In this document: piece by piece, positions 1-64,000 of the stretch
How the letters are laid out: each line of letters opens with the position of its first letter
How positions within the stretch are numbered: the first letter of the stretch is position 1
DNA from: Escherichia coli
Lineage (GTDB): Bacteria; Pseudomonadota; Gammaproteobacteria; Enterobacterales; Enterobacteriaceae
Assembly (NCBI RefSeq): GCF_050920415.1
Contig: NZ_CP169309.1
DNA: 64,000 nt
Reading direction: 5' to 3' (one strand)
Notes under the pieces: model-generated
The model's database searches: none
What the model saw: the letters and a program-made list of their open reading frames with translations, nothing else
What the model was told of the DNA's origin: nothing
Program-made: the position numbers and the translations under genes

Positions 1-232
1 GAGCAATCGCCTCGCGCAAGGCCTGCACGCCAGTCATAGGCGCGTATTGGTTTGCTCCCTGGGCAACGTGGTACGCCAGCCGTTCCTGCAAATAGCGCGG
101 ACCATCAAAATCAGGAAAGCCTTGTGACAGGTTAATCGCCTGGTGTTGCTGCGCCAGTGCGCTCATCTGGGTGAAAATAGTGGTGCCAAGTTGTGGAAGT
201 TTGCTTTGTGGAATCAGAGGGTTATTTGTCAT
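1..232 (-). CDS. ybdL: methionine aminotransferase YbdL, N-terminal portion (gene continues beyond window start)
   Basis: Reverse-strand translation from the ATG at 230-232 reads MTNNPLIPQSKLPQLGTTIFTQMSALAQQHQAINLSQGFPDFDGP, a recognisable PLP-aminotransferase N-terminus; truncated by the window edge. Confidence 0.8.
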   Translation of the reverse strand, partial: MTNNPLIPQSKLPQLGTTIFTQMSALAQQHQAINLSQGFPDFDGPRYLQERLAYHVAQGANQYAPMTGVQALREAIA

Positions 233-340
233 TTTTATTGTGCCTGACAAAGTTGCGTGTTGAAGCCACTATAACACGATGCTAGTATTTGGCAATCAAG
301 ACGTTTAGATGTCTAAATAAAACAATAAGGACAACACAAC

Positions 341-1429
341 ATGCCTCACAATCCTATCCGCGTCGTCGTTGGCCCTGCTAACTACTTTTCTCATCCCGGC
401 AGTCTCAATCACCTGCATGATTTTTTCACTGATGAACAACTTTCTCGCGCAGTGTGGATCTACGGTGAACGTGCACTTGCCGCGGCGCAAACCAAACTTC
501 CATCGGCGTTTGAACTGCCAAGAGCAAAGCATATTTTGTTTCGCGGTCATTGCAGTGAAAGCAATGTGCAACAACTGGCGGCTGAGTCCGGTGACGATCG
601 CAGCATGGTGATTGGCGTCGGTGGCGGCGCACTGCTCGACACCGCGAAAGCCCTCGCCCGCCGTCTCGGTCTGCCGTTTGTTGCCGTTCCAACGATTGCC
701 GCTACCTGCGCTGCCTGGACACCACTCTCTGTCTGGTACAACGATGCCGGACAGGCGCTACATTATGAGATTTTTGACGACGCCAATTTTATGGTGCTGG
801 TGGAACCGGAGATTATCCTCAATGCGCCGCAAGAATATCTGCTGGCGGGAATCGGTGACACGCTGGCGAAATGGTATGAAGCGGTGGTGCTGGCCCCACA
901 ACCAGAAACGTTGCCACTAACCGTGCGGCTGGGAATCAATAATGCGCAGGTCATTCGCGACGTCTTGTTAAACAGTAGCGAACAGGCGCTTGCCGATCAG
1001 CAAAATCAGCAGTTAACGCAATCATTTTGCGATGTGGTCGATGCGATTATCGCCGGAGGCGGAATGGTCGGTGGTCTGGGCGATCGTTTTACGCGTGTGG
1101 CGGCGGCCCATGCCGTGCATAACGGTCTGACTGTACTGCCACAAACCGAGAAGTTTCTCCACGGCACCAAAGTCGCCTACGGAATTCTGGTGCAAAGCGC
1201 CTTGCTGGGTCAGGATGATGTGCTGGCGCAATTAACCGGGGCGTATCAGCGTTTTCATCTGCCGACTACGCTGGCGGAGCTGGAAGTGGATATCAATAAT
1301 CAGGTGGAGATTGACAAAATGATTGCCCACACCCTACGTCCGGTGGAATCCATTCATTATCTGCCAGTCACGCTGACACCAGATACTTTGCGTGCTGCGT
1401 TCGAAAAAGTGGAATCGTTTAAAGCCTGA
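341..1429 (+). CDS. ybdH: iron-containing alcohol/glycerol dehydrogenase family protein (hydroxycarboxylate dehydrogenase YbdH/HcxA)
   Basis: 362-aa ORF; GGGxxxD-type NAD-binding motif (VIGVGGGALLDTAKA) typical of the glycerol dehydrogenase family; position next to ybdL/ybdD/cstA as in E. coli. Confidence 0.85.
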   Translation: MPHNPIRVVVGPANYFSHPGSLNHLHDFFTDEQLSRAVWIYGERALAAAQTKLPSAFELPRAKHILFRGHCSESNVQQLAAESGDDRSMVIGVGGGALLDTAKALARRLGLPFVAVPTIAATCAAWTPLSVWYNDAGQALHYEIFDDANFMVLVEPEIILNAPQEYLLAGIGDTLAKWYEAVVLAPQPETLPLTVRLGINNAQVIRDVLLNSSEQALADQQNQQLTQSFCDVVDAIIAGGGMVGGLGDRFTRVAAAHAVHNGLTVLPQTEKFLHGTKVAYGILVQSALLGQDDVLAQLTGAYQRFHLPTTLAELEVDINNQVEIDKMIAHTLRPVESIHYLPVTLTPDTLRAAFEKVESFKA

Positions 1430-1438
1430 CGTACAAAT

Positions 1439-1639
1439 TTAGCAGCAGCGCGCGCCGCCTTTTCCACCGTAGCGCGCGTCCTGCCGCTCACGGAAAAACT
1501 CCTCGTAGGTCATCGGCGTTTGATCGGGATGGTTAACCCGCATATGTTCGACATAGTTGTCGTAATCAGGCATACCAATCATCAGCTTCGCCGCCTGACC
1601 TAAATATTTTCCGGCTTTTGCCAGTGAATCAAACATCAA
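1439..1639 (-). CDS. ybdD: small DUF466-family protein YbdD (CstA partner)
   Basis: 66-aa [52 protein letters not shown], immediately downstream of cstA on the same strand; true start may be the second Met. Confidence 0.8.
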
Positions 1640-1689
1640 TACCTCCGGTAATCAGGTTGCTGAGAGAGTGCATTAATAGCTATCAACGC

Positions 1690-1775
1690 GCTCGGTCAGT
1701 CCCCTCGCCCCACCAGGGAGAGGGTTAGGGTGAGGGGGAACCCCAGGCACTACGCCAACATCCCCCTCACTCTGA
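1690..1775. repeat. GC-rich extragenic inverted-repeat element between cstA and ybdD
   Basis: Arms gggtgaggggg (about 1728-1738) and ccccctcac (about 1762-1770) are reverse complements, embedded in a run ccctcgccccaccagggagagggttagggtgaggggg; class not assigned. Confidence 0.35.
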
Positions 1776-1777
1776 CT

Positions 1778-3883
1778 TTAGTGCGCGCCTTTCGCCTGCG
1801 CCACGATCTCCTCGACATTTTCCGGCATTGGCTCATACGGCGTTTCTTTCGCCGTTGGCTTCGGCTCTTTCAATGCCGCCAGTGCCGTCTTAATCGAGAA
1901 CAGTGCCAGAACCACCACAACCACCATAAAGAAGATGGTTAATCCGGCATCCAGACGGTTGTTGAACACCAGTTGCGCCAGTTGTGACTCAGTATACTGC
2001 GACGGAATATTGCCGCTGTCGATCATTGCCTGGAACTTGTTAGCAATCGCCAGGAAACCGACTTTCGCATCCGGGCTAAACGCTTTCTGCCAGCCTGCGG
2101 TCAGGGTACAAATCAGCAGCCAGGCCGTTGGTACCAGCGCCACCCAGGCGTAACGTTGACGTTTCATCTTGAACAACACCACGGCACAGAGCATCAGCGC
2201 CATCCCTGCCAGCATCTGGTTGGCAATACCAAACAGCGGCCACAGAGTGTTAATACCGCCCAGCGGATCGACCACGCCCTGATGCAGAAAGTAACCCCAA
2301 GCCAGCACGCACAGCGCCGTTGCCAGCAGGTTAGCAGGCAGTGAATCGGTCCGTTTCAGGCCCGGAGAAACCACGCCCAGCAGATCCTGCAACATAAAGC
2401 GCGCAGCACGCGTACCCGCATCCACCGCCGTCAGAATAAACAGTGCTTCAAACAGAATGGCGAAGTGATACCAGAACGCCACATCCATCATGCCACCCAG
2501 CGCGCCGTGCAGAATGTAGGCCATCCCCACCGCCAGGGTCGGCGCACCGCCCGCACGGGAAATGATCGACTGTTCACCCACTTCGCTGGCAATCTGATTT
2601 AACGTATCTGGCGTAATGCTAAAGCCCCAGCTACTCACTACCTGCGCAGCAGATGCCACTACATCCGCCGTCCCCGCCGGAGCCAGCACCGCCATCGGAC
2701 TGTTCATCGCGAAGTACACGCCCGGATCGATGATACAGGCAGAAACCAGTGCCATAATCGCCACGAAGGATTCCATCAACATCCCACCGTAGCCGATAAA
2801 GCACGCCTGACCTTCGTTCGCCAGCATCTTCGGTGTGGTGCCGGAAGAGATCAGCGCATGGAAGCCAGACACCGCGCCACAGGCGATAGTAATAAACAGG
2901 AACGGGAACAGATTACCGGTCCATACCGGGCCAGTGCCATCTACAAACTTGGTCAGCGCAGGCATGGTCAGCGTCGGACGCATAATCAAAATGCCTACCG
3001 CCAGACCGACGATAGTCCCGATTTTCAGGAAGGTAGAGAGGTAGTCACGCGGAGCCAGCAGCAACCACACCGGCAGAACCGCCGCCACAAAACCGTAACC
3101 CACCAGCATCCAGGTCAGCTGCACGCCGGTAAAGTCAAAGTACGGTGCCCAAGTCGGGCTTTCTGCCACCCAGCCGCCAGAGATAATGGCGAAAATAAGG
3201 AATACCAGGCCAATCACCGACACTTCCCCAATGCGGCCTGGACGCAGATAGCGCAGGTAAATCCCCATGAACAGCGCCAGCGGAATGGTGAACGCAACGG
3301 TATACGTTCCCCACGGGCTATGAGTCAGGGCTTTCACCACGATCATCGCCAGTACTGCAAGGATAATGACCATGATCATAAAGCAGGCCACCAGCGCAAT
3401 CACCCCGGCGGTTGGCCCCATCTCTTCTTTAACCAGCTCGCCCAGCGAGCGACCGTCACGGCGCGTGGAAACAAACAGCACCATGAAATCCTGCACCGCA
3501 CCGGCGAGAACCACCCCGGCAAGTAGCCAGATCATCCCCGGTAGGTAGCCCATTTGCGCCGCCAGTACCGGCCCCACCAACGGGCCTGCTCCGGCAATGG
3601 CCGCAAAATGGTGACCGAACAGCACTTTCTTGTCCGTCGGCACATAGTCCAGCCCGTCGTTATGGCGCACCGCTGGCGTCATACGCGTCGGGTCAACCGC
3701 CAATACATTTTTGGCAATATAAAGACCATAAAAACGGTAAGCGATCAGATAGATACAGACCGACGCCACCACAATCCACAGCGCGTTGATCTGTTCCCCA
3801 CGATTTAAAGCAATGTATCCCAGAGCAAATGCTCCCATTACAGAGAGCACTGTCCAGACGAGGTATTTCCCTGATTTGTTCAT
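1778..3883 (-). CDS. cstA: carbon starvation protein A (peptide/pyruvate transporter CstA)
   Basis: 701-aa polytopic membrane ORF with the characteristic CstA N-terminus MNKSGKYLVWTVLSVMGAFALGYIALNRGEQINALWIVVASVCIYLIAYRFYG. Confidence 0.92.
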   Translation of the reverse strand: MNKSGKYLVWTVLSVMGAFALGYIALNRGEQINALWIVVASVCIYLIAYRFYGLYIAKNVLAVDPTRMTPAVRHNDGLDYVPTDKKVLFGHHFAAIAGAGPLVGPVLAAQMGYLPGMIWLLAGVVLAGAVQDFMVLFVSTRRDGRSLGELVKEEMGPTAGVIALVACFMIMVIILAVLAMIVVKALTHSPWGTYTVAFTIPLALFMGIYLRYLRPGRIGEVSVIGLVFLIFAIISGGWVAESPTWAPYFDFTGVQLTWMLVGYGFVAAVLPVWLLLAPRDYLSTFLKIGTIVGLAVGILIMRPTLTMPALTKFVDGTGPVWTGNLFPFLFITIACGAVSGFHALISSGTTPKMLANEGQACFIGYGGMLMESFVAIMALVSACIIDPGVYFAMNSPMAVLAPAGTADVVASAAQVVSSWGFSITPDTLNQIASEVGEQSIISRAGGAPTLAVGMAYILHGALGGMMDVAFWYHFAILFEALFILTAVDAGTRAARFMLQDLLGVVSPGLKRTDSLPANLLATALCVLAWGYFLHQGVVDPLGGINTLWPLFGIANQMLAGMALMLCAVVLFKMKRQRYAWVALVPTAWLLICTLTAGWQKAFSPDAKVGFLAIANKFQAMIDSGNIPSQYTESQLAQLVFNNRLDAGLTIFFMVVVVVLALFSIKTALAALKEPKPTAKETPYEPMPENVEEIVAQAKGAH

Positions 3884-4194
3884 AGTTGTTATCCGTGTGC
3901 GTGTCCATAGAGATGTTACATTTTGTTTCTATATCAGCAGATTTTATTTAACAACCAAGAAACCAATGCGCACAACAAAAACACCTCATATTTACATCAC
4001 ATTGTTAACGAGATCACTTTAGTCGCGAAAAGACGTGTACAATTACGGACAATTGAGAGGGTTGACTCACCAGAGTAGTAACACTACTTATATGCGAAAA
4101 TGCATAGCCGAAATCTATAGTATTCCGCGTCAATGTTATGCAACGCAACTATACGATAGCATGGCTATTTCGTTATATGATAAGGAGTCCTCCC

Positions 4195-4617
4195 ATGAGC
4201 TATGACAAAGCGAAATACCATTTTGACTCGGTTATAGAAGAAGGTTTACCGCTCAGCCAGGCATACATCCATACTGGTTTTTATTTAGGTTGGTTGATTG
4301 ATAATAACTTGTTGGACGAGGAGTTTAAGGAAGATCTCGCTGAATCTCTTGCCCTCTTTACGCGCAGAGAAATAACAGCCCCTCAGCTTTTTGAAGAATT
4401 CGATGGTACTTTGACCGATGAAGAACTTTCGACCCAAGGAAACGCCTTTACTAAACATTATTTTGATTTTGATACAGGCGATTATCTCGAAGACTACTGC
4501 ACCCATCTTGTCAAAGATCTTCCCAGCGAATTCCATGTAAAAGACACATGGGAAAACTATAAAATCGCAGCGAGTTTCATATCCAGACGCTATCAGGAAT
4601 GGCTACAGAACCAATAG
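4195..4617 (+). CDS. hypothetical acidic protein, unknown function (strain-variable insertion between cstA and entH)
   Basis: ORF in the 4138-4617 frame; probable start ATG 4195 preceded by taaggag Shine-Dalgarno (4181-4187); 140 aa MSYDKAKYHFDSVIEEG; surrounding DNA visibly AT-rich; no homolog recognised by eye. Confidence 0.5.
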   Translation: MSYDKAKYHFDSVIEEGLPLSQAYIHTGFYLGWLIDNNLLDEEFKEDLAESLALFTRREITAPQLFEEFDGTLTDEELSTQGNAFTKHYFDFDTGDYLEDYCTHLVKDLPSEFHVKDTWENYKIAASFISRRYQEWLQNQ

Positions 4618-4685
4618 TCTCACCCTCTGCACATATTTTTCCGGGTAGCGCTTTCACTTACCAGGCCAACAAATTCTCGCGAATC

Positions 4686-4715
4686 GTAGGCCTGATAAGC
4701 GAAGCGCATCAGGCA
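4686..4715. repeat. REP (repetitive extragenic palindrome) element
   Basis: gtaggcctgataagcgaagcgcatcaggca matches the E. coli REP consensus; lies between the 140-aa ORF and entH. Confidence 0.7.
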
Positions 4716-4727
4716 TATTAATCCAAT

Positions 4728-5889
<1,162 letters not shown>

Positions 5890-5890
<1 letters not shown>

Positions 5891-6747
5891 CATTTCACCT
5901 CGCGGGAGAGTAGCTTCCACCAGGCATCGATGGTCGGATTTTTCGCCAGCATGACAAAATCGATATCGCCATGCACTTTGCGCCAGCGCGCCGCCAGCGC
6001 CATCATGCGCACCGAATCCAGACCGTAATCAATTAGGTTGTCGTCATCGAACGGCTCATCGGACTCGTCCAGCAACGGCAGGATCACCTCTCGCAGCGCC
6101 GCTTTGGTTGAAGGGATCGGTGCAGGCAATAGTTCTTCGGTCATCACCACCCGGCCAGAACGCCCGGCTACATATTTCAGCGACATCAAATGCTCGTCAC
6201 GACTGAAATCGGCCAGCGCATCCGCCACCATAAACGGTTTAATATCGCGCATAAATGCGTCGGTTGCGGTGGTCATACAGCCAATGTGGGCGTACACCCC
6301 GGTAATAATCAGCTGGTTACGTCCACTCTCTTTGAGCATTTGTTCCAGCGGAGAACGATGAAACGCGCTGTAGCGCCACTTCACCAGCACCGTGTCGTCG
6401 GCATCTGGCGTCAGGCGATCCACCACCTTTTGCTGTTCCGGTGAACGGGTCAGGCCCGGCCCCCACATATCATTCAACAGCGCCCGATCTTCATCGCTCT
6501 GCTCTTTCGGCTGGGCGGTGTAATAAACCGGAATATTGTGCTGTTTGCAGTAGTCGCGTAGTGCCGCAATATTCGCGATCACCTGCTCCATCATCGGGCA
6601 GTTCTCGCCCCAGAAGCTAACAAAATAGTCCTGCATATCATGGATTAACAACGCGGCACGTTGCGGCTCAAAGGCCCAGTTGACTTTATTGTGCGGAATA
6701 TCGTGAGACTCCGGCAGTGCGTAAGCCTGTAATTTTGGAATAGCCAT
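5890..6747 (-). CDS. entB: isochorismatase / aryl carrier protein EntB
   Basis: 285-aa ORF MAIPKLQAYALPESHDIPHNKVNWAFEPQRAALLIHDMQDYF; C-terminal carrier-domain motif LIDYGLDSVRMMAL (phosphopantetheine site Ser). Confidence 0.93.
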
Positions 6748-6760
6748 CGTGTTCTCTCCT

Positions 6761-8371
6761 TCAGGCTGATGCGCGTGACGCCAGCCACTGACGTAATTGT
6801 TTTTTATCGACTTTCCCGACCGCCGTCAGCGGAAGTGAATCTACACACTCCACGCGATCCGGTAATTTAAATTCGGCAATACCCTGTTCACGCAGGAAAC
6901 GACGCACCTGCACCGCACGCAGTGGTTCTTTTACCACCAGATAAGCACAGCTTTTTTCGCCCATCAGCTCATCTTCCATACTCACCAGTGCGGCGTAGAT
7001 CACCGCCGGATGGCGCAGTAACAGGTTTTCGATCTCTTCGGCAGCGATCTTCTCGCCGCCACGGTTGATCTGATCTTTCTCGCGCCCCTGCACGGTGATG
7101 TACCCCTCTGGATCAATAGAGATCAGATCGCCGGAACAGTAAAAACCGTTGGCATCAAAGGCGCTGGCATTGTGCTGTGGACTTTTGTAATAGCCGCGGA
7201 AGGTGTACGGCCCGCGCGTCATCAGGCGTCCAACCTCCCCTTGCGGCAGTGGATTTCCGTCAGCATCGGCAACCCACACTTCATCATCCGGACACATTGG
7301 ATAGCCCTGGGTATGGATAATTTTTTCCGCGCTATCATCAAGACGGGTGTAGTTCACCAGCCCTTCCGCCATGCCGAATACCTGCTGTAACTGGCAGCCA
7401 ATCTCTGCGGGAATACGCGCCGCAAGCGTGGCAGAAAGACGTGCGCCACCGACCTGTAACAGTTTCAGCGAGGCAAGCTGCGCCCGGCTTTCACCTTCGG
7501 TCAGCGCCTGTAACCACAGGCTGACTGCTGGTGGCACCAGCGCGGTGACGTTCACCTGATGTTTTGCAATCAATGGGAAGCAGAGCGTGGCGCTGGGGTC
7601 GGCAGCCAGAGCGACCGTGCCGCCAGCGAGAAAGACGCCCAGCGATCCTGGCGAACTCATGGCGTAGTTGTGGGCCGCAGGAATCGCGCACAGGTAGCGT
7701 GTCTGTTGCGTGAACTGACAAATCTCGACGCTACGACGTACGCTGTAGTAATAGTCATTGTGAGTGCGTGGGATCAGTTTCGGTGTGCCGGTGGTACCGC
7801 CGGAGAGCTGAAAATAGGCCACTTCATCGGCAGGTGACGGTGTGGCAGTAAAATCCTCTGCAGGATGGTTAATCGCATCCTGCAAGTTATGCTCACCGCT
7901 GTCGTTCAGCAGCTGCACCACGCGAATGGAAGAATGCTCTGCAACAAATGTGTTGAGGAAATCATCCCCGCTAAATAGCGCATGTTGGCGATCGGCAATC
8001 AGTAACGCCGGTTCAATCTGGCTGGCATAGGCGTTCAGTTCACTACGCTGATGGCTGAACAGCGCGAGCACCGGCGCAACGCCCAATTTTAGCAGTGCGA
8101 AAAAGGTAATATACAATTCAGCGACGTTACCCAGTTGTACCAGTGCGGTTTCACCGGGTTTAATGCCCTGACGACGCAAGCTACAGGCGAGATTATCCGC
8201 CGCCTGATTCAGTTTCCGGTAACTCAACTGACGCTCGCCGTCGATGACCGCGATGCTGTCGCTTGCGGCATGACGGGTCAGAATGTCGGTCAGCGGCAAA
8301 TCCTGCCAGTAGCCTTTTTCCCGATAGCGACGGGCAAACTCTTCCGGCCAGCGGGTGAATGAAATGCTCAT
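6761..8371 (-). CDS. entE: 2,3-dihydroxybenzoate-AMP ligase EntE (adenylation enzyme)
   Basis: 536-aa [27 protein letters not shown]; adenylate-forming motifs SGGTTGTPK and YRTGD-like [11 protein letters not shown]. Confidence 0.93.
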
Positions 8372-8380
8372 CCTCGCTCC

Positions 8381-9556
<1,176 letters not shown>

Positions 9557-9584
9557 ATCATCCTCCACAAAATGATAAAGGCTT

Positions 9585-9603
9585 TAATAATGATTATCAT
9601 TTA
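9585..9603. promoter_or_regulatory. Fur box in the divergent entC / fepB promoter region
   Basis: taataatgattatcattta closely matches the Fur consensus GATAATGATAATCATTATC; located between the divergent entC and fepB starts. Confidence 0.75.
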
Positions 9604-9744
9604 TATTTTCGGTCGCTAACCTAAAAGCAAACGAGCACTATGTCAACTCTTGAGGTAACGCAATCTGCAAGTCGGGGTTGCATCTGCTTGTGGTTACAAT
9701 GAAAATGAGAAGCATTAACTTCATTAATAACAGGAAGCTGATTT

Positions 9745-10701
9745 GTGAGACTCGCCCCGCTCTACCGCAACGCCCTTCTTTTAACCGGAATTTTGCTTTC
9801 AGGAATATCCGCAGTTCAGGCTGCCGACTGGCCGCGTCAGATTACTGACAGTCGTGGTACTCATACCCTGGAAAGCCAGCCGCAGCGTATTGTTTCCACC
9901 AGCGTCACCCTGACCGGCTCACTGCTGGCGATTGATGCACCAGTGATCGCCAGCGGCGCGACCACGCCGAATAACCGCGTAGCGGATGACCAGGGTTTTT
10001 TACGCCAGTGGAGCAAGGTAGCGAAAGAACGCAAACTGCAACGTCTCTATATCGGCGAACCGAACGCCGAAGCAGTAGCCGCACAAATGCCGGATCTGAT
10101 TTTAATTAGCGCGACTGGCGGCGATTCAGCGCTGGCGCTATACGATCAGCTTTCCACTATCGCACCAACGTTAATCATCAATTACGACGATAAAAGCTGG
10201 CAGTCGCTGTTAACGCAACTTGGCGAAATTACCGGGCATGAGAAACAAGCGGCAGAGCGGATTGCGCAGTTTGATAAGCAACTGACGGCGGCGAAAGAGC
10301 AAATCAAATTACCGCCGCAGCCGATCACTGCCATTGTCTATACCGCCGCCGCGCACAGTGCCAATCTCTGGACAGCTGAATCAGCACAAGGACAGATGCT
10401 GGAACAACTCGGCTTTACGCTGGCCAGGTTGCCCGCAGGCTTAAACGCCAGCCAAAGCCAGGGCAAACGCCATGACATCATTCAGCTTGGTGGGGAAAAT
10501 CTGGCGGCAGGGTTAAATGGCGAGTCGCTATTCCTGTTCGCCGGTGATCAGAAAGACGCCGATGCGATTTATGCCAATCCACTGCTCGCGCACCTGCCTG
10601 CAGTACAAAACAAGCAGGTTTATGCGCTGGGAACCGAGACGTTCCGACTGGATTACTACAGCGCCATGCAAGTGCTGGATCGGCTTAAGGCGCTGTTCTA
10701 A
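9745..10701 (+). CDS. fepB: periplasmic ferric-enterobactin binding protein FepB
   Basis: 318-aa ORF starting at GTG 9745 ([51 protein letters not shown]) with a signal peptide. Confidence 0.92.
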
Positions 10702-10704
10702 GCA

Positions 10705-11955
10705 TTAACTGTCAGACGCTGTCACCTGCGGCGGCGTCTGGCGAAAACGACGCAACTCTACCAGTACCAGCAACAACAACACGCCGATAATCAACAAACC
10801 AAAACCACTCGCGCTTGCGGAGGCCACCGGCGTCATCATCGCGCCCAGACCGCCCAACAGCGCTGCGCCTATAGCATCGCCCGTCACGTTTTGTGCCGTC
10901 CACAAACCGTTAATCCGTCCTAACATCGCTTCCGGGGTTTGCGTTTGCAGCATTGTGTATTGCAGCAACGAACTAACCGCGCTCAACCAGCCGAACAGCG
11001 CCAGACAAACCACGCCTAAAATCCACATCGGCATCAGGCCAAACAAACCAATGGCGAGGAACGATCCCAGCGTGGAGAGCAGCATCAATAACCCTGGTCG
11101 CGCGCTATGTGCCAGCTTCCCGCTGGTTAACGCGCCAATAGCTGCACCGAGCGGGATCGCCGCATAGAGAAAACCAATCTGTGCCGCCGACATCTGCCAG
11201 TTGTCAGCCAGCGCCGGATACAGTACCCGTACCGCGCTCGCCATCGTCAATAAACCACCCAGCAGCGCAATCCCTCCCACCAGCGGGCTGGCAAGCAGAA
11301 AACGAAATCCTGCCAGTAATGATTTCAACGGATGCTCACGCGGTTGCGGTGGCGGAGGTAGCGCCGGAAGGCTTAACAACGGTAGCAAGGTAATAAACGT
11401 GCCCGCCGCCGCCAGCCCGTAGTTCCAGGCCACACCGCCAGTCGCCAGCAATAAACCGCCAATCATAGGCGAAATCACCGACCCCAGACGCACGGTCAAC
11501 ATGGTGATAGCCCCGGCCTGCATTAAGTTTTCACGCCCTACCAGTGCAGGTGTCGCCGCCAGTAGCGCCGTAACGCCAAGCGATGCGAAAAAACCATCCC
11601 ATAATCCGAGTAAATAGATTGCCAGCAAAGACGGCTCCGGCAGTAACGCGTTCAGGCACAGACCAATGAAGCCAATGCCACAGGTGCCACGCGCCAGCAA
11701 AATCACTTTTTTGCGCTCATAGCGATCCGCCAGCACACCGCCGACCATCAAGCCGACAAACATCGCCCCGCCGGTCAGCGTCACCGAAAGCCCCACCTGC
11801 CAGGTAGAATGCGTCATCATCTGGATCTGCACCGGCACCGCGACGCCGAGCAAACCCAGAGAAACAATAGAGATAAAACGAGCGAGGAATACTGCGCGAA
11901 ACGCCGGGTGCGTTTTCAACAGGCTGAGGTTAAGCAGCCAGGATTGTTTATTCAT
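10705..11955 (-). CDS. entS: enterobactin exporter EntS (MFS transporter)
   Basis: 416-aa polytopic [48 protein letters not shown]; convergent with fepB, divergent from fepD. Confidence 0.92.
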
Positions 11956-12028
11956 TACAATGCCTTGCCATCAAATATTTTAAATACCTATTCTTAGGCT
12001 GCACATGCTAACATATCCAAATAAGATC

Positions 12029-12053
12029 GATAACGATAATTAATTTCATTATC
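12029..12053. promoter_or_regulatory. Fur box in the divergent entS / fepD promoter region
   Basis: gataacgataattaatttcattatc has overlapping Fur-box hexamers (GATAAT / ATCATT); immediately upstream of fepD. Confidence 0.65.
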
Positions 12054-12065
12054 ATGGAAGTTCGT

Positions 12066-13070
12066 ATGTCTGGTTCTGTTGCCGTGACACGCGCCATTGC
12101 CGTGCCCGGATTGCTGTTATTACTGATTATCGCGACGGCATTAAGCCTGCTCATTGGAGCAAAATCACTCCCCGCTTCCGTAGTGCTGGAGGCCCTCTCC
12201 GGCACCTGCCAGAGCGCCGACTGCACCATCGTGCTCGACGCGCGACTGCCGCGTACCCTTGCCGGTTTACTGGCAGGCGGCGCGCTTGGCCTTGCCGGGG
12301 CGTTAATGCAAACCCTCACCCGAAACCCACTTGCCGACCCCGGCTTGCTTGGCGTGAACGCCGGAGCCAGCTTTGCCATTGTGCTGGGCGCGGTGCTGTT
12401 TGGTTACTCATCCGCGCAGGAACAACTGGCGATGGCCTTCGCCGGTGCGCTGGTGGCCTCGTTGATTGTTGCCTTTACTGGCAGCCAGGGCGGTGGGCAG
12501 TTAAGTCCGGTGCGTTTAACTCTGGCGGGCGTGGCGCTGGCGGCAGTGCTGGAAGGGCTGACCAGCGGAATCGCCCTGCTTAATCCCGACGTCTACGATC
12601 AACTGCGTTTCTGGCAAGCCGGTTCGCTGGATATTCGTAATTTACACACCTTAAAAGTGGTGCTGATCCCTGTGGTGATCGCCGGAGCAACTGCGCTATT
12701 ACTGAGCCGCGCACTGAACAGTTTAAGCCTCGGCAGTGACACCGCGACGGCGCTGGGCAGTCGCGTAGCACGCACGCAGTTGATTGGCCTACTGGCGATT
12801 ACCGTGCTTTGTGGTAGTGCGACGGCGGTAGTTGGCCCGATTGCTTTTATTGGCCTGATGATGCCGCACATGGCACGTTGGTTGGTTGGAGCCGATCATC
12901 GCTGGTCGCTGCCCGTCACGCTGCTCGCCACACCTGCCCTGCTGCTGTTTGCCGATATTATCGGGCGGGTGATTGTTCCCGGCGAACTGCGCGTTTCTGT
13001 AGTCAGTGCCTTTATTGGCGCACCAGTGCTGATCTTCCTTGTACGACGTAAAACGCGAGGTGGCGCATGA
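12066..13070 (+). CDS. fepD: ferric-enterobactin ABC transporter permease FepD
   Basis: ORF frame 12054-13070; recognised start MSGSVAVTRAIAVPGLLLLLIIATALSLLIGAKS at 12066; FecCD-family permease. Confidence 0.9.
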   Translation: MSGSVAVTRAIAVPGLLLLLIIATALSLLIGAKSLPASVVLEALSGTCQSADCTIVLDARLPRTLAGLLAGGALGLAGALMQTLTRNPLADPGLLGVNAGASFAIVLGAVLFGYSSAQEQLAMAFAGALVASLIVAFTGSQGGGQLSPVRLTLAGVALAAVLEGLTSGIALLNPDVYDQLRFWQAGSLDIRNLHTLKVVLIPVVIAGATALLLSRALNSLSLGSDTATALGSRVARTQLIGLLAITVLCGSATAVVGPIAFIGLMMPHMARWLVGADHRWSLPVTLLATPALLLFADIIGRVIVPGELRVSVVSAFIGAPVLIFLVRRKTRGGA

Positions 13071-14059
13071 TTTACGTCTCTCGTCGATTAATTATCACCT
13101 GTCTGCTGTTGCTAATAGCTTGTGTGATGGCAAGCGTGTGGGGATTACGCAGCGGTGCCGTCACGCTGGAAACCTCTCAGGTATTTGCCGCGCTGATGGG
13201 TGACGCACCGCGCAGTATGACAATGGTGGTCACCGAATGGCGTTTACCGCGGGTACTAATGGCGCTGTTGATTGGTGCGGCACTGGGCGTCAGCGGCGCG
13301 ATTTTTCAGTCGTTGATGCGTAACCCACTCGGCAGCCCTGACGTAATGGGCTTTAACACCGGAGCGTGGAGCGGCGTGCTGGTGGCGATGGTGCTGTTTG
13401 GTCAGGACCTGACGGCTATCGCGCTGGCAGCAATGGCGGGCGGCATTATCACTTCGCTGCTGGTCTGGCTGCTTGCCTGGCGTAACGGTATCGACACCTT
13501 TCGGTTGATTATTATCGGCATCGGCGTTCGCGCCATGCTGGTGGCCTTTAATACCTGGCTGTTGCTGAAAGCGTCTTTAGAAACGGCGTTAACAGCGGGT
13601 TTGTGGAATGCAGGATCGCTCAATGGCCTGACGTGGGCAAAAACCTCGCCTTCCGCGCCCATCATCATATTGATGCTAATTGCCGCCGCCTTGCTGGTAA
13701 GGCGGATGCGCTTGCTGGAGATGGGCGATGACACCGCGTGTGCGTTAGGCGTCAGCGTCGAACGTTCGCGGCTATTAATGATGCTGGTGGCAGTAGTGCT
13801 TACCGCTGCGGCAACGGCGCTTGCCGGGCCGATTTCCTTTATTGCTTTAGTCGCGCCACACATTGCCCGCCGCATCAGCGGCACCGCTCGCTGGGGTCTA
13901 ACCCAGGCAGCGCTGTGCGGTGCGCTGTTACTGCTGGCAGCCGATCTCTGTGCTCAACAACTGTTTATGCCGTATCAACTTCCGGTTGGCGTCGTTACCG
14001 TCAGCCTCGGCGGTATTTACCTTATCGTCTTGTTAATTCAGGAGTCTCGCAAAAAATGA
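13067..14059 (+). CDS. fepG: ferric-enterobactin ABC transporter permease FepG
   Basis: 330-aa ORF MIYVSRRLIITCLLLLIACVMASVWGLRSGAVTLETSQVFAAL; start overlaps the fepD stop. Confidence 0.92.
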   Translation: MIYVSRRLIITCLLLLIACVMASVWGLRSGAVTLETSQVFAALMGDAPRSMTMVVTEWRLPRVLMALLIGAALGVSGAIFQSLMRNPLGSPDVMGFNTGAWSGVLVAMVLFGQDLTAIALAAMAGGIITSLLVWLLAWRNGIDTFRLIIIGIGVRAMLVAFNTWLLLKASLETALTAGLWNAGSLNGLTWAKTSPSAPIIILMLIAAALLVRRMRLLEMGDDTACALGVSVERSRLLMMLVAVVLTAAATALAGPISFIALVAPHIARRISGTARWGLTQAALCGALLLLAADLCAQQLFMPYQLPVGVVTVSLGGIYLIVLLIQESRKK

Positions 14060-14871
14060 CCGAATCAGTAGCCCGTTTGCGCGGCGAACAGTTAACCCTC
14101 GGATATGGCAAATATACCGTTGCGGAAAATCTGACTGTAGAAATTCCTGATGGTCACTTCACAGCGATTATCGGGCCAAATGGCTGCGGTAAATCCACGT
14201 TACTGCGTACCTTAAGCCGCCTGATGACGCCTGCTCACGGGCATGTCTGGCTGGATGGCGAGCACATTCAACATTACGCCAGTAAAGAGGTCGCACGCCG
14301 GATTGGTTTACTGGCGCAAAACGCCACCACGCCGGGAGATATCACCGTGCAGGAGTTAGTAGCGCGCGGGCGTTACCCGCATCAACCGCTGTTTACCCGC
14401 TGGCGTAAAGAAGATGAAGAAGCGGTAACGAAAGCGATGCAGGCCACAGGAATAACTCATCTGGCAAATCAAAGCGTTGATACCCTCTCCGGTGGGCAAC
14501 GTCAGCGAGCGTGGATCGCGATGGTGCTGGCCCAGGAAACGGCAATTATGCTACTCGACGAACCCACCACCTGGCTGGATATCAGTCATCAGATTGATTT
14601 GCTGGAATTGTTAAGCGAACTGAACCGCGAGAAAGGCTATACCCTGGCGGCGGTACTGCACGATCTTAATCAGGCCTGTCGGTACGCTAGCCATTTGATT
14701 GCATTACGTGAAGGGAAAATTGTCGCTCAAGGAGCACCAAAAGAGATAGTCACTGCTGAACTGATTGAGCGTATTTATGGTTTGCGTTGCATGATCATTG
14801 ACGATCCGGTAGCCGGAACTCCGCTTGTGGTGCCGCTCGGACGAGCGGCACCTTCAACCGCGAAGATTTAA
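14056..14871 (+). CDS. fepC: ferric-enterobactin ABC transporter ATPase FepC
   Basis: In-frame ATG at 14056 (MTESVARLRGEQLTLGYGKYTV) inside the longer 13738-14871 ORF; Walker A GPNGCGKST, signature LSGGQRQR, Walker B MLLDEP; overlaps the fepG stop. Confidence 0.9.
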   Translation: MTESVARLRGEQLTLGYGKYTVAENLTVEIPDGHFTAIIGPNGCGKSTLLRTLSRLMTPAHGHVWLDGEHIQHYASKEVARRIGLLAQNATTPGDITVQELVARGRYPHQPLFTRWRKEDEEAVTKAMQATGITHLANQSVDTLSGGQRQRAWIAMVLAQETAIMLLDEPTTWLDISHQIDLLELLSELNREKGYTLAAVLHDLNQACRYASHLIALREGKIVAQGAPKEIVTAELIERIYGLRCMIIDDPVAGTPLVVPLGRAAPSTAKI

Positions 14872-16001
14872 ACTAAGTGGTCTGCCATGATGGCATCCTG
14901 TTTTCTGGATGCCATGGCATGGCGCAACAGCACGCTACCACAAGCCACCATACCGCCGATCAACGCAGAAAGGATCACGATAATCGCCTTACCCGGACCG
15001 TCTTTTTTTACCGGTAATGACGGACGCAACTGATATTTAAACGGCGTAAAATTCACATCGTTGACATTTGTTTTTGTTAATTGCTCGACTAGATACTGAC
15101 GATTACGTAATTCACCATTCAGCTCCGCAACGTCAGTGACCGCTTTTTCAATTTCCAGTTTACGTTCAATACCGTCTGCGCCGAGAGAAATAGAAAAGTC
15201 GGGGTCATCTTTAACTGCCTGACCATTGCTATAAATGGGCTTTTTAATTCCTGCCGCGTTGGCAATGTCGAGTGAATAATTGAGGCGCTGAATGTTTGCA
15301 TCAAGTTGGTTTTTCGTTTTAATGCGATCCTGAGCCAGTTTTTCTTTTTCAAACTGGGTTTTGATTTCCAGTTTATTACGGACGTTTTCTAGCGACTCTT
15401 TCACCACCAACGCAGAGATATAATCGATATACCCGCTCAAAACGGTCTGCGCCTCTTCACTGGTTGGCGCGGTGAAACTTAGCGTCCAGGAGGCATACAG
15501 TGACGGTTCATCTTTTTTCTTACTGGCATTGTCATCAACCGCTTTCATTTTTTCGCTCAATGCGACGATAGCGCGATGCAAATCCAGTTCGTCGATTTTC
15601 GCCTCTTTTAATTGGTCCATCACATAAGGTGATGAGCGCAGGTACTCTTCCAGTAAGCTAACCGACTGAAACTTCTTGATAAACAGGTTAAATGCTTCTG
15701 TACGATCAATTTTGATATCCAGATCCAGCACACGAAGCTTAGTGAATGTTTTCTCAAGCGCCTGCCACTGAACAGGTTCTGGAGGCGTGACAACCGCCGC
15801 GCTGGTCCATTTTTGCGGCAGGATGAAAGAGATCAGTAAACCTGCGCAGGCAAACGCAAAAACGACCGCCATGACCGTTTTTTTGGCCCGCCATAAAACT
15901 TCAATTAGATTAAGTAAATCAATTTCATTATTACTGGGCGACGCCAGAGGATACTCGGGAAAATGAGCGTCACTTCCCTGTTTAATATTCAGTGATGACA
16001 T
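14868..16001 (-). CDS. fepE: enterobactin-transport / polysaccharide co-polymerase family protein FepE
   Basis: ORF frame 14868-16052; recognised start MSSLNIKQGSDAHFPEYPLASPSNNEIDLLNLIEVLWRAKK at 15999-16001; stop codon overlaps the fepC stop on the opposite strand. Confidence 0.88.
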   Translation of the reverse strand: MSSLNIKQGSDAHFPEYPLASPSNNEIDLLNLIEVLWRAKKTVMAVVFAFACAGLLISFILPQKWTSAAVVTPPEPVQWQALEKTFTKLRVLDLDIKIDRTEAFNLFIKKFQSVSLLEEYLRSSPYVMDQLKEAKIDELDLHRAIVALSEKMKAVDDNASKKKDEPSLYASWTLSFTAPTSEEAQTVLSGYIDYISALVVKESLENVRNKLEIKTQFEKEKLAQDRIKTKNQLDANIQRLNYSLDIANAAGIKKPIYSNGQAVKDDPDFSISLGADGIERKLEIEKAVTDVAELNGELRNRQYLVEQLTKTNVNDVNFTPFKYQLRPSLPVKKDGPGKAIIVILSALIGGMVACGSVLLRHAMASRKQDAIMADHLV

Positions 16002-16167
16002 GCGGTATAACCTGAAATGGGTCCAATAAGAGTAAATCTCCACGGCCCCCACTTTACCAGTTGGTGAGATTTATCCGAAGCTGAAGTTTGTAAATTCCTC
16101 TCACTGAATGCAACATTCACTCTATTTCAGAGAAATATCCGTTAAATTGATAAATTAAATAAATAAT

Positions 16168-16200
16168 AAACCCATAATCATTTATTGTAATTATGGGTTT
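16168..16200 (-). terminator. stem-loop downstream of entF (putative intrinsic terminator)
   Basis: Perfect 11-bp inverted repeat aaacccataat / attatgggttt with an 11-nt loop in an AT-rich context, directly after the entF stop. Confidence 0.5.
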
Positions 16201-16215
16201 ATAGATAATATAAAT

Positions 16216-19200
16216 TTACTTATTTAGCGCCGCACGAATAATTGGCCCTATTTTTTCAAACGCCATCGGCGAGATAATATCCACATGTGCGCAATCCTGA
16301 CGATAGATATCCAGCTCCGCAATCCATGGTGCCCAGGCCCGTTCGGGAGTCATCCCCTCCTGAAGCGTGCGTTCGGCAACAAACAGCGTCGCTTTTCCAT
16401 CAAACGGAACACTATGGGCAGTGGTCAACAAGCGCACTGCATCAGCGTAGTTGCCTTCAATGGTGGTAAACAGCTCCGTTGAAGTATTTCCCTGCTGTGC
16501 CGCCAGGAAGGCCTCGCGCTCGCGGTTAATCTCCGCCAGCACTTCCGGGTCCAGACCATTAGCCTCTTTTTCCTGCCAGTTTTGCGTTTCTGGCGGCCAG
16601 GTATCCAGCAAGCCAAGAAATGCCACCTGTTCGCCACGGGCACGCAGCCGTGCCGCAATCCCCTGCGCCAGCGTACCGCCCAGCGAATACCCCAGCAGGT
16701 AATAAGGGCCGTGCGGTTGTTGTTCAAGTAACGTTGCCAGATGCGCTTCGCAGACTTCATCCAGGTTTGCCGCGGTCTGCATGGGGCCATGAGGGCGCGG
16801 AGACTGGATGCCAATAATCGACCATTGAGGATCGAGATAACGCGAGAGCACGCTAAACTGCCAGGCAAAACCAGATGCTGGATGGAAACAAAACAGCGTC
16901 GGGCCATTACCTTCACGCAACGGCAGGATGGTTTCAAATCCCATGCGCTGGGTGCTGTCTTCTTCACCATCAATAACCGTTGCCAGTTTGGCGACGGTTG
17001 ACGCGACCATCACCTGCCCCGGCGTCACCTGACGGGCAAACTGTCGACTAAGTTGTGCTGCCAGTTTCATTGCCAGTAGCGAATGACCGCCAAGCGCGAA
17101 GAAATCAGCGTCAGCATCCTGCACGTCACAACCCAGCAACGACGAGAATGCCGCGGCGATAATCGTTTCACTGCCCACTTTCGGCGCACGCCCCGGCACT
17201 TGTGCCTTCAGTTCCGGCAACGGTAAGGCTTTGCGATCCAGCTTACCGTTGGCGCTAAGTGGTAACTGTGGCAGTTGCAGTAGAACCACGGGCACCATAT
17301 GCGGAGGCAATTTTTCGCGAAGCTGCGCCTGCAATGCGCTGGTATCCAGCGGCAGGCCCGATTGCGATACAAAATAGCCCACCAGTTGACGCGCATCCCC
17401 CCCGGTGGCTGCCGCCTGATTAATCACACAAGCGTGGGTAACTGCTTGCTCGACATCCGGCAGCGCCTGCATCACACGATCGATTTCGCCCAGTTCAATC
17501 CGCTGACCACGAATTTTTAGCTGATCATCACTACGCCCGAGATACTCCACCGCGCCGTTATCCAGCCAGCGGGCAACATCTCCGGTACGGTACATCCGTT
17601 CACCTGGCGCGAAAGGATCGGCAATAAAGCGGCTGGCTGTCAGATCGGGTCGTCCAAGATACCCCTGCGCCAGTTGAATACCGGTCAGATAGAGATCGCC
17701 TGCCACACCCGGCGGCACCGGATGCATCATCGCATCGAGAATGCGCAGGCCCGTGTTCCACACCGGGTAGCCAATCGGCACACTGCTGCCGCGTACCGCT
17801 GCAAGTTCAGCACCAAAGGCTGGATACCAGCTCACATCCACCGCTGCTTCCGTCGGGCCATAAAGATTATGTAACGGCGCGCCGGTTAACTGCTGCCATT
17901 CGCGACATAAATCGGCTGGTAAGGCTTCTCCGCTACAGAAAACCTGTTTCAACGTCGCGCAACTCTGGCGAGCGGTTTCCGGCGTCAACGAAGCAACAAA
18001 CGCCGCCAGCATCGACGGTACAAAATGCGTGGTCGTTACGCCATATTCAGCAAAGAATTGCTGCATAGCGAGCGGATCGCGGTGCGCTTCCGGTTCAGCC
18101 ATCACCAGTTTCGCCCCGGCAATAAACGGCCAGAAAAACTCCCACACCGAGACATCAAAACTGCACGGCGTTTTTTGGGCAACAACATCTTCGCCTGTGA
18201 GCGGGTAGTGGTTTTGCATCCATAACAGGCGGTTAACGATAGCCGTCTGCCCGACCATCACCCCTTTCGGCCTGCCGGTGGAACCGGAGGTAAAGATGAT
18301 ATAAGCCGTGTGGTGCGGTTGCGAAAGTTGCAGCGGCGCACTGCCCTGCGGTGTAAGCGGGGCGTTATAGCAAAGACTGGTTAAATTGGGGATATCGCTA
18401 AAGCGCGGCAGTTGATCATCGGTGGTGATTAACAGTGACGGACGCGCATCTTCCAGCATCATTTTCAGGCGATCGTCCGGATAGCCCGTATCCAGCGGTA
18501 GCCAGGCCGCACCTGCTTCAACTATCGCATGTAGCGCCATAGTCAAAAAGACCGAGCGCGGTAGTGCCACCGCTACGCTGTCGCCAGGTTTAACGCCGCG
18601 CTCACGCAGCAGATTCGCCAGCGCCACCACCTGCTCGCGCATTTCCCGATAACTGAACTGGTAACGCACATCTGCCAGTGCCGGAGCATCCGGCGTTTTT
18701 GCCGCCTGTTCTGCCACCAGCGCGCTCAGTGTGGTTTCTGGAATCTCAACCTGAGTGGCGTTGATCTGCGCCAGCTGTGCATACTCTTCTGGCAGCATAA
18801 TATCGACATCGCCGCACAACCGCGCCGGATCCGCGGCAAACTGCACCGTCAGCATTTTCAGCCGTTCAGCATGCTGGATTAGCGTTGGCTCATCGTAACG
18901 CTGTTTATTGGCGAGGATCTCAATACTCAAATCACCGTTTTCATCCGGGAAAAGGGCCAGTTCAAGGTCATTAACCGGACCGGTTGCCAGGGTATGGGTT
19001 TGCGCCTGTACCCCCGGAATATCTAACTGATAATCAAATACTTTAATATTGAGCACCGGACCGAACAGCGGTTCCTCTCCCGCCGCGCGCCCGCTGTCAC
19101 GGACAATTTGTTCGGCATCGTAACGTTGATGACGACGCATTTTTTTCAGTTGTGCCGCTAGTCGGGCTGCCAGTTGCGGCAATGTTTCTTGTGCCTCAAT

Positions 19201-20097
19201 GTGAATACCCAACGGCAACACGTTGAGCACGGGTCCGGTAGCCGTCAGCGCCGCTGAGCCCAGTCGACGCATAAAGATAAATCCGGCGGCGTAGTCCATG
19301 CGGTTGCACAATCGCCCCAGCCACAAAGCCGCCAGCGCAAGGGCTATATCGGTACGCTGCACACCTGAAAGTTGCGTAGCCAACTGGCGGAATTCCCCGC
19401 CGTTAAATTCCAGTTTCAGACGCAAAATATCTGCCGAGGCGCTGCGCCCCGGTAAAGGGGCTGGAGAAAGTGACGCGGGCGGTGGTAGTTGACGACGCTG
19501 TTCCGCCCAGAATGCCGCATCACGCTGCCAGGCTTCGCTTTCGCGGTACTGCTGGTACTCTTCCACTACCTCAGCGAAAGGCGTAAACGGCGAAGCCGGT
19601 GTTGGTTCGCCACACCCCCATGCACAGTAAATGTTGGCGATCTGGCGGGTAATGACCGGGAAACTGAAGCCATCGACCAGCAAATGGTGGTAACGCTGAT
19701 ACCAGTACCAGCGGTTATCTGCCACCTGTATCAGTTGATGAAAAACCAGAGGTTTACCGCTATCGACGCGCAGATCTTGTTGCAAATCCGCCTGCATTAA
19801 TGCCTGCGCAGTACCGTGCGGATCAATGTTGGTTCGCAGGTCGATAATTTCTGGCAGTTCGAACGTCAGCGCATCATCGACCCATTGCCAGACTTCGCCG
19901 TTATCTTCCGTAAAACGCATCCGCAGCGTATCTGCTTGCGCTAATCCGGCAACCACCGCGCGAGCCAGTAATGGCGCATCAACATCTCCGGTTAACTCAA
20001 CGTAATGCGCCACGCTCCAGGCGGAGGGTAAATCCGACAGTTTTTCTGCCATCCAGATGCCGGGCTGTGCGGCAACTAAAGGTAAATGCTGGCTCAT
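16216..20097 (-). CDS. entF: enterobactin non-ribosomal peptide synthetase EntF (C-A-PCP-TE)
   Basis: ORF frame 16216-20235; recognised start MSQHLPLVAAQPGIWMAEKLSDLPSAWSVAHYVELTG at 20095-20097; A-domain motifs FTSGSTGRPKGV and YRTGD; PCP motif FFALGGHSLLAMKL; thioesterase GYSLGG. Confidence 0.93.
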   Translation of the reverse strand: MSQHLPLVAAQPGIWMAEKLSDLPSAWSVAHYVELTGDVDAPLLARAVVAGLAQADTLRMRFTEDNGEVWQWVDDALTFELPEIIDLRTNIDPHGTAQALMQADLQQDLRVDSGKPLVFHQLIQVADNRWYWYQRYHHLLVDGFSFPVITRQIANIYCAWGCGEPTPASPFTPFAEVVEEYQQYRESEAWQRDAAFWAEQRRQLPPPASLSPAPLPGRSASADILRLKLEFNGGEFRQLATQLSGVQRTDIALALAALWLGRLCNRMDYAAGFIFMRRLGSAALTATGPVLNVLPLGIHIEAQETLPQLAARLAAQLKKMRRHQRYDAEQIVRDSGRAAGEEPLFGPVLNIKVFDYQLDIPGVQAQTHTLATGPVNDLELALFPDENGDLSIEILANKQRYDEPTLIQHAERLKMLTVQFAADPARLCGDVDIMLPEEYAQLAQINATQVEIPETTLSALVAEQAAKTPDAPALADVRYQFSYREMREQVVALANLLRERGVKPGDSVAVALPRSVFLTMALHAIVEAGAAWLPLDTGYPDDRLKMMLEDARPSLLITTDDQLPRFSDIPNLTSLCYNAPLTPQGSAPLQLSQPHHTAYIIFTSGSTGRPKGVMVGQTAIVNRLLWMQNHYPLTGEDVVAQKTPCSFDVSVWEFFWPFIAGAKLVMAEPEAHRDPLAMQQFFAEYGVTTTHFVPSMLAAFVASLTPETARQSCATLKQVFCSGEALPADLCREWQQLTGAPLHNLYGPTEAAVDVSWYPAFGAELAAVRGSSVPIGYPVWNTGLRILDAMMHPVPPGVAGDLYLTGIQLAQGYLGRPDLTASRFIADPFAPGERMYRTGDVARWLDNGAVEYLGRSDDQLKIRGQRIELGEIDRVMQALPDVEQAVTHACVINQAAATGGDARQLVGYFVSQSGLPLDTSALQAQLREKLPPHMVPVVLLQLPQLPLSANGKLDRKALPLPELKAQVPGRAPKVGSETIIAAAFSSLLGCDVQDADADFFALGGHSLLAMKLAAQLSRQFARQVTPGQVMVASTVAKLATVIDGEEDSTQRMGFETILPLREGNGPTLFCFHPASGFAWQFSVLSRYLDPQWSIIGIQSPRPHGPMQTAANLDEVCEAHLATLLEQQPHGPYYLLGYSLGGTLAQGIAARLRARGEQVAFLGLLDTWPPETQNWQEKEANGLDPEVLAEINREREAFLAAQQGNTSTELFTTIEGNYADAVRLLTTAHSVPFDGKATLFVAERTLQEGMTPERAWAPWIAELDIYRQDCAHVDIISPMAFEKIGPIIRAALNK

Positions 20098-20312
20098 TGC
20101 GCCTCCTGCTGCTGGATGAAATTCGCCGGTGTCAGAGTACGCCAGTGGGCGTCCAGCCACTGCTGGCAGGACGCCTGTGACTGCGGCTGACACACAACAT
20201 CCCAGCCTGCCGGTAAGGCGCACTGTTGCGGCCACAGACTGAATTGCCCCTGCGCATTGCGTAAAATGTAAAACACGCCCTGCGGATCATCGAAGGGATT
20301 ACTGAATGCCAT
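20094..20312 (-). CDS. ybdZ: MbtH-like protein YbdZ
   Basis: ORF frame 20094-20318; recognised start MAFSNPFDDPQGVFYILRNAQGQFSLWPQQCALPAGWDVV; 4-nt overlap with the entF start. Confidence 0.88.
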   Translation of the reverse strand: MAFSNPFDDPQGVFYILRNAQGQFSLWPQQCALPAGWDVVCQPQSQASCQQWLDAHWRTLTPANFIQQQEAQ

Positions 20313-20314
20313 AT

Positions 20315-21517
20315 TCAACTCCTGTCATGGAAAAGTGGTTGCCAGAGGTCGATTAGCCCCTGCATCAAGCCACCGCGCCAACAAAGCGCATCATGTCCGC
20401 CGTCAACCTGACGCCAGAAAATGGATTCTTTTAGGGGGGCTAATTGCGCATACAGCGCCTGATTGGCCCGCATAATCATCGGCTCGCGAATACCTGCTTC
20501 CAGCACAATGCGCAGACCTTCGGCGCTAACTTCACCAGCTTTGAGCTGTTCAAGTAACACGCCCTCTTGCTGCCCGCCCCGATGCGGCCACCAGTACGAT
20601 CCCGACTGGCTTAATACACAGCCAAAGCGTTCAGGCCAGCGCAGTCCGGCATACAGCGCGGAAAGTCCACCAAAACTCTGCCCTGCGACCACGGTGCGAT
20701 CGGCGCAATCGCTAAAGGGGGCGATAGCTTTCACCTGGGGTAATAACTCTTGCTGTACTGCCAGCCAGAAATCCGCATTACACGGCAGTTCGTGGGCGCG
20801 GTGCGTGGTGTCGATAGCGTCGATCAACACGTACACGGCGGGAGGAAGTTGCTGACGATGGGTCAACGAAGTCAGCGCAGGCCAGACGGGCATACTCTGC
20901 GCCCAAAATTCGCCATCAAGTAAAACTGCCAGCGGGCGTTCTTCTGCTGTTGCATCGCCGGTGGTAAAAATCCATACACGGCGTGAATTTTTCAACCTTT
21001 CACTTTTCCAGATAATTTCTTTGGCAGGCGTTTCTGGCGCTTGCGGACAATCCCATCCCGGTTGCAGGGGCGCTTGCGGCATTTCGAGTGCAGAAACAGC
21101 GTGCCCTCGCCCGCCTTTCCAGCTTTGTGGATTCAGCGGATCGGCTATCGCCTGGGGTAATAGTTTTCGCCAGCCTTCGCGCAATTCGAGGCGATCAGGG
21201 GATGGTGCAGAAAAAATGTCATCACGTTCGGTAGGAATAAAACAGTAGCTGCCGCGCCAGTTGGCATTGAGTTGTGTCGTCCACTGCCAGACATCGGTCC
21301 CTGCAATTCGCTGCATCGACTGGGGCTGGCTGTTCTGATGGTGATCGGTCACGCCAGTGATATAGACCCATACGCGCTTTATCGTCGAGTGGTCTTCAGA
21401 GCCTTGTGGATCACGCCACCAGAAAGTGACCTGATACATTTCGTCATTCAGACGCTGACATTCCGGGCCATGTTTCGACTGCCACCAGCTCTCACTTCCT
21501 ACTTTTAACGCTGTCAC
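20315..21517 (-). CDS. fes: enterochelin (ferric enterobactin) esterase Fes
   Basis: 400-aa ORF MTALKVGSESWWQSKHGPECQRLNDEMYQVTFWWRDPQGSE; esterase motif GQSFGG; exact start not verified (a shorter internal start is possible). Confidence 0.88.
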   Translation of the reverse strand: MTALKVGSESWWQSKHGPECQRLNDEMYQVTFWWRDPQGSEDHSTIKRVWVYITGVTDHHQNSQPQSMQRIAGTDVWQWTTQLNANWRGSYCFIPTERDDIFSAPSPDRLELREGWRKLLPQAIADPLNPQSWKGGRGHAVSALEMPQAPLQPGWDCPQAPETPAKEIIWKSERLKNSRRVWIFTTGDATAEERPLAVLLDGEFWAQSMPVWPALTSLTHRQQLPPAVYVLIDAIDTTHRAHELPCNADFWLAVQQELLPQVKAIAPFSDCADRTVVAGQSFGGLSALYAGLRWPERFGCVLSQSGSYWWPHRGGQQEGVLLEQLKAGEVSAEGLRIVLEAGIREPMIMRANQALYAQLAPLKESIFWRQVDGGHDALCWRGGLMQGLIDLWQPLFHDRS

Positions 21518-21565
21518 ACCATAACCCCATGTTTAATGTGCATTTTTTCATTGATTGCAGAAATA

Positions 21566-21600
21566 TATTGATAATATTATTGATAACTATTTGCATTTGC
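21566..21600. promoter_or_regulatory. Fur boxes in the divergent fes / fepA promoter region
   Basis: tattgataatattattgataactatttgcatttgc contains repeated GATAAT-type Fur hexamers between divergent fes and fepA. Confidence 0.7.
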
Positions 21601-21759
21601 AATAGCGTAATGACGCGCCGTGGGAAGCGCGGACATTAATTAACCAACTGCACTGCGTGTCTTTCAGGATCAAAGGTTTTCGCGGTAGCGGGATGCGTCG
21701 TGTTGATGACGACCATGCCCGACAGTTGCAATTCGTGGCAAAAATGCAGGAATAAAACA

Positions 21760-24000
21760 ATGAACAAGAAGATTCATTCCCTGGCCTTGTTGGTCAATCT
21801 GGGGATTTATGGGGTAGCACAGGCACAAGAGCCAACCGATACTCCTGTTTCACATGACGATACCATCGTGGTCACCGCCGCCGAGCAGAACTTGCAGGCG
21901 CCTGGCGTTTCGACCATCACCGCAGATGAAATCCGCAAAAACCCGGTTGCCCGCGATGTGTCGGAGATCATCCGTACCATGCCAGGCGTTAACCTGACTG
22001 GTAACTCCACCAGTGGTCAGCGTGGTAATAACCGCCAGATTGATATTCGCGGCATGGGTCCGGAAAACACGCTGATTTTGATTGACGGTAAGCCTGTCAG
22101 CAGCCGTAACTCGGTGCGTCAGGGCTGGCGTGGCGAGCGTGATACCCGTGGTGATACCTCCTGGGTGCCGCCTGAAATGATTGAACGTATTGAAGTTCTG
22201 CGTGGTCCGGCAGCTGCGCGTTATGGCAACGGCGCGGCGGGCGGCGTGGTTAACATCATTACCAAAAAAGGCAGCGGCGAGTGGCACGGCTCATGGGATG
22301 CTTATTTCAATGCGCCAGAGCATAAAGAGGAAGGTGCCACCAAACGCACCAACTTCAGCTTGACCGGTCCGCTGGGCGACCAATTCAGCTTCCGTTTATA
22401 TGGCAACCTCGACAAAACTCAGGCTGATGCGTGGGATATTAACCAGGGCCATCAGTCAGCGCGTGCCGGAACGTATGCCACGACGTTACCAGCCGGGCGC
22501 GAAGGGGTGATCAACAAAGATATCAATGGCGTGGTGCGTTGGGACTTCGCCCCTATGCAGTCACTCGAACTTGAAGCGGGCTACAGCCGCCAGGGTAACC
22601 TGTATGCGGGTGACACCCAGAACACCAACTCTGACGCTTACACTCGCTCTAAATATGGCGATGAAACCAACCGCCTGTATCGCCAGAACTACTCGCTGAC
22701 CTGGAACGGTGGCTGGGATAACGGCGTGACCACCAGCAACTGGGTGCAGTACGAACACACCCGTAACTCGCGTATTCCGGAAGGCCTGGCGGGCGGCACC
22801 GAAGGGAAATTTAACGAAAAAGCGACACAAGATTTCGTCGATATCGATCTTGATGACGTGATGTTGCACAGCGAAGTTAACCTGCCGATTGATTTCCTCG
22901 TTAACCAGACGCTGACGCTGGGGACCGAGTGGAATCAGCAGCGGATGAAGGACTTAAGTTCCAACACCCAGGCGCTGACCGGAACGAATACCGGCGGTGC
23001 TATTGATGGTGTAAGTGCCACTGACCGTAGCCCATATTCAAAGGCAGAAATTTTCTCGCTATTTGCCGAAAACAACATGGAGCTGACTGACAGCACCATC
23101 GTAACGCCGGGGCTGCGTTTCGATCATCACAGCATTGTTGGCAATAACTGGAGTCCGGCGCTGAATATATCGCAAGGTTTAGGCGATGACTTCACGCTGA
23201 AAATGGGCATCGCCCGTGCTTATAAAGCGCCGAGCCTGTACCAGACTAACCCGAACTACATTCTCTACAGTAAAGGTCAGGGCTGCTATGCCAGCGCGGG
23301 CGGCTGCTATTTGCAAGGTAATGATGACCTGAAAGCAGAAACCAGCATCAACAAAGAGATTGGTCTGGAGTTCAAACGCGACGGCTGGCTGGCGGGTGTC
23401 ACCTGGTTCCGTAACGATTATCGCAATAAGATTGAAGCGGGCTATGTGGCTGTAGGGCAAAACGCAGTCGGCACCGATCTCTATCAGTGGGATAACGTGC
23501 CGAAAGCGGTGGTTGAAGGTCTGGAAGGATCGTTAAACGTACCGGTTAGCGAAACGGTGATGTGGACCAACAACATCACTTATATGCTGAAGAGTGAAAA
23601 CAAAACCACGGGCGACCGTTTGTCGATCATCCCGGAGTATACGTTGAACTCAACGCTGAGCTGGCAGGCACGGGAAGATTTGTCGATGCAAACGACCTTC
23701 ACCTGGTACGGCAAGCAGCAGCCGAAGAAGTACAACTATAAAGGCCAGCCAGCGGTTGGACCGGAAACCAAAGAAATCAGTCCGTACAGCATTGTGGGCC
23801 TGAGCGCGACCTGGGATGTGACGAAGAATGTCAGTCTGACCGGCGGCGTGGACAACCTGTTCGACAAGCGTTTGTGGCGTGCGGGTAATGCCCAGACCAC
23901 GGGCGATCTGGCAGGAGCCAACTATATCGCCGGTGCCGGGGCGTATACCTATAACGAGCCGGGACGTACATGGTATATGAGCATTAATACGCACTTCTGA
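21760..24000 (+). CDS. fepA: TonB-dependent ferric-enterobactin outer-membrane receptor FepA
   Basis: ORF frame 21700-24000; recognised start MNKKIHSLALLVNLGIYGVAQAQEPTDTPVSHDDTIVVTAAEQN at 21760 (signal peptide plus TonB box DTIVVTA); C-terminal aromatic residue. Confidence 0.93.
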   Translation: MNKKIHSLALLVNLGIYGVAQAQEPTDTPVSHDDTIVVTAAEQNLQAPGVSTITADEIRKNPVARDVSEIIRTMPGVNLTGNSTSGQRGNNRQIDIRGMGPENTLILIDGKPVSSRNSVRQGWRGERDTRGDTSWVPPEMIERIEVLRGPAAARYGNGAAGGVVNIITKKGSGEWHGSWDAYFNAPEHKEEGATKRTNFSLTGPLGDQFSFRLYGNLDKTQADAWDINQGHQSARAGTYATTLPAGREGVINKDINGVVRWDFAPMQSLELEAGYSRQGNLYAGDTQNTNSDAYTRSKYGDETNRLYRQNYSLTWNGGWDNGVTTSNWVQYEHTRNSRIPEGLAGGTEGKFNEKATQDFVDIDLDDVMLHSEVNLPIDFLVNQTLTLGTEWNQQRMKDLSSNTQALTGTNTGGAIDGVSATDRSPYSKAEIFSLFAENNMELTDSTIVTPGLRFDHHSIVGNNWSPALNISQGLGDDFTLKMGIARAYKAPSLYQTNPNYILYSKGQGCYASAGGCYLQGNDDLKAETSINKEIGLEFKRDGWLAGVTWFRNDYRNKIEAGYVAVGQNAVGTDLYQWDNVPKAVVEGLEGSLNVPVSETVMWTNNITYMLKSENKTTGDRLSIIPEYTLNSTLSWQAREDLSMQTTFTWYGKQQPKKYNYKGQPAVGPETKEISPYSIVGLSATWDVTKNVSLTGGVDNLFDKRLWRAGNAQTTGDLAGANYIAGAGAYTYNEPGRTWYMSINTHF

Positions 24001-24039
24001 TGCTAACGTCAGATTGTTGACAAAGTGCGCGTCGTTCAT

Positions 24040-24138
24040 GCCGGATGCGGCGTGAACGCCTTATCCGGCCTACAAAAATCTTGCCAATTCAATATATTGC
24101 AGGATAGTGTAGGCCTGATAAGCGTAGCGCATCAGGCA
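24040..24138. repeat. REP/BIME elements between fepA and entD
   Basis: tgccggatgcggcgtgaacgccttatccggcctac and gtaggcctgataagcgtagcgcatcaggca are two REP-consensus palindromes in opposite orientation. Confidence 0.7.
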
Positions 24139-24165
24139 GTTTTGCGTTTGTCATCAGTCTCTAAT

Positions 24166-24795
24166 ATGGTCGACATGAAAACTACGCATACCTCCCTCCC
24201 CTTTGCCGGACATACGCTGCATTTTGTTGAGTTCGATCCAGTAAGTTTTCGCGAGCAGGATTTACTCTGGCTGCCACACTACGCACAACTGCAACACGCT
24301 GGACGTAAACGTAAAACAGAGCATTTAGCCGGACGGATCGCTGCTGTTTACGCCTTGCGGGAATATGGCTATAAATGTGTGCCCGCAATCGGCGAGCTAC
24401 GCCAACCTGTGTGGCCTGCGGAGGTATACGGCAGTATTAGCCACTGCGAGACTACGGCATTAGCCGTGGCATCTCGTCAACCGATTGGCATTGATATCGA
24501 AGAGATTTTCTCTGTACAAACCGCAAGAGAATTGACAGACAACATTATTACACCAGCAGAACACGAGCGACTCGCAGAATGCGGTTTAGCCTTTTCTCTG
24601 GCGCTGACACTGGCATTTTCCGCCAAAGAGAGCGCATTTAAGGCAAGTGAGATCCAAACTGATGCAGGTTTTCTGGACTATCAGATAATTAGCTGGAATA
24701 AACAGCAGATCATCATTCGACTAGAGGATGAGCAGTTTGCTGTGCACTGGCAGATAAAAGAAAAAATAGTCATAACGCTGTGCCAACACGATTAA
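24166..24795 (+). CDS. entD: 4'-phosphopantetheinyl transferase EntD
   Basis: ORF frame 24025-24795; recognised start MVDMKTTHTSLPFAGHTLHFVEFDPVSF at ATG 24166; downstream of fepA on the same strand. Confidence 0.88.
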   Translation: MVDMKTTHTSLPFAGHTLHFVEFDPVSFREQDLLWLPHYAQLQHAGRKRKTEHLAGRIAAVYALREYGYKCVPAIGELRQPVWPAEVYGSISHCETTALAVASRQPIGIDIEEIFSVQTARELTDNIITPAEHERLAECGLAFSLALTLAFSAKESAFKASEIQTDAGFLDYQIISWNKQQIIIRLEDEQFAVHWQIKEKIVITLCQHD

Positions 24796-24916
24796 TTGAC
24801 AACATCTGGTACGATTCGCCCGCAGCCATCACTGACCACGGGCGAAAGTGTAAAGCAGGTGCCTTACCATCCTGACCTGACAACCGGATATGCGGGGATT
24901 ACTCCCCGCACAACGG

Positions 24917-25069
24917 CTACTTCTTCGGTTCGTAAGCGAGAACAGCCCTGAACTCAATATTACGTTCCTTTACGGTGAACTCACACAGCGAGTCGCCGAC
25001 CAGAAGCGTAAATCCCAGCACTGTCAAACACAGCACTATGACCGCCACAAGGGCATATTTCGTCAGCAT
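24917..25069 (-). CDS. hokE: Hok-family membrane toxin, copy 1 (upstream frame fused in-frame by a 1-nt deletion)
   Basis: 50-aa [50 protein letters not shown] at the end of the 24917-25213 ORF; start codon at 25067-25069. Confidence 0.8.
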
Positions 25070-25418
25070 GTTTATATTGCCTCCATGCGAAGAAGGGACT
25101 ACCATCCAAATTGTCTGGTTTGGAGTGGCGGCCCCAGGGTTGATAGAAATATCTCCTGGGGCTTCATCTTTCCAGACCTCAGAGTTAACCTGAAACCGGA
25201 AAGCTTCAGGCACCCGCCGTTATCTTACCCTTCCTTAGCAAAATGGCTGTTTATTTATACAGTAAATCCTGTTCCGGACTTTTCATTAGTATTATCGCCC
25301 ATGCCAGTTAAACGACATCGCCCGCAGCCATCACTGACCACGGGCGAAAATGTAAAGCAGGTGCCTTACCACCCTGAACTGACAACCGGATATGCGGGGA
25401 TTACTCCCCGCACAACGG

Positions 25419-25571
25419 CTACTTCTTCGGTTCGTAAGCGAGAACAGCCCTGAACTCAATATTATGTTCCTTTACGGTGAACTCACACAGCGAGTCGCCG
25501 ACCAGAAGCGTAAATCCCAGCACTGTCAAACACAGCACTATGACCGCCACAAGGGCATATTTCGTCAGCAT
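25419..25571 (-). CDS. hokE: Hok-family membrane toxin, copy 2
   Basis: 50-aa [50 protein letters not shown]; an overlapping out-of-frame ORF (25483-25716) is in the position expected for mok. Confidence 0.8.
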
Positions 25572-25921
25572 GTTTATATTGCCTCCATGCGAAGAAGGGA
25601 CTACCATCCGAGTTGTTGAGGTTCGGAGTGGCAGCCCCAGGGTTGATAGAAATATCTCCTGGGGCTTCATCTTTCCAGACCTCAGAGTAAACCTGAAACC
25701 GGAAAGCTTCAGGCACCCGCCGTTATCTTACCCTTCCTTAGCAAAATGGCTGTTTATTTATACAGTGAGTCCTGTTTCGGACTTCTGTTGGCAAAACTGA
25801 TCATTGCTCTTAAAACGACATCGCCCGCAGCCATCACTGACCGCGGGCGAAAGTGTAAAGCAGGTGCCTTACCATCCTGACCTGACAACCGGATATGCGG
25901 GGATTACTCCCCGCACAACGG

Positions 25922-26074
25922 CTACTTCTTCGGTTCGTAAGCGAGAACAGCCTTAAACTCAATATTACGTTCCTTCACCGTAAACTCACACAGCGAGTCT
26001 CCGACCAGAACCGTAAATCCCAGCACCGTCAAACACAGCACTATGACTGCCACAAGGGCATATTTCGTCAGCAT
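25922..26074 (-). CDS. hokE: Hok-family membrane toxin, copy 3
   Basis: 50-aa [50 protein letters not shown]; overlapping out-of-frame mok-like ORF 25986-26219. Confidence 0.8.
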
Positions 26075-26515
26075 GTTTATATTGCCTCCATGCGAAGAAG
26101 GGACTACCATCCAAATTGTTTGGGTTTGGAGTGGCAGCCCCAGGGTTGATAGAAATATCTCCTGGGGCTTCATCTTTCCAGACCTCAGAGTAAACCTGAA
26201 ACCGGAAAGCTTCAGGCACCCGCCGTTATCTTACCCTTCCTCAACAAAATAGCTGTTTATTTATACAGTTAGTCTTATTTCGGACTTCTCACTACGCATC
26301 AGATCAACCGAAACTAAACCAATTTTTCCTTCGCCCCTCAATCGTCAAAATTCTCCGCCGCCAGCCAGCTCTGCCATAACTTGGCACATTGCAAAAGTAG
26401 CCAAATTGCTTCAGTAGCAATCAGTTCACCATCACCAAAAAAAGAAACATTCCAGAACTTCCGCATCTCTCCCGGCCGCTCCCACTTCTATACTCAAATG
26501 AAAACGCCAACATAA

Positions 26516-27643
<1,128 letters not shown>

Positions 27644-27708
27644 GTCGGGAATTGCCTTACAGAAGAATATCCCTGACAATGGTGTTTTAACTTACATTTA
27701 ACAATGTT

Positions 27709-27957
27709 ATGAAACACCCTTTAGAAACTTTGACCACCGCAGCAGGCATTTTGCTGATGGCTTTCCTCTCTTGCCTGCTGCTGCCCGCCCCCGCACTGGG
27801 GCTGACGCTGGCACAAAAACTGGTGAGCACGTTCCATCTGATGGATCTTAGCCAGCTTTACACTTTATTGTTTTGCCTGTGGTTTTTAGTGCTGGGCGCA
27901 ATTGAGTATTTTGTTCTGCGCTTTATCTGGCAACGCTGGTTCTCACTGGCGGATTAA
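27709..27957 (+). CDS. ybdJ: small inner-membrane protein YbdJ
   Basis: 82-aa ORF with two hydrophobic segments, [36 protein letters not shown]. Confidence 0.75.
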
Positions 27958-28021
27958 ACGTCGATTATCGCCGTACTTCACGGCATACTTTGCTTATTCT
28001 CCTTCGCCTAAAGGAACGTTT

Positions 28022-28390
28022 ATGGATAAGCAATCACTGCACGAAACGGCGAAACGCCTGGCCCTTGAGTTACCCTTTGTCGAGCTTTGCTGGCCTTTTG
28101 GCCCGGAGTTCGATGTCTTTAAAATTGGCGGCAAGATTTTTATGCTGTCGTCGGAGCTGCGCGGCGTCCCCTTTATCAATTTGAAGTCCGATCCACAAAA
28201 ATCCCTGTTAAATCAGCAGATATACCCGAGCATTAAGCCAGGGTATCACATGAATAAGAAGCACTGGATTTCAGTGTATCCAGGCGATGAGATCTCCGAA
28301 GCGTTACTGCGCGATCTTATCGATGATTCATGGAATTTAGTGGTTGATGGCTTATCTAAACGCGATCAAAAAAGAGTGCGCCCAGACTAA
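28022..28390 (+). CDS. ybdF: YbdF (DUF419-family protein)
   Basis: In-frame ATG at 28022 inside the 27902-28390 ORF; 122 aa [41 protein letters not shown]. Confidence 0.75.
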
Positions 28391-28484
28391 AAGCGAAAAT
28401 CTATAGCGCATTTTTCTCGCTTACCATTTCTCGTTGAACCTTGTAATCTGCTGGCACGCAAAATTACTTACACATGGAGTCTTT

Positions 28485-29138
28485 ATGGATATCATTTCTG
28501 TCGCCTTAAAGCGTCATTCCACTAAGGCATTTGATGCCAGCAAAAAACTTACCCCGGAACAGGCCGAGCAGATCAAAACGCTGCTGCAATACAGCCCATC
28601 CAGCACCAACTCCCAGCCGTGGCATTTTATTGTTGCCAGCACGGAAGAAGGCAAAGCGCGTGTTGCCAAATCCGCTGCCGGTAATTACGTGTTCAACGAG
28701 CGCAAAATGCTTGATGCCTCGCACGTCGTGGTGTTCTGTGCAAAAACCGCGATGGACGATGCCTGGCTGAAACAGGTTGTTGACCAGGAAGATGCCGATG
28801 GCCGCTTTGCCACGCCGGAAGCGAAAGCTGCGAACGATAAAGGTCGCAAATTCTTCGCCGATATGCACCGTAAAGATCTGCATGATGATGCGCAGTGGAT
28901 GGCAAAACAGGTTTACCTCAACGTCGGTAACTTCCTGCTGGGCGTTGCGGCGCTGGGTCTGGACGCGGTACCCATCGAAGGTTTTGACGCCGCAATCCTC
29001 GATGAAGAATTTGGTCTGAAAGAGAAAGGCTACACCAGCCTGGTGGTGGTTCCAGTGGGCCATCATAGCGTAGAGGATTTTAACGCGACTCTGCCGAAAT
29101 CTCGTCTGCCGCAAAGTATCACCTTAACCGAAGTGTAA
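28485..29138 (+). CDS. nfsB: oxygen-insensitive NAD(P)H nitroreductase NfsB
   Basis: ORF frame 28434-29138; recognised start [52 protein letters not shown] at 28485. Confidence 0.92.
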
Positions 29139-29147
29139 TTCTCCCTT

Positions 29148-29170
29148 GCCGGGCATCTGCCCGGCTATTT
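29148..29170 (+). terminator. intrinsic terminator downstream of nfsB
   Basis: GC-rich hairpin gccgggcatctgcccggc (6-bp stem) followed by tattt. Confidence 0.7.
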
Positions 29171-29197
29171 CCCCTCAGATTATCCTGATTTGCATAA

Positions 29198-30493
<1,296 letters not shown>

Positions 30494-30501
30494 TTAAAAA
30501 A

Positions 30502-30531
30502 CCGCTCTCATCGAATGGATGAGAGCGGTTT
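30502..30531 (+). terminator. intrinsic terminator downstream of mscM
   Basis: Perfect hairpin ccgctctcatc gaatg gatgagagcgg flanked by an A-run upstream and ttta downstream. Confidence 0.75.
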
Positions 30532-30552
30532 AGGATGGTCGACATCGTTTTG

Positions 30553-30630
30553 TCGGATGTAGCGTGAACACCTTATCCGACTTACAGAATCGTTACAAAT
30601 TGTAGGCCCGATAAGCTTGCGCATCGGGCA
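30553..30630. repeat. REP elements between mscM and pheP
   Basis: gtcggatgtagcgtgaacaccttatccgac and gtaggcccgataagcttgcgcatcgggca resemble the REP consensus. Confidence 0.6.
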
Positions 30631-30648
30631 AATCAGCCTCACATCAGC

Positions 30649-32031
30649 TTAATTCGCTTTTCTACGCAATGTTTTAAACGCCACAAACAGGAATACAATC
30701 CACACCGGCAGCAAAATTGCCGACAAGCGCATATCATCCATCGTGCACATCAGCAGCAAAATCATGCCGAGGAAGGCAATGCAAAGATAATTGCCGAATG
30801 GATAAAGCAGCGCTTTAAACTGTGTTTCACGCCCCTGACGTCGCATCGCCGCGCGAAAACGCAGATGCGCCAGACAGATCATAATCCAGTTCAACAGCAA
30901 CGTTGCCACCACCAGCGCCATCAGCAGACCAAATGCTTTTTGCGGCAGCAGATAGTTGATCAGCACCACCAGAGAAGTGATCGCCCCGGAAAGCATCAGC
31001 GAGTTGATCGGCACACCGCGATGGCTAACGCGGGTAAGAAACTTCGGTGCATTACCCTGCACAGAAAGACCAAACAGCATCCGGCTGTTGGAGTAAACCC
31101 CGCTGTTGTATACCGATAATGATGCTACCAGAATGACGAAGTTCAGCGCAGAAGCCACCACATTGCTGTCAAGATTATGAAAAATCATCACAAACGGACT
31201 ACTGTTAGATTTCACTTCCACCCACGGGTAGAGTGCCAGTAATACCACCAGCGAACCGATATAAAACAGCAGAATGCGATACACCACCTGATTTACCGCT
31301 TTTGGAATGCTTTTTTCCGGCTCGCGCGCTTCAGCAGCAGTAATCCCAATCAGTTCCAGCCCGCCGAAGGAGAACATAATCACCGCCAGCGACAAAATCA
31401 GCCCATTCCAGCCAGTGGCAAAGAAACCACCGTAGCGCCAGAGGTTGTCGATACTGGCTTTCTCACCGCCGTGACCAGAAAACAGCAGCCACAGGCCAAA
31501 GCCAATCATGCCGATAATTGCCAGCACTTTAATCAGCGCAAACCAGAACTCAGTTTCGCCATATAAGCGCACGTTCACCAGGTTAACGGCGTTGATGATA
31601 ATAAAGAAGGCGGCAGCCCAGATCCAGGTGGGAACATCCGGGAACCAGTACTGCATATAGATGCCCGCAGCGGTGAGTTCAGCCATCCCCACCAGTACGA
31701 ACATCACCCAGTAGTTCCAGCCTGAGAGGAAGCCCGCAAACGGTCCCCAGTATTTATAGGCAAAGTGGGCAAACGAACCGGATACCGGCTCCTCAACCAC
31801 CATCTCGCCAAGCTGGCGCATGATCAGGAAAGCAATGATCCCGGCGACGCCGTAGCCCAACAATACAGCCGGACCTGCCATCTGAATCGCCGGGCCAATG
31901 CCAAGAAACAGACCAGTACCAATAGCGCCACCCAGCGCAATCAGTTGAATATGACGGTTATGTAATCCGCGATGAAGCGTCGGCTCTTTATTCGACGCAG
32001 TATCTTCCGATACGGTTGACGCGTTTTTCAC
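30649..32031 (-). CDS. pheP: phenylalanine-specific permease PheP (APC family)
   Basis: ORF frame 30649-32067; likely GTG start giving (M)KNASTVSEDTASNKEPTLHRGLHNRHIQLIALGGAIGTGLFLG; start assignment uncertain. Confidence 0.88.
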   Translation of the reverse strand: MKNASTVSEDTASNKEPTLHRGLHNRHIQLIALGGAIGTGLFLGIGPAIQMAGPAVLLGYGVAGIIAFLIMRQLGEMVVEEPVSGSFAHFAYKYWGPFAGFLSGWNYWVMFVLVGMAELTAAGIYMQYWFPDVPTWIWAAAFFIIINAVNLVNVRLYGETEFWFALIKVLAIIGMIGFGLWLLFSGHGGEKASIDNLWRYGGFFATGWNGLILSLAVIMFSFGGLELIGITAAEAREPEKSIPKAVNQVVYRILLFYIGSLVVLLALYPWVEVKSNSSPFVMIFHNLDSNVVASALNFVILVASLSVYNSGVYSNSRMLFGLSVQGNAPKFLTRVSHRGVPINSLMLSGAITSLVVLINYLLPQKAFGLLMALVVATLLLNWIMICLAHLRFRAAMRRQGRETQFKALLYPFGNYLCIAFLGMILLLMCTMDDMRLSAILLPVWIVFLFVAFKTLRRKAN

Positions 32032-32132
32032 GCCTTTCCCCTGTGTGTCTTTTTTGTTGAGGGGCACCTTTTAACATTTAGTGCCCATCGTCGCAAGACA
32101 CAATCCACACGGTTAAACCGGGTATCCTGCTT

Positions 32133-35100
32133 TTATTTCCGTACCCGATGTCGGTGCAGCCACATCAGCTTATACGCCGCCGGGATAATAAACAGCGACA
32201 GCAAAGGTGCGGTGATCATGCCGCCAATCATCGGCGCGGCAATCCGGCTCATCACCTCTGAACCTGCCCCCGTTCCCCACAGAATCGGCAGCAGACCCGC
32301 GATAATCACCGCCACAGTCATCGCTTTCGGGCGCACACGCAGCACCGCGCCGTGATATAACGCTTCATCCAGCTTCTGCTCGCTGAATGTTTGCGGATTA
32401 TCCAGGGATGGCTCTGCCTCTATGGCGTGACGTAAATACATCAGCATCACCACGCCAAATTCGGCGGCGACTCCCGCGAGGGCGATAAAGCCAGTGCCCG
32501 TTGCCACGGAAAGATGAAAGTCCATCCACCACAGTAACCAGATGCCACCCACCAGCGCAAACGGTACGCTGCTGATAATCAGCAACGCTTCGCCCACCCG
32601 ACGGAACGCCAGATACAACAGCACGAAGATGATCATCAACGTCATCGGCACCATGAGTTTCAGCTTGTGGTTGGCACGCTCCAGCAACTCGAACTGCCCG
32701 GAGAATGCCACGCTGGTACCCGGTTTTAACTGCACTTTTTCAGCTATCGCTTTTTGCAAATCGTGAACTACCGACACCATGTCACGATCGCGGGCATCGA
32801 TATAAATCCAGCTTGTCGGGCGCGCATTCTCGGTTTTCAGCATCGACGGTCCGGTAGAGACTTTAACGTCGGCCACATCCGCCAGGGTGATTTGCTGCTT
32901 CATCGGCGTCAGGATCGGTAGCTGGCGCAGCGCCTGTGGGCTATCGCGCCAGCTTTGCGGATAACGCAGATTAATTGGATAACGGGCAATCCCTTCCACC
33001 GTTTCACCAACCATCGCCCCGCCCACCGCAGATGTCACAAACAACTGCACATCCGCCACCGTCATACCGTAACGGGCGGCTTTTTCACGGTTGATCTCAA
33101 CGTTGATATAGCGCCCACCTTCCAGACGTTCAGCAAGGGCTGAGGCCACGCCTGGCACCGTTCGCGCCACTTCTTCAATTTGCTCCGCCATCGCGTCGAT
33201 ATCCGCCAGCACAGTGCCGGAAACTTTAATGCCGATAGGGCTTTTAATGCCGGTCGAGAGCATATCGATACGGTTACGGATTGGCGGCACCCACAGATTC
33301 GCCAGCCCCGGCAGACGCACGGTGTTATCCAGTTCCTCAATAATTTTTTCCATGGTCATGCCAGGCCGCCACTGATCCTGTGGCTTAAGCTGGATGGTCG
33401 TTTCTACCATCTCCAGCGGTGCGGAGTCGGTGGCGGTTTCCGCTTTCCCGGTTTTGCCAAACACCCGCGCCACTTCAGGTACGCTCATAATCAGCTTGTC
33501 GGTTTTTTGCAGCATACTCGCCGCCTCCGCTGCGGAAATCCCCGGCAGTGTCGATGGCATATACAACAAGTCGCCTTCATTGATCTGCGGTAAAAATTCT
33601 CCGCCAACTTTATTGAGCGGCCAGAGAACCGTCAGTACCGAAAGCGCCGCCACCAACAGCGTGGTTTTAGGCCAGTGCAGTACTTTCAGCAACAGCGGAT
33701 GATAAACACGAATCAAAAAGCGATTGAGCGGATTACTGCTTTCCGGTGGAATTTTTCCACGGATCCAGTAGCCCATCAGGATGGGGATCACTACGATCGC
33801 CAGCAGCGCCGCGCCCGCCATCGCATACGTTTTGGTGAACGCCAGCGGGCCAAACAGACGCCCTTCCTGCCCTTCCAGAGTGAAGATCGGGATAAACGAC
33901 AGCGTGATAATCAGCAAGCTGATAAACAGCGCCGGCCCCACTTCAACAGATGCATCGGTGATCACCTGCCAGCGCGTTTTATTATCCAGCGTGGCGTCAG
34001 GATGCTGGTGCTGCCACTCTTCCAGCCGTTTATGCGCATTCTCGATCATGACGATAGCGGCATCGACCATCGCCCCGACGGCAATCGCAATACCGCCCAG
34101 CGACATAATATTGGCATTCAGTCCCTGGAAGTGCATGACAATAAAAGCAATACACAACCCCAGCGGCAACGAAATAATCGCCACCAGCGCCGAGCGCACA
34201 TGCCAGAGAAACAGCGCGCAGACAACCGCCACCACAATAAACTCTTCCAGCAACTTGCCGCTGAGGTTGTCGATGGCTCGGTCAATAAGCTGGCTGCGAT
34301 CGTATGTTGTAACTATCTCCACGCCTTCCGGCAGACTGCTTTTCAGCGTTTCCAGTTTGTCCTTCACGGCGGCGATCACTTCACGGGCGTTTTTGCCGGA
34401 GCGCAGGATCACCACCCCGCCCGCCACTTCGCCTTCACCATTGAGTTCGGCAATGCCCCGGCGCATCTCCGGGCCAATCTGGACCTTCGCAACATCACGC
34501 AGATAAACGGGCACGCCATTTTCGCTGGCTTTTAAAACGATGTGATTAAAGTCGTCGAGCGTTTGCAGATAGCCGCTGGCGCGCACCATATATTCCGCTT
34601 CCGCCAGTTCGATCGACGAACCGCCCGCTTCCTGGTTTGAAGCATCCAGCGCATTTTTCACTTCGGCGAGACTGATGCCATACTGCGCCAGGCGCTGAGG
34701 ATCGATAACCACCTGATACTCTTTCACCACACCGCCCACCGACGCCACTTCCGCAACGTCAGGGATGGTTTTCAGCTCATATTTGAGAAACCAGTCCTGC
34801 AATGAACGTAAATCGGCCAGATCGTGCTTACCGCTGCGATCCACCAGCGCGTATTCATAGATCCAGCCAACACCCGTGGCATCTGGCCCCAACTCGGCGC
34901 TGACTCCCGCAGGCAGCTTACCCTGTACCTGGTTGAGGTACTCCAGCACCCGCGAGCGCGCCCAGTACGGATCGGTGCCATCTTCGAAAATGACATATAC
35001 ATAAGAGTCGCCAAACTGCGAGAAACCGCGCACAGTCTTCGCGCCAGGTACTGACAACATGGTGGTGGTTAGCGGATAAGTCACCTGATTTTCAACGATT

Positions 35101-35276
35101 TGCGGAGCCTGACCGGGATAGCTGGTTTTAATAATCACCTGCACATCGGAGAGATCCGGCAGCGCATCCACTGGCGTGTTAATGATAGTCCAGGTGCCCC
35201 AGATACTCAGAAACAACGCGCCCATCAGCACCAGAAAACGGTTCGCCACCGAGCGACGAATAATCCATTCAATCAT
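32133..35276 (-). CDS. cusA: copper/silver RND efflux pump CusA
   Basis: 1047-aa RND-family [52 protein letters not shown]; follows cusC-cusF-cusB on the same strand. Confidence 0.95.
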
Positions 35277-35287
35277 TGGTTATTCCC

Positions 35288-36511
35288 TCAATGCGCATGG
35301 GTAGCACTTTCAGAGCGCATCCGCTCCAGTGCGCCAGAAATATTGGCTTCAGAATCAATCAGGAACAGGCCGCTGGAAACCACCTTTTCACCTTCCGCCA
35401 GACCAGAACGTAGCGCGGTGACGCCTTGCGACGCCTGGAAAACAGCAACGCGTTTCGGTACAAAGCGCCCGTCGGCATCAACGGTAATCACCCGCTGTTC
35501 GTTACCAGTATCAATCAGTGCCTGTGACGGAATGAGCAGCATCGGTTCGCTGGCGGTGTTGAGTTGCAACCAGGCGTTCATTCCCGGTTTTAGCGCCTCG
35601 TCGGCGTTGTCGACTTCCAGACGCAGTTGTAGCGTGCGGGTCGCGGCATCCACGCCAGGTAGCAGCGTCCATTTGCGGATGGTGAGTGTTTTATCCGGTC
35701 GTGCCGGAACGGTGAGCGTAAACTGCGAGGCATCTTTCACCAGCCAGGCGATGGACTCCGGGATCGCAGCAGTGACCCACACCGGGTCCATACCCTGAAT
35801 TTTCGCTACCACGTTATCTTTGGCGATATTCATTCCCGCGCGCAGATCAAACGCAGTGATCACGCCATCAATAGGGGCTTTGAGCGTAAAGCGAGTCTGG
35901 ATTTTTTGCGTGGTAATCAGGCGGCGAATATCGGCCTCCGGCATTCCCGCCAGTCTCAGCCGCTCAAGAATGCCTTCAGTCTGGGTCGCCGTCCCGCCGG
36001 TTTCGCGCAGCAGTAAATACTCACTCTGCGCTTCCACCCAGTCGGGAATGGTCAGGTCGAGAAGCGGTGTGCCCTTTTGCACTTTATCGCCCACGGTGAG
36101 CGGATACACCTTGTCGATAAACCCGGCGGCGCGGGCCTGCACAATGGCAAACTGATACTCGTTGTAACTCACATTCGCTGGGAAACTCTGGGCAAAAGTC
36201 AGCGGCCCGCGCGTGACGGTCGCCGTTTTCACCCCCAGATTTTGCGTCTGGGTCGGGTCAATGCGCACACCAGACGCAGAACTCTCTTCATCGGCATATT
36301 TCGGCACCAGATCCATATCCATAAACGGCGATTTACCTGGTTTATCGAACCGCGTATTGGGATACATTGGGTCGTACCAGAATAAGACTTTACGTTCTGC
36401 GGTCGACGTTTTTTCTGCGGGCGGTTCAGCCTTTGCAAACCAGGTAAAACCTGCCGCAGAAATAATACCGCCCGCGATCATGCTGCCGATAATAAGCGCG
36501 ATTTTTTTCAT
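35288..36511 (-). CDS. cusB: copper/silver efflux membrane-fusion protein CusB
   Basis: 407-aa ORF MKKIALIIGSMIAGGIISAAGFTWFAKAEPPAEKTSTAERKVLFWYDPMYP. Confidence 0.93.
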   Translation of the reverse strand: MKKIALIIGSMIAGGIISAAGFTWFAKAEPPAEKTSTAERKVLFWYDPMYPNTRFDKPGKSPFMDMDLVPKYADEESSASGVRIDPTQTQNLGVKTATVTRGPLTFAQSFPANVSYNEYQFAIVQARAAGFIDKVYPLTVGDKVQKGTPLLDLTIPDWVEAQSEYLLLRETGGTATQTEGILERLRLAGMPEADIRRLITTQKIQTRFTLKAPIDGVITAFDLRAGMNIAKDNVVAKIQGMDPVWVTAAIPESIAWLVKDASQFTLTVPARPDKTLTIRKWTLLPGVDAATRTLQLRLEVDNADEALKPGMNAWLQLNTASEPMLLIPSQALIDTGNEQRVITVDADGRFVPKRVAVFQASQGVTALRSGLAEGEKVVSSGLFLIDSEANISGALERMRSESATHAH

Positions 36512-36526
36512 CTCATTAAACCTGGG

Positions 36527-36859
36527 TTACTGGCTGACTTTAATATCCTGTAATAAAGAAAGGTTGCCCTGCTGGACAAAATTAAACGCTACTTTGTCGC
36601 CAGTTTTAATTTCACTCATTTTCGTCTGCGGGGTGATGGTAAAGCGCATGGTCATCTCCGGCCAGTTCACTGCGGCAATCGGATCGTGGTGGATGGTGAT
36701 TTTTTTGCTTTCCAGATCAACACCTTTTACCACACCGGTGGCGCTAATAACCTGTGGTTGTGCTTCGCTCATGGTTTCATGATGATGTTCGTTAGCCTGA
36801 GCATTAAAGCCAATAACAGTAAACAGACTGAACATTGCAACTTGCAGTGCTTTTTTCAT
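36527..36859 (-). CDS. cusF: periplasmic copper/silver chaperone CusF
   Basis: 110-aa ORF with signal peptide MKKALQVAMFSLFTVIGFNAQA and Met/His-rich metal site. Confidence 0.93.
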   Translation of the reverse strand: MKKALQVAMFSLFTVIGFNAQANEHHHETMSEAQPQVISATGVVKGVDLESKKITIHHDPIAAVNWPEMTMRFTITPQTKMSEIKTGDKVAFNFVQQGNLSLLQDIKVSQ

Positions 36860-36882
36860 TTATTCTCTCCTGGAGTTAAAAA

Positions 36883-38265
36883 TTATTGCTGCCAACCGCC
36901 ACCCAGGGCGGTATATAAGGAAACTTCGTTAACCTGACGGGCATAATTCAGGTCGAGTAAAGTTTGTCGGGTTGCAAATAAGGAACGCTCGGCATCCAGC
37001 ACTTCCAGATAACTTACCGCGCCGTGCTGATATAATGCCCGCGCCCGTTGCAAAGTAATTTGCAGCGACGCCAGATAACGCTGCTGGGCGCTGATTTGAT
37101 CGTTCAGGCTTTGACGTAATGCAAGCGCATCTGCCACTTCTTTAAAGGCGTTCTGAATTTTCTGTTCATAATTCACCACCGACTGCTGCTGGCGAATTTC
37201 GGCGATATCCAGATTGGCCTGGTTGCGTCCGGCATTAAAAATGGGGATCTCAATTTTGGGAATAAAATTCCACATCCCGCTGCTGGCGTTAAATAATGAT
37301 GACAGATCGCTGCTGGCGGTTGATATTCCACTGGTCAGGCTTATAGACGGGAAAAATGCCGCACGCGCAGCACCAATATTGGCATTAGCCGCCATTAACG
37401 CGTGTTCAGCTTCCATAATATCCGGGCGCTGCAATAAGATTTGCGACGACAAGCCCGCCGGTAATTTAACGCTTTGCAGGCTGTCGCTGTTTACTGTCTG
37501 CGCTTGCGGCAGCTTGCCGTAGTTTCCCAATAACAGTTGCAATGCATTATTCGCCTGCGCCAGTTCCCCCTGACGTTTAGCGATATCACTGCGGGTACTT
37601 TCTATCACCCCGCGAGCCTGTTCCAGCGCCAGAACATTGCTGCTACCGGTCAACAGTTGTTTTTCAACAAACGCATATGACTGCTGATAATTACGCAGCG
37701 TTTCTTCTGCTATTTGTAATTGCGCATAAGCCAGCTGCTGATTGAAATAGCTTTGCGCGACATTAGAAACCAGCAGAATATGCACCGCACGCTGAGCTTC
37801 CTCAGTGGCTAAATAATTTTGTCGCTCGGCTTCGCTCATGTTCTTTAAGCGACCGAAAAAATCGAGATCAAAGCTGGCGTTAAGGCCAGTCGAGAACTCC
37901 CGCGTCGTGGCTGAATCGCCTTTAAGATTGCCGCTCCAGCTGCCGCTACCCTCGCCATTGAGCTGCGGGTAGCGGTCGGCATCGGTCAGACGATATTGCG
38001 CCCGTGCCTCCTGCACTTTCAGCGTCGCCATGCGCAAATCCCGATTATTCACCAGCGCCTCGCTAATCAGCGTCTTCACCTGATTATCAACAAAAAAGGT
38101 GCGCCAGCCCGCGTTCTGGTAGTTATCTACCGCGTTAACCAGGCCGTTCTGGCTGAGTGAGAACTGCTGCGGCACGGGCATTGCCGGACGCTGATATTCC
38201 GGTGCCAGTGAACAACCGGTTAGCGCAAGGGCCACACAAAATGGCAGAAGTTTACAAGGAGACAT
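36883..38265 (-). CDS. cusC: copper/silver efflux outer-membrane factor CusC
   Basis: 460-aa ORF with lipoprotein signal MSPCKLLPFCVALALTGCSLAPEYQRP; TolC-like OMF; exact start within a few codons unverified. Confidence 0.92.
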   Translation of the reverse strand: MSPCKLLPFCVALALTGCSLAPEYQRPAMPVPQQFSLSQNGLVNAVDNYQNAGWRTFFVDNQVKTLISEALVNNRDLRMATLKVQEARAQYRLTDADRYPQLNGEGSGSWSGNLKGDSATTREFSTGLNASFDLDFFGRLKNMSEAERQNYLATEEAQRAVHILLVSNVAQSYFNQQLAYAQLQIAEETLRNYQQSYAFVEKQLLTGSSNVLALEQARGVIESTRSDIAKRQGELAQANNALQLLLGNYGKLPQAQTVNSDSLQSVKLPAGLSSQILLQRPDIMEAEHALMAANANIGAARAAFFPSISLTSGISTASSDLSSLFNASSGMWNFIPKIEIPIFNAGRNQANLDIAEIRQQQSVVNYEQKIQNAFKEVADALALRQSLNDQISAQQRYLASLQITLQRARALYQHGAVSYLEVLDAERSLFATRQTLLDLNYARQVNEVSLYTALGGGWQQ

Positions 38266-38334
38266 AGGCTCATAATTTCTGGTGATTTTATGCCGCCAAC
38301 TTTACTCGCCAGGCTCTGATTTTCCGGTGACAGG

Positions 38335-38356
38335 AAAATGACAAAATTGTCATTTT
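38335..38356. promoter_or_regulatory. CusR box in the divergent cusC / cusR promoter region
   Basis: Perfect palindrome aaaatgacaaaattgtcatttt, the recognised CusR binding-site pattern AAAATGACAANNTTGTCATTTT. Confidence 0.85.
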
Positions 38357-38421
38357 GCCAATAAGCGATTGCCATCTGATCCCGCTACTCTAGAATTGCC
38401 CGGGCAACATGCGGAGGAAAT

Positions 38422-39105
38422 ATGAAACTGTTGATTGTCGAAGATGAAAAGAAAACCGGCGAATACTTAACCAAAGGGTTAACCGAGGCCGGTTTTGTGG
38501 TTGATTTGGCCGATAACGGGCTGAATGGATACCATCTGGCGATGACAGGTGATTATGACCTGATAATCCTAGATATTATGCTGCCGGACGTGAACGGCTG
38601 GGATATCGTGCGTATGTTGCGTTCCGCCAATAAAGGGATGCCGATTCTGTTGCTTACCGCGCTTGGCACCATTGAACATCGCGTCAAGGGGCTGGAGCTG
38701 GGAGCGGATGACTATCTGGTGAAGCCGTTCGCTTTTGCTGAACTGCTGGCGCGGGTGCGCACTCTACTGCGTCGCGGGGCGGCGGTGATTATCGAAAGTC
38801 AGTTTCAGGTTGCCGATTTAATGGTTGATCTGGTCAGCCGCAAAGTCACCCGCAGCGGCACGCGCATCACTTTGACCAGTAAAGAGTTTACTCTGCTGGA
38901 GTTTTTCCTTCGCCATCAGGGCGAAGTGCTGCCCCGCTCGCTTATCGCCTCGCAGGTGTGGGACATGAATTTCGACAGCGACACTAACGCCATTGATGTG
39001 GCGGTGAAGCGGCTGCGCGGCAAAATCGACAACGACTTTGAGCCGAAGCTGATTCAAACCGTGCGCGGCGTGGGTTACATGCTTGAGGTGCCGGATGGTC
39101 AGTAA
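38422..39105 (+). CDS. cusR: copper-responsive response regulator CusR (OmpR family)
   Basis: 227-aa [43 protein letters not shown]; receiver plus winged-helix domains. Confidence 0.95.
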
Positions 39106-40543
39106 GCCGTTTCAGCGCCCGTTTTCGCTGGCAACCCGCCTGACCTTTTTTATTAGCCTGGCCACCATCGCGGCGTTTTTCGCCTTTGCATGGATCATGA
39201 TCCACTCAGTAAAAGTGCATTTTGCCGAGCAGGATATTAATGATTTAAAAGAGATTAGCGCCACACTTGAACGGGTACTTAATCACCCTGACGAAACGCA
39301 AGCCCGACGCTTAATGACGCTGGAAGATATTGTCAGTGGTTATTCCAATGTGTTGATTTCTCTGGCAGATAGCCACGGTAAAACGGTGTATCACTCCCCC
39401 GGCGCGCCGGATATCCGCGAGTTTGCACGTGATGCCATACCCGATAAAGACGCTCGGGGCGGCGAGGTGTATCTCCTTTCCGGCCCGACAATGATGATGC
39501 CAGGCCACGGTCACGGGCATATGGAACACAGCAACTGGCGGATGATTAACTTGCCGGTTGGCCCGCTGGTGGACGGCAAACCGATTTATACGCTCTACAT
39601 CGCGCTGTCTATTGATTTTCATCTTCATTACATTAATGATTTGATGAATAAACTTATTATGACCGCATCGATCATCAGCATCCTGATCGTCTTTATCGTG
39701 CTGTTGGCGGTACATAAAGGCCACGCGCCAATTCGCAGCGTCAGCCGTCAAATCCAGAACATTACCTCGAAAGATCTCGACGTTCGCCTCGATCCACAGA
39801 CCGTGCCCATTGAACTGGAACAACTGGTGCTGTCGTTCAACCATATGATCGAGCGTATCGAGGATGTCTTTACCCGCCAGTCCAATTTCTGTGCGGATAT
39901 CGCCCACGAAATTCGCACGCCGATTACGAATCTCATAACGCAAACGGAAATCGCCCTCAGCCAGTCGCGCAGCCAGAAGGAGCTGGAAGATGTGCTCTAC
40001 TCTAATCTCGAAGAGCTGACGCGAATGGCGAAAATGGTCAGCGATATGCTGTTTCTCGCTCAGGCCGATAACAACCAGTTAATCCCCGAAAAGAAAATGC
40101 TCAACCTGGCGGATGAAGTTGGTAAAGTGTTCGATTTTTTCGAGGCGTTAGCGGAAGATCGCGGCGTAGCACTACGGTTTGTTGGCGACAAATGTCAGGT
40201 TGCGGGCGATCCGCTGATGCTGCGTCGGGCGCTAAGCAACCTGCTTTCTAACGCCCTGCGTTATACGCCGCCCGGAGAGGCAATTGTAGTGCGCTGTCAA
40301 ACGGTCGATCACCAGGTGCAAGTTACCGTCGAAAACCCCGGTACGCCCATTGCGCCCGAGCACTTACCGCGTTTGTTTGACCGTTTCTACCGCGTTGATC
40401 CTTCCCGCCAGCGAAAAGGTGAAGGTAGCGGTATTGGTCTGGCGATAGTGAAATCAATTGTTGTCGCGCATAAAGGCACGGTTGCGGTAACGTCAGATGC
40501 GCGGGGGACAAGGTTTGTTATCGGGCTACCGGAGAGGGAGTGA
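39095..40543 (+). CDS. cusS: copper-sensing histidine kinase CusS
   Basis: ORF frame 39083-40543; recognised start [31 protein letters not shown] at 39095, overlapping the cusR end; H-box [10 protein letters not shown]. Confidence 0.93.
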
Positions 40544-40758
40544 TTGGTCAGATAATGCAGTGGATGTTAATTGAATTGAGAATTAGCTATTTCGTCACGA
40601 GAAAAAGCGTAAAATCCGTTTCGTGCAGATGGTGAGTTTTATCAGGGTATGGCGGTAGCGCAACTGCCTTCGGATAATATATATAGTGTGAATGTATACC
40701 CCAGATAACTTCACCATCCAAATATATTCTTGAGATTAAAATATCGTATATTAATCGT

Positions 40759-41238
40759 ATGGGTGAAAATCCTGTTAATATTTTAACGAATCATGAGTAC
40801 TATAAAGTGGAAAAAATCATAGAACAGATAAAACCATTTTGGACAAAATATGATTCTTTGTCAGAAAAAGATATGATGTTGTTAGAGTCCAATTTCACGC
40901 ATCGTTTTCCAGAAGATATGAAAGAGTTTTTTCTGTGGTCTAACGGTGGAGCAGGTAAATTTCACAATATTTACATTTCCTTGTGGCCATTAGACGAAAT
41001 CAAGGAATTAAATGATGGTTATTTAATCAATCATTATCTAGGTGAACAGTTCATGGCTTTTGGTTCTGATGGTGGGCCGATATGTTTTTTACTGGATTAT
41101 CGTAATCCAGAACACACCAGAATATCTTCCGTAAATTTTGGTGACCTGGATATAGCTGAAGTAAAACAAATAGCAATTTCATTCGATGTTTTTTTAGAGT
41201 TGGCAGGAAATGGAGAAATTATAAGTAATAATTTATAA
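40759..41238 (+). CDS. SMI1/KNR4 (SUKH-1) family protein, putative toxin-immunity protein
   Basis: 159-aa ORF in AT-rich DNA; motif RFPEDMKEFFLWSNGGAG resembles the Smi1/Knr4 signature; no adjacent toxin gene. Confidence 0.6.
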   Translation: MGENPVNILTNHEYYKVEKIIEQIKPFWTKYDSLSEKDMMLLESNFTHRFPEDMKEFFLWSNGGAGKFHNIYISLWPLDEIKELNDGYLINHYLGEQFMAFGSDGGPICFLLDYRNPEHTRISSVNFGDLDIAEVKQIAISFDVFLELAGNGEIISNNL

Positions 41239-41367
41239 TCAAGTAATTTCCCCTCACGCTGGCGATTGTCGTGGAATGCAGCGAAATTAATTTTATGAAT
41301 AATAAAGTATTAGGGCAGGATTAAGACATAAGATACGGATAAAATTCTCATATACAAAGGATTACGA

Positions 41368-41914
41368 ATGGCAACTGCAAGGATAAATGTTTTTTGCACG
41401 AATGAAGAGCTGTCTGATTGGCTCGCTATTATAGCCTCAAAGTATCAATTACATTCGATTTGGTTTGCGCTACAAGATGAATACTCTCAACAACTAAATA
41501 TTTTAACAGAAAAAAATCCCTGTTGTAGCATATCGAATTTATCTTATGCCCAGCATTAAATCTAACAATAGAAAAATAAAGTTTAGTAGCATTGATCGTT
41601 GTTGTGGTTGGATTGAAATAAAACCGGGGCATTTAGTTGAGCATAACGGGGCAAAGATGTTACAACTTACTGAAATTAACACTACTGATTCTGAGAATAA
41701 ATTAATATGTTTATGCAAAGCCATTAACTGGCTTAAACGACAGATTAAAACCAATGAATTTTCCGGTGTAACGGGAAAGAATAAAATTTATGGTGGAGAA
41801 ACTATTCACCCTCATATTTTCTATACGCATCAAGCCAAATCTCTTTTTTATGATAAAGTAATATGGAAACAAGACTTCCTATTCAATTCTGTATATGAGC
41901 CATTTATTTCATAG
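41368..41914 (+). pseudogene. small unknown protein split by a +1 frameshift at an A7 tract (two ORFs 41368-41559 and 41546-41914)
   Basis: The frame of the second ORF is open from 41507; the two frames would join at the run cagaaaaaaatccc (about 41507-41520); combined product about 185 aa; AT-rich. Confidence 0.45.
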
Positions 41915-42386
41915 TTTTCAGCAAACAATATTAACCACGATGAATATGACTAAAAAAGAAGCATTAGCATTCCTTGCTCTAAATCACCCTATGCCTAATG
42001 ATTATGACATCACACAGGAACTTATCAATAAATATGACGACGTAAGACTTTATTTTTGTGCAAATCCTGCTGAAGAGGCTATCCCATTATTTTTACAATC
42101 CTTTGGGGAAGGTGATGGCTTAGGAGTATATCAGTTGGTTGAAGATTTTTTGTTTAAATGTGATGAAAATATTGTAGTATCCAATATAGCCAGCATACTG
42201 GAAAATCCTCTGACAATAAAAAGCGTCCGATATTGGTGTACATTATTGGCAATGGCTTTCCCGGATAACATCTTAATTAAAGGATTAAATATTTCTCTAC
42301 ATTCTGATGATGAGGATACTCGAGACATGGCTATGTTAAGTTTAAAGATGATTACAGAGGAATATAAAACATTTGAATTCCAATAA
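41895..42386 (+). CDS. hypothetical protein, possible immunity-like protein
   Basis: 163-aa ORF in the same AT-rich island, same strand; alternative starts at 41940 or 41946; no homolog recognised. Confidence 0.45.
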   Translation: MSHLFHSFQQTILTTMNMTKKEALAFLALNHPMPNDYDITQELINKYDDVRLYFCANPAEEAIPLFLQSFGEGDGLGVYQLVEDFLFKCDENIVVSNIASILENPLTIKSVRYWCTLLAMAFPDNILIKGLNISLHSDDEDTRDMAMLSLKMITEEYKTFEFQ

Positions 42387-42413
42387 TTCCCCCTTGCATA
42401 AAAGATCACCATC

Positions 42414-42503
42414 ATGACAAAAACACAAGCAAAGTTGCTTATTTATAAAGCATTTGTTATTTTAACGTTCTTTATTTCCTGGTTGAATATTAAACTTAAT
42501 TAA
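42414..42503 (+). CDS. candidate 29-aa hydrophobic small protein (MTKTQAKLLIYKAFVILTFFISWLNIKLN)
   Basis: Short ORF below the track cut-off, read directly from the sequence; single predicted transmembrane segment; weak ribosome-binding context. Confidence 0.2.
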   Translation: MTKTQAKLLIYKAFVILTFFISWLNIKLN

Positions 42504-42827
42504 TCTAAAGAGAAATGAAGTTAGCCTTCCTGTACCCACAGCAACGCCGTCTTTTTGTTCAGCACGGGGAAAATGTTCTCCCCTGCTCACCTCCTCCAGG
42601 CACTTCCACAACATGATGACCTGATCGGTTGCCGCCTATCCTCCTCACTATGACCTTCACCTCCGCGCTTTTGTCTACATTCTACACAATCGGCAACTTT
42701 TATAACCAGTGTAAAAATAACGTGCCGCAATAATCCTACCTATTAATGATAAAAAGCTGTCACAATTCATAAAAAACTTTAATATACGCCACCCTAAACA
42801 TAACCAGCGTTAATGTAAGGTTTTTGT

Positions 42828-45065
42828 GTGGACTGGCTTCTTGATGTTTTTGCAACCTGGCTCTACGGCTTAAAAGTAATCGCGATAACGTTAGCGGTCA
42901 TCATGTTCATCAGCGGGCTGGACGATTTTTTTATTGATGTCGTCTACTGGGTACGCCGCATTAAACGCAAGTTGAGTGTTTATCGCCGCTACCCGCGAAT
43001 GAGTTACCGCGAACTGTATAAACCAGATGAAAAACCGTTAGCGATTATGGTTCCGGCGTGGAATGAAACGGGCGTCATCGGCAATATGGCCGAGCTGGCG
43101 GCGACCACGCTCGACTATGAAAACTATCATATCTTTGTTGGCACCTACCCCAACGACCCAGATACTCAGCGTGATGTTGACGAAGTGTGCGCTCGCTTCC
43201 CAAACGTGCATAAGGTAGTCTGCGCGCGTCCTGGCCCCACCAGTAAAGCCGACTGCCTGAACAATGTGCTGGACGCCATCACCCAGTTTGAGCGTAGCGC
43301 CAATTTCGCTTTTGCTGGTTTTATTCTGCATGACGCCGAAGACGTAATTTCACCGATGGAATTGCGTCTGTTCAACTATCTGGTCGAGCGTAAAGATCTG
43401 ATTCAGATCCCGGTATACCCATTCGAACGCGAATGGACGCACTTCACCAGCATGACTTACATTGATGAGTTTTCAGAACTGCATGGCAAAGATGTTCCGG
43501 TGCGTGAAGCCCTCGCCGGACAAGTGCCCAGCGCAGGCGTCGGCACCTGTTTCAGCCGCCGCGCCGTGACTGCACTGTTAGCTGACGGTGACGGTATCGC
43601 TTTCGACGTGCAGAGTCTGACTGAAGATTACGACATTGGTTTCCGCCTGAAAGAAAAAGGTATGACGGAAATTTTTGTCCGTTTTCCGGTGGTGGACGAA
43701 GCCAAAGAACGCGAGCAGCGTAAATTTTTACAGCACGCGCGGACATCAAACATGATCTGCGTGCGCGAATATTTCCCCGATACCTTTTCAACGGCGGTTC
43801 GGCAAAAGTCTCGCTGGATTATCGGCATTGTTTTCCAGGGCTTTAAAACCCATAAATGGACCTCCAGCCTGACACTCAACTACTTTCTCTGGCGTGACCG
43901 CAAAGGGGCAATCAGTAACTTTGTCAGCTTCCTCGCGATGCTGGTGATGATCCAGCTTTTGCTGTTGCTGGCGTATGAAAGTTTCTGGCCCGATGCCTGG
44001 CATTTCCTTTCTATTTTTAGCGGCAGCGCATGGTTAATGACCCTGCTGTGGCTAAACTTTGGCCTGATGGTTAACCGTATCGTACAGCGGGTGATTTTCG
44101 TCACTGGCTACTATGGCCTGACGCAGGGGCTGTTATCTGTCCTGCGTCTTTTCTGGGGCAACCTGATTAACTTCATGGCCAACTGGCGCGCGTTAAAACA
44201 GGTACTTCAACACGGCGATCCACGTCGTGTCGCGTGGGATAAAACAACGCATGACTTCCCCAGCGTGACTGGCGATACCCGCTCGTTGCGTCCGTTAGGT
44301 CAAATCCTGCTGGAAAATCAGGTCATCACTGAAGAACAACTCGATACAGCACTGCGTAATCGCGTCGAAGGTCTACGCCTGGGCGGTTCAATGCTGATGC
44401 AGGGGCTGATTAGCGCCGAGCAGCTGGCACAGGCGCTAGCAGAGCAAAACGGCGTGGCGTGGGAGTCCATCGATGCCTGGCAGATCCCTTCTTCGCTGAT
44501 TGCCGCGATGCCGGCCTCCGTGGCGCTGCATTATGCGGTGCTACCGCTGCGTCTGGAAAATGATGAGTTAATTGTCGGCAGTGAAGATGGTATTGACCCG
44601 GTTTCGCTGGCAGCCCTGACGCGTAAAGTCGGACGCAAAGTGCGTTACGTCATTGTTCTGCGTGGACAAATTGTCACGGGGTTACGTCACTGGTATGCAC
44701 GCCGACGCGGTCACGATCCGCGGGCAATGTTGTACAATGCGGTTCAGCATCAGTGGCTCACGGAACAGCAGGCCGGTGAAATCTGGCGGCAATATGTGCC
44801 GCATCAGTTCCTGTTCGCCGAAATACTGACCACGCTCGGTCATATTAATCGTTCAGCAATTAACGTGTTGTTATTGCGCCATGAACGCAGTTCTCTGCCG
44901 CTCGGCAAGTTTTTGGTCACCGAAGGCGTTATCAGCCAGGAAACGTTGGATCGCGTCCTGACAATTCAACGCGAATTACAAGTTTCGATGCAATCACTAT
45001 TACTCAAAGCAGGTTTAAACACAGAACAGGTTGCGCAACTGGAGTCCGAAAATGAAGGAGAATAA
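42828..45065 (+). CDS. nfrB: bacteriophage N4 adsorption protein B (inner-membrane glycosyltransferase NfrB)
   Basis: 745-aa ORF from GTG 42828, MDWLLDVFATWLYGLKVIAITLAVIMFISGLDDFFIDVVYW; GT2-like core. Confidence 0.93.
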   Translation: MDWLLDVFATWLYGLKVIAITLAVIMFISGLDDFFIDVVYWVRRIKRKLSVYRRYPRMSYRELYKPDEKPLAIMVPAWNETGVIGNMAELAATTLDYENYHIFVGTYPNDPDTQRDVDEVCARFPNVHKVVCARPGPTSKADCLNNVLDAITQFERSANFAFAGFILHDAEDVISPMELRLFNYLVERKDLIQIPVYPFEREWTHFTSMTYIDEFSELHGKDVPVREALAGQVPSAGVGTCFSRRAVTALLADGDGIAFDVQSLTEDYDIGFRLKEKGMTEIFVRFPVVDEAKEREQRKFLQHARTSNMICVREYFPDTFSTAVRQKSRWIIGIVFQGFKTHKWTSSLTLNYFLWRDRKGAISNFVSFLAMLVMIQLLLLLAYESFWPDAWHFLSIFSGSAWLMTLLWLNFGLMVNRIVQRVIFVTGYYGLTQGLLSVLRLFWGNLINFMANWRALKQVLQHGDPRRVAWDKTTHDFPSVTGDTRSLRPLGQILLENQVITEEQLDTALRNRVEGLRLGGSMLMQGLISAEQLAQALAEQNGVAWESIDAWQIPSSLIAAMPASVALHYAVLPLRLENDELIVGSEDGIDPVSLAALTRKVGRKVRYVIVLRGQIVTGLRHWYARRRGHDPRAMLYNAVQHQWLTEQQAGEIWRQYVPHQFLFAEILTTLGHINRSAINVLLLRHERSSLPLGKFLVTEGVISQETLDRVLTIQRELQVSMQSLLLKAGLNTEQVAQLESENEGE

Positions 45066-48024
45066 CCTTAATCGCGTCATCGGATGGTCTGGTTTACTGC
45101 TGACGTCTTTATTGAGTACCAGCGCACTCGCAGACAATATCGGCACCAGCGCAGAAGAGCTGGGGCTGAGCGATTATCGCCATTTTGTTATTTATCCCCG
45201 TCTCGATAAGGCGCTGAAGGCACAGAAAAATAACGACGAAGCAACCGCCATCCGCGAATTTGAATATATACACCAGCAGGTGCCGGATAATATTCCGCTG
45301 ACTTTATACCTTGCGGAAGCCTATCGCCATTTTGGTCATGATGACCGGGCGCGGCTGTTGCTTGAGGATCAACTGAAACGTCACCCAGGAGATGCCCGAC
45401 TTGAGCGCAGTCTGGCGGCTATTCCAGTTGAAGTGAAAAGCGTTACGACTGTTGAAGAACTGCTTGCCCAGCAAAAAGCGTGCGACGCTGCGCCGACCCT
45501 GCGTTGTCGCAGTGAAGTCGGGCAGAATGCCCTGCGGCTGGCACAATTACCTGTCGCCAGAGCGCAACTGAACGATGCGACGTTTGCTGCATCGCCGGAA
45601 GGAAAAACGCTGCGAACCGATCTGCTGCAACGGGCAATCTACCTCAAGCAGTGGTCGCTGGCAGAAACGTTGTTCAGTGAATCACGGCAACAAAATACAT
45701 TAAACGCAGCTGAGCGCCGTCAGTGGTTTGATGTTCTGCTCGCAGGCCAGCTGGATGATCGGATCCTGGCGCTGCAATCAGAGGGGATCTTCACCGATCC
45801 ACAGTCGTACATTACTTACGCGACCGCGCTGGCTTATCGTGGCGAAAAAGCACGCCTTCAGCGTTATCTCGCTGAAAATAAGCCGCTGTTTACCACGGAC
45901 GCACAAGAGAAAAGTTGGCTCTATCTGTTATCTAAATACAGCGCCAACCCCGTTCAGGCGTTGGCGAATTATACGGTACAGTTTGCCGATAACCGCCAGT
46001 ATGTTGTTGGCGCGACGCTACCGGTGCTGTTAAAAGAAGGTCAGTACGACGCAGCGCAAAAACTGCTTGCCACCCTCCCCGCCAATGAAATGCTTGAGGA
46101 GCGTTATACCGTTAGCGTGGCGACTCATAACAAGGCTGAAGCTCTGCGTCTGGCACGATTGCTGTATCAGCAAGAACCGGCAAATCTTACCCGCCTGGAT
46201 CAACTGACCTGGCAACTGATGCAGAACGAGCAGTCACGCGAAGCTGCCGATTTATTGCTGCAACGCTATCCTTTCCAGGGCGATGCGCGTGTCAGCCAGA
46301 CTTTAATGGCGCGACTGGCGTCTCTGCTGGAAAGTCATCCTTACCTGGCAACTCCGGCGAAGGTGGCGATTTTATCGAAACCCTTACCGCTGGCGGAGCA
46401 ACGTCAGTGGCAAAGTCAGTTGCCGGGTATTGCAGATAATTGCCCGGCAATAGTTCGCTTGCTGGGCGATATGTCGCCTTCCTACGATGCCGCCGCCTGG
46501 AACCGTCTGGCAAAGTGTTATCGGGACACGCTACCCGGTGTGGCGTTGTATGCATGGCTTCAGGCCGAACAACGGCAACCGAACGCCTGGCAACATCGTG
46601 CGGTAGCCTATCAGGCGTATCAGGTTGAGGATTACGCCACCGCACTGGCGGCCTGGCAGAAAATCAGTCTTCACGACATGAGCAATGAGGATCTGCTTGC
46701 TGCTGCCAATACCGCCCAGGCGGCAGGAAATGGTGCGGCTCGCGATCGCTGGCTTCAGCAGGCAGAACAACGTGGGCTGGGAAACAATGCCCTCTACTGG
46801 TGGCTGCATGCGCAACGTTACATTCCTGGTCAGCCGGAACTCGCACTGAACGATCTCACGCGCTCAATCAATATTGCGCCTTCTGCCAACGCTTACGTTG
46901 CGCGGGCGACAATTTATCGCCAACGTCATAATGTCCCGGCGGCGGTGAGTGATTTGCGCGCCGCTCTGGAACTGGAACCGAATAATAGCAACACCCAGGC
47001 AGCGCTCGGTTACGCCTTGTGGGATAGCGGTGATATCGCACAGTCGCGGGAAATGCTCGAACAGGCGCATAAAGGGCTACCGGACGATCCGGCACTTATC
47101 CGACAACTGGCCTACGTGAACCAGCGTCTGGATGATATGCCTGCGACGCAGCACTACGCCCGGCTGGTGATTGATGACATTGATAATCAGGCGCTGATAA
47201 CCCCACTGACCCCAGAGCAAAATCAGCAACGCTTCAATTTCCGCCGTCTGCATGAGGAGGTCGGTCGCCGCTGGACGTTCAGTTTCGATTCTTCTATCGG
47301 CTTGCGTTCCGGCGCAATGAGTACCGCTAACAATAATGTCGGCGGCGCAGCGCCAGGGAAAAGCTATCGTAGCTACGGGCAACTGGAAGCCGAGTACCGC
47401 ATCGGACGCAATATGCTGCTGGAAGGCGACCTGCTCTCGGTTTACAGCCGTGTATTTGCCGATACCGGAGAAAACGGGGTGATGATGCCGGTGAAAAATC
47501 CGATGTCCGGCACCGGTCTGCGCTGGAAGCCGCTGCGCGATCAGATCTTTTTCCTCGCCGTCGAACAGCAGTTGCCGCTGAACGGGCAAAATGGCGCATC
47601 CGATACCATGCTGCGCGCCAGCGCCTCATTCTTTAATGGCGGCAAATACAGCGACGAATGGCACCCGAACGGTTCAGGCTGGTTTGCCCAAAACCTGTAC
47701 CTCGATGCGGCGCAATATGTCCGCCAGGATATTCAGGCGTGGACGGCAGATTATCGCTTAAGCTGGCATCAGAAGGTGGCGAACGGACAGACTATTGAGC
47801 CTTACGCTCACGTTCAGGACAACGGTTATCGTGATAAAGGCACTCAGGGCGCGCAGCTTGGCGGTGTCGGGGTCCGCTGGAATATCTGGACCGGCGAGAC
47901 GCACTACGACGCCTGGCCGCACAAAGTCAGTCTCGGCGTCGAATATCAACATACCTTTAAGGCGATTAATCAACGTAACGGAGAGCGCAACAACGCGTTT
48001 CTCACCATTGGAGTGCACTGGTAA
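45052..48024 (+). CDS. nfrA: bacteriophage N4 adsorption protein A (outer-membrane NfrA, TPR-rich)
   Basis: ORF frame 45031-48024; recognised start MKENNLNRVIGWSGLLLTSLLSTSALA at 45052; overlaps the nfrB end. Confidence 0.92.
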   Translation: MKENNLNRVIGWSGLLLTSLLSTSALADNIGTSAEELGLSDYRHFVIYPRLDKALKAQKNNDEATAIREFEYIHQQVPDNIPLTLYLAEAYRHFGHDDRARLLLEDQLKRHPGDARLERSLAAIPVEVKSVTTVEELLAQQKACDAAPTLRCRSEVGQNALRLAQLPVARAQLNDATFAASPEGKTLRTDLLQRAIYLKQWSLAETLFSESRQQNTLNAAERRQWFDVLLAGQLDDRILALQSEGIFTDPQSYITYATALAYRGEKARLQRYLAENKPLFTTDAQEKSWLYLLSKYSANPVQALANYTVQFADNRQYVVGATLPVLLKEGQYDAAQKLLATLPANEMLEERYTVSVATHNKAEALRLARLLYQQEPANLTRLDQLTWQLMQNEQSREAADLLLQRYPFQGDARVSQTLMARLASLLESHPYLATPAKVAILSKPLPLAEQRQWQSQLPGIADNCPAIVRLLGDMSPSYDAAAWNRLAKCYRDTLPGVALYAWLQAEQRQPNAWQHRAVAYQAYQVEDYATALAAWQKISLHDMSNEDLLAAANTAQAAGNGAARDRWLQQAEQRGLGNNALYWWLHAQRYIPGQPELALNDLTRSINIAPSANAYVARATIYRQRHNVPAAVSDLRAALELEPNNSNTQAALGYALWDSGDIAQSREMLEQAHKGLPDDPALIRQLAYVNQRLDDMPATQHYARLVIDDIDNQALITPLTPEQNQQRFNFRRLHEEVGRRWTFSFDSSIGLRSGAMSTANNNVGGAAPGKSYRSYGQLEAEYRIGRNMLLEGDLLSVYSRVFADTGENGVMMPVKNPMSGTGLRWKPLRDQIFFLAVEQQLPLNGQNGASDTMLRASASFFNGGKYSDEWHPNGSGWFAQNLYLDAAQYVRQDIQAWTADYRLSWHQKVANGQTIEPYAHVQDNGYRDKGTQGAQLGGVGVRWNIWTGETHYDAWPHKVSLGVEYQHTFKAINQRNGERNNAFLTIGVHW

Positions 48025-48915
48025 ATGCGTAAGTTCATTTTCGTATTGCTGACACTGCTTTTGGTCAGCCCTTTTTCCTTTGCGATGAAAGGTATTATCT
48101 GGCAACCACAAAACCGTGATAGTCAGGTTACCGATACCCAGTGGCAGGGGCTGATGAGTCAGTTACGTTTGCAAGGCTTCGATACCCTGGTTTTGCAATG
48201 GACCCGTTACGGCGATGCATTCACCCAGCCAGAACAGCGCGCATTATTGTTTAAGCGTGCCGCAGCTGCGCAACAGGCTGGCCTGAAGCTGATTGTCGGA
48301 CTGAACGCCGATCCGGAATTTTTTCTGCATCAGAAACAATCATCCGCGGCGCTGGAAAGCTATCTTAATCGCCTGCTGGCAGCCGATCTCCAGCAAGCCA
48401 GATTATGGAGCGCTGCGCCTGGCGTAACGCCGGATGGCTGGTACATCAGCGCGGAAATTGACGACCTGAACTGGCGCAGCGAAGCCGCCCGTCAGCCTTT
48501 GCTAACATGGTTAAACAACGCGCAGCGGTTGATTAGCGATGTTTCGGCAAAACCGGTTTATATCAGTAGTTTTTTCGCCGGAAATATGTCGCCCGATGGC
48601 TATCGCCAACTGCTGGAACACGTTAAAGCAACCGGCGTTAATGTCTGGGTACAGGATGGCAGCGGCGTTGATAAACTCACCGCTGAACAGCGTGAACGTT
48701 ATCTACAGGCCAGCGCCGATTGCCAAAGCTCCGCCCCAGCAAGCGGCATTGTTTATGAACTGTTTGTCGCCGGTAAAGGCAAAACCTTTACAGCGAAACC
48801 GAAACCGGATGCTGAGATCGCCTCGCTGTTAGCGAAACGTTCCTCTTGCGGTAAAGACACGCTCTATTTCTCTCTGCGCTATTTGCCCGTCGCACACGGC
48901 ATTCTCGAGTATTAA
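48025..48915 (+). CDS. ybcH: DUF4434-family protein YbcH
   Basis: 296-aa ORF with signal peptide MRKFIFVLLTLLLVSPFSFA; immediately follows nfrA. Confidence 0.85.
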   Translation: MRKFIFVLLTLLLVSPFSFAMKGIIWQPQNRDSQVTDTQWQGLMSQLRLQGFDTLVLQWTRYGDAFTQPEQRALLFKRAAAAQQAGLKLIVGLNADPEFFLHQKQSSAALESYLNRLLAADLQQARLWSAAPGVTPDGWYISAEIDDLNWRSEAARQPLLTWLNNAQRLISDVSAKPVYISSFFAGNMSPDGYRQLLEHVKATGVNVWVQDGSGVDKLTAEQRERYLQASADCQSSAPASGIVYELFVAGKGKTFTAKPKPDAEIASLLAKRSSCGKDTLYFSLRYLPVAHGILEY

Positions 48916-49097
48916 ATCCCCTCCAGGTAAGTCGGGTACGACCTGACTTACCACTTTCGCTCTCGTCAGAATTCCATCAAGATTAATTGCTAAAAAGCGT
49001 GCTAAAGAAAGAAGATCGTTATCGGCGAACGGGCCGATCACTCATGCAGGAAGCATAGATCCTTTGAGCGGAGTTTCTGATATCTGAGGAGTGCGAA

Positions 49098-49859
49098 ATG
49101 CAATTGAGCAGCAGTGAACCTTGCGTGGTGATCCTGACCGAAAAAGAAGTAGAGGTAAGCGTCAATAACCATGCCACGTTTACCCTTCCGAAAAACTACC
49201 TGGCCGCCTTCGCGTGCAACAATAACGTCATTGAACTCTCAACGTTAAATCACGTATTAATCACCCACATCAACCGTAACATCATCAACGATTATCTGTT
49301 GTTTTTAAATAAGAACTTAACCTGTGTAAAGCCCTGGTCGCGGCTGGCAACCCCGGTTATCGCTTGTCATAGCCGTACACCGGAAGTGTTCCGGCTAGCC
49401 GCCAACCACAGCAAGCAGCAACCCAGCAAACCCTGCGAAGCGGAGTTGACGCGCGCATTGCTTTTTACCGTATTGTCTAACTTTCTTGAGCAATCGCGGT
49501 TTATTGCCCTACTGATGTATATCTTACGCAGCAGCGTCCGCGACAGCGTCTGCCGCATTATTCAAAGCGATATTCAGCATTACTGGAATCTGCGAATTGT
49601 CGCCAGTTCGCTCTGTTTAAGCCCCAGCCTGCTCAAAAAGAAATTAAAAAACGAAAATACCAGCTATAGCCAGATTGTCACAGAGTGTCGTATGCGTTAC
49701 GCCGTACAGATGTTATTGATGGATAACAAAAATATCACTCAGGTAGCGCAATTATGTGGCTATAGCAGCACGTCGTACTTTATCTCTGTTTTTAAGGCGT
49801 TTTACGGCCTGACACCGTTGAATTATCTCGCCAAACAGCGACAAAAAGTGATGTGGTGA
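49098..49859 (+). CDS. envY: AraC-family transcriptional regulator EnvY
   Basis: 253-aa ORF MQLSSSEPCVVILTEKEVEVSVNNHATFTLPKNY; C-terminal AraC helix-turn-helix (ITQVAQLCGYSSTSYFISVFKAFYGLTP). Confidence 0.9.
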   Translation: MQLSSSEPCVVILTEKEVEVSVNNHATFTLPKNYLAAFACNNNVIELSTLNHVLITHINRNIINDYLLFLNKNLTCVKPWSRLATPVIACHSRTPEVFRLAANHSKQQPSKPCEAELTRALLFTVLSNFLEQSRFIALLMYILRSSVRDSVCRIIQSDIQHYWNLRIVASSLCLSPSLLKKKLKNENTSYSQIVTECRMRYAVQMLLMDNKNITQVAQLCGYSSTSYFISVFKAFYGLTPLNYLAKQRQKVMW

Positions 49860-49904
49860 AGGGCAAAGCGGAAACAGATAAGACTGGCATAAATGAAGAA
49901 GAAA

Positions 49905-49949
49905 TGGCGCGCCCTGCAGGATTCGAACCTGCGGCCCACGACTTAGAAG
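49905..49949 (-). pseudogene. pauD: partial tRNA-Arg (argU 3' portion, pauD-like), i.e. prophage attachment-site core
   Basis: Reverse complement cttctaagtcgtgggccgcaggttcgaatcctgcagggcgcgcca matches the anticodon-stem through CCA end of argU tRNA-Arg(UCU); the 5' part of the tRNA is absent. Confidence 0.85.
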
Positions 49950-50371
49950 TTCCTAGAACGACATTTTAAGTCAACAAATTACCGCGCCATCTCTGCGCTC
50001 ACACGTCCCACTACCTCAAAACATGTAAAGCCTTGCAAGCCATTGTGAGGCCTTATGTGTCTCAGTTTTGTCCCTCTTTTTTGTACTAAAAAACATAGCA
50101 ATTGAGGATAAACCTCATGCTATTTTCGCTTATATGCCTTTAAAGGCATGGCGTTTAAATAGATAAAAACACCACAAAAGCATAAAAAACCACACAGTAA
50201 AACCGCAACATAAAACAATAACAGATAATTAAACCAAAAACAGATAGCGCATTGTGATAATCATTCAATACTAAACAAAATATAAACAGTGGAGCAATAT
50301 GTGATTGACTCATTAAGTTAGATATAAAAAATACATATTCAATCATTAAAACGATTGAATGGAGAACTTTT

Positions 50372-51325
50372 ATGCGGGCGAAACTTCTGGGAATAGTTCT
50401 GACAACCCCTATTGCGATCAGCTCTTTTGCTTCTACCGAGACTATATCGTTTACTCCTGACAACATAAATGCGGACATTAGTCTTGGAACTCTGAGCGGA
50501 AAAACAAAAGAGCGCGTTTATCTAGCTGAAGAAGGAGGCCGAAAAGTCAGTCAACTCGACTGGAAATTCAATAACGCTGCAATTATTAAAGGTGCAATTA
50601 ATTGGGATTTGATGCCCCAGATATCTATTGGGGCTGCGGGCTGGACTACTCTCGGCAGCCGAGGTGGCAATATGGTCGATCAGGACTGGATGGATTCCAG
50701 TAACCCCGGAACCTGGACAGATGAAAGTAGGCACCCTGATACACAACTCAATTATGCCAACGAATTTGATCTGAATATCAAAGGCTGGCTCCTCAACGAA
50801 CCCAATTACCGCCTGGGACTCATGGCCGGATATCAGGAAAGCCGTTATAGCTTTACAGCCAGAGGTGGTTCCTATATCTACAGTTCTGAGGAGGGATTCA
50901 GAGATGATATCGGCTCCTTCCCGAATGGAGAAAGAGCAATCGGCTACAAACAACGTTTTAAAATGCCCTACATTGGCTTGACTGGAAGTTATCGTTATGA
51001 AGATTTTGAGCTAGGTGGCACATTTAAATACAGCGGCTGGGTGGAAGCATCTGATAACGATGAGCACTATGACCCAGGAAAAAGAATCACTTATCGCAGT
51101 AAAGTCAAAGACCAAAATTACTATTCTGTTGCAGTCAATGCAGGTTATTACGTAACACCTAACGCAAAAGTTTATGTTGAAGGCGCATGGAATCGGGTTA
51201 CGAATAAAAAAGGTAATACTTCACTTTATGATCACAATGATAACACTTCAGACTACAGCAAAAATGGTGCAGGCATAGAAAACTATAACTTCATCACTAC
51301 TGCTGGTCTTAAGTACACCTTTTAA
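50372..51325 (+). CDS. ompT: outer-membrane protease OmpT (omptin)
   Basis: 317-aa ORF MRAKLLGIVLTTPIAISSFASTETISFTPDNINADISLGTLSGKTKERVYLAEEGGRKVSQLDWKF. Confidence 0.95.
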   Translation: MRAKLLGIVLTTPIAISSFASTETISFTPDNINADISLGTLSGKTKERVYLAEEGGRKVSQLDWKFNNAAIIKGAINWDLMPQISIGAAGWTTLGSRGGNMVDQDWMDSSNPGTWTDESRHPDTQLNYANEFDLNIKGWLLNEPNYRLGLMAGYQESRYSFTARGGSYIYSSEEGFRDDIGSFPNGERAIGYKQRFKMPYIGLTGSYRYEDFELGGTFKYSGWVEASDNDEHYDPGKRITYRSKVKDQNYYSVAVNAGYYVTPNAKVYVEGAWNRVTNKKGNTSLYDHNDNTSDYSKNGAGIENYNFITTAGLKYTF

Positions 51326-51343
51326 CGAAGTTAACCAGATTTT

Positions 51344-51380
51344 CTCCCCGGTGGTATTGTATAACCCCGGGGAATTTGTT
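51344..51380 (+). terminator. putative intrinsic terminator downstream of ompT
   Basis: Stem ctccccgg / ccgggga around a 15-nt loop, followed by atttgttt. Confidence 0.5.
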
Positions 51381-51511
51381 TACAGTTACAAGTAGGCAAT
51401 ATCCACTAATTTTGTAAGCATTTAACCTATGTCATAACGTGTAATCTCTTACCGCAACACAAGACCTCAATATATTCAAATCTTATCTTTATTCCGATAT
51501 TCAGAGACACA

Positions 51512-52996
51512 ATGCGAAAAATAATCACTCATTTCAAAGTTGTTTTAACGTTACTTCTACCAGTAACCGTATCTGCCCAGCAGATACAGTGGCAATCCTG
51601 TATGGCCAGTCAATTCAACCACTGGTTTGGTGAGGAAAAACCGTCTCCTGACTTACTATGTGGTTATTTGTCTGTTCCATTAAAATATACAGACACAGGC
51701 GGAGATGCTTCTTATGAAAAAAAATCACAAGTCAAACTAGCGTTGACAAAATTGCCGGCAAAAAGCAAGCATAAAGGAAGTATCCTGATAATAAGTGGTG
51801 GTCCCGGGTTACCAGGCATAAATCCTTATATTAACTTTGACTGGCCAGTCACAAATCTTCGTGAGTCATGGGATATTATTGGATTTGATCCTCGAGGCGT
51901 CGGACAGTCCACTCCGACAATAAACTGCCGGCAATCAGATACAGAGACTCAGGAAAACATAACCGAAAAGCAACAAGTATTAAATAAAATTAATGCCTGT
52001 ATCCATAATACCGGAGCCGAAGTCATTCGCCATATCGGCTCTAACGAGGCTGTATACGATATTGATCGTATTAGGCAAGCCTTGGGGGATAAACAACTGA
52101 CAGCCGTGGCGTATTCGTATGGAACTCAAATTGCAGCCTTATATGCAGAACGTTTTCCCTACAACGTAAGATCTATCGTTCTTGATGGAGTCGTCGATAT
52201 CGATGACCTGGAGGACAACTTCACATGGCAACTCAAACAGGCACAGAGTTATCAGGAAACGTTTGATCGCTTTGCATCCTGGTGTGCGCGTACAAAAAGT
52301 TGCCCGCTTTCTTCAGACAGAGATAAGGCAATAACTCAGTTCCATGAGCTATTATCAAAATTACATCACAAACCTTTATTAGACAGTAAGGGAGAAAATA
52401 TATCTTCAGATGAACTCATATCATTAACAACAGACCTTCTGCTATGGCGTTCATCATGGCCAACCCTTGCAACTGCCATACGCCAGTTCTCTCAGGGGAT
52501 TGTCAGTAATGAAATTGAAACTGCGCTCAGTGCTCCGATAGCCTCAGAAGAGTCAAGCGATGCTTCGGGGGTAATCCTCTGTGTAGATCAGGGGGATGAG
52601 CAATTAACACCAGAAGAGCGAAAATCCCGAAAAGACGCTCTTGCGAATGCCTTCCCGGCTATTAACTTTGACAATGGACGTTCCGATTCACCTGATTTTT
52701 GTGAATTATGGCCAATACATAGCGACCTGAACAAAACTCGCCTGAAAAATACTGTTCTGCCCTCTGGTTTACTGTTTGTAGCACACAAATACGACCCAAC
52801 AACGCCCTGGATTAATGCCCGTAAGATGGCAGAGAAATTTTCCAGCCCGTTACTAACAATAAATGGTGATGGGCATACATTAGCTCTCACCGGAGTTAAT
52901 TTATGTGTAGATAAAGCAGTTGTACATTACCTGATCACTCCACAAAAAATAGAAAATATATACTGCCCAGGAAATTCTGAAGCAGAAATACAATAA
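51512..52996 (+). CDS. secreted alpha/beta-hydrolase, probable S33/TAP-like serine peptidase (prophage cargo)
   Basis: 494-aa ORF with signal peptide MRKIITHFKVVLTLLLPVTVSAQQ; oxyanion-hole-like GGPG, nucleophile-elbow AYSYGT, C-terminal GDGHT; family assignment by motif only. Confidence 0.6.
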   Translation: MRKIITHFKVVLTLLLPVTVSAQQIQWQSCMASQFNHWFGEEKPSPDLLCGYLSVPLKYTDTGGDASYEKKSQVKLALTKLPAKSKHKGSILIISGGPGLPGINPYINFDWPVTNLRESWDIIGFDPRGVGQSTPTINCRQSDTETQENITEKQQVLNKINACIHNTGAEVIRHIGSNEAVYDIDRIRQALGDKQLTAVAYSYGTQIAALYAERFPYNVRSIVLDGVVDIDDLEDNFTWQLKQAQSYQETFDRFASWCARTKSCPLSSDRDKAITQFHELLSKLHHKPLLDSKGENISSDELISLTTDLLLWRSSWPTLATAIRQFSQGIVSNEIETALSAPIASEESSDASGVILCVDQGDEQLTPEERKSRKDALANAFPAINFDNGRSDSPDFCELWPIHSDLNKTRLKNTVLPSGLLFVAHKYDPTTPWINARKMAEKFSSPLLTINGDGHTLALTGVNLCVDKAVVHYLITPQKIENIYCPGNSEAEIQ

Positions 52997-53179
52997 TTTC
53001 AAAATATTCCGCTATTTGCTCCCAATGCAAAACATATATTGCATTGGGAGCATATTCATATTTTTGTTATTATTGTATGAAATCGTCTCATGTACACGGT
53101 CCTTTTTTCGCCGAAAACTGATATTACTTTAATCAAAAGTTGACGTGCCAGATTCGAAGTAAATTTATAAAATATCAAA

Positions 53180-53485
53180 TCAATATACATTTTGCACCTT
53201 CGAGATAGTAATGACTGTTACTGTAACATGAGTTACAAACAGCTTCATACCCAGAGCTACTGATGTATCAACTCGATTCAACAATACCCGATATTTATTC
53301 CATGCCTCCAGCAACGATCTTTCTTCCTCCGTTGCGATTTCCAGATCTACAGCATCCTGCAGTGGCGCAATATACTCACTGAATTCCTGGATGTAGAACT
53401 GTGTGGTGACGGTCTTCCAGCCATTCGGCTCCTGCTGTATCGAAGCATACCAGGCTATTTCAATATCGCTATGCTGCGGCAGCAT
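53180..53485 (-). pseudogene. tail fibre assembly protein remnant (tfaX-like, C-terminal part only)
   Basis: Contains [38 protein letters not shown], near-identical to the C-terminus of the intact Tfa at 55996-56571; N-terminal part replaced by unrelated sequence. Confidence 0.7.
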
Positions 53486-53541
53486 TTAACCCCTTGTAAT
53501 TCATCGCCATAATTGATTTAATTCACAAATAAAACTATAAC

Positions 53542-54210
53542 ATGGTGAAATTAATGAAAAAAAACACAGATGATGGGGCTAAAATTTACACACCACTTAC
53601 CCTAAAGCTTTATGACTGGTGGGTTTTGGGAGTATCAAATCGGCTTGCATGGGGATGTCCTACAAAGGAACACCTTCTTCCACACTTTCTGGAACATTTA
53701 GGTAACAACCATCTGGATATTGGTGTTGGAACTGGGTTTTACCTTACTCACGTACCTGAGAGTAGTCTGATATCTTTAATGGATTTGAACGAAGCTAGCC
53801 TGAACGCGGCATCTACAAGGGCTGGGGAATCAAAAATTAAACATAAAATTAACCATGATGTTTTTGAACCTTATCCCGCGGCGTTACATGGTCAATTTGA
53901 TTCCATTTCCATGTTTTACCTTCTTCACTGCCTGCCTGGAAATATATCTACAAAAAGCTGTGTAATACGCAATGCGGCGCAGGCCTTAACTGACGATGGA
54001 ACTCTATACGGAGCCACAATTCTTGGCGATGGAGTTGTGCACAATAGCTTCGGTCAAAAACTGATGCGCATTTACAATCAGAAAGGCATCTTTTCAAACA
54101 CAAAAGATTCCGAAGAAGGCTTAACACATATACTCTCAGAGCATTTCGAGAATGTTAAAACCAAGGTTCAAGGTACTGTAGTAATGTTTTCCGCTTCAGG
54201 GAAAAAATAG
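53542..54210 (+). CDS. class I SAM-dependent methyltransferase (YbcY-like, apparently intact)
   Basis: 222-aa ORF with SAM-binding motif I LDIGVGTGFYL; start may be the internal MKKNT. Confidence 0.65.
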   Translation: MVKLMKKNTDDGAKIYTPLTLKLYDWWVLGVSNRLAWGCPTKEHLLPHFLEHLGNNHLDIGVGTGFYLTHVPESSLISLMDLNEASLNAASTRAGESKIKHKINHDVFEPYPAALHGQFDSISMFYLLHCLPGNISTKSCVIRNAAQALTDDGTLYGATILGDGVVHNSFGQKLMRIYNQKGIFSNTKDSEEGLTHILSEHFENVKTKVQGTVVMFSASGKK

Positions 54211-54575
54211 CATCCAACCGCAGCACGTTCTTGCATAAGGCGTGTCTGCGGTTTTTCAACTATTCAGATACATCACTCCCATCACATTCATTCCTCCGCA
54301 TCATAGGCATATAGGCTATATCACCTTGATATTTTTCTTCTTCAGATAAAAACTGTTATCTATGTATACTTTTAAACCCAATCCGTGTAGAGTCTCTGCA
54401 TAAGATAGTTTGCAGTTGCCACTTCAGCTTGCGCCATAAACCGCCTGATTTTTGCCGCCACCTGTTAGCATTCCTGTATACCTGAAACGACAATGTTTAT
54501 CTACGAACTTTAAGAACACCCAGGATAAAAATTGTCAACTATATCATATATAACACATTACTAATTCGAGGCTAT

Positions 54576-54689
54576 ATGAACAGCATACTGATAATCACTT
54601 CTCTCCTTATCATATTCAGCATTTTTAGTCATGCCCTAATAAAATTAGGGATTGGCATATCCAATAACCCAGACAAAACCGATGTATAA
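54576..54689 (+). CDS. candidate 37-aa hydrophobic small protein ([37 protein letters not shown])
   Basis: Short ORF below the track cut-off, read directly from the sequence; GAGG 4 nt upstream of the ATG; one predicted transmembrane helix; AT-rich cargo region. Confidence 0.25.
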
Positions 54690-54757
54690 GTCAACATATC
54701 CTGAATCAGACATACAATATCGCAATGAAAATCAATAATATTTTAAGGAATATCTTC

Positions 54758-54991
54758 ATGAAATCAAAAGACACCCTAAAGTGGTTCCCTGCGCAGCTTC
54801 CTGAAGTAAGAATTATCCTAGGGGATGCTGTAGTGGAAGTAGCAAAACAGGGAAGACCTATCAATACCAGAACATTGCTTGATTACATTGAAGGAAACAT
54901 AAAGAAAAAATCATGGCTGGATAACAAAGAATTATTACAAACAGCGATATCAGTTCTTAAAGACAACCAAAATTTAAATGGTAAAATGTAA
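54758..54991 (+). CDS. hypothetical small protein
   Basis: In-frame ATG at 54758 inside the 54725-54991 ORF with aagga Shine-Dalgarno about 8 nt upstream; 77 aa MKSKDTLKWFPAQLPEVRIILGDAVVEV. Confidence 0.4.
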   Translation: MKSKDTLKWFPAQLPEVRIILGDAVVEVAKQGRPINTRTLLDYIEGNIKKKSWLDNKELLQTAISVLKDNQNLNGKM

Positions 54992-55307
54992 TATAATAAA
55001 CTTACTTTTTTATCATTTTTCCACTTTAACAACATTTTGCTCCACTTTTCCACGATCAAACAACTTGAAATCTGGTTAAAATAACACGCAACACTATTCT
55101 TCTTCCTTGAGTCCGCCCGGAACTCGAAAAACAAACCGAGTTAAAGCCATTTTTCACAAAATCGATTTTGGGTCTCACCAAAATTACGGGGTTGCATACG
55201 CATTCGTTTATTTTCGAACGTGTACATACAAATATGCACAAAAATAATCAAAATTATTTTCTGAGATGCATTATGATATGAACACCAATTTCGTATAGAG
55301 TCTCACT

Positions 55308-55898
55308 ATGTCTCGAATTTTTGCTTACTGTCGGATATCAACGCTGGATCAGACCATCGAAAATCAACGCCGGGAAATCGAAAGTGCAGGTTTTAAAATC
55401 AAACCTCAGCAAATAATCGAAGAACACATTAGCGGCTCAGCAGCAACCAGTGAGCGTCCTGGTTTTAACCGGTTGCTTGCTCGCCTGAAATGTGGTGATC
55501 AATTGATTGTGACAAAACTGGATCGCCTTGGTTGTAATGCAATGGATATCAGGAAAACAGTGGAACAACTGACCGAAACAGGTATCAGAGTGCATTGCTT
55601 AGCATTGGGGGGCATTGACCTGACCAGTCCAACAGGAAAAATGATGATGCACGTAATTTCAGCAGTCGCTGAATTTGAACGAGACCTTTTACTTGAACGC
55701 ACTCATTCCGGGATAGTAAGAGCCCGCGGCGCAGGGAAACGTTTTGGTCGACCACCTGTGTTAAATGAAGAACAGAAACAGGTGGTATTCGAACGAATTA
55801 AGTCAGGTGTAAGTATAAGTGCCATTGCCCGGGAATTCAAAACCTCGCGGCAAACCATTTTAAGAGCCAAAGCAAAACTTCAGACACCTGACATATAA
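55308..55898 (+). CDS. serine recombinase (resolvase/invertase family, Pin/Hin-sized)
   Basis: 196-aa [32 protein letters not shown] with catalytic Ser in YCRISTLDQ and C-terminal helix-turn-helix ([18 protein letters not shown]). Confidence 0.8.

Positions 55899-64000: not shown

Follow-up and report, generated by a model that had tools for sequence, protein, structure and literature searches.

The spacer between cstA and ybdD spans 138 nt (positions 1640-1777 of the window, the whole 64,000-nt stretch of Escherichia coli DNA that was analysed), has a GC content of 59%, and holds a GC-rich palindrome. It is transcribed from right to left, and the mRNA is the reverse complement of the plus strand. 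The arrangement of genes agrees with the RefSeq annotation of strain MFDS1022581, in which the locus is identical:

Positions 341-1429, plus strand: hcxA (ybdH), the neighbour beyond ybdD.
Positions 1439-1636, minus strand: ybdD, the downstream gene, encoding a small protein of the YbdD/YjiX family (RefSeq annotation of the identical locus).
Positions 1778-3883, minus strand: cstA, the upstream gene, encoding a pyruvate/proton symporter, with its stop codon at 1778-1780 (RefSeq annotation of the identical locus).

Two inverted repeats were found within this spacer. The first, I2, has arms of 16 nt at 1724-1739 (GTTAGGGTGAGGGGGA) and 1761-1776 (TCCCCCTCACTCTGAC), separated by 21 nt and 88% complementary, with 14 of the 16 positions pairing; the second, I3, has arms at 1701-1710 (CCCCTCGCCC) and 1728-1737 (GGGTGAGGGG) that are 90% complementary. 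No inverted repeat of the quality of I2 occurred in 1000 dinucleotide-preserving shuffles of the 138-nt spacer, in which 16-nt arms paired at a mean of 10.4 and a maximum of 13 positions. The 85-nt element also folded better than its shuffled equivalents on both strands: as RNA, the plus strand reached -45.0 kcal/mol (z -4.7, with none of 200 shuffles as good), and the transcribed minus strand -43.5 kcal/mol (z -2.6, with 4 of 200 as good), while folding as DNA gave z values of -4.4 and -2.7 for the plus and minus strands, respectively. Hence the palindrome is a real feature that did not arise by chance, as the shuffles never matched I2, and the folding exceeded that of shuffles on both strands. 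An initial sequence-only reading, which had reported a G/C-rich imperfect palindrome at 1690-1775 in the cstA-ybdD spacer, was therefore right in this observation, as it was in the genes assigned to either side, and in its judgement that the element was not a standard REP.

On sequence grounds, the palindrome is a copy of BoxC, a known dispersed repeat of E. coli. This family was described in the 1990s as a 56 bp element with 32 copies (Bergler/Bachellier), was rediscovered as the PIT ('potential intrastrand triplex') element (Hoyne and Maher 2000), and has since been given further names as the TMECO triplex motif (Holder et al. 2015, PMC4666352), and as the HPG1/HPG2 G-quadruplex-hairpin motif (Kaplan et al. 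2016, PMC5100583). The pattern of Holder et al., CCCTCNCCC-N3-6-GGGNGAGGG-N3-GGGNGAGGG, matches positions 1702-1736 (+) exactly, which is its single match in the 64-kb window; none of 100 shuffles contained one, and the number expected by chance was 0. Within this match, the G-rich 21-mer GGGAGAGGGTTAGGGTGAGGG at 1716-1736 has no mismatches to the HPG1 consensus dGGGAGAGGGTTAGGGTGAGGG, members of HPG1 being recognised by four G3 tracts with loops AGA, TTA and TGA, and by being identical to, or at most one mismatch from, GGGAGAGGGTTAGGGTGAGGG. The TTA second loop, together with one mismatched pair, makes this copy 'type A mm', the form most often seen among K-12 copies (Holder et al. 2015, PMC4666352). 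The BoxC unit exceeds these three blocks, as it includes a 5' flank of approximately AAAGYGCNCGGWCRGTCCCC and a 3' flank of approximately GAACAGGCCAGCAC. Both are carried by the window, at 1686-1701 and 1739-1750, with the 5' flank GCGCTCGGTCAGTCCCC and the 3' flank GGAAC..CAGGCAC each agreeing with the family consensus. The parts of the window copy, and the structures predicted for its transcript, are as follows:

Positions 1686-1701, plus strand: conserved 5' flank ACGCGCTCGGTCAGTC (family consensus approximately AAAGYGCNCGGWCRGTCCCC), common to the 15 K-12 copies in alignment A2.
Position 1691, minus strand: putative equivalent of the K-12 Term-seq 3' end at 632098 (+), placed by homology with K-12.
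Positions 1701-1724, minus strand: RNA hairpin H2, CCCUCUCCC-UGGU-GGGGCGAGGG(G), predicted from minimum-free-energy folds.
Positions 1702-1710, plus strand: C-rich block CCCTCGCCC, the first BoxC/TMECO block, part of the exact TMECO match.
Positions 1711-1715, plus strand: loop 1, CACCA, variable among copies.
Positions 1716-1724, plus strand: G-rich block 1, GGGAGAGGG, which pairs with the C-rich block with one mismatch, corresponding to 'type A mm' among the Holder types.
Positions 1725-1727, plus strand: loop 2, TTA, which defines the type A or HPG1 subtype, from identity to the HPG1 21-mer.
Positions 1728-1738, plus strand: G-rich block 2, GGGTGAGGGGG, the left arm of the palindrome first reported, from the repeat search and the TMECO pattern.
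Positions 1728-1772, minus strand: RNA hairpin H1, GAGUGAGGGGG, a 23-nt loop, then CCCCCUCAC, starting 6 nt past the cstA stop codon, predicted from minimum-free-energy folds.
Positions 1739-1761, plus strand: 3' flank and spacer AACCCCAGGCACTACGCCAACAT, the loop of the palindrome first reported, with an inner GGC/GCC stem in the folds.
Positions 1762-1776, plus strand: right arm CCCCCTCACTCTGAC, ending 1 nt before the cstA stop codon, from the inverted repeat search.

When 15 K-12 copies, each taken individually from published coordinates, were aligned in register, they had the core and both flanks in common, and every one lay between annotated CDSs, as does the window copy. The correspondence extends to the ordered blocks, the TTA loop, the single mismatch, the flanks, and the intergenic, multicopy distribution of the family, such that all testable sequence-level defining features of BoxC, TMECO and HPG1 are present in the window copy. 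Of the 5426 complete E. coli genomes searched by BLAST with a 91-nt query of the element, 5388 had matches, the number of places per genome being 14 at the median and 23 at most; hence it is a dispersed repeat. The locus itself has also been catalogued, as Table 1 of Kaplan et al. 2016 (PMC5100583) lists cstA>>>632058(-)>>>ybdD as an HPG1 member (HPGQ no. 19, midpoint 632058). Since the family has been described, and a published table includes its K-12 copy between cstA and ybdD, the element is already known: it is an ordinary catalogued repeat, and not a new regulator. Relative to the window, the K-12 copy has a G-to-A change in its last block (GGGTGAGAG), a duplication of 10-12 nt and an adjacent REP, whereas the window holds the intact consensus without the REP. 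A search of positions 1300-2100 with the Rfam covariance models at a permissive threshold returned sub-threshold chance matches only, the best being a eukaryotic antizyme element, at 21 bits against a gathering score of 40.

These results leave a negligible probability that the element is a chance GC-rich palindrome, or a diverged REP or BIME. The high GC content of the spacer, and the occurrence of REP elements in this same spacer in K-12 and Enterobacter, are what might suggest such an origin, but the observed inverted repeat was beyond the reach of all 1000 shuffles, and the element matches a different, well-defined family exactly. Both forms of this explanation are refuted by the TMECO match, the K-12 copies, the alignment of alleles and the shuffles. 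The window element lacks the REP consensus palindrome (of the GCCGGATG..CGCCTTATCCGGCCTAC type), and bears no similarity to the REP of K-12 (TAGGCCGGATAAGGCGTTCACGCCGCATCCGGC), which in K-12 and other alleles stands as a block of its own, and which the window allele does not have.

The palindrome first reported is not the conserved hairpin of the family, which is the neighbouring one, but the third BoxC block paired with a flanking remnant. One of its arms, CCCCCTCAC, lies beyond the core BoxC repeat. The core of the window copy does not differ from that of BoxC, PIT or TMECO elements, but it is followed by this 15-nt inverted remnant, where some other loci have a full inverted type B partner. 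Judging from alignments with such loci, the right arm CCCCCTCACTCTGAC (1762-1776) is probably the vestige of an inverted BoxC partner that has been truncated. At fepB-entC, ygfF-gcvP, alx-sstT and hrpB-mrcB in K-12, an inverted type B copy comes after the type A copy, and positions 1739-1761 of the window align with the stretch that separates the two members of K-12 BoxC pairs. In semi-global alignments, positions 1737-1776 matched the 3' sides of three paired K-12 loci better than shuffles did (z 2.4-4.0), and had no match to the 3' sides of single K-12 copies; in the stricter local alignments the resemblance was not significant, with 114-240 of 1000 shuffles being equally good. The partner remnant is consequently considered probable, as moderate support came from the semi-global alignment and not from the local one. 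Separately, the last codons of cstA and the bases that follow, AAAGGCGCGCACTAAAGTCAG (1772-1795, minus strand), resemble the 5' flank of BoxC copies such as that at adk-hemH (AAAGCGCGCACGGACAG), and Salmonella has the same codons at the end of cstA without a BoxC. From sequence comparison, this likeness may be either a coincidence or the mark of a preferred target.

The allele in the window is rare: across a 341-nt span over the spacer, only 3 of 5426 E. coli genomes were at least 99% identical to it, and 5058 fell in the 80-90% band. Nine sampled alleles (311, 312, 327, 341, 343, 353, 372, 374 and 381 nt) included at least 8 different lengths, and their alignment (A3) resolved several forms. 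These were the intact BoxC without a REP, as in the window; BoxC with a REP, which is the K-12 type and the majority; a BoxC that has lost 6 nt; and alleles without the three-block core, in which a plain hairpin, GTCAGAGTGAGGGG...CCCCTTACTCTCAGC, is left, with the BoxC flanks still bracketing it. The collapsed, hairpin-only allele, found in Nissle and other B2 strains, was present in 1189 of the 5426 genomes (22%), and a near full-length element (at least 80% of the 91 nt) in 4045 (approximately 75%). The K-12 and window spacers are homologous, differing by the point change, duplication and added REP described above. The spacer between cstA and ybdD is thus a hotspot at which alleles turn over through changes in BoxC, REP and collapsed hairpins. 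Such variation agrees with the 'genomic instability' and 'palindrome effect' that Holder et al. 2015 (PMC4666352) attributed to TMECO loci; in their comparison of 56 strains, these loci varied more than the controls did.

This variability bears on an explanation at the level of DNA, in which the G-rich strand folds into an intrastrand triplex or a G-quadruplex and thereby disturbs replication or recombination, so that the locus becomes a rearrangement hotspot, with any effect on RNA being incidental. We regard this as possible, albeit rather doubtful. Oligonucleotides of the TMECO type A mm form, nearly identical to the window copy, form stable intrastrand triplexes through their G-rich strand in vitro, as assessed by CD and NMR (Holder et al. 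2015, PMC4666352), and those of HPG1 can alternate between a G-quadruplex and a hairpin (Kaplan et al. 2016, PMC5100583); the number of length alleles at this locus, and the absence from the window of the BoxC pair that K-12 has at fepB-entC, also fit frequent rearrangement. However, DMS footprinting saw no triplex protection in vivo (Holder et al. 2015, PMC4666352), and in the account that the same paper gives of the follow-up by Maher, PIT elements left replication in vivo unaffected. The variability could equally stem from slippage, or from recombination between ordinary repeats. Furthermore, the G-rich strand is the template for cstA, and therefore is not left single-stranded by transcription, which argues against a transcription-coupled non-B structure. 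This explanation is compatible with the RNA-level one preferred below, and the two are not strictly exclusive.

In the orientation in which BoxC lies between cstA and ybdD, the mRNA bears the C-rich side of the repeat, and the cstA transcript crosses the element in the order G-block, C-block, C-block, G-block. The predicted fold of this transcript, of the stability given above, consists of two adjacent hairpins, H1 and H2, and leaves unpaired the Shine-Dalgarno sequence of ybdD (GGAGG, at 1642-1646). No U-tract follows H1, which is succeeded by CCUAACCC, or H2, which is succeeded by ACUGACCGAGCG, and hence neither constitutes a canonical intrinsic terminator, in which a U-tract comes after a GC-rich stem with a short loop. 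The element resembles such terminators in being a GC-rich RNA stem-loop downstream of a stop codon, but differs in lacking the U-tract, in the 23-nt loop of H1, and in having no consensus match: a consensus scan of 1640-1777 found no terminator-like site on either strand, and no promoter-like site.

The transcript nevertheless has a mapped end close to these hairpins in K-12. The Term-seq data of Adams et al. 2021 (Supplementary files 1 and 3) place a 3' end at 632098 (+) of MG1655 during growth in LB to an OD of 2.0, which is weak, with an average of 1686 reads, and present in one of three growth conditions. It is a G ending ...GGGGCGAGGGGACUGACCGAG, located 84 nt upstream of ybdD and 10 nt beyond the base of H2, and belongs to the K-12 allele, which, unlike that of the window, bears a REP downstream. 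There were no operon or terminator data for the organisation of the cstA-ybdD transcript in Hwang 2018, and no entry for either gene in Yan 2018. In the tables of Adams et al. 2021, 3' ends also lie 3-11 nt past the same C/G hairpin of BoxC at five further K-12 sites: at lldD, where it is the primary 3' end, at hrpB-mrcB, in the fepB leader, antisense to rluF, and at ilvC-ppiC (positions 3781065(+), 164636(+), 624567(-), 4231270(-) and about 3959.5 kb(-); loci L132, L123 and L126). This association is drawn from a handful of sites. A distinct and strong 3' end of the fepB leader, at K-12 position 624680 (-) in L126, has 1.0e5 to 2.4e5 reads, and is immediately upstream of the C-block of a type B BoxC.

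It is unlikely that the element is a dedicated attenuator or terminator, through which the hairpins stop or pause RNA polymerase, in a regulated manner, to set the expression of ybdD relative to cstA. In favour of such a device, the K-12 3' end upstream of ybdD was detected only in LB at an OD of 2.0, when cstA is induced; moreover, a hairpin at the position of H1, directly past the cstA stop codon, was kept in all nine E. coli alleles that were folded, and every other enterobacterial lineage examined had some GC-rich hairpin in its cstA-ybdD spacer. That of Salmonella is GCCCTCTCC-N7-GGAGAGGGC followed by AUUUGG, and this CCCTCTCC/GGAGAGGG hairpin with its AUUUGG resembles the second hairpin found in the B2 allele of E. 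coli; the spacer of Enterobacter asburiae contains a two-block CCCTCTCCC/GGGAGAGGG hairpin in addition to a REP; and in a further enterobacterial lineage there is a complete type B TMECO, oriented the opposite way (positions 737-770 of L148/L149, about 655-690 of L150, and about 720-790 of L147 for these spacer hairpins in other genera). The retention of a hairpin after the cstA stop codon, and the presence of GC-rich hairpins in other genera, could therefore reflect selection for a local function, as opposed to a repeat being merely tolerated. Against a dedicated device, both hairpins lack a U-tract, the terminator scan was negative, and the K-12 3' end is weak; each genome also carries BoxC, in one orientation or the other, at approximately 14 intergenic sites that are unrelated. 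In the follow-up by Maher, as summarised by Holder et al. (PMC4666352), PIT elements had neither promoter nor terminator activity in reporter assays. Finally, the locus tolerates the loss of the core in 22% of genomes, and therefore the element is not a dedicated regulator. The sequence-only reading had proposed a structured RNA element, or a terminator or attenuator between cstA and its small partner gene: the structured element was borne out by the stable fold and the nearby 3' end, and the locus-specific terminator or attenuator was contradicted by the dispersal of the repeat, the missing U-tract, the negative scan and the genomes without the core.

The element is instead very probably a generic BoxC copy, the RNA hairpins of which would serve as a barrier or 3'-end-defining structure, rather than as a riboregulator dedicated to cstA-ybdD. 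Two adjacent GC-rich hairpins without U-tracts would form in the cstA mRNA, and by analogy with REP elements, may act as a generic barrier that defines 3' ends; a fraction of cstA transcripts would then end approximately 10 nt past the second hairpin, whether by termination, by pausing or by exonuclease trimming, with the remainder reading through into ybdD. When a hairpin blocks 3'-to-5' exonucleases, the 3' end is expected to lie a few nucleotides beyond a stable stem that lacks a U-tract, and ends of this kind are established for REP-stabilised mRNAs and for trimmed Rho-dependent transcripts. The 3' ends past BoxC hairpins fit such blocking, and its application to cstA-ybdD is what we infer. 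Like BoxC, the REP and BIME elements that stabilise mRNA 3' ends, such as that of malE-malF, are GC-rich palindromes scattered outside genes, in 3' UTRs and in the spacers between cistrons. In both cases the RNA forms a hairpin that no U-tract follows, and 3' ends map a few nucleotides downstream. However, the two sequence families are unrelated, such that the likeness is one of function and not of membership, and the role of stabiliser is that of REP. To our knowledge, BoxC has neither an experimentally established function nor a link to a RAYT-type transposase.

A broader proposal, which we advance tentatively as conceivable but short of likely, is that BoxC hairpins are a second REP-like class of general elements that form or protect RNA 3' ends, and that they set a transcript ratio at cstA-ybdD, which different alleles tune. 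It draws on the Term-seq 3' ends found 3-11 nt past the C/G hairpin at six or more BoxC sites, the main end of lldD among them. If true, BoxC would set the ratio of transporter mRNA to small-partner mRNA at this locus, and the many length alleles would tune the cstA/ybdD mRNA ratio between lineages. The discovery value of the palindrome itself is small, as the family already has four published descriptions, each using another name, and the locus is in a published table; for annotation, it should be labelled BoxC, and not a candidate riboregulator. What is added is modest, comprising the recognition of the spacer as a hotspot of allelic turnover, and the Term-seq data that tie BoxC hairpins to RNA 3' ends. 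The latter link might be the sole part that goes beyond the prior literature, and offers a cheap test of a BoxC function.

Other features of the window and of the family were seen alongside these results. The entC-fepB spacer (window 9569-9744, 176 bp) is without BoxC, and in K-12 (L126) it holds an inverted pair of type A and type B copies; this pair is thus a presence/absence polymorphism approximately 8 kb from the cstA-ybdD element. On the other side of cstA, the cstA-entH spacer (3884-4727) spans 844 bp, compared with only about 180 bp in K-12, and occurs at its full length in just 33 of 5426 complete E. coli genomes. It includes a 159-aa ORF at 4138-4617 (+) that matches the Pfam family DUF7832 (E 5e-36), after which there is a REP-like palindrome at approximately 4687-4715. 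The TMECO three-block pattern is also very abundant far outside the enterobacteria, in Mitsuaria chitosanitabida (L011-L117), a Methylomirabilota MAG (L003-L010) and a Contendobacter MAG (L018-L020). Mitsuaria has at least 100 copies of the pattern, often in inverted pairs, and these Mitsuaria copies have a lineage-specific loop, GCTTGC, and 3' flank, TCTTCGGGC.

Follow-up and report, generated by a model that had tools for sequence, protein, structure and literature searches.

Two core genes of Escherichia coli, cstA and entH, follow one another on K-12-like chromosomes without a gene in between, and the locus described here raises the question of why a few lineages keep a further gene at this junction, how it came to be there, and what its product might do. 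The locus lies in a 64,000-nucleotide stretch of E. coli DNA (NZ_CP169309.1), referred to below as the window.

The gene and its setting

An earlier note on this DNA had described an AT-rich cstA-entH spacer, much longer than that of K-12, that carries a well-formed gene with a Shine-Dalgarno sequence, an ATG at 4195 and an acidic 140-aa product of no recognisable function, transcribed opposite to both neighbours and followed on its 3′ side by a REP element. This observation is confirmed apart from the stated spacer length, which was given as about 1.2 kb and measures 844 bp (3884-4727). The corresponding spacer of a K-12-like chromosome (L002) is 180 bp long and holds no gene, and K-12-like genomes have about 130 bp of mostly unrelated sequence in place of 3935-4740. 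The GC content is 40.8% in the spacer and 40.9% in the open reading frame, against 56.5% in cstA and 51.3% in the whole window, with a trough of 38-43% across about 3750-4650. The features of the locus are given below; species X denotes a distant enterobacterial species represented by loci L075, L076 and L068-L070, and alleles are called filled or empty according to whether the gene is present.

1778-3883, minus strand: cstA, from the ORF layout of the window
3884-3934, minus strand: cstA leader or proximal upstream region common to all E. coli (98% identity between filled and empty alleles)
3935-4740, unstranded: variable haplotype segment with the DUF7832 gene (identity drop against the empty allele, cluster of differences in entH, presence in 33 of 5,426 genomes)
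4003-4018, unstranded: CRP-like site TGTTA-ACGAGA-TCACT (invariant in the alignment; position fits the published cstA site)
4182-4187, plus strand: Shine-Dalgarno sequence AAGGAG, 7 nt before the ATG (from the sequence; kept in species X)
4195-4617, plus strand: DUF7832 gene, 140 aa, pI 4.4, RefSeq WP_000119449.1 (Pfam PF25191, RefSeq, selection, AlphaFold model)
About 4631-4658, unstranded: degenerate REP-like palindrome CCGGGTAGCGCTTTCACTTACCAGGCC (clean palindrome in the species X counterpart)
4686-4714, unstranded: Z-type REP GTAGGCCTGATAAGCG..GCGCATCAGGC between the convergent DUF7832 gene and entH (exact match; hairpin)
4728-5141, minus strand: entH, from the ORF layout of the window

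The open reading frame ends with a stop codon at 4615-4617 and encodes a protein of 16.6 kDa with 28 acidic (D+E) and 11 basic (K+R) residues. The start at 4195 fits both RefSeq and the conserved N-terminus of the family, which the upstream in-frame ATG at 4138 does not, and RefSeq annotates exactly this frame, as 'hypothetical protein' or 'DUF7832 domain-containing protein'. In a profile search the protein matched Pfam DUF7832 (PF25191) with an i-Evalue of 4.4e-36, residues 3-115 aligning to positions 2-115 of the 115-position model, and this is its sole Pfam domain. The family has no assigned function. Neither of the two outcomes that the earlier note had named as refuting it, a known function for a conserved ORF or a K-12 spacer with equal length and gene content, applies. 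Scans against NCBIfam, PHROGs and PADLOC gave nothing significant, and no enzyme family matched; the best PADLOC matches are to two related models, Csx1 (E = 1e-3, 16 bits) and a second one, CARF_PDDEXK (E = 2e-2). Both are partial, cover residues 63-127, and probably reflect chance.

The gene is divergent from cstA, and a control region of 311 bp lies between the two. Within it the CRP-like site lies 120-135 nt upstream of the cstA ATG, in keeping with the published cstA CRP site within -200 to -120 (PMC7730263), and is invariant in six aligned sequences: the window, O145:H28, a locus labelled 'E. fergusonii', two loci of species X, and the empty allele. Because the same site is also 177-192 nt upstream of the DUF7832 ATG, shared control of both genes by CRP is possible. 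Empty and filled haplotypes both have the motif, and the site therefore serves cstA regardless. No sigma-70 promoter on the plus strand and no intrinsic terminator was predicted, nor could a promoter be placed by eye, and an Rfam scan of 3700-4900 returned no RNA family.

Downstream, zero copies of the exact Z-type REP are expected by chance in the window, and a second exact copy is present at 24109-24137 (GTAGGCCTGATAAGCGTAGCGCATCAGGC). The counterpart in species X of the degenerate palindrome at 4631-4658 is the clean palindrome GCCGGGTGGCGCT..GCTTACCCGGCC, and in the window the two elements pair with one another in the predicted fold (z = -3.9).

Distribution and history of the segment

A survey of the cstA-entH junction, which the earlier note had suggested, found the gene segment to be rare: it occurs in 33 of 5,426 complete E. 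coli genomes, 99.4% being without it, K-12-like genomes among them. In 5,406 of the 5,426 the match to the query is limited to about the first 50 nt (3884-3934). Five carriers are at least 99.6% identical to the window and the other 28 about 96% identical, most of the latter being O145:H28/NM Shiga-toxin producers with a few others; every carrier has a single, chromosomal copy. Database records list the exact window protein, under the label 'MULTISPECIES [Escherichia]', for 272 contigs; for the O145 variant the number is at least 1,000. One carrier, E. coli C325 (NZ_CP124819.1, 1965586-1966380, H63), has an indel, with 795 nt in the record against 791 nt in the query; because the protein is also recorded in a form cut short to 107 aa, on a contig whose length equals that of the C325 chromosome, the gene is probably a pseudogene in the C325 lineage. 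In a TPA assembly labelled E. fergusonii (L073, GCA_025382105.1) the stretch from cstA to entH is 99.0-99.8% identical to the window, a likeness far closer than expected between species that would reflect either an assembly filed under the wrong species or an exchange that took place very recently.

Beyond E. coli, the family is large and its occurrence across phyla sporadic. An exhaustive HMMER search found 1,138 family representatives at E <= 1e-3 and 551 at <= 1e-10, counted after clustering at 50% identity. Among 100,044 species-representative genomes there are 59 DUF7832 loci, none of them in representatives of Escherichia, Salmonella or Citrobacter; the hosts include Budvicia aquatica (70% identity), Woeseiaceae, the Bacillus cereus group, Paenibacillus and Brevibacillus, and further afield Verrucomicrobia, Planctomycetota and Chitinophagaceae. 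Plasmid matches were confined to Priestia, Bacillus and Tsukamurella, and a phage collection contained no DUF7832 match.

Two alleles are found in E. coli, that of the window and that of O145:H28 and strain GF3-3. Of the 423 positions in the open reading frame, 11 differ between them, 9 of these being third codon positions, with L48F and Q138H as the only amino-acid changes. This pattern and the Pfam match together rule out a chance ORF; the frame is a real gene under selection. Between the alleles, divergence is 6.4% in the 5′ spacer, 2.6% in the open reading frame, and 4.8% in both cstA and entH, from which it follows that the segment has diverged in step with its flanks. Six differences within entH bunch at 4729-4740.

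The comparison with species X extends this history. In L075 (a 404-kb ENA contig) and L076 the gene order hcxA-ybdD-cstA / DUF7832 / entH-entA-entB-entE-entC is the same as in E. coli, the spacer is homologous to that of the window at 84% identity, and both the Shine-Dalgarno sequence and the start are kept. Identity in the open reading frame is 91.7% for DNA and 92% for protein, compared with 84% for cstA, 81% for entH and 76% for entA in the flanks. In L068-L070 the gene is again divergent from cstA at a spacing of about 308 bp, even where a gene for a YafT-like lipoprotein replaces entH downstream. Taken together, the substitution patterns indicate strong purifying selection, both within E. 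coli and between species. Species X also has an inserted ParE-toxin/HTH pair (L075:4569-5247) that separates hcxA from ybdD, a few kb from the DUF7832 gene.

The borders of the variable haplotype can be placed at about 3935 and 4740, from the drop in identity on the left and the entH cluster on the right. Empty and filled alleles are 98% identical at 3884-3934, 52% at 3935-4033 and 45% at 4034-4078, whereas species X is 83% identical to the filled allele at 3935-4033. No terminal inverted repeats, target-site duplication or attC site are present in 3850-4800, and no transposase, integrase or other mobility ORF lies near the gene. The lack of terminal repeats, target-site duplication and attC rules out insertion of a mobile element; allele divergence in step with the flanks and the synteny in species X rule out a simple recent insertion; and the sharp boundary from 98% to 52% identity rules out the empty allele as a simple recent deletion derivative. 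The earlier note had called the segment an insertion. It is indeed a present-or-absent segment relative to K-12-like chromosomes, but it is bordered by no repeats or mobility genes, it is old, and it is shared with species X. Judged by these comparisons, the segment between the two core genes is an old haplotype that some strains have and others lack, and its probable route from one lineage to another is homologous recombination in the conserved flanks, cstA and entH, and not a mobile element.

Across the wider region, comparison of window 1778-5920 with L002 and L007 puts the differences between E. coli lineages at 4-5% for cstA, entH and entA. For core genes this is a high figure, suggestive of haplotypes that are deep or recombining throughout ent-cstA.

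The DUF7832 family and the neighbourhoods of its genes

An AlphaFold2 model built on an alignment of 62 sequences (pLDDT 97.1, pTM 0.92) predicts a short N-terminal strand followed by eight helices, a fold that superposes on those of other DUF7832 members at TM 0.9-0.97. A sequence search of the PDB gave no match, and Foldseek against AFDB50 returned exclusively DUF7832 proteins, with no solved or annotated relative among them. DUF7832, PF25191 and two WP accessions have no mention in the searchable literature. Identity between the E. coli protein and Bacillus members is about 40%, and D4, H9, W33, G82, F85, Y89 and D100 are near-invariant in the family alignment. An aromatic tail, K/P-WW-x-FW, closes many of the homologs but is missing from the E. 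coli protein.

About 65% of members are single-domain proteins. Extensions of at least 50 aa occur among 194 members at the N-terminus (49 proteins) and at the C-terminus (20), 17 of these extensions having membrane-like segments. The commonest multidomain form has an N-terminal WGR-like domain of about 75 aa (26 of the 194), Pfam WGR being detected in 4-6 of the 64 fusion proteins scanned; no Imm or SUKH domain was found by Pfam in those 64. TIR_2/ThsB_TIR fusions account for 2-3 members, GrpB, Lon N-terminal and Hsp70 pieces are single cases, and one protein (P0119) is a tandem self-duplication of DUF7832.

When ORFs within 3.5 kb were clustered across 58 loci, no conserved partner gene emerged, the recurrent families being generic or shared by sister species, and a Pfam scan of 150 immediate neighbours likewise gave generic families (hydrolases, regulators, GNATs) among the top 20 listed. 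Among 11 large same-strand upstream neighbours there is no toxin; they include DnaE, YidC, acyl-CoA dehydrogenase, a helicase and sensor kinases. Particular loci are more suggestive. In Bacillus sp. 103mf the gene stands in a same-strand run of Ank, DUF2247, SUKH-4, PTS_2-RNA, Imm47, two unknowns, DUF7832, Imm30 (a weak match) and SMI1_KNR4, and loci of the B. cereus group have homologs of the 103mf Ank, SUKH-4, Imm47 and DUF4284 genes. In Buttiauxella it is the gene immediately after DUF2314, among small genes that form a run beside an IS3 transposase; in L082, where the protein is 63% identical, it is followed by DUF4288 and Imm32; and on a Priestia plasmid an SMI1/KNR4 gene precedes it, within an island made up of small hypothetical genes. 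DUF2314 and DUF2247 correspond to Imm34 and Imm38 (Zhang et al. 2012, PMC3482391), and heterogeneous polyimmunity loci have been defined as toxin-less, same-orientation, strain-variable arrays of several Imm families (PMC3482391), a definition that the loci just described match; WGR is nowhere mentioned in that paper. Outside Bacillus, only three or four loci have a clear polyimmunity-type context, and the E. coli locus is not one of them. The 69 small same-strand neighbours at non-Bacillus loci include DUF4272 (twice) and assorted DUFs, with no canonical Imm family in the 20 families listed, a cut below which one-off members of diverse Imm families could lie, and the association of DUF7832 with immunity-type arrays is for this reason real but partial.

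A further arrangement of same-strand genes is seen in Budvicia-type genomes (L009:4502-6447; L071; L072), where DUF4240, an unannotated protein of 284-299 aa and DUF7832, in that order, form a trio with gaps of 5-53 nt.

Homologs are also carried as integron cassettes, as attC-bounded single promoterless ORFs, in two unrelated arrays, L005 (54% identity) and L082 (63%). L005 has at least 20 near-identical repeats of about 130 nt, on both sides of the ORF, that start with GCCTAAC, end with GTTAGGC, and fold as hairpins (z = -4.6 and -3.7). L082 has a canonical attC of about 60 nt at 5-66 and more repeats ending in GTTRRRY between small ORFs. The first of these is part of a chromosomal integron cassette array with an IS3 element (L005:3080-12470), most cassettes of which encode small proteins without a Pfam match. 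Within the second, two IS110-family copies (L082:1334-2530 and 4489-5685; segments 83-94% identical) lie beside attC sites and are reminiscent of attC-targeting elements of the IS1111 type.

Possible functions and known systems

The DUF7832 protein of E. coli is most likely, though we propose this tentatively, an orphan immunity-type binding protein, since its homologs are carried by integron cassettes and by arrays of genes for immunity to toxins. Under this proposal a soluble, acidic, mostly helical protein of the cytoplasm would bind the toxic domain of a protein toxin that rival bacteria deliver, and so neutralise it, whichever toxin that may be, and the gene would be kept without a toxin gene of its own as a pre-emptive defence. 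In E. coli the gene stands alone, is transcribed out of the 311-bp region with the cstA CRP site, and ends at REP hairpins that it has in common with the convergent entCEBAH operon. Besides the array and cassette contexts, strain variability, the small, acidic and non-enzymatic character of the protein, and the self-duplication seen in one member all favour immunity, and to that extent the suggestion in the earlier note of an immunity or antitoxin-type protein finds backing; its toxin-antitoxin half does not, no toxin partner having been found and the E. coli gene having cstA and entH, not a toxin gene, as neighbours. Counting against immunity are the failure to find a cognate toxin, the want of Imm-domain fusions, the atypical WGR and TIR fusions, conservation across phyla that is high for an immunity family, and the stable synteny with cstA in enterobacteria. 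Moreover, integron arrays and accessory islands hold many kinds of gene, and guilt by association is therefore weak.

The fusions point in a different direction, in which DUF7832 would serve conflict or signalling systems as a sensor or adaptor, binding a ligand (a protein, nucleic acid or nucleotide-derived molecule) and regulating an effector, whether attached to it or separate. The stand-alone protein of E. coli would then be a free regulatory subunit and not a toxin neutraliser. The prevalence of the WGR-like form, the TIR_2/ThsB_TIR fusions along with GrpB, Lon-N and membrane-anchored forms, the high conservation across phyla, and a set of near-invariant residues (D4, H9, W33, F85, Y89 and D100) that suggests a conserved binding surface would all be accommodated. 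Yet the majority of members have the one domain only, no effector gene is conserved beside them, the PADLOC matches are just marginal and partial, and the polyimmunity arrays are left unexplained, so that we regard this alternative, the main rival, as unlikely. The divergent pairing with cstA, held at a spacing of about 310 bp in E. coli and species X even where entH is gone from downstream (L069/L070), and an invariant CRP-like site that matches the published location, would instead be expected of a physiological accessory protein for carbon starvation or for pyruvate or peptide uptake, co-regulated with cstA through CRP and acting on or with CstA/YbdD or the enterobactin pathway. Such a role is improbable, given that outside enterobacteria the gene is never beside cstA or ent genes, that nearly all E. 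coli do without it, that the CRP motif would serve cstA in either haplotype, and that no sigma-70 promoter is predicted on its strand.

Far less probable again are two other explanations. A small, acidic product and marginal Csx1/CARF matches might recall a type II antitoxin or a gene of a known anti-phage defence, but the gene is monocistronic between core genes with no small toxin ORF adjacent, Pfam finds no DNA-binding domain, neither PHROGs nor phages give a match, and the PADLOC matches fall below a useful threshold; for a toxin-antitoxin antitoxin in particular, the anatomy of the locus amounts to effective refutation. That the ORF is a decaying hitch-hiker with no current function would agree with its rarity and with the truncated 107-aa allele of one lineage, and is scarcely credible in view of purifying selection, a conserved Shine-Dalgarno sequence and a family of more than 1,100 representatives; the substitution pattern contradicts it. 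What probability remains belongs to functions outside these readings. There is also a small chance that several of these strands belong together, such that DUF7832 is a previously unrecognised and widely mobile family of conflict-related binding domains, found in cassettes, polyimmunity arrays and WGR/TIR fusions, the last linking it to toxins or signals based on nucleic acids or on NAD/ADP-ribose. In enterobacteria it would then persist as an ancient trans-species presence/absence polymorphism at cstA-entH, wired to the carbon-starvation (CRP) control region, with protection coming on in the crowding of stationary phase.

Since the gene is already catalogued as encoding a DUF7832 protein, the entity itself is known, and its finding will be no surprise to a specialist. 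What appears to be new is the link of DUF7832 to polyimmunity arrays and integron cassettes, found nowhere in the searchable literature, which turns a catalogued DUF gene into one with a contextual hint of function, as a candidate immunity-type accessory protein. If the protein is of immunity type, the catalogue of interbacterial-defence genes would gain one more family, and a few E. coli lineages, notably the O145:H28 Shiga-toxin producers, would be marked as resistant to some toxin. A family that is large and mobile, with an orphan fold and a very confident model, is tractable for structural work and partner screening. Whatever the function, the locus illustrates cleanly how an old accessory haplotype can be kept between core genes without mobile-element machinery.

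Set against known systems, the segment differs from a transposable element or genomic islet in having no terminal inverted repeats, target-site duplication or mobility gene, and the protein has no significant match to any anti-phage system model in PADLOC-DB. With type II antitoxins it shares small size and acidity, but not an adjacent toxin, a DNA-binding fold or an operon partner. Immunity genes of polymorphic toxins lie directly downstream of the toxin gene or cassette, whereas the DUF7832 gene of the window lies between cstA and entH. For the integron homologs of L005 and L082, attC sites (RYYYAAC ... GTTRRRY) mark the limits; the window copy, in contrast, has neither attC nor a nearby integrase and is provided with its own upstream region and downstream REP elements. 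In acquired interbacterial defence clusters, immunity genes are reportedly kept without their toxins against attack by non-kin, as arrays on mobile elements in Bacteroidales. The concept is common to both, although here it would apply to a single gene in a core-gene junction, with protection putative. The Imm proteins of polyimmunity loci (PMC3482391) resemble the DUF7832 protein in being small, intracellular, strain-variable and without an enzymatic signature, and its homologs do occur in same-strand, toxin-less arrays with Imm38, SUKH-4, Imm47, Imm34 and Imm32; they differ in that DUF7832 is not among the listed Imm families and has no Imm-domain fusion, that the E. coli copy is a singleton, and that WGR/TIR fusions are atypical of them. 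With Pfam DUF7832 itself the agreement is complete but for the K/P-WW-x-FW tail of many members, and by its full-length match and common fold the window protein is a full member of that family.

Follow-up and report, generated by a model that had tools for sequence, protein, structure and literature searches.

Genes and junctions of the locus

The window, a stretch of 64,000 nucleotides of Escherichia coli DNA, covers the Escherichia ent/fep/cus region, and its DNA is 94-96% identical to that of K-12. Genes were translated straight from the window and compared with the PGAP annotation of E. coli MFDS1022581 (L001), which is 99.99% identical to the window, and with the curated annotation of K-12 MG1655. 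PGAP coordinates of L001 were converted to window coordinates by subtracting 501 from the locus coordinate. Gene order and orientation are equal to those of K-12 b0583-b0597 (fes-ybdZ-entF / fepE / fepDGC / entS / fepB / entCEBAH), with the window reverse-complemented, and gene lengths and junctions are equal as well. The shared junctions are the convergent 4-nt overlap of fepE/fepC, the 4-nt overlaps of fepC/fepG/fepD and ybdZ/entF, the 1-nt overlap of entB/entA, and the 11-nt overlap of cusS/cusR.

A preliminary description of this DNA named these overlaps, called them ordinary for the cluster, and proposed a check against curated E. coli annotation. The gene coordinates agree with both PGAP and K-12, all of the named overlaps in the ent/fep cluster exist there, and they belong to the modal E. 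coli overlap classes and are annotated in K-12. These gene overlaps are already known and are textbook operon compaction. A scan of 9500-16400 on both strands against Rfam gave only two sub-threshold chance matches, beta_tmRNA (18.5 bits) and Ysr283 (14.8 bits).

Co-directional overlaps

The features of the co-directional junctions are as follows.

12066-13070, + strand: fepD (334 aa), FecCD-family permease in the ABC importer for ferric enterobactin (translation, PGAP/K-12 coordinates, Pfam FecCD)
13057-13063, + strand: Shine-Dalgarno (SD) sequence GAGGTGG ahead of fepG (sequence)
13067-13070, + strand: fepD stop/fepG start, ATGA overlap (sequence)
13067-14059, + strand: fepG (330 aa), second permease subunit (translation, PGAP/K-12 coordinates; third-position-biased substitutions relative to K-12 over its full length, including 13738-14055)
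14056-14059, + strand: fepG stop/fepC start, ATGA overlap (sequence)
20094-20097, - strand: ybdZ stop/entF start, ATGA overlap (sequence, PGAP, K-12)
5888-5892, - strand: entB stop/curated entA start, TGATG, 1-nt overlap (sequence, PGAP, K-12)
39095-39105, + strand: cusR 3' end/cusS start, 11-nt overlap ATGGTCAGTAA (sequence, K-12)

The 4-nt overlaps described for fepD/fepG/fepC and for ybdZ (20094-20312)/entF (16216-20097) are each an ATGA, and the overlap described for cusR (38422-39105)/cusS (39095-40543) is present and 11 nt long. At entB/entA, the overlap and its span had been given correctly, but the motif had been read as ATGA and the curated junction is a 1-nt TGATG. The - strand reads AAATGATGG there, with the second ATG as the curated start of entA. 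An ATGA does occur at 5890-5893 through an in-frame ATG 3 nt upstream of the curated entA start, and that start is unannotated.

There are nine co-directional junctions in the ent/fep operons. Three have a 4-nt overlap and one a 1-nt overlap, fes/ybdZ and entA/entH have 2-nt gaps, entC/entE and entE/entB have gaps of 9 and 13 nt, and entF and fepE are separated by 214 nt. Compact overlaps were thus rightly reported for the cluster, but their extent was overstated by "throughout", with four of the nine junctions overlapping.

The fepD/fepG 4-nt overlap ([AG]TGA) is kept in 80 of 80 Enterobacteriaceae loci from more than 15 genera and the fepG/fepC ATGA in 79 of 80, a count made for these two junctions. 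Their conservation shows that neither is accidental. Among unidirectional gene pairs of E. coli, the ATGA (-4) and -1 arrangements are the most frequent spacings (PMC10666635). Such overlaps support termination-reinitiation, and genes for subunits of heteromeric complexes are enriched for them (Huber et al. 2023, PMC10666635).

From the sequence, it can be inferred that fepD, fepG, and fepC are translationally coupled. FepD, FepG, and FepC are subunits of one ABC importer made from one mRNA, on which the stop of each gene overlaps the start of the next (ATGA) and the SD lies within the final codons of the upstream gene. A ribosome that ends one gene, or that unfolds the mRNA, would allow the next gene to start at once. 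The ybdZ/entF (ATGA), entB/entA (TGATG), and cusR/cusS (11 nt) junctions are of the same kind. An SD of its own also precedes each overlapped start, and independent initiation may be enough. A literature search on fepDGC coupling and on the fepC/fepE overlap found nothing specific to either.

The start of fepC

Two starts can be considered for fepC, the annotated ATG and a GTG that opens a longer mechanical ORF.

14056-14871, + strand: fepC (271 aa), ABC ATPase subunit (translation, PGAP/K-12 coordinates, Pfam ABC_tran, FhuC 7lb8 E=1e-64)
14040-14044, + strand: fepC SD, AGGAG, located in the 3' end of fepG 11 nt ahead of the ATG (sequence; invariant in 80 loci)
13738-14055, + strand: 5' extension of the mechanical ORF 13738-14871, inside fepG and noncoding in that frame (substitution phase, in-frame stops elsewhere, no Pfam match)

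The preliminary description placed the start at 14056 and considered the long ORF an artefact, and both points hold. PGAP and K-12 each annotate 271 aa, and the ATG and its AGGAG are invariant in 80 loci. In the 271-aa FepC, ABC_tran (PF00005, E=2.8e-34) starts from residue 24. In the solved paralogue FhuC (7lb8, E=1e-64), residue 25 aligns with FepC residue 21, and the N-termini of FhuC and of the 271-aa FepC differ by no more than 4 residues. With ABC_tran preceded by about 20-25 residues and a length in the range of about 250-275 aa, FepC is an ABC-transporter ATPase of the FhuC/FecE/BtuD type.

The alternative is a 377-aa fepC product from GTG 13738, which would share 322 nt with fepG in a different frame. 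The long frame is open in the window, which has 108 stop-free codons upstream of the fepC ATG (59 in K-12), and also in a few relatives. However, of the 18 substitutions between the 318-nt extension and K-12, 17 fall at fepG third positions, which are the first positions of the extended frame. K-12, O157:H7, and E. albertii have an in-frame stop 60 codons upstream of the fepC ATG, nine other genera (nine loci) have one two codons ahead of it, and many other genera carry in-frame stops inside the extension. A Pfam search of the extra 106 aa gave no domain, and no SD was found ahead of GTG 13738. The substitution phase, the stops, the absence of a Pfam match, and the FhuC N-terminus together identify the extension as fepG coding sequence and not as part of fepC, and the 377-aa product is effectively refuted. 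By the sequence evidence, fepC begins at ATG 14056, and the ORF from GTG 13738 is an open out-of-frame stretch inside fepG.

Longest-ORF calling would mis-start fepC, fepE (16052 in place of the true 16001), entF, and entA in this lineage. The substitution phase alone is a quick way to settle such start-codon cases.

fepE and the entF-fepE spacer

14868-16001, - strand: fepE / wzz(fepE) (377 aa), regulator of O-antigen chain length, start ATG 16001 (translation, PGAP/K-12 coordinates, Pfam Wzz)
16166-16202, - strand: in the entF-fepE spacer, an AT-rich hairpin of 15 bp with a T-run after it (fold -15.9 kcal/mol, z -3.6)

A fepE start at GTG 16052 was rejected, with 16002-16052 lacking codon periodicity and carrying an indel relative to K-12. 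The hairpin at 16166-16202 is terminator-like and separates fepE from the fes-ybdZ-entF unit. In Salmonella, fepE has its own promoter and transcription start site as well as an RcsB site in the entF/fepE spacer (PMC7913699).

The convergent fepC/fepE junction and its stem-loops

The 3' ends of fepC and fepE meet without intergenic DNA, and each gene carries a predicted stem-loop in its final codons.

14868-14871, no strand: TTAA, interlocked fepC/fepE stops (sequence; K-12 619384-619387; invariant in 13/13 Escherichia sequences)
14829-14852, - strand: hairpin A, GGTGCCGCTC-GGAC-GAGCGGCACC, in the fepC final codons; candidate stem-loop of the fepE transcript 3' end (fold -35.4 kcal/mol, z -3.9)
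14884-14923, + strand: hairpin B, in the fepE final codons; candidate stem-loop of the fepDGC transcript 3' end (fold -25.7 kcal/mol, z -4.0)
10699-10707, no strand: convergent fepB/entS junction, stops 3 nt apart (TAA-GCA-TTA; TAAGCATTA) (sequence, PGAP, K-12)

fepC stops at the TAA of 14869-14871, and the TTA of 14868-14870, read on the opposite strand, gives the fepE stop. The overlap at 14868-14871 is exactly as first described. Both genes have Pfam domains and third-position-biased substitutions, and their junction is a true stop/stop overlap. The tetramers that allow such an overlap are CTAA, TTAA, CTAG, and TTAG, and convergent overlaps number 58 in E. coli (PMC2174442). The 13 Escherichia sequences in which TTAA is invariant range from E. 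albertii to E. coli, and a full-length alignment across the junction was obtained for 5405 of 5426 E. coli genomes. In one E. coli strain (L086), fepE ends five codons early, the overlap is gone, and there is an 11-nt gap.

A second near-abutting convergent pair, fepB/entS, is also present and was absent from the preliminary description. Other genera mostly have spacers of 27-130 nt with REP-like hairpins at that junction.

Hairpin A starts 16 nt past the fepE stop on the - strand RNA, and hairpin B starts 13 nt past the fepC stop on the + strand RNA. The 10-bp stem of hairpin A on the - strand RNA is kept in all seven Escherichia sequences folded. The mismatch of the K-12 type is a G.U pair on the - strand RNA (a G-C pair in the window) and a C/A mismatch on the + strand, so hairpin A is fully paired in all seven only on the - strand RNA. 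The core of hairpin B, ATGGCATCC-TGTTTTCT-GGATGCCAT at 14890-14915, is kept in Escherichia species, and hairpin B is weakened in some E. coli strains (L085 and L086). In short windows of seven codons and 13 related sequences, none of the seven degenerate codons of hairpin A varies (53% gene-wide) and none of the seven of hairpin B (56% gene-wide). By invariance, the 8-codon window of hairpin A comes no higher than 20th among 263, and for hairpin B just 4 of 368 windows reach the same invariance.

No U-tract follows either hairpin. Both are stable stem-loops without a U-run that lie soon after a stop, as protective stem-loops do. An intrinsic terminator after fepC was considered and rejected as the main signal; the only candidate was a weak 5-bp stem at 14883-14895 followed by TCCTGTTTTC, and neither E. 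albertii nor E. whittamii keeps this stem.

The spacer form in Salmonella, Citrobacter, and L006

Salmonella and Citrobacter have the same convergent fepC-fepE pair in the same genomic context as the window. In these genera and in L006, a divergent 'E. coli' representative with a third fepE allele, the fepC and fepE stops are 30-54 nt apart (83-395 nt in a few loci), whereas the window has no spacer. All of the 10 spacers that were read hold hairpins, for example AAAAAGCCGGATAATCGCTATCCGGCTTTTT in Salmonella. The spacer hairpins of Salmonella and L006 are flanked by A- and T-tracts, the make-up of a bidirectional intrinsic terminator between the two stops. This arrangement is not found in the window, whose hairpins lie in coding sequence and have no U-tracts.

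FepC differs in length along with the junction. It has 264-267 aa in nearly all loci of the spacer form (273 in one) and 271 aa in the window, and about seven extra C-terminal residues are present in the Escherichia TTAA form. The tail reads AAPSTAKI in the window and is encoded by ACG GCA CCT TCA ACC GCA AAT AGT in K-12.

Among these sequences, the TTAA overlap is specific to the main fepE allele of Escherichia. By outgroup parsimony only, the spacer-less junction would be derived in Escherichia; the genome scan gave few Escherichia species and no representatives of E. fergusonii, E. marmotae, or E. ruysiae.

Where the transcripts may end

With the stops interlocked, each transcript has to end within the partner gene, for want of intergenic DNA. 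By the most likely route, RNA polymerase would pass the fepC or fepE stop, and Rho would terminate on the untranslated antisense RNA. Exonucleases could then trim the RNA back to a stem-loop lacking a U-tract, hairpin B for fepDGC and hairpin A for fepE. Rho-dependent transcripts are known to end just past stable stem-loops without U-tracts (Dar & Sorek 2018, PMC6061677), and hairpins A and B may likewise mark the transcript 3' ends. The excess of C over G downstream of the fepC and fepE stops, a composition that favors Rho loading, is mild and not decisive. The supplementary tables examined from a Term-seq study (eLife 2021) have no entry for fepC, fepE, or entS, but do list a 3' end in the fepB leader.

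Taken further, it can tentatively be proposed that Escherichia lost the intergenic bidirectional terminator of fepC/fepE and that the two stem-loops in the partners' final codons, constant at synonymous sites, took over as 'interlocked' terminators. We regard this as possible but doubtful. If it were true, each coding sequence would double as the 3'-end signal of its partner, and enterobactin import and the control of O-antigen length could also influence each other in an iron-dependent way.

The TTAA overlap could instead be functionless, a neutral by-product of a deletion that removed the spacer or of an allele replacement, after which the FepC tail ran on to the next stop and the hairpins were incidental. 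The FepC C-terminus is indeed free in length (264 to 273 aa across genera), fepE is cassette-like and strongly divergent, its allele types sharing about 75% aa identity, and homology breaks exactly at the fepC 3' end. The early fepE stop of L086 fits as well, and many 4-nt overlaps have been explained by neutral stop-codon drift (PMC2174442). Less easily accommodated are the invariance of the tetramer in all 13 Escherichia sequences, the lack of synonymous variation in both hairpins next to variable flanks, and the strand-specific G.U pattern of hairpin A. A neutral origin is likewise no better than a tentative reading.

Transcripts could end by head-on polymerase collision together with nascent stem-loops, an 'overlapping bidirectional terminator', and not by Rho. 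Terminators of this kind lie between hundreds of convergent E. coli gene pairs, need a stem-loop, differ from intrinsic terminators, and are Rho-independent (bioRxiv 10.1101/2022.10.23.513370), and at this junction the 31 nt around TTAA lie between two stem-loops. Collision presupposes simultaneous convergent transcription, which is not assured here; fepDGC is expected to be Fur-repressed, and the Salmonella fepE has a promoter and RcsB site of its own. We consider this route unlikely. The junction could even be a regulatory device, in which read-through of fepDGC during iron starvation acts on fepE as antisense RNA or by transcriptional interference and ties iron status to very long O-antigen chains, or the reverse. 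Read-through RNA would be perfectly complementary to the 3' end of the partner, and Escherichia is without the insulating terminator that Salmonella keeps, but hairpins placed right after both stops favor insulation over read-through, and such a device is very improbable.

Comparison with known systems

The ent/fep junctions are very probably normal, already annotated Escherichia gene junctions, and this explanation as a whole includes the fepC start together with the proposed coupling and termination route. The sole mildly new point is comparative, namely that the fepC/fepE pair occurs in two forms among close enterics. One form with a terminator and one without intergenic DNA make a clean natural pair for studying termination at convergent overlaps. 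The payoff would be modest, as such termination is already being studied genome-wide.

The fepC/fepE junction resembles the transcript ends of Dar & Sorek (2018, PMC6061677) in having stable U-less stem-loops just downstream of both stops on the transcribed strand. It differs in that the candidate stem-loops are embedded in the coding sequence of another gene. The co-directional junctions resemble those of Huber et al. (2023, PMC10666635) in their ATGA and TGATG overlaps within operons, in the membership of FepD, FepG, and FepC in one complex, and in the SD placed in the 3' end of the upstream gene. The 11-nt overlap of cusR/cusS is the exception, as it lies outside the -8 to +6 window of that paper.

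Identity and gene content of the window

An ORF map, and a megablast search of 5,426 complete E. coli genomes with 13000-16300 as query, showed that the window holds the ent/fep enterobactin region, in the orientation opposite to that of K-12. The genome of E. coli MFDS1022581 is nearly identical (99.99%, four mismatches over 1-29800) and collinear up to 49949, while K-12 MG1655 is only 94-96% identical. By megablast, identity over fepG-fepE exceeded 95% in only 18 of 5,417 complete genomes of E. coli, so the window derives from a divergent lineage of Escherichia and may belong to a cryptic clade recorded as E. coli. Genes were placed on the window from curated K-12 and from the PGAP calls for MFDS1022581 (subtracting 501 from the locus coordinate gives the window coordinate), and each was translated. 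All mapped genes were intact and had the same lengths as in K-12.

Several further features were seen elsewhere in the window. The segment 3936-4741, between cstA and entH, has no K-12 counterpart and carries a gene for a 140-aa DUF7832 protein (4195-4617, + strand). The entC-fepB intergenic region (9557-9744) is approximately 184 nt shorter than in K-12 (32541-32725 of the MG1655 locus); the additional K-12 sequence sits about 30 nt before fepB. In Term-seq tables, a strong 3' end (624680) falls 170 nt upstream of fepB in K-12. A second near-abutting convergent pair, fepB/entS, was missing from the junctions listed in the preliminary description. Its 3-nt gap (TAA-GCA-TTA, 10699-10707) is as in K-12; the spacer is 27-130 nt in most other genera, often with REP-like hairpins, and a few genera have a 4-28 nt overlap. 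At 24816-26291, a unit of roughly 500 bp is repeated three times in tandem (about 94-95% mutual identity), each copy with a hokE-type toxin gene. PGAP also calls three hokE genes in MFDS1022581, and at the same site K-12 has one hokE followed by IS186. Between cusS and nfrB, an insertion relative to K-12 (40522-42687) has three small genes, one for an SMI1/KNR4 (SUKH) family protein (40759-41238) and two for hypotheticals, and it resembles an orphan immunity-gene cluster. Collinearity with MFDS1022581 is lost after envY (~49950-64000). The window there has ompT and genes for an alpha/beta hydrolase, a methyltransferase and a serine invertase. These are followed by - strand tail genes of a lambdoid prophage (for tail-fibre assembly, a tail fibre of 988 aa, lom and a J of 1137 aa); at this place MFDS1022581 has tRNA-Arg and sfm fimbrial genes instead.

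Gene junctions

The following junctions were found.

12066-13070, fepD, ATGA junction with fepG
13067-14059, fepG, ATGA junction with fepC
14056-14871, fepC, stop TAA at 14869-14871
14868-16001, - strand, fepE, stop TAA read from TTA at 14868-14870
20094-20097, ybdZ/entF, ATGA overlap
38422-39105, cusR, 11-nt overlap with cusS
39095-40543, cusS, 11-nt overlap with cusR
fes/ybdZ, gap of 2 nt
entA/entH, gap of 2 nt
entC/entE, gap of 9 nt
entE/entB, gap of 13 nt
entF/fepE, gap of 214 nt

The fepC/fepE junction (14866-14873) reads ATTTAAAC, with TTAA (14868-14871) common to both coding sequences; K-12 has the identical 4-nt overlap (619384-619387). The preliminary description of these overlaps was correct, with two exceptions. 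It had called overlaps present throughout the cluster, which is too strong given the five gapped junctions. It had also read entB/entA as ATGA. An overlap does lie at 5888-5892, where the - strand reads AAATGATGG, but curated entA begins at the second ATG, giving a 1-nt TGATG overlap. The ATGA (5890-5893) requires the in-frame ATG 3 nt upstream. Spacing to the AGGTG Shine-Dalgarno (SD) sequence, 5 nt for the curated ATG and 2 nt for the upstream one, favors the curated start. The view that these junctions are ordinary is supported by their agreement with annotation and by their spacing class; they were already known.

In E. coli, a spacing of -4 (ATGA) is the most frequent among unidirectional pairs, followed by -1, and spacings of -8 to +6 account for 24% of such pairs (PMC10666635). 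The co-directional ent/fep overlaps thus belong to the commonest class. Such overlaps support termination-reinitiation, with an enrichment among heteromeric-complex subunits (PMC10666635). Among 80 loci from Escherichia, Citrobacter, Salmonella, Klebsiella, Enterobacter, Kosakonia and others, the fepD/fepG [AG]TGA overlap was kept in all 80 and the fepG/fepC ATGA in 79. Each overlapped start retains its own SD within the 3' end of the upstream gene. From this conservation, the retained SDs and the overlap class, we infer on good grounds that translation of fepDGC is probably coupled. A literature search found no paper testing coupling for fepDGC.

Start codons of fepC, fepE, and fepD

The fepC start is at 14056, as had been proposed, because substitution phase, stops in other lineages, invariant start signals and protein comparison agree independently. 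Substitutions relative to K-12 concentrate at third positions in the fep genes, as expected, with counts at codon positions 1/2/3 of 6/1/47 in fepC and 6/1/46 in fepD. Of the 18 substitutions in 13738-14055, 17 are at fepG position 3, equivalent to position 1 of an extended fepC frame, so this segment evolves as fepG only. The extension is stop-free for 108 codons in the window lineage; in K-12, O157:H7 and E. albertii it is interrupted by an in-frame stop 60 codons upstream, and nine other genera have a stop two codons before the fepC ATG. This ATG and the AGGAG 11 nt upstream were invariant across all 80 fepC loci, which came from one genome per species. In the 377-aa ORF, Pfam ABC_tran starts at residue 130, corresponding to residue 24 of the 271-aa FepC, and FepC residue 21 aligns opposite residue 25 of the solved paralogue FhuC (7lb8). 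The first 106 residues of the longer ORF had no Pfam match. A 377-aa fepC from 13738 is therefore effectively ruled out by phase, lineage stops and this missing match.

By the same logic, fepE starts at ATG 16001, since 16002-16052 lacks codon periodicity and has an indel relative to K-12. The mechanical fepD ORF begins at ATG 12054, four codons upstream of the annotated ATG 12066, with no substitutions relative to K-12 across 12054-12066.

The convergent fepC/fepE overlap

Only four tetramers can hold two opposed stops, TTAA among them, and 58 convergent overlaps are counted in E. coli (PMC2174442), so the fepC/fepE overlap is of a known class. TTAA was invariant in 13 of 13 Escherichia sequences, from E. 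albertii and E. whittamii through diverse E. coli, and 5,405 of 5,426 E. coli genomes aligned end to end across the junction. The overlap thus appears to be fixed in Escherichia.

It was absent outside Escherichia among the recovered loci (one genome per species). In most genera, fepE was not found after fepC. Where it was (Salmonella, Citrobacter, Pseudocitrobacter and a few others), the two stops are usually separated by 30-54 nt (83-395 nt in a few loci) and FepC has 264-267 aa in nearly all and 273 in one. All fepC-fepE spacers read hold a hairpin, such as AAAAAGCCGGATAATCGCTATCCGGCTTTTT in Salmonella. In mainstream Escherichia the spacer is gone and FepC is about seven codons longer (LGR|AAPSTAKI in the window), with no lengthening of FepE. 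Comparison with outgroups suggests that the overlap is a derived, Escherichia-specific state.

Two E. coli loci differ. One species representative, SCPM-O-B-8794 (4790-6043 of its locus), has an Escherichia-like fepDGC (91% DNA identity), a 265-aa FepC, a 36-nt spacer with a terminator (AAAAAATGGAGCGCGTTACAGCGCTCCATTT), and a third fepE allele with ~75% aa identity to every other allele type. This suggests that fepE was replaced like a cassette, with the break at the 3' end of fepC. In strain DG351-2 (1172-1184), fepE stops five codons early and an 11-nt gap replaces the overlap.

Hairpins and transcript ends

With no intergenic DNA left, each of the fepC and fepE transcripts must end inside the partner gene. 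Folding placed a strong hairpin just beyond each stop on the transcribed strand, and a further hairpin lies upstream of fepE.

14829-14852, - strand, hairpin A, GGTGCCGCTC-GGAC-GAGCGGCACC, starts 16 nt past the fepE stop
14884-14923, hairpin B, core ATGGCATCC-TGTTTTCT-GGATGCCAT, starts 13 nt past the fepC stop
16166-16202, - strand, AT-rich 15-bp hairpin with T-run, between entF and fepE

Hairpin A scored -35.4 kcal/mol for an 84-nt segment (z -3.9) and hairpin B -25.7 kcal/mol (z -4.0). Both were kept in the seven Escherichia sequences folded. Hairpin A of K-12-type sequences contains a C/A mismatch on the + strand that is a G.U pair on the - strand, so its full 10-bp stem survives only in fepE-sense RNA. 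Across 13 Escherichia sequences, synonymous variation among degenerate codons was 53% in fepC and 56% in fepE, and none of seven codons varied in hairpin B (binomial P ~0.003) or inside hairpin A. Only four of 368 windows were as invariant as hairpin B, two of them hairpin B itself; the eight-codon hairpin A window, including the flanking Pro, ranked 20th of 263. In some strains hairpin B is weakened or fepE is shortened by five codons.

Transcripts that depend on Rho have precise 3' ends directly behind stable stem-loops that lack U-tracts (PMC6061677). Hairpins A and B have no U-run after them, and both would fit such ends; the C-over-G bias downstream is mild. Alternatively, a collision-driven 'overlapping bidirectional terminator' (bioRxiv 10.1101/2022.10.23.513370) may operate at fepC/fepE. 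Term-seq tables had no entry for fepC or fepE, and an Rfam scan found nothing. The entF-fepE spacer of Salmonella contains a promoter/TSS dedicated to fepE and an RcsB site (PMC7913699). Together with the T-run hairpin in this spacer of the window, this makes it likely that fepE is transcribed as a separate unit, converging on a presumably Fur-controlled fepDGC operon.

Relatives of the Salmonella/Citrobacter type have a bidirectional terminator at the site where Escherichia has the overlap. The comparison makes a small addition rather than a discovery: the overlap would be specific to Escherichia, located at its relatives' terminator site, with conserved hairpins inside the coding sequences.

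Follow-up and report, generated by a model that had tools for sequence, protein, structure and literature searches.

A tandem array of three diverged hokE/sokE type I toxin-antitoxin units between entD and ybdK of Escherichia coli

The intergenic region between entD and ybdK of this Escherichia coli genome was predicted to hold three hok/sok toxin-antitoxin modules side by side. Are they genuine, inherited genes, and what could each of them do? The original prediction was made from the window, the whole 64,000-nt stretch of DNA analysed here, and placed the array at 24811-26290. Three head-to-tail hokE/sokE units are indeed found there, and the array is slightly wider than predicted, at 24808-26315. 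We consider it likely that the array is genuine and vertically inherited, its three units being diverged, self-contained paralogues of the chromosomal hokE/sokE type I module.

Three hokE/sokE units between entD and ybdK

Self-comparison of the array, which had been proposed as a check, returned three copies spaced 502 and 503 nt apart with pairwise identities of 93-96%. A separate repeat search was used because TRF, with a maximum period of 500, gives no output for a period of 502-503. In the three-way unit alignment the mean column identity is 95%, and units differ from one another at 4-7% of positions. The array is flanked by entD and ybdK, and the locus adjoins entD-fepA.

24808..25309, minus strand: hokE/sokE unit 1 (entD side), from direct-repeat families D1/D2 and the three-way alignment
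25310..25812, minus strand: hokE/sokE unit 2 (middle), from direct repeats and the three-way alignment
25813..26315, minus strand: hokE/sokE unit 3 (ybdK side), from direct repeats and the three-way alignment

All three Hok/Gef ORFs are intact, and their products are 94-98% identical to one another.

24917..25069, minus strand: hokE coding sequence of unit 1, 50 aa (ORF list; Pfam HOK_GEF; NCBIfam; RefSeq WP_000956467.1 HokE)
25419..25571, minus strand: hokE coding sequence of unit 2, 50 aa, R36H relative to unit 1 (ORF list; NCBIfam; RefSeq WP_000956464.1)
25922..26074, minus strand: hokE coding sequence of unit 3, 50 aa, L22V and R41K relative to unit 1 (ORF list; NCBIfam; RefSeq WP_001354838.1)

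The Pfam HOK_GEF family (PF01848) matches residues 5-46 (E = 3.9e-8), and the NCBIfam HokA and Hok-family models match with E values of 1e-10 to 1e-13, yet under their curated cut-offs. The Rfam 'sok' model (RF01794) matches across the units over its full length, with 81.8, 83.6 and 85.4 bits against a gathering score of 59. These matches bear out the predicted homology to hok/sok and, together with the repeats, ORFs and flanking genes, the presence of three tandem units between entD and ybdK. Both marks of hokE are found, namely the entD-ybdK location and near-identity to K-12 HokE, from which units 1, 2 and 3 differ at 2, 3 and 2 of 50 residues (94-96% identity). The window is also 100% identical to E. 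coli MFDS1022581 (NZ_CP169399.1), in which RefSeq annotates hokE three times between entD and ybdK.

The Hok copies had been said to differ at R/H35, T/V22 and R/K41; the differences are real, and their correct form is R36H, L22V and R41K. Between units 1 and 3, hok has 7 synonymous and 2 conservative replacement changes, and synonymous divergence of units 1/2 from unit 3 is 0.185. For hok, pN/pS is ~0.10, and the hok ORFs are under purifying selection. One codon also carries a potential editing site.

24932..24934, 25434-25436 and 25937-25939, minus strand: codon 46 (UAC, then G) in the context UUACGAA, a TadA-type A-to-I editing motif (sequence match)

The basis for this motif is the sequence match and a statement in the literature: editing of hokE residue 46 has been reported, full HokE toxicity is reported to depend on the A-to-I change (Tyr to Cys), and HokE of MG1655 was among the toxic controls, being toxic on overexpression (bioRxiv 10.1101/2025.08.07.668861). 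The codon-46 UACG context is unchanged in 18/18 sequences, and a local hairpin around it folds no better than shuffled sequence (z = -1.07).

K-12 had been described as having a single hokE with IS186 alongside, and K-12-type strains do have one copy and an IS186/IS421-type element. K-12 hokE/sokE shares the position, family, LexA-box core, leader, fbi-like element and 3' hairpin of the units described here. The site that the IS element occupies in K-12-type strains is a hairpin that is intact in all three units of the array.

24894..24907, 25396-25409 and 25899-25912, no strand assigned: GGGG-N6-CCCC hairpin, 11-22 nt 3' of the hok stop

In one locus of the K-12-like kind (L006) the break falls at unit positions 88-99. 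K-12 has one unit, in which the IS element separates the hok ORF from the fbi-like element and terminator, whereas the array has three uninterrupted units that, unlike the single-unit K-12 hokE, differ in their predicted Sok 5' tails.

RNA elements and LexA boxes of the units

The predicted hok mRNAs and the elements that would close them are listed below, with 5' ends placed by homology with R1 hok.

24817..25218, minus strand: predicted full-length hokE mRNA of unit 1, from 5' GGCGGGUGCC to the 3' hairpin (fold z = -7.5; Rfam match 25061-25215)
25319..25721, minus strand: predicted full-length hokE mRNA of unit 2 (fold z = -6.3, same closing helix; Rfam match 25563-25718; terminator-like site)
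25822..26224, minus strand: predicted full-length hokE mRNA of unit 3 (fold z = -6.9; Rfam match 26066-26221; terminator-like site)
24855..24865, 25357-25367 and 25860-25870, minus strand: fbi-like element AAGGCACCUGC, which pairs with the mRNA 5' end (folds)
24817-24844, 25319-25346 and 25822-25849, minus strand: 3' stem-loop cgcccg...cgggcg

The conserved hok mRNA 3' stem-loop that had been expected in each unit is found every time. Both the MFE and the centroid fold of each mRNA contain a 5'-3' closing helix of 11 bp (z = -6.3 to -7.5), and a 10-bp consensus closing helix is kept in 18/18 aligned Escherichia and Citrobacter sequences. Changes within this helix are one-sided (G-C to G-U), and the terminal pair is broken in both Citrobacter sequences. 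In the hok leader, the Sok-target hairpin (sokT) shows compensatory changes within the same 18-sequence alignment. Across Escherichia species the hok SD and start are unchanged.

On the opposite strand, each unit contains a candidate sokE gene.

25077..25175, plus strand: sokE of unit 1, with promoter-like TTGCCT-17-TACCAT at 25077-25105 and a predicted Sok of ~64 nt at ~25112-25175 (sequence features, fold)
25579..25678, plus strand: sokE of unit 2, with a promoter-like site at 25579-25607 and a predicted Sok at ~25614-25678 (sequence features, fold)
26082..26181, plus strand: sokE of unit 3, with a promoter-like site at 26082-26110 and a predicted Sok at ~26117-26181 (sequence features, fold)

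A strict sigma-70 scan returned zero promoters on either strand, and the hok and sok promoters are therefore candidates drawn from weaker matches and positional homology. The candidate sok promoter agrees with the consensus at 8/12 positions, under the scan cut-off, and its -35 overlaps the hok SD. The sok promoter of plasmid R1 has the same overlap between its -35 and the hok SD. A hairpin and U-run ~64 nt beyond the candidate promoter would form the Sok 3' end, and the sok transcription start site is likewise putative.

25099..25167, minus strand: upstream leader ('mok-like') ORF of unit 1, 22 codons then TAG, with GAGG 9 nt before the ATG (ORF reading; alignment columns 195-196)
25419..25670 (unit 2) and 25922-26173 (unit 3), minus strand: upstream leader ORF in frame with hok, 83 codons (ORF list)

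A mok-like frame was predicted for each unit. A candidate ATG with a GAGG SD opens it in all of them. In units 2 and 3 the frame reads straight through into hok; in unit 1 a 1-nt deletion curtails it, with the stop 14 nt ahead of the hok SD and 29 nt ahead of the hok ATG. In R1, Hok is no longer translated when the leader is truncated in this way (PMC9841398). With its leader ORF curtailed, unit 1 may be translated poorly, while units 2 and 3, judged from their sequence, look fully equipped. The notion of three potentially active copies has to be qualified for unit 1, where the leader stops short. Among the 30 units the offset from the candidate leader ATG to the hok ATG is 98, 99 or 100 nt. 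The Citrobacter homologues lack this candidate ATG; another conserved ATG, 36 nt upstream of hok and in its frame, coincides with the sok -10.

The predicted Sok 5' tail is where the units diverge most. In the segment that holds the Sok 5' tail and target hairpin, nucleotide diversity is 0.12-0.17, compared with ~0.11 at hok synonymous sites. The segment occurs as discrete types that are common to several Escherichia species, and co-resident units are almost always of different types. The array has three different Sok-target types, each of which is also found in other Escherichia species. Because the Sok-tail segment is the fastest-evolving, falls into discrete, cross-species types and differs between co-resident units, we raise the tentative and, in our judgement, unlikely idea that the units are long-maintained, mutually insulated Sok/hok pairs, beyond redundant copies.

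Each unit also carries a LexA box.

25245..25264, minus strand: LexA (SOS) box of unit 1, TACTGTATAAATAAACAGCC, 27-46 nt upstream of the R1-like hok mRNA 5' end (CTGT-N8-ACAG search)
25748..25767, minus strand: LexA box of unit 2, CACTGTATAAATAAACAGCC (CTGT-N8-ACAG search)
26251..26270, minus strand: LexA box of unit 3, AACTGTATAAATAAACAGCT (CTGT-N8-ACAG search)

The motif CTGTATAAATAAACAG occurs once per unit, and the 64 kb contain no further CTGT-N8-ACAG match. The LexA core is identical in 30/30 units from 14 strains, the K-12-like copy included, and other Escherichia species, as well as Citrobacter, Phytobacter and Pseudocitrobacter, have a box in the corresponding place. These boxes formed no part of the original prediction, and the most likely physiological context is SOS induction. 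hokE has been listed with a Lex box and as SOS-induced (PMC2826370, PMC1891008), and its LexA box has a heterology index of 4.9 (PMC11228462). After ciprofloxacin exposure, hokE is listed as up-regulated (3.5 at 2 h) in EHEC EDL933 (PMC11125564); EHEC has two uninterrupted hokE copies. In one RNA-seq study K-12 hokE was not induced by AZT (0.47-fold; PMC11228462). The K-12 copy of the AZT study is the IS186-disrupted one.

LexA bound to the box over the hok promoter region is predicted to repress each unit, and DNA damage (SOS) is predicted to induce it. An 11-bp helix between the 5' end of the ~400-nt hok mRNA and the fbi-like element just before the 3' terminal hairpin is predicted to close the molecule, and slow 3' trimming would open it, by analogy with plasmid R1 hok/sok. 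The ~64-nt antisense Sok, made from its own promoter within the unit, would pair with the leader and thereby block translation and bring about decay. Hok, if made, would be a 50-aa membrane toxin, for which the A-to-I change at codon 46 (Tyr to Cys) is reported as needed for full toxicity. Within this scheme we infer the transcription starts, Sok expression, SOS induction of each copy, toxin activity and any dosage effect of three copies.

Copy number, inheritance and alternative readings

A survey of copy number across E. coli had been suggested. When 5,426 complete E. coli genomes were sampled systematically and scored from annotated hokE genes, ~56% of the sampled genomes had one hokE copy, ~41% two and ~1-2% three (nine three-copy genomes seen). 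Three copies side by side had been called unusual for a chromosomal hok locus; tandem multiplicity as such is not unusual here, with two copies in ~41% of sampled genomes, and three copies are a minority allele, not a unique one. The junction of the unit 2-unit 3 type is intact in 2,133 of the 5,426 genomes and that of units 1 and 2 in 3; these counts are lower bounds or lineage markers, because the spacers are divergent and megablast finds one junction even in known three-copy loci. Whole-array queries cannot tell two- from three-copy genomes, as overlapping pieces join to 100% coverage. We rejected the number of places per genome as a three-copy census because IS-split units inflate it. When four of five other sampled three-place genomes were inspected, GPEC996 truly had three copies; AVS0247, ES7 and ECO-104 were set aside, with one or two copies, IS-split.

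Strains 2013C-4282, R32_14_1F and EC42405 have these three units too, recognisable by unit-specific diagnostic differences, and three hokE genes are annotated also in WL297 and 2020CK-00188. A tree shows positional orthology of units 1, 2 and 3 across four strains, and the ybdK-proximal units (unit 3 here) group with the K-12 single copy and 0H25. Arrays of two copies are found in E. whittamii and further Escherichia lineages as well. Across strains the hokE locus has frequent IS186/IS421 and IS150 insertions, and in some of them hokE adjoins SDR oxidoreductase genes, not entD. Given the positional orthology across four strains and a hok pN/pS of ~0.1, we regard the array as inherited and not as an artefact.

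Tandem repeats of ~500 bp can be mis-assembled, and one alternative is an artefact of assembly or an amplification that arose very recently in a single strain. This explanation is effectively refuted: the divergence among units, at 4-7% of positions overall and 0.185 at synonymous sites between units 1/2 and 3, the recurrence of the three units in 2013C-4282, R32_14_1F and EC42405, the three annotated hokE genes of WL297 and 2020CK-00188, and the occurrence of every one of the three Sok-target types in other Escherichia species all speak against it. As originally proposed, the array is evolved and not an assembly duplicate, since the units have diverged and the same arrangement, with unit-specific differences, is found in independent complete genomes. 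The further suggestion that the array could stabilise the ent/fep region, read here as an addiction cassette acting on the siderophore genes by post-segregational killing, draws on the analogy with plasmid R1 hok/sok and on the neighbouring entD-fepA. We hold it to be very improbable. Chromosomal hokA, hokB and hokC, when tested earlier, showed no post-segregational killing and were considered inactive (cited in bioRxiv 10.1101/2025.08.07.668861). Moreover, hokE lies beside the SDR oxidoreductase genes in some strains, its copy number ranges from 0 to 3 while ent/fep is retained, and LexA control indicates a damage response instead.

The units could also be conserved-looking but physiologically silent relics, little transcribed or untranslated, whose copy number has no role. 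The earlier failure of chromosomal hok loci to mediate killing (as cited in the same preprint) fits this reading, as do K-12 hokE, which AZT did not induce (PMC11228462), the leader-ORF frames that vary among units, with unit 1 truncated, and a locus with frequent IS186/IS421 and IS150 insertions that is single-copy in more than half of genomes. Silent relics are nonetheless rather unlikely given the hok pN/pS of ~0.1 with many synonymous differences, and given a LexA core, hok SD and start, codon-46 UACG context and fbi helix that are invariant across Escherichia species. HokE is moreover toxic when overexpressed (bioRxiv 10.1101/2025.08.07.668861), and hokE is listed as up-regulated after ciprofloxacin exposure in EHEC, with its two uninterrupted copies (PMC11125564).

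Relation to known systems and biological meaning

Our preferred reading, an inherited array of self-contained hokE/sokE paralogues, has clear parallels. Plasmid R1 hok/mok/sok likewise has a Hok/Gef toxin, an Rfam sok leader and a tac/fbi-type closing helix before the terminal hairpin, and its Sok resembles the predicted Sok of hokE in its ~64-nt length, free 5' tail and terminator hairpin (mechanism in PMC9841398). The start codon of R1 mok, however, lies within the Sok-target hairpin, and mok overlaps hok in a different frame, whereas hokE has no start codon there; its candidate leader ATG lies further upstream and opens a frame that is in register with hok (units 2 and 3) or truncated (unit 1). 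Unlike R1, hokE is chromosomal and has a LexA box.

Tandem arrangements of this kind are known. hok 'islets' of 2-6 copies arise by local duplication (bioRxiv 10.1101/2025.08.07.668861, a 2026 preprint), and the type I arrays ldr/rdl, ibs/sib and zorO/zorP consist of duplicated toxin/antisense modules in one intergenic region (PMC2887945). Islets are defined by at least two hok homologues within 2 kb in one 60%-identity cluster; here the ORFs lie 502-503 nt apart and are 94-98% identical. Like the islets and the ldr, ibs and zorO arrays, the units are head-to-tail homologous toxin/antisense modules, <2 kb apart and in one identity cluster. The hokE locus is not singled out in bioRxiv 10.1101/2025.08.07.668861 or PMC2887945, and neither mentions LexA boxes on every copy or unit-specific Sok tails. 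In tisB/istR-1, symE/symR and dinQ/agrB, a LexA-repressed toxin is likewise paired with a constitutive RNA antitoxin (PMC2826370, PMC1891008). The toxin families and RNA mechanisms of tisB, symE and dinQ are unrelated to those of hokE. To our knowledge, these three loci are single-copy for the toxin.

The array is an uncommon allele of an ordinary, already annotated locus that has been described in kind. The gain in annotation is small, as the locus is hokE/sokE, tandem copies are common and the genome is already annotated with three. The Sok-tail divergence among units and the leader truncation of unit 1 are additions to the published accounts consulted. Unit-specific Sok tails raise the question whether paralogous antisense RNAs cross-talk. 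Were each Sok to act on its own hok alone, the units would amount to several independently thresholded, SOS-triggered toxins, and such insulated pairs could serve a graded or bet-hedging response to DNA damage. The K-12 reference is atypical in having a single, IS-disrupted hokE copy, while ~40% of strains have two intact, LexA-box-bearing hokE copies and a few have three. What hokE may contribute in natural isolates could therefore be underestimated by K-12 studies of SOS toxins and fluoroquinolone persistence.

Structure and occurrence of the hokE/sokE array

A repeat search resolved positions 24808-26315 into three head-to-tail units that are 93-96% identical, with start-to-start distances of 502 and 503 nt and a mean column identity of 95% in a three-way alignment. 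Tandem Repeats Finder reported no repeat at the array because its longest period was 500. Unit 1 adjoins entD, unit 3 adjoins ybdK, and each unit carries a toxin gene:

24808-25309, hokE/sokE unit 1
24917-25069, minus strand, hok ORF of unit 1, intact, 50 codons
25310-25812, hokE/sokE unit 2
25419-25571, minus strand, hok ORF of unit 2, intact, 50 codons
25813-26315, hokE/sokE unit 3
25922-26074, minus strand, hok ORF of unit 3, intact, 50 codons

The ORFs match Pfam HOK_GEF (E 3.9e-8) and NCBIfam Hok models. Rfam RF01794 ("sok"), a model that covers the hok leader, matches each unit full-length at 81.8-85.4 bits (gathering score 59), and the Rfam search of the window found no other match to it in the 64 kb. 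Repeats, Hok ORFs and RF01794 matches therefore agree with the original prediction of three tandem hok/sok homologues. The predicted variation among the Hok proteins is also real, with small corrections to its numbering and to one of its amino acids: unit 2 encodes R36H, and unit 3 encodes L22V and R41K.

The MFDS1022581 chromosome (NZ_CP169399.1) is 100% identical to the window, and RefSeq annotates three hokE genes between its entD and ybdK. The interval from unit 3 to ybdK contains a 42-aa ORF (MRKFWNVSFFGDGELIATEAIW...; 26338-26466, minus strand); it is RefSeq hypothetical protein WP_001225242.1, and a similar ORF is annotated in strain VCSW7 (locus L014). RefSeq also lists "hypothetical protein" pseudo-CDS entries opposite the hok leaders, at about 25039-25312 and 26044-26273 (plus strand). 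These are frameshifted or have internal stops, and this frame is an intact CDS of ~89 aa in some strains; the entries across the sok region are probably spurious calls.

The 5,426 complete E. coli genomes were sampled systematically ("spread") twice, and hokE was counted from RefSeq annotation under the match. With the query genome left out, the samples comprised 118 records, in which hokE was present three times in 2, twice in 48, once in 66 and not at all in 2, both zero-copy records being one genome ranked last in both samples. A third sample of 59, with loci fetched and checked, yielded one further genome with a true set of three copies. Annotation of hokE in triplicate was observed in nine genomes: MFDS1022581, 2013C-4282, WL297, EC42405, R32_14_1F, 2020CK-00188, VTB97379v, GPEC996 and 21F61. 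Of the 5,426 genomes, 2,133 contain an intact unit 2/unit 3-type junction, a lower bound for those with at least two copies; no more than three share the unit 1/unit 2 junction of the window. Beyond E. coli, two copies lie at this locus in E. whittamii, Escherichia sp. MOD1-EC7003 and strain SCPM-O-B-8794, and a single one in E. albertii and sp. E1V33.

A 2026 preprint attributes "islets" of 2-6 Hok copies to local duplication and assigns to them 10% of Hok genes, or 13.5% of the chromosomal Hok genes of Escherichia (bioRxiv 10.1101/2025.08.07.668861), and tandem duplication is a known trait of type I loci generally (PMC2887945). The array thus represents a minority allele that RefSeq had annotated before, at a locus of a kind known and described previously. 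The arrangement is unusual only in a weak sense: few genomes have three copies, whereas tandem copies as such are common. A query with one hokE unit matches at least one complete E. coli genome in six separate places, from either a larger array or IS-fragmented units. Outside Escherichia, Klebsiella spallanzanii (L039), Enterobacter sp. JUb54 (L059) and locus L045 each have two hok homologues 520-1,200 nt apart, with no LexA cores near these pairs.

A neighbour-joining tree built from 30 units places units 1, 2 and 3 of MFDS1022581, 2013C-4282, R32_14_1F and EC42405 in three separate positional clades. The hok ORFs of units 1 and 2 differ from that of unit 3 by 7 synonymous and 2 to 3 replacement changes (pS 0.185, pN 0.018-0.027). 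These clades and the synonymous divergence bear out the view of an evolved array: it is inherited, neither an artefact nor a recent amplification. Across all unit pairs hok pN/pS is ~0.10, a ratio that indicates purifying selection on the toxin ORFs. The ORFs of units 1 and 2 are identical but for one replacement, which suggests gene conversion or a later duplication of this segment.

LexA boxes and insertion sequences

Each unit contains a 20-nt LexA box 27-46 nt upstream of GGCGGGUGCC, which we take to align with the 5' end of R1 plasmid hok mRNA; the Rfam match starts 3 nt inside GGCGGGUGCC. The window contains three matches to CTGT-N8-ACAG and no more, with one in each unit (25247, 25750 and 26253), and the motif's 16-nt core, CTGTATAAATAAACAG, is identical in 30 of 30 units from 14 strains, one of them K-12-like. 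The box lies at the equivalent relative position in other Escherichia species and likewise in hokE-like loci of Citrobacter, Phytobacter and Pseudocitrobacter. The original prediction named the hok features of the units but missed these boxes. hokE is a recognised LexA-box gene (PMC2826370; PMC1891008), with a heterology index of 4.9 (PMC11228462). Evidence on its expression is mixed: K-12 hokE was not induced by AZT (PMC11228462), and hokE of EHEC EDL933 is listed as up-regulated after ciprofloxacin exposure (PMC11125564). The SOS response is the likely context of the array.

Just after the hok stop, a GGGG-N6-CCCC hairpin is intact in all three units; K-12-type strains have an IS186/IS421-type element exactly in this hairpin. 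The entD-ybdK locus is an insertion-sequence hot spot (L006, which is K-12-like, L016, L017 and L018). IS186/IS421-type elements occupy the hairpin in these loci and IS150 lies ~100 nt upstream of the hok start, and two or three IS copies occur within one array in some strains (ES7). The left flank of the locus is not fixed, since in GN06098 (L011 1-1193) and AVS0247 (L016 1-51) the array adjoins SDR-family oxidoreductase genes rather than entD. A proposed role in stabilising the ent/fep region is without support. The stretch that separates the fepA end from the annotated entD start includes a match to the Rfam sRNA ES036 (CssrF) at 24075-24116 (plus strand), with 44.4 bits (gathering score 37.6). 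Far from the array, 56030-56228 (minus strand) is a strong match to Rfam IS009 (226.7 bits).

Leader, mRNA fold and codon 46

In units 2 and 3 a leader ATG, with GAGG 9 nt before it, opens a frame fused in frame to hok (83 codons). A 1-nt deletion in unit 1 shortens the frame to 22 codons, so that it stops 14 nt ahead of the hok Shine-Dalgarno sequence (SD). Because premature stops in mok, the R1 leader ORF, abolish Hok translation when upstream of hok (PMC9841398), unit 1 hok may by analogy be translated poorly. The argument is weak, as the leader ATG-hok offset varies (98, 99 or 100 nt among 30 units), the ATG is absent from Citrobacter homologues, and the preprint authors found mok not reliably identifiable (bioRxiv 10.1101/2025.08.07.668861). 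Also in frame is a second, invariant ATG located 36 nt upstream of hok. Because it doubles as the complement of the sok -10, no coding role can be concluded from its conservation. In Citrobacter (L030, L051) the ATG ~36 nt upstream of hok opens a 12-codon ORF that ends in UGA and overlaps the hok start (AUGCUGA), a classic coupling layout; a 4-nt difference puts this ATG in frame with hok in Escherichia.

The ~400-nt RNA from GGCGGG to the 3' hairpin is predicted to fold in each unit with an 11-bp helix (z = -6.3 to -7.5) that pairs the mRNA 5' end with the AAGGCACCUGC element; a terminal hairpin of 13-14 bp lies just downstream of this element. The layout is that of the tac/fbi 5'-3' pairing in R1 hok mRNA (PMC9841398). 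All 18 aligned Escherichia and Citrobacter sequences keep the helix, and in the same alignment A-U pairs of the Sok-target hairpin are replaced by G-C through compensatory changes. A candidate sok promoter, TTGCCT-17-TACCAT on the plus strand, overlaps the hok SD, presumably in the same position as that of R1, with a hairpin and U-run ~64 nt downstream. It fell below threshold in a consensus promoter scan, and we therefore rate the three Sok RNAs as predicted.

Codon 46 is UAC followed by G, and its UUACGAA context is the same in all 18 sequences compared. At residue 46, hokE is reported to undergo TadA editing, which would yield a Cys needed for a disulfide bond (bioRxiv 10.1101/2025.08.07.668861). 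All Escherichia and Citrobacter copies have TAC-G, a Tyr codon in a TadA-type motif, and the Pseudocitrobacter faecalis homologue (L067) has TGC (Cys), which fits the reported need for an editing-made Cys46.

Variation of the Sok tail among units

Variation within the unit peaks in a ~30-nt segment comprising the predicted Sok 5' tail and target hairpin, with a mean pairwise diversity of 0.12-0.17 versus at most 0.10 elsewhere and ~0.11 at hok synonymous sites. The segment falls into a few discrete types, which other Escherichia species share. Co-resident units nearly always differ in type; the window has three different types, and all differences among its three predicted Sok RNAs fall in the first 20 nt. 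Such unit-wise tails could mark insulated Sok/hok pairs, a reading we consider rather unlikely because the sampled strains are not phylogenetically independent. The pattern would fit just as well if old paralogues had diverged fastest at the sites with the weakest constraint on primary sequence. The variation of the Sok tail by unit goes beyond the literature consulted.

Follow-up and report, generated by a model that had tools for sequence, protein, structure and literature searches.

The AT-rich DNA between cusS and nfrB in the Escherichia coli sequence studied here is probably a heterogeneous array of orphan immunity genes (a polyimmunity array) left over from an Rhs toxin locus at this junction. 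The window, i.e., the whole stretch of DNA that we analyzed, is 64 kb long, and its cusS–nfrB insert of ~2.1 kb and ~35% GC carries three same-strand genes, here termed g1, g2 and g3. These represent three unrelated families placed in tandem on the plus strand with intergenic gaps of at most 129 nt. Each of the families has members elsewhere that sit directly downstream of type VI-secreted Rhs toxins, and these members would be expected to bind and block the C-terminal domain of the upstream toxin. In the mechanism that we favor, the toxin genes, vgrG and IS elements would have been lost from this genome, leaving g1 and g3 intact and g2 frameshifted; if expressed, g1 and g3 might then neutralize matching Rhs toxins injected by neighboring cells. 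The features of the segment are:

39095..40543, plus strand: cusS, upstream flank of the AT-rich stretch
40523..40543, plus strand: variant 3' end of cusS (last ~21 nt), inside the inserted DNA by comparison with the empty site
40523..42686, no strand: AT-rich segment inserted relative to the K-12-like empty cusS–nfrB junction (blastn against empty site L002)
40546..42581, no strand: island-type-specific part relative to vgrG-rhs genomes (blastn against O157-type loci L026 and L028)
40807..41238, plus strand: g1, SUKH-1 (SMI1/KNR4) immunity-type protein by profile match, 143 aa, GTG start at 40807
41368..41914, plus strand: g2, frameshifted pseudogene of a 181-aa protein (two ORFs compared with the intact allele)
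41368..41559, plus strand: first ORF of g2, 63 aa (ORF list)
41510..41516, plus strand: poly-A run (A7) of g2, source of the +1 frameshift (allele comparison)
41546..41914, plus strand: second ORF of g2, 122 aa (ORF list)
41940..42386, plus strand: g3, predicted HEAT-like all-helical protein, 148 aa, conserved start MNMTKKEAL
42414..42503, plus strand: 29-codon stub ORF (blastn, ORFs of the 118UI-type island L003, tblastn)
42453..42827, no strand: nfrB upstream region, common to other junction types by blastn
42828..45065, plus strand: nfrB, downstream flank of the AT-rich stretch

The AT-rich insert and its boundaries

A preliminary description of this DNA had noted an AT-rich segment separating cusS and nfrB, which are near-adjacent in K-12, and both observations hold: the two genes are the flanks, and they lie ~150 bp apart in K-12-like genomes (empty site L002). 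In windowed GC calculations, 40600–42600 has 33–35% GC versus 51–55% in the flanks; the island as a whole (40523–42686) stands at 34.8% versus 51.3% for the entire window, and GC3 is 27–30% in the island genes versus 58–59% in cusS and nfrB. The point from which the sequence upstream of nfrB is shared depends on the junction type with which it is compared: 42453 for the 118UI-type and E. albertii islands, 42582 for the vgrG-rhs genomes and 42687 for the empty site.

According to Jackson et al. 2009 (PMC2935791), the cusS–nfrB junction is the E. coli Rhs 'position 4', occupied by clade IV rhs genes with displaced C-terminal tips. However, tblastn searches in which proteins of the O157 locus (Rhs, VgrG, DcrB, orphan toxin, ISAs1) and two partner toxin tips (see below) served as queries gave no match, and no toxin, Rhs, VgrG or IS remnants were recovered from the island or from the whole window, consistent with the earlier observation that no toxin gene is adjacent. 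As neither an rhs core nor a dissociated tip was detected, the segment is, on the evidence of these searches, a vestige of position 4 rather than a live Rhs locus. No integrase, tRNA or flanking repeat was found in the window, and the island borders show no meaningful direct or inverted repeats. The sole Rfam match is a sub-threshold snoRNA within AT-rich coding DNA, which we take as chance. Promoter-like consensus sites number 5, versus 10.7 expected, and the promoter/terminator scan showed no enrichment over shuffled sequences.

Downstream of g3, two genes have been deleted relative to the 118UI-type island: 940 bp (L003 7109–8048) are absent here, with the deletion junction at 42452/42453. 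In the stub ORF, 13 codons from the start of a 142-aa gene run directly into ~16 codons from the end of a 178-aa membrane ORF; the 118UI-type island has both.

Three gene families and their toxin-adjacent relatives

The first ORF contains the previously reported SMI1/KNR4 motif, FPEDMKEFFLWSNGG, and by its sequence g1 belongs to the SUKH-1 family. It matches Pfam PF09346 (SMI1_KNR4/SUKH-1) with E 5.4e-12 over model positions 3–124 of 125, PF14568 (SUKH_6) with E 6.3e-6 and, in a phmmer search against PDB, the solved SUKH structure 3D5P (3d5p_A) with E 1.4e-19 over residues 22–147; PGAP labels it 'SMI1/KNR4 family protein' (WP_237710163.1). An alternative upstream ATG at 40759 would extend the protein to 159 aa. 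A homologue with 49% identity (P0051) is encoded 3 nt downstream of a 1560-aa Rhs protein with a Tox-SHH tip (PF15652), whose gene adjoins VgrG, an arrangement found in three Pseudomonas loci. The Tox-SHH/Imm-SUKH pairing appears in the tables of Zhang et al. 2012 (PMC3482391), and g1 is probably of the kind paired with such Tox-SHH (HNH/EndoVII-fold) nuclease tips.

The middle gene is disrupted in this genome by its A7 run; the corresponding run is A6 in the intact allele (L005:3309–3854; strain R32_14_1F) and A8 in strain 2017-02-2CC. Together with a change of W81 to a stop, these lesions point to at least three independent inactivations of g2 in E. coli. The g2 family, with 108 remote homologues, has no match among the Pfam, NCBIfam or PADLOC families. 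Two of its members (P0081 and P0091, at loci L029 and L031) start 8 and 4 nt, respectively, after Rhs proteins; the tips of these two Rhs proteins share 49% identity. The contexts of two distant homologues (L022 and L024) were uninformative. We propose that g2 encodes an alpha/beta protein with, as its likely partner, a second unnamed toxin domain of ~100 aa. To the eye, the motif 'RRPD...E.VG.T' of this toxin domain resembles that of PD-(D/E)xK nucleases.

For g3, PGAP places the start at 41946 and the longest ORF begins at 41895. Its AF2 model has 8 helices (pLDDT 87.6), the family profile matches alphaRep/HEAT chains with E 1e-6 to 4e-5 and PF13646 is recorded on distant homologues; g3 itself matches no Pfam, NCBIfam or PADLOC family, and a Foldseek search of the model against PDB returned generic HEAT/ARM repeats alone, weakly (E at least 0.03). 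These data predict an all-alpha HEAT-like repeat fold. One homologue (P0031), 52% identical to g3, lies in a toxin/immunity array of Snodgrassella, where its gene overlaps an Rhs-CT ORF at the stop codon of the latter. Among 37 g3 loci scanned with each species represented by a single genome, 11 encode one and the same conserved C-terminal toxin domain, whose end lies −4 to +79 nt upstream of the g3 homologue. Its carriers include Rhs proteins of 1450–1530 aa from Phytobacter (L036), Mangrovibacter and Pluralibacter, as well as proteins of Bacteroidota, Planctomycetota and Firmicutes, so that the 11 loci span at least four phyla. In 22 E. coli genomes, the same tip is followed by a g3 paralogue of 67% identity; in E. 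coli CREC-544, the domain lies at L073:6981–7346. The domain, of ~115 aa, has the pattern '...GEDLYVGTY..VR..N.KSGLN.THTPHHA[IV]QNA...' and is 56–76% identical across Proteobacteria, Bacteroidota, Planctomycetota and Firmicutes. The product of g3 is hence envisaged as a small helical repeat protein paired with this unnamed THTPHHA[IV]QNA domain. The context of a K. aerogenes homologue (L014) was uninformative.

Neither the g2- nor the g3-partner domain has a match in Pfam, NCBIfam, PHROG or PDB-sequence searches. The shared 'HHxIQxA' motif raised the possibility that the g3 partner is a divergent Tox-SHH. This was dropped as unsupported: the register of the BLASTP match (E 0.009) is another one, and the hhalign comparison with a Tox-SHH sequence gave a probability of 3.5%.

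Thus, the earlier reading of the segment as an array of orphan immunity-like genes gains support for all three genes, from the profile match of g1 and from homologues of g1, g2 and g3 that follow Rhs or polymorphic toxin domains elsewhere. Its picture of three same-strand genes of 160–185 aa is right as to number and strand but not as to size: the middle one is split into 63 and 122 aa, and from their conserved starts g1 has ~143 aa instead of 159 and g3 146–148 aa instead of 163. Likewise, the suggested search of SUKH and Imm families placed g1 but neither g2 nor g3.

Could the three genes instead serve in anti-phage defense, as a toxin–antitoxin module or as regulators tied to the Cus and Nfr genes? 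The array does adjoin nfrBA, whose products serve in phage N4 adsorption; neither g2 nor g3 belongs to a named family; and one distant g2 homologue sits amid PhdYeFM/PIN toxin–antitoxin genes. However, PADLOC gave no hit at E ≤1 for any of the three proteins, nor did NCBIfam yield a match for any of them; PHROG searches gave a single match below E 0.1, in which g1 hits a functionally uncharacterized family (E 2e-4), and no toxin-like partner was found in the window. Moreover, the Cus and Nfr loci are fully functional in the 43% of genomes without the array, and the neighbors that recur across phyla are Rhs/polymorphic-toxin C-termini along with the established immunity families TriTu, Imm-NTF2, CdiI_N, Imm26 and SUKH-3. 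We hence regard any such function as very improbable.

The orphan-immunity interpretation has its own difficulties. Many homologues of g1, g2 and g3 occur in toxin-less arrays or alone, and the toxin-adjacent ones are just 31–67% identical to the proteins of the window. Immunity is usually specific; hence, at such levels of identity, cross-protection is not assured.

Junction states and the history of the array

Gene content at the junction differs among Escherichia strains. Across 5426 complete E. coli genomes, 46% have vgrG-rhs there, 43% have an empty junction and 3% have a longer toxin-fragment/immunity array with g2 and g3 last; g2 with g3 occurs in 160 genomes and the whole g1-g2-g3 cluster in 4. 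Accordingly, the genes are not a conserved housekeeping set of this junction; with the significant SUKH match of g1, neither outcome that the preliminary description named as refuting it was obtained. O157:H7 and strain 0-4 have the live Rhs version, the order in the former being cusS-VgrG-DcrB-Rhs-immunity-orphan toxin-ISAs1-nfrB. In strain 118UI, g2 and g3 come after toxin fragments, SUKH-3 and ISEc1. The six genes of E. albertii are g1, one of 151 aa, g2, g3, one for a CdiI_N protein and one of 130 aa. At least five states can thus be distinguished: (i) armed; (ii) toxin fragments plus immunity; (iii) six-gene immunity-only; (iv) three-gene immunity-only; (v) empty. A literature search for immunity genes at cusS–nfrB found no paper.

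Between E. coli and E. albertii, dS is 0.40–0.53 for the island genes and 0.39–0.66 for cusR, cusS and nfrB, and dN/dS is 0.08–0.20 for g1, g2 and g3, with g2 corrected for its frameshift. As the island has diverged to the same degree as its flanks while keeping a low dN/dS, these rates indicate an old and constrained cluster rather than a recent import. In g2, the corrected dN/dS of 0.16–0.20 indicates that the lesion is recent. In addition, CusS has 482 aa and the tail ...GLPERE in island-bearing genomes versus 480 aa and the tail ...ITLPA in K-12-like empty-site genomes. Since the tail of the latter differs from that of all island-bearing types, deletion fits better than insertion, suggesting that the empty junction is a deletion derivative.

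These observations bear on the notion of a recent mobile genomic island, whose low GC would come from a foreign donor and whose target would have been an originally empty junction. The composition (35% versus 51% GC), the patchy distribution in E. coli and the ISAs1/ISEc1 copies at the same site in relatives could all be accommodated by such an event. Nevertheless, we consider it improbable: the window offers none of the integrase, IS, tRNA or flanking-repeat signatures, E. albertii shares the genes, their order and the junction at flank-like dS, and the CusS tails point the other way. Further, Rhs tips and their immunity genes are typically of low GC according to Jackson et al. 2009 (PMC2935791). 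Hence, of the 'island' in the preliminary description, the AT-rich insert is real but the recent import is not borne out; it is a remnant of a known Rhs locus that has diverged from its E. albertii counterpart as its flanks have.

A stronger challenge to a protective role is that the genes are inert remnants of a degraded Rhs locus, silent or useless and in the process of being lost. The frameshift in g2 and the other inactivated alleles, the 940-bp deletion that removed two genes, the retention of this form in just 4 of the 5426 genomes beside a clean empty site in 43%, and the lack of enrichment of promoter-like sites would all be expected of such decay, and very AT-rich E. coli DNA is commonly silenced by H-NS. 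Some of the same facts (the broken g2, the two missing genes and the unenriched promoter-like sites) weigh against the orphan-immunity reading itself. However, neutral decay should have put stops and frameshifts into all three genes, whereas g1 and g3 retain intact reading frames and show dN/dS of 0.08–0.20 over a synonymous divergence of ~0.4–0.5 from E. albertii, and g2, once corrected, also has a low ratio. We therefore judge inert decay unlikely. Still, most E. coli no longer have the array, so it cannot be under strong or general selection.

Beyond the orphan-immunity reading, we tentatively raise a bolder and distinctly less certain proposal with two parts: that g2 and g3 define two unnamed immunity families, each with its own unnamed toxin domain on Rhs/polymorphic-toxin scaffolds; and that a toxin-less array has been held under purifying selection at one site since before the split of E. 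coli and E. albertii. If true, this would be a case in nature of orphan immunity by itself being selected for over the long term. The locus offers a clean, dated example of an Rhs locus after weapon loss, in which the shields remain, and its one-site series of states should be useful for studying the gain, keeping and loss of interbacterial immunity. It also supplies candidate toxin partners for two families now annotated just as 'hypothetical protein', and draws attention to two toxin domains that the libraries searched place in no family.

Relationship to known immunity loci

An immunity-only cluster is an instance of a well-known type of feature, and the established picture of polymorphic toxins is unchanged by it. 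Heterogeneous polyimmunity loci were described by Zhang, de Souza, Anantharaman, Iyer and Aravind in 2012 (PMC3482391), who proposed them to be a pre-emptive shield against non-kin toxins, and SUKH arrays by Zhang et al. 2011 (PMC3113570). The present array resembles them in its tandem, same-strand and closely spaced unrelated immunity genes, including a SUKH gene, in having no full toxin and in its variable contents among strains of one species. It differs in size, as 'extended' loci have at least four genes and the window has three, one of them broken, plus a stub; in having no adjacent recombinase; and in that g2, g3 and their partner domains match no named Imm or Tox family in the libraries searched. 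At the level of single families, g1 is a typical SUKH-1 protein in covering the whole domain, in matching the 3D5P sequence and in having a homologue paired with a Tox-SHH Rhs, but it has no adjacent toxin. HEAT-repeat immunity is listed with Tox-REase-7 (PMC3482391), to which the g3 partner domain was not matched (no Pfam or PDB hit).

With Rhs position 4, as presented by Jackson et al. 2009 (PMC2935791), the array shares the junction and the low-GC tip/immunity DNA downstream of the rhs position, and the successive displacement model given there explains trailing orphan modules. In contrast, the window has no rhs core, tip fragment, vgrG or H-repeat/ISAs1, with immunity genes only, and the passages of that paper on position 4 considered here describe no immunity-only state. 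Finally, orphan immunity arrays are known from the Bacteroidales AID clusters (bioRxiv 10.1101/471110), Vibrio cholerae (PMC5361080) and the 14-gene immunity islet of Salmonella Typhi (PMC7400221). Like the array described here, these keep immunity genes without toxins and are thought, and in the case of AID shown, to be protective against the T6SS toxins of other strains. The AID clusters reside on mobile elements with interspecies transfer and the V. cholerae arrays lie behind a live effector, whereas the cusS–nfrB array is chromosomal, fixed in position, old, devoid of mobility genes and not preceded by such an effector.

Organization of the cusS–nfrB segment

The segment between cusS and nfrB, which a preliminary description had read as a possible orphan immunity-gene island, separates the two flanking genes by about 2.3 kb and is organized as follows:

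39095..40543, +, cusS, left flank
40807..41238, +, g1, SUKH-1 gene, 143 aa from a conserved GTG (159 aa if the ATG at 40759 is used)
41368..41559 and 41546..41914, +, g2, two ORFs of 63 aa and 122 aa
41940..42386, +, g3, HEAT-like gene, 148 aa
42414..42503, +, stub ORF of 29 codons
42828..45065, +, nfrB, right flank

GC content is 33–35% over 40600–42600, against 51–55% before the drop; segment 40523–42686 stands at 34.8% and the whole window at 51.3%, with GC3 at 58–59% in cusS and nfrB and 27–30% in the island genes. Searches of the segment for promoter or terminator enrichment, border repeats, RNA families, integrases, IS elements and tRNAs found none, and tblastn with the Rhs, VgrG, DcrB, ISAs1 and orphan toxin proteins of related loci yielded no match in the island or the whole window.

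The earlier count of three genes of 160–185 aa is only partly right, failing for g2, since a +1 frameshift in the poly-A run at 41510–41516 splits this gene, which is non-functional in the window strain. Across E. coli, g2 has been inactivated in at least three separate ways. The run is A7 in the window, A6 in both strain R32_14_1F (an intact 181-aa allele) and E. albertii, and A8 in strain 2017-02-2CC; such variation between otherwise near-identical islands could reflect a slippage hot spot, homopolymer sequencing error or on/off switching.

Elsewhere, a 50-aa ORF upstream of nfrB (42462–42614, −), with a counterpart in strain 118UI (L003 8058–8186), is probably spurious; regulatory signals for nfrB could reside in this common stretch directly before the gene. 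Between entD and ybdK are three hokE type I toxin genes in tandem (24917–26074, −), interspersed with frameshifted small "hypothetical" pseudogenes; strain 118UI has two hokE copies. A 140-aa "hypothetical protein" gene (WP_000119449.1; 4195–4617, +) lies between cstA and entH.

Proposed toxin partners of the three families

The g1 product belongs to the SMI1_KNR4/SUKH-1 family (Pfam, E 5.4e-12 over the whole model; SUKH_6, E 6e-6) and matches PDB 3D5P (E 1.4e-19). Its homologues occur in E. albertii, Salmonella, Pseudocitrobacter, Pigmentiphaga, Pseudomonas and Bordetella. One from Pseudomonas (P0051, 49% identical to g1) starts 3 nt past a 1560-aa Rhs that comes after VgrG and ends in Tox-SHH, a toxin domain whose partners include Imm-SUKH (Zhang et al. 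2012, PMC3482391); the SHH tip and SUKH gene stay paired in two further Pseudomonas loci. The Pseudocitrobacter homologue sits inside another toxin-less array: in Pseudocitrobacter sp. 73 (L033 4539–9868), the g1-like SUKH gene is one of about ten same-strand small genes between moaE/Bax1-I and clsB-like genes. Two additional paralogues of Bax1-I, a faint DUF4303 protein and a 151-aa gene are also among them, and the whole may be a further polyimmunity locus of enterobacteria.

The g3 protein has no match in Pfam, NCBIfam, PADLOC or PHROG. Its AF2 model is an eight-helix HEAT-like solenoid (pLDDT 87.6), and its family profile matches alphaRep/HEAT chains (E 1e-6); Foldseek with the model gave generic, weak repeat matches only. 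Homologues with 44–68% identity occur in Citrobacter, Hafnia, Cronobacter, Klebsiella aerogenes, Gilliamella, Snodgrassella and beyond. The Snodgrassella gene overlaps a 416-aa Rhs-CT ORF at the latter's stop codon, among serial Rhs-CT/immunity pairs, and that of Gilliamella comes after a TreTu fragment and TriTu, as part of a long array in which Imm-NTF2 is also present. Scanning one genome per species (37 loci), we found in 11 an ORF, ending −4 to +79 nt upstream of the g3 homologue, that bears one conserved C-terminal domain of about 115 aa (56–76% identity). This domain is carried by full-length Rhs in Phytobacter, Mangrovibacter and Pluralibacter, and by other carriers or fragments in Yersinia, Lonsdalea, Pedobacter, Apibacter, Gilliamella, Porphyromonas, Pirellula and Eubacterium. 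In 22 E. coli genomes the tip is present on another island as an orphan Rhs fragment, and the gene after it is a g3 paralogue of 67% identity. Searches of Pfam, NCBIfam and PDB gave no match for the domain, and a suspected relationship to Tox-SHH is not supported. The separate island, common to 22 complete genomes, lies in strain CREC-544 (L073 6859–9794) beside integrase and IS3/IS100 genes; it has orphan Rhs tips with immunity genes and an intact ORF for the THTPHH toxin domain (6981–7346), parted from its Rhs core by a frameshift.

An exhaustive search recovered 108 g2 relatives (length about 180 aa, identity about 30%); g2 and 57 relatives gave no family match. Two relatives start 8 and 4 nt past Rhs proteins, one of 1856 aa (L029) and one a 330-aa YD-shell fragment (L031), whose C-terminal ~100 residues share 49% identity and have no family match; two other contexts were uninformative.

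History of the junction

According to Jackson et al. 2009 (PMC2935791), nfrB–cusS is the conserved E. coli Rhs "position 4", which houses the only clade IV rhs of the species, with displaced C-terminal tips downstream. We probed it in 5426 complete E. coli genomes.

States of the cusS–nfrB junction
K-12-like empty junction: 2326 genomes, 43%
vgrG directly after cusS: 2516 genomes, 46%
g2 and g3 (~91% nucleotide identity) as tail of a ~10-kb island: 156 genomes, 3%
window arrangement: 4 genomes, <0.1%

The armed order in O157:H7 and strain 0-4 is cusS, VgrG, a DcrB-related protein, Rhs (1500–1600 aa), immunity gene, orphan toxin, ISAs1 and nfrB. Intermediate states, in which toxin fragments, H-repeat IS elements and other known immunity families occur, are seen in related Escherichia genomes. 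The 118UI-type island opens with an HNH/EndoVII toxin fragment, followed by a pair of WD40/BNR-like genes and a PAAR-like fragment; next come a SUKH-3 gene with ISEc1 on either side, g2 (carrying a stop at W81) and g3, and last, before nfrB, a 142-aa gene and a membrane ORF of 178 aa. Relative to its tail the window lacks 940 bp, and the stub at 42414..42503 is the fusion product of this deletion. The two genes 3′ of g3 in 118UI (L003 7070–8099) are absent from the window; the unannotated 178-aa ORF looks like a multi-pass membrane protein, in place of which PGAP annotates a 56-aa ORF on the other strand. At the same junction E. albertii has g1, a 151-aa gene, g2, g3, a CdiI_N protein and a 130-aa gene.

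Divergence from E. albertii (dS, window allele; dN/dS ranges also take in other E. coli alleles)
g1: dS 0.41; dN/dS 0.17–0.20
g2, window allele, frameshift corrected: dS 0.44–0.49; dN/dS 0.14–0.16
g3: dS 0.46; dN/dS 0.08–0.14
cusR (flank): dS 0.39; dN/dS 0.01
cusS (flank): dS 0.43; dN/dS 0.06
nfrB (flank): dS 0.66; dN/dS 0.03

The array has thus diverged as much as its neighbours (dS 0.50–0.53 for the intact R32_14_1F g2) and has evolved under purifying selection. A recent import does not fit dS values that match the flanking genes; the data fit an array present before the E. coli/E. albertii split and then lost in most E. coli. The CusS tail supports the same history: every type of island-bearing genome has a 482-aa CusS ending in LPERE or LPERG, and genomes with the empty site have a 480-aa CusS ending in ITLPA, the difference expected from a deletion that clipped cusS in forming the empty site. 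That g1–g3 are now inert is the main rival reading, to which the g2 lesion, the 940-bp deletion and the widespread loss of the array lend weight; the low dN/dS of the intact genes speaks against it.

As a separate matter, cusS (compared with L002, the K-12-like empty site, L006 and the O157-type L028) is unusually diverged within E. coli. Its dS from the window allele is 0.19–0.25 for K-12-like, O157 and 118UI alleles and 0.036 for R32_14_1F, and nfrB differs from 118UI by 0.087. Together with the junction-specific last codons, the cusS divergence suggests that old haplotypes are associated with which state the Rhs locus is in.

An immunity-only remnant of an Rhs locus

We conclude that the segment is an immunity-only remnant of Rhs position 4, because members of all three families are found in the immunity position after Rhs toxin tips, the junction is a live vgrG–rhs locus in nearly half of E. 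coli, and related Escherichia genomes show the intermediate states. Briefly, we propose that neighbours would deliver Rhs toxin domains through their type VI secretion systems and that the g1 and g3 proteins, if expressed, would likely bind and block them, thereby protecting the cell.

Orphan immunity arrays, polyimmunity loci, immunity by SUKH proteins and the displacement of C-terminal tips at Rhs loci are all well known (PMC3113570, PMC3482391, PMC2935791, PMC7400221, bioRxiv 10.1101/471110); against the available text of these sources the immunity-only state of position 4 appears to be new. So do the apparent age of the immunity-only array and the proposed toxin partners for two "hypothetical protein" families, the families being provisionally regarded as unnamed on the basis of the family libraries searched. 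In its organization the segment corresponds to a small heterogeneous polyimmunity locus as defined by Zhang et al. 2012 (PMC3482391).

Follow-up and report, generated by a model that had tools for sequence, protein, structure and literature searches.

Two overlapping open reading frames (ORFs) at 41368-41559 and 41546-41914 of the E. coli chromosome stretch analyzed here (64 kb, below called the window) are pieces of one gene that has been broken at a run of seven adenines (A7). We consider it likely that slippage has recently shifted the frame of an orphan immunity-type gene, and that the A-run is an ordinary hot spot rather than a maintained switch. Set against phase variation, recent decay at a slippage hot spot appears to be the better reading of the alleles described below.

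RESULTS

An AT-rich island at the cusS-nfrB junction, rare in E. coli, houses the gene

The window derives from an E. coli chromosome. Strain MFDS1022581 is 100% identical to it over the 661 bases at 41300-41960 and also over the 2551 bases at 40400-42950, and the gene coordinates in the record of this strain coincide with those of the window wherever they were compared. Downstream of cusR (38422-39105) and cusS, which ends at 40543, an AT-rich stretch precedes nfrB (42828-45065). The GC content is 31-35% across ~40.6-42.5 kb, compared to ~50-58% in the flanking cusS and nfrB genes. By GC content and annotation, positions 40544-42827 (plus strand) constitute an accessory island of the polyimmunity type with three co-oriented small genes. 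The upstream neighbor of the broken gene (40759-41238, plus strand) belongs to the SMI1/KNR4 (SUKH-type) immunity family according to its RefSeq name and to a Pfam match (PF09346); the latter is a precomputed match of the corresponding 159-aa product in another locus, the haplotype of which is identical to that of the window over 40568-42128. The downstream co-oriented gene in the island (41946-42386, plus strand) encodes 146 aa and has no match in NCBIfam or PADLOC. Scans of the intact 181-aa protein and its island neighbors with Pfam, NCBIfam, and PADLOC returned zero matches.

The first-pass annotation had placed the gene in an island, consistent with the drop in GC content and with the absence of the island from most cusS-nfrB junctions. 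At least 80% of its length is present in only 4 of 5426 complete E. coli genomes, and the junction is empty in most E. coli strains, K-12 included. Where the site is occupied, its content differs between the window, strain 042, R32, Escherichia albertii, and another Escherichia species. The island of R32 carries a frameshifted ISAs1 transposase gene, and that of strain 042 carries ISEc1 and IS1 together with a SUKH-3 gene. The part of the island on the nfrB side is rearranged in other strains (locus L020, 3350-6369; L003, 4266-5383; L004, 1-2775), with different downstream genes in L020, located beside a gene for an HSP90-like ATPase. The islands of the window and of locus L021 are near-identical (2 SNPs in 1560 bp), yet the two sequences show 71 mismatches over the whole 6.4-kb stretch; judging by this contrast, recombination seems to have moved the island between backgrounds.

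Elsewhere in the window, at 24808-26294, three tandem units of ~503 bp that are 93-96% identical each carry an annotated hokE type I toxin gene, two of the three being overlapped on the opposite strand by frameshifted "hypothetical" remnants.

Both ORFs belong to one conserved single-domain protein

The whole frameshifted gene, a pseudogene and presumably an OFF allele, spans 41368-41914 on the plus strand and would encode 181 aa with a run of six adenines (A6). As the first-pass annotation had stated, the two ORFs lie in adjacent frames, the second frame is already open from 41507, and the switch point falls at cagaaaaaaatccc. A TAA at 41504-41506 directly precedes the open stretch, and cagaaaaaaatccc occupies 41507-41520. 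The 5' ORF (41368-41559, plus strand, frame 1) encodes 63 aa and ends at the TAA at 41557-41559; its residues 1-49 are authentic and the following 14 are out of frame. The 3' ORF (41546-41914, plus strand, frame 2) encodes 122 aa and is annotated in RefSeq as WP_001139243.1, whereas the codons for the genuine residues 50-181 extend from 41516 to 41914 on the same strand and now lie in frame 2. Within cagaaaaaaatccc, the A7 homopolymer occupies 41510-41516 (plus strand) and is read as GAA AAA AAT. The in-frame ancestral state is A6, read as GAA AAA ATC (Glu-Lys-Ile). Deleting one A in silico yields a single ORF, as predicted from the sequence earlier, although its product measures 181 aa rather than ~185 aa.

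A Shine-Dalgarno-like AGGA (41358-41361, plus strand) is located 6 nt before the ATG at 41368. Direct reading of the sequence upstream of the ATG at 41546, which lies 11 nt ahead of the stop of the upstream ORF, disclosed nothing that resembles a Shine-Dalgarno motif. The A7 run alone is unremarkable for DNA of such composition: the island contains two A/T runs of at least 7 nt compared to 1.2 expected from shuffled sequences. What does exceed chance is that one conserved protein is divided between the two ORFs. A8 runs occur at just two places in the window, 51717 and 53557, and fall by their coordinates in the sfm fimbrial operon, in genes annotated as fimH and sfmD with intact annotation. 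This operon and fimZ directly follow a tRNA-Arg gene (49905-49981), and no prophage is present at this tRNA in the window strain.

Sequence of the gene was found in 156 of 5426 complete E. coli genomes. A comparison of orthologous loci, proposed as a check in the first-pass annotation, indeed revealed in-frame versions. The orthologue in R32_14_1F is 93% identical, has A6, and forms a single 181-aa coding sequence (CDS), and A6 versions were likewise intact in loci L026-L033 and L036, so that the frame disrupted by A7 in the window has undisrupted counterparts. In strain 2017-02-2CC, the gene is split again, here with a run of A8.

Using the intact protein as a query against 1.84 billion representative proteins, we retrieved 108 homologues, mostly of ~180 aa, the majority of which align end to end across both halves (residues 1-181). 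In an alignment of 62 sequences, near-invariant positions occur on the N-terminal side of the break (F9 and E14) as well as on its C-terminal side in the same protein (G80, W81, G87, V134, A156, G163, W166, and P178). The AlphaFold model of the intact protein shows one compact alpha/beta domain (pLDDT, 93.3; pTM, 0.89), to which the strands and helix of residues 3-61 belong, and the break maps to a loop around residue 50. Given the end-to-end homologues, the conserved residues on both sides, and the single-domain model, neither fragment would hold the whole domain.

Run-length alleles in near-identical haplotypes

The A7 allele is not confined to the window. It occurs with 100% identity in two other complete genomes, its specific 63-aa product is encoded on 216 public contigs (NCBI, ENA, and Logan assemblies), and the exact 122-aa product of the window is present in 125 index blocks. 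At the DNA level, A7 was seen in the window and in loci L001, L013, L015-L019, and L021. Runs of A6 and A9 keep the reading frame, and runs of A7 and A8 disrupt it. The broken A8 form was found at the DNA level in L002 and L020, the latter on a window-like gene haplotype, and the 53-aa fragment that it specifies is present on 35 contigs. Intact 181-aa versions with A6 were found in L026-L033 (protein P0137, 12-20 contigs) and L036 (protein P0147); each of these two proteins is one residue away from the restored protein of the window. In L034 and L035 (protein P0139, 4-6 contigs), the run has reached A9, which is back in frame and specifies a 182-aa protein with an extra Lys. Counted by contigs, OFF alleles (A7, 216; A8, 35) are far commoner than the intact forms (~12-20, 1-2, and 4-6). 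A collection of 15 billion proteins contains the A6 variants that differ at one residue, but neither the exact A6-restored protein of the window nor its exact A9 version.

To place these alleles relative to each other, haplotypes were compared over 1560 aligned columns (window 40568-42128). L021 (A7) and L036 (A6) differ by 0 SNPs over these columns, the run aside; across 6369 bp, a single mismatch separates them in addition to the run. Relative to the window, both carry the same two derived SNPs, which places L036 at the tip of the A7 haplotype group; on the simplest reading, its A6 looks like a reversion from A7. Likewise, L002 (A8) and L034 (A9) differ by 1 SNP over the 1560 columns. Overall, the ON/OFF pairs (L021 with L036; L002 with L034 and L035) are separated by 0-2 SNPs over 1560 columns and by 1-4 mismatches over ~6.4 kb.

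Ignoring recombination, at least six run-length changes are needed to explain these alleles. As the same 1560 bp contain 45 variable sites, the run would have changed ~200 times more often than the average site. The rate of indels in E. coli increases exponentially with the length of a homopolymer (PMC8510543), so that such an excess is to be expected. Its size falls within the range that mutation-accumulation data give for an ordinary homopolymer of 7-9 nt. Four of the changes started from an OFF state; two of these restored the frame (A7 to A6 and A8 to A9) and two did not (A7 to A8, twice), a split that equals the chance expectation.

Independent lesions and purifying selection

The run sets the frame of a coding sequence, and ON and OFF lengths are polymorphic among close relatives, as in phase-variable genes. 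What the locus lacks is a long and hypermutable run shared between lineages. The ON length is A6, and synonymous changes interrupt the run in two lineages: the 042 type has AAAAGA (GAA AAG), and another Escherichia species has AGAAAA (GAG AAA). All three sampled E. albertii loci (L005-L007) have A6 and an intact gene; the cluster of the E. albertii protein counts 81 members.

The gene has been lost by unrelated routes in other lineages. The 042 allele keeps its frame at the run, but TGG has changed to TGA at codon 81 (W81*), a near-invariant Trp; of the 156 complete genomes that bear the gene, 152 match this allele with an identity of at least 99%. Other broken forms carry deletions or a late frameshift (P0004, P0006, and P0007). 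These independent inactivating lesions point to relaxed selection. The dN/dS between alleles is 0.14-0.28, indicating purifying selection through most of the history of the gene, and the breaks would therefore be recent.

Protein P0001, with 122 cluster members, was considered as an intact 181-aa allele of the 042 type and then dropped, its DNA (L014, an ENA scaffold, 144-689) having TGA at codon 81. Since the DNA carries a stop, TGA must have been translated as Trp when the gene was called, and the apparently "intact" cluster of 122 members consists mostly of fragments. As to the public annotation, RefSeq/PGAP presents the 3' fragment at 41546-41914 as a normal CDS (WP_001139243.1) without a pseudogene flag, and the 042 nonsense allele (L004, 3023-3568; ~150 genomes are alike) has neither a RefSeq annotation nor a pseudogene flag.

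Gene neighborhoods suggest an orphan immunity protein

The ~180-aa family is unnamed and lacks a Pfam match. In the window, the island is an array of the SMI1_KNR4 gene, the frameshifted gene, and the 146-aa gene; a toxin gene is absent. The cusS-nfrB site harbors CdiI_N in E. albertii, Imm57 in another Escherichia species, and the SUKH-3 gene with ISAs1-family elements in strain 042. Hence, the site combines tandem co-oriented small genes that include recognized immunity families with a content that varies between strains.

Five remote contexts of the family were inspected, two of which (L022 and L039) show adjacency to a toxin tip; the remaining ones have immunity-gene neighbors or nothing informative. 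In L022, the homologue starts 23 nt before the end of the gene for an Rhs core-plus-tip protein and thus overlaps it. This upstream protein contains the Rhs-associated core domain TIGR03696 (E = 1.3e-17), and its tip measures ~230 aa. In L039, an Rhs tip remnant and a 128-aa gene lie upstream of the homologue and Imm10 lies downstream, and in L023 the homologue follows Imm11. The Rhs tips of L022 and L039 proved unrelated when compared, so that no common cognate toxin could be named. Polyimmunity loci have been described as tandem, co-oriented immunity genes without a toxin gene and with strain-variable content (PMC3482391). The neighborhoods found here (SMI1/KNR4, CdiI_N, Imm57, Rhs tips, Imm10, and Imm11) fit this description, and the gene product is on these grounds probably an orphan immunity protein of a polymorphic-toxin system.

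DISCUSSION

The series of alleles suggests how the gene of the window may have been lost. Replication slippage would have added one A to the coding A6 (GAA AAA ATC) of a putative orphan immunity gene kept in a small, strain-variable polyimmunity island. Translation of the resulting A7 allele would shift frame after Lys49 and terminate 14 codons on, at the TAA at 41557-41559, and the 63-aa product would retain just the first strand-helix-strand of a single-domain alpha/beta protein. The other 132 codons would be left with an ATG that has no ribosome-binding site, and their product would miss part of the fold. Given the truncated 63-aa product, the second ATG without a ribosome-binding site, and the incomplete fold, the gene is most likely OFF in the window strain. 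Among close relatives, the run would drift between A6, A7, A8, and A9 and restore the frame now and then. We see no sign that the run arose, or is being kept, as a switch.

Phase variation had been one of the options raised for this gene. In a true phase-variable (contingency) locus, slipped-strand events would turn the immunity gene ON and OFF, such that its cost or benefit could be shed or regained as the surrounding toxins change. Such a locus would account for the occurrence of A6, A7, A8, and A9 in near-identical haplotypes, with ON and OFF both present, as well as for the apparent A7-to-A6 reversion nested among A7 haplotypes and the A8-to-A9 restoration. It is also consistent with the purifying selection (dN/dS, ~0.2), which implies that the gene is not long dead, and with the faster mutation of the longer runs A8 and A9 (PMC8510543). 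However, the in-frame state is only an A6, which is short for a homopolymer switch, and the run is unconserved, being interrupted as AAAAGA or AGAAAA in two lineages and A6 in all E. albertii loci sampled. Moreover, the ~200-fold excess of run changes fits an ordinary homopolymer of 7-9 nt, two frame restorations out of four changes from OFF are what chance would give, and the run-length differences are those between strains. OFF alleles greatly outnumber ON alleles by contigs, and the commonest E. coli allele is dead by a nonsense codon and not by the run. We therefore hold a contingency locus to be unlikely: the variation from A6 to A9 and the at least two frame-restoring events speak for this option, and the short ON state and the interrupted run speak against it. 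A more far-reaching version, which we consider quite unlikely, combines a nascent contingency locus, in which an orphan toxin-immunity gene is toggled by a growing A-run (A6-A9), with a new and widespread ~180-aa immunity family without a Pfam model. If true, this would be a switch for immunity to interbacterial toxins in a setting where homopolymer phase variation is rare.

Conceivably, the A7 allele is attenuated rather than off, full-length protein still being made when the polymerase drops an A or when tRNA-Lys slips by +1. A/T runs are known sites of transcriptional slippage, and the +1 slip of tRNA-Lys on A-AAA-AAU, from AAA 41512-41514 to AAA 41513-41515, would re-pair perfectly; either this slip or the loss of one A from the mRNA would give exactly the wild-type sequence (...E-K-I-P...). 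Against such recoding, which seems very unlikely to us, the two-frame arrangement is unconserved, E. albertii, other Escherichia, and several E. coli strains having a single frame with A6. In addition, efficient transcriptional slippage is known from runs of at least 9 nt, which A7 does not reach, and the A-site codon AAU is common, so that no pause is expected. It is more improbable still that the locus specifies two working polypeptides (63 aa and 122 aa) or that the 122-aa ORF alone is functional, as RefSeq annotates it. PGAP does call this ORF a normal CDS (WP_001139243.1), and with ATG 41546 only 11 nt ahead of the upstream stop, coupled re-initiation is conceivable. In contrast, no Shine-Dalgarno motif precedes 41546, the conserved F9 and E14 and residues 3-61 form part of the single predicted domain, homologues are full length, and the N-terminal fragment of the A8 allele is a different one, of 53 aa. 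The first-pass annotation had also mentioned a sequencing error, and some sequencing platforms are indeed prone to errors in homopolymers. With A7 recurring in two other complete genomes and in many assemblies made independently (NCBI, ENA, and Logan; over 200 independent contigs), the chance that A7 is an artifact of sequencing or assembly is negligible. Hence, the earlier interpretation holds as regards the split gene and its restorability, sequencing error drops out, and phase variation finds little backing. Of its options, the recent decay of a pseudogene is favored by the intact A6 orthologues and by the unrelated lesions in other lineages.

The preferred reading, a recent frameshift at a slippage hot spot, has consequences for annotation. 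WP_001139243.1, the 122-aa "hypothetical protein," is better regarded as the 3' portion of a 181-codon gene with a frameshift, and the copy of the 042 type, present in 152 complete genomes, is a nonsense pseudogene that lacks annotation. The locus offers a clean natural case of a short coding homopolymer that moves through A6-A9 and back in almost identical haplotypes, and it could serve to calibrate how fast such runs toggle in accessory genes of wild E. coli. The unnamed ~180-aa family is phylogenetically broad and accompanies Rhs toxin tips and immunity genes, and its members are testable as immunity proteins. The kind of event is ordinary, a homopolymer frameshift in an accessory gene that is unusually well documented by public data, and current understanding is not overturned by it.

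The locus can be compared with four known types of system. As in other homopolymer frameshift pseudogenes, one base inserted into a coding A-run cuts the product short, the gene is intact in some orthologues, and the indel rate scales with run length (PMC8510543). It differs in presenting a full natural series from A6 to A9 in near-identical haplotypes that includes two frame-restoring steps, by which the lesion is demonstrably reversible. With the contingency loci of Neisseria, Haemophilus, Campylobacter, and Helicobacter, which concern surface and restriction-modification genes, it has in common that a coding run sets the frame and that ON and OFF forms exist among close relatives. Here, however, the ON state is only A6, the run is unconserved across lineages, and the changes are known from variation between strains. 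In addition, the predicted product is a cytoplasmic protein of the immunity type, in contrast to the surface and restriction-modification proteins of those loci. Homopolymer switches are, to our knowledge, rare in mismatch-repair-proficient E. coli, the host in the present case. Poly(A) slippage and ribosome sliding, as in IS transposases and in the poly(A) rescue of endosymbiont genes, likewise involve an A-run at a frame junction, and here, too, the wild-type protein would result if the RNA changed by one base or if tRNA-Lys slipped by +1; in contrast to those cases, A7 is a short run and orthologues do not share the two-frame arrangement. Finally, polyimmunity loci (Zhang et al. 2012, PMC3482391; SUKH superfamily, PMC3113570) differ from this three-gene locus in that its family has no Pfam or NCBIfam model and matches no listed Imm family. 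The resemblance lies in the tandem co-oriented small genes with an SMI1/KNR4 (SUKH) member, in the variable content (CdiI_N, Imm57, SUKH-3, and ISAs1 elements) of an island without a toxin gene, and in the remote homologues that reside beside Rhs tips, Imm10, and Imm11.
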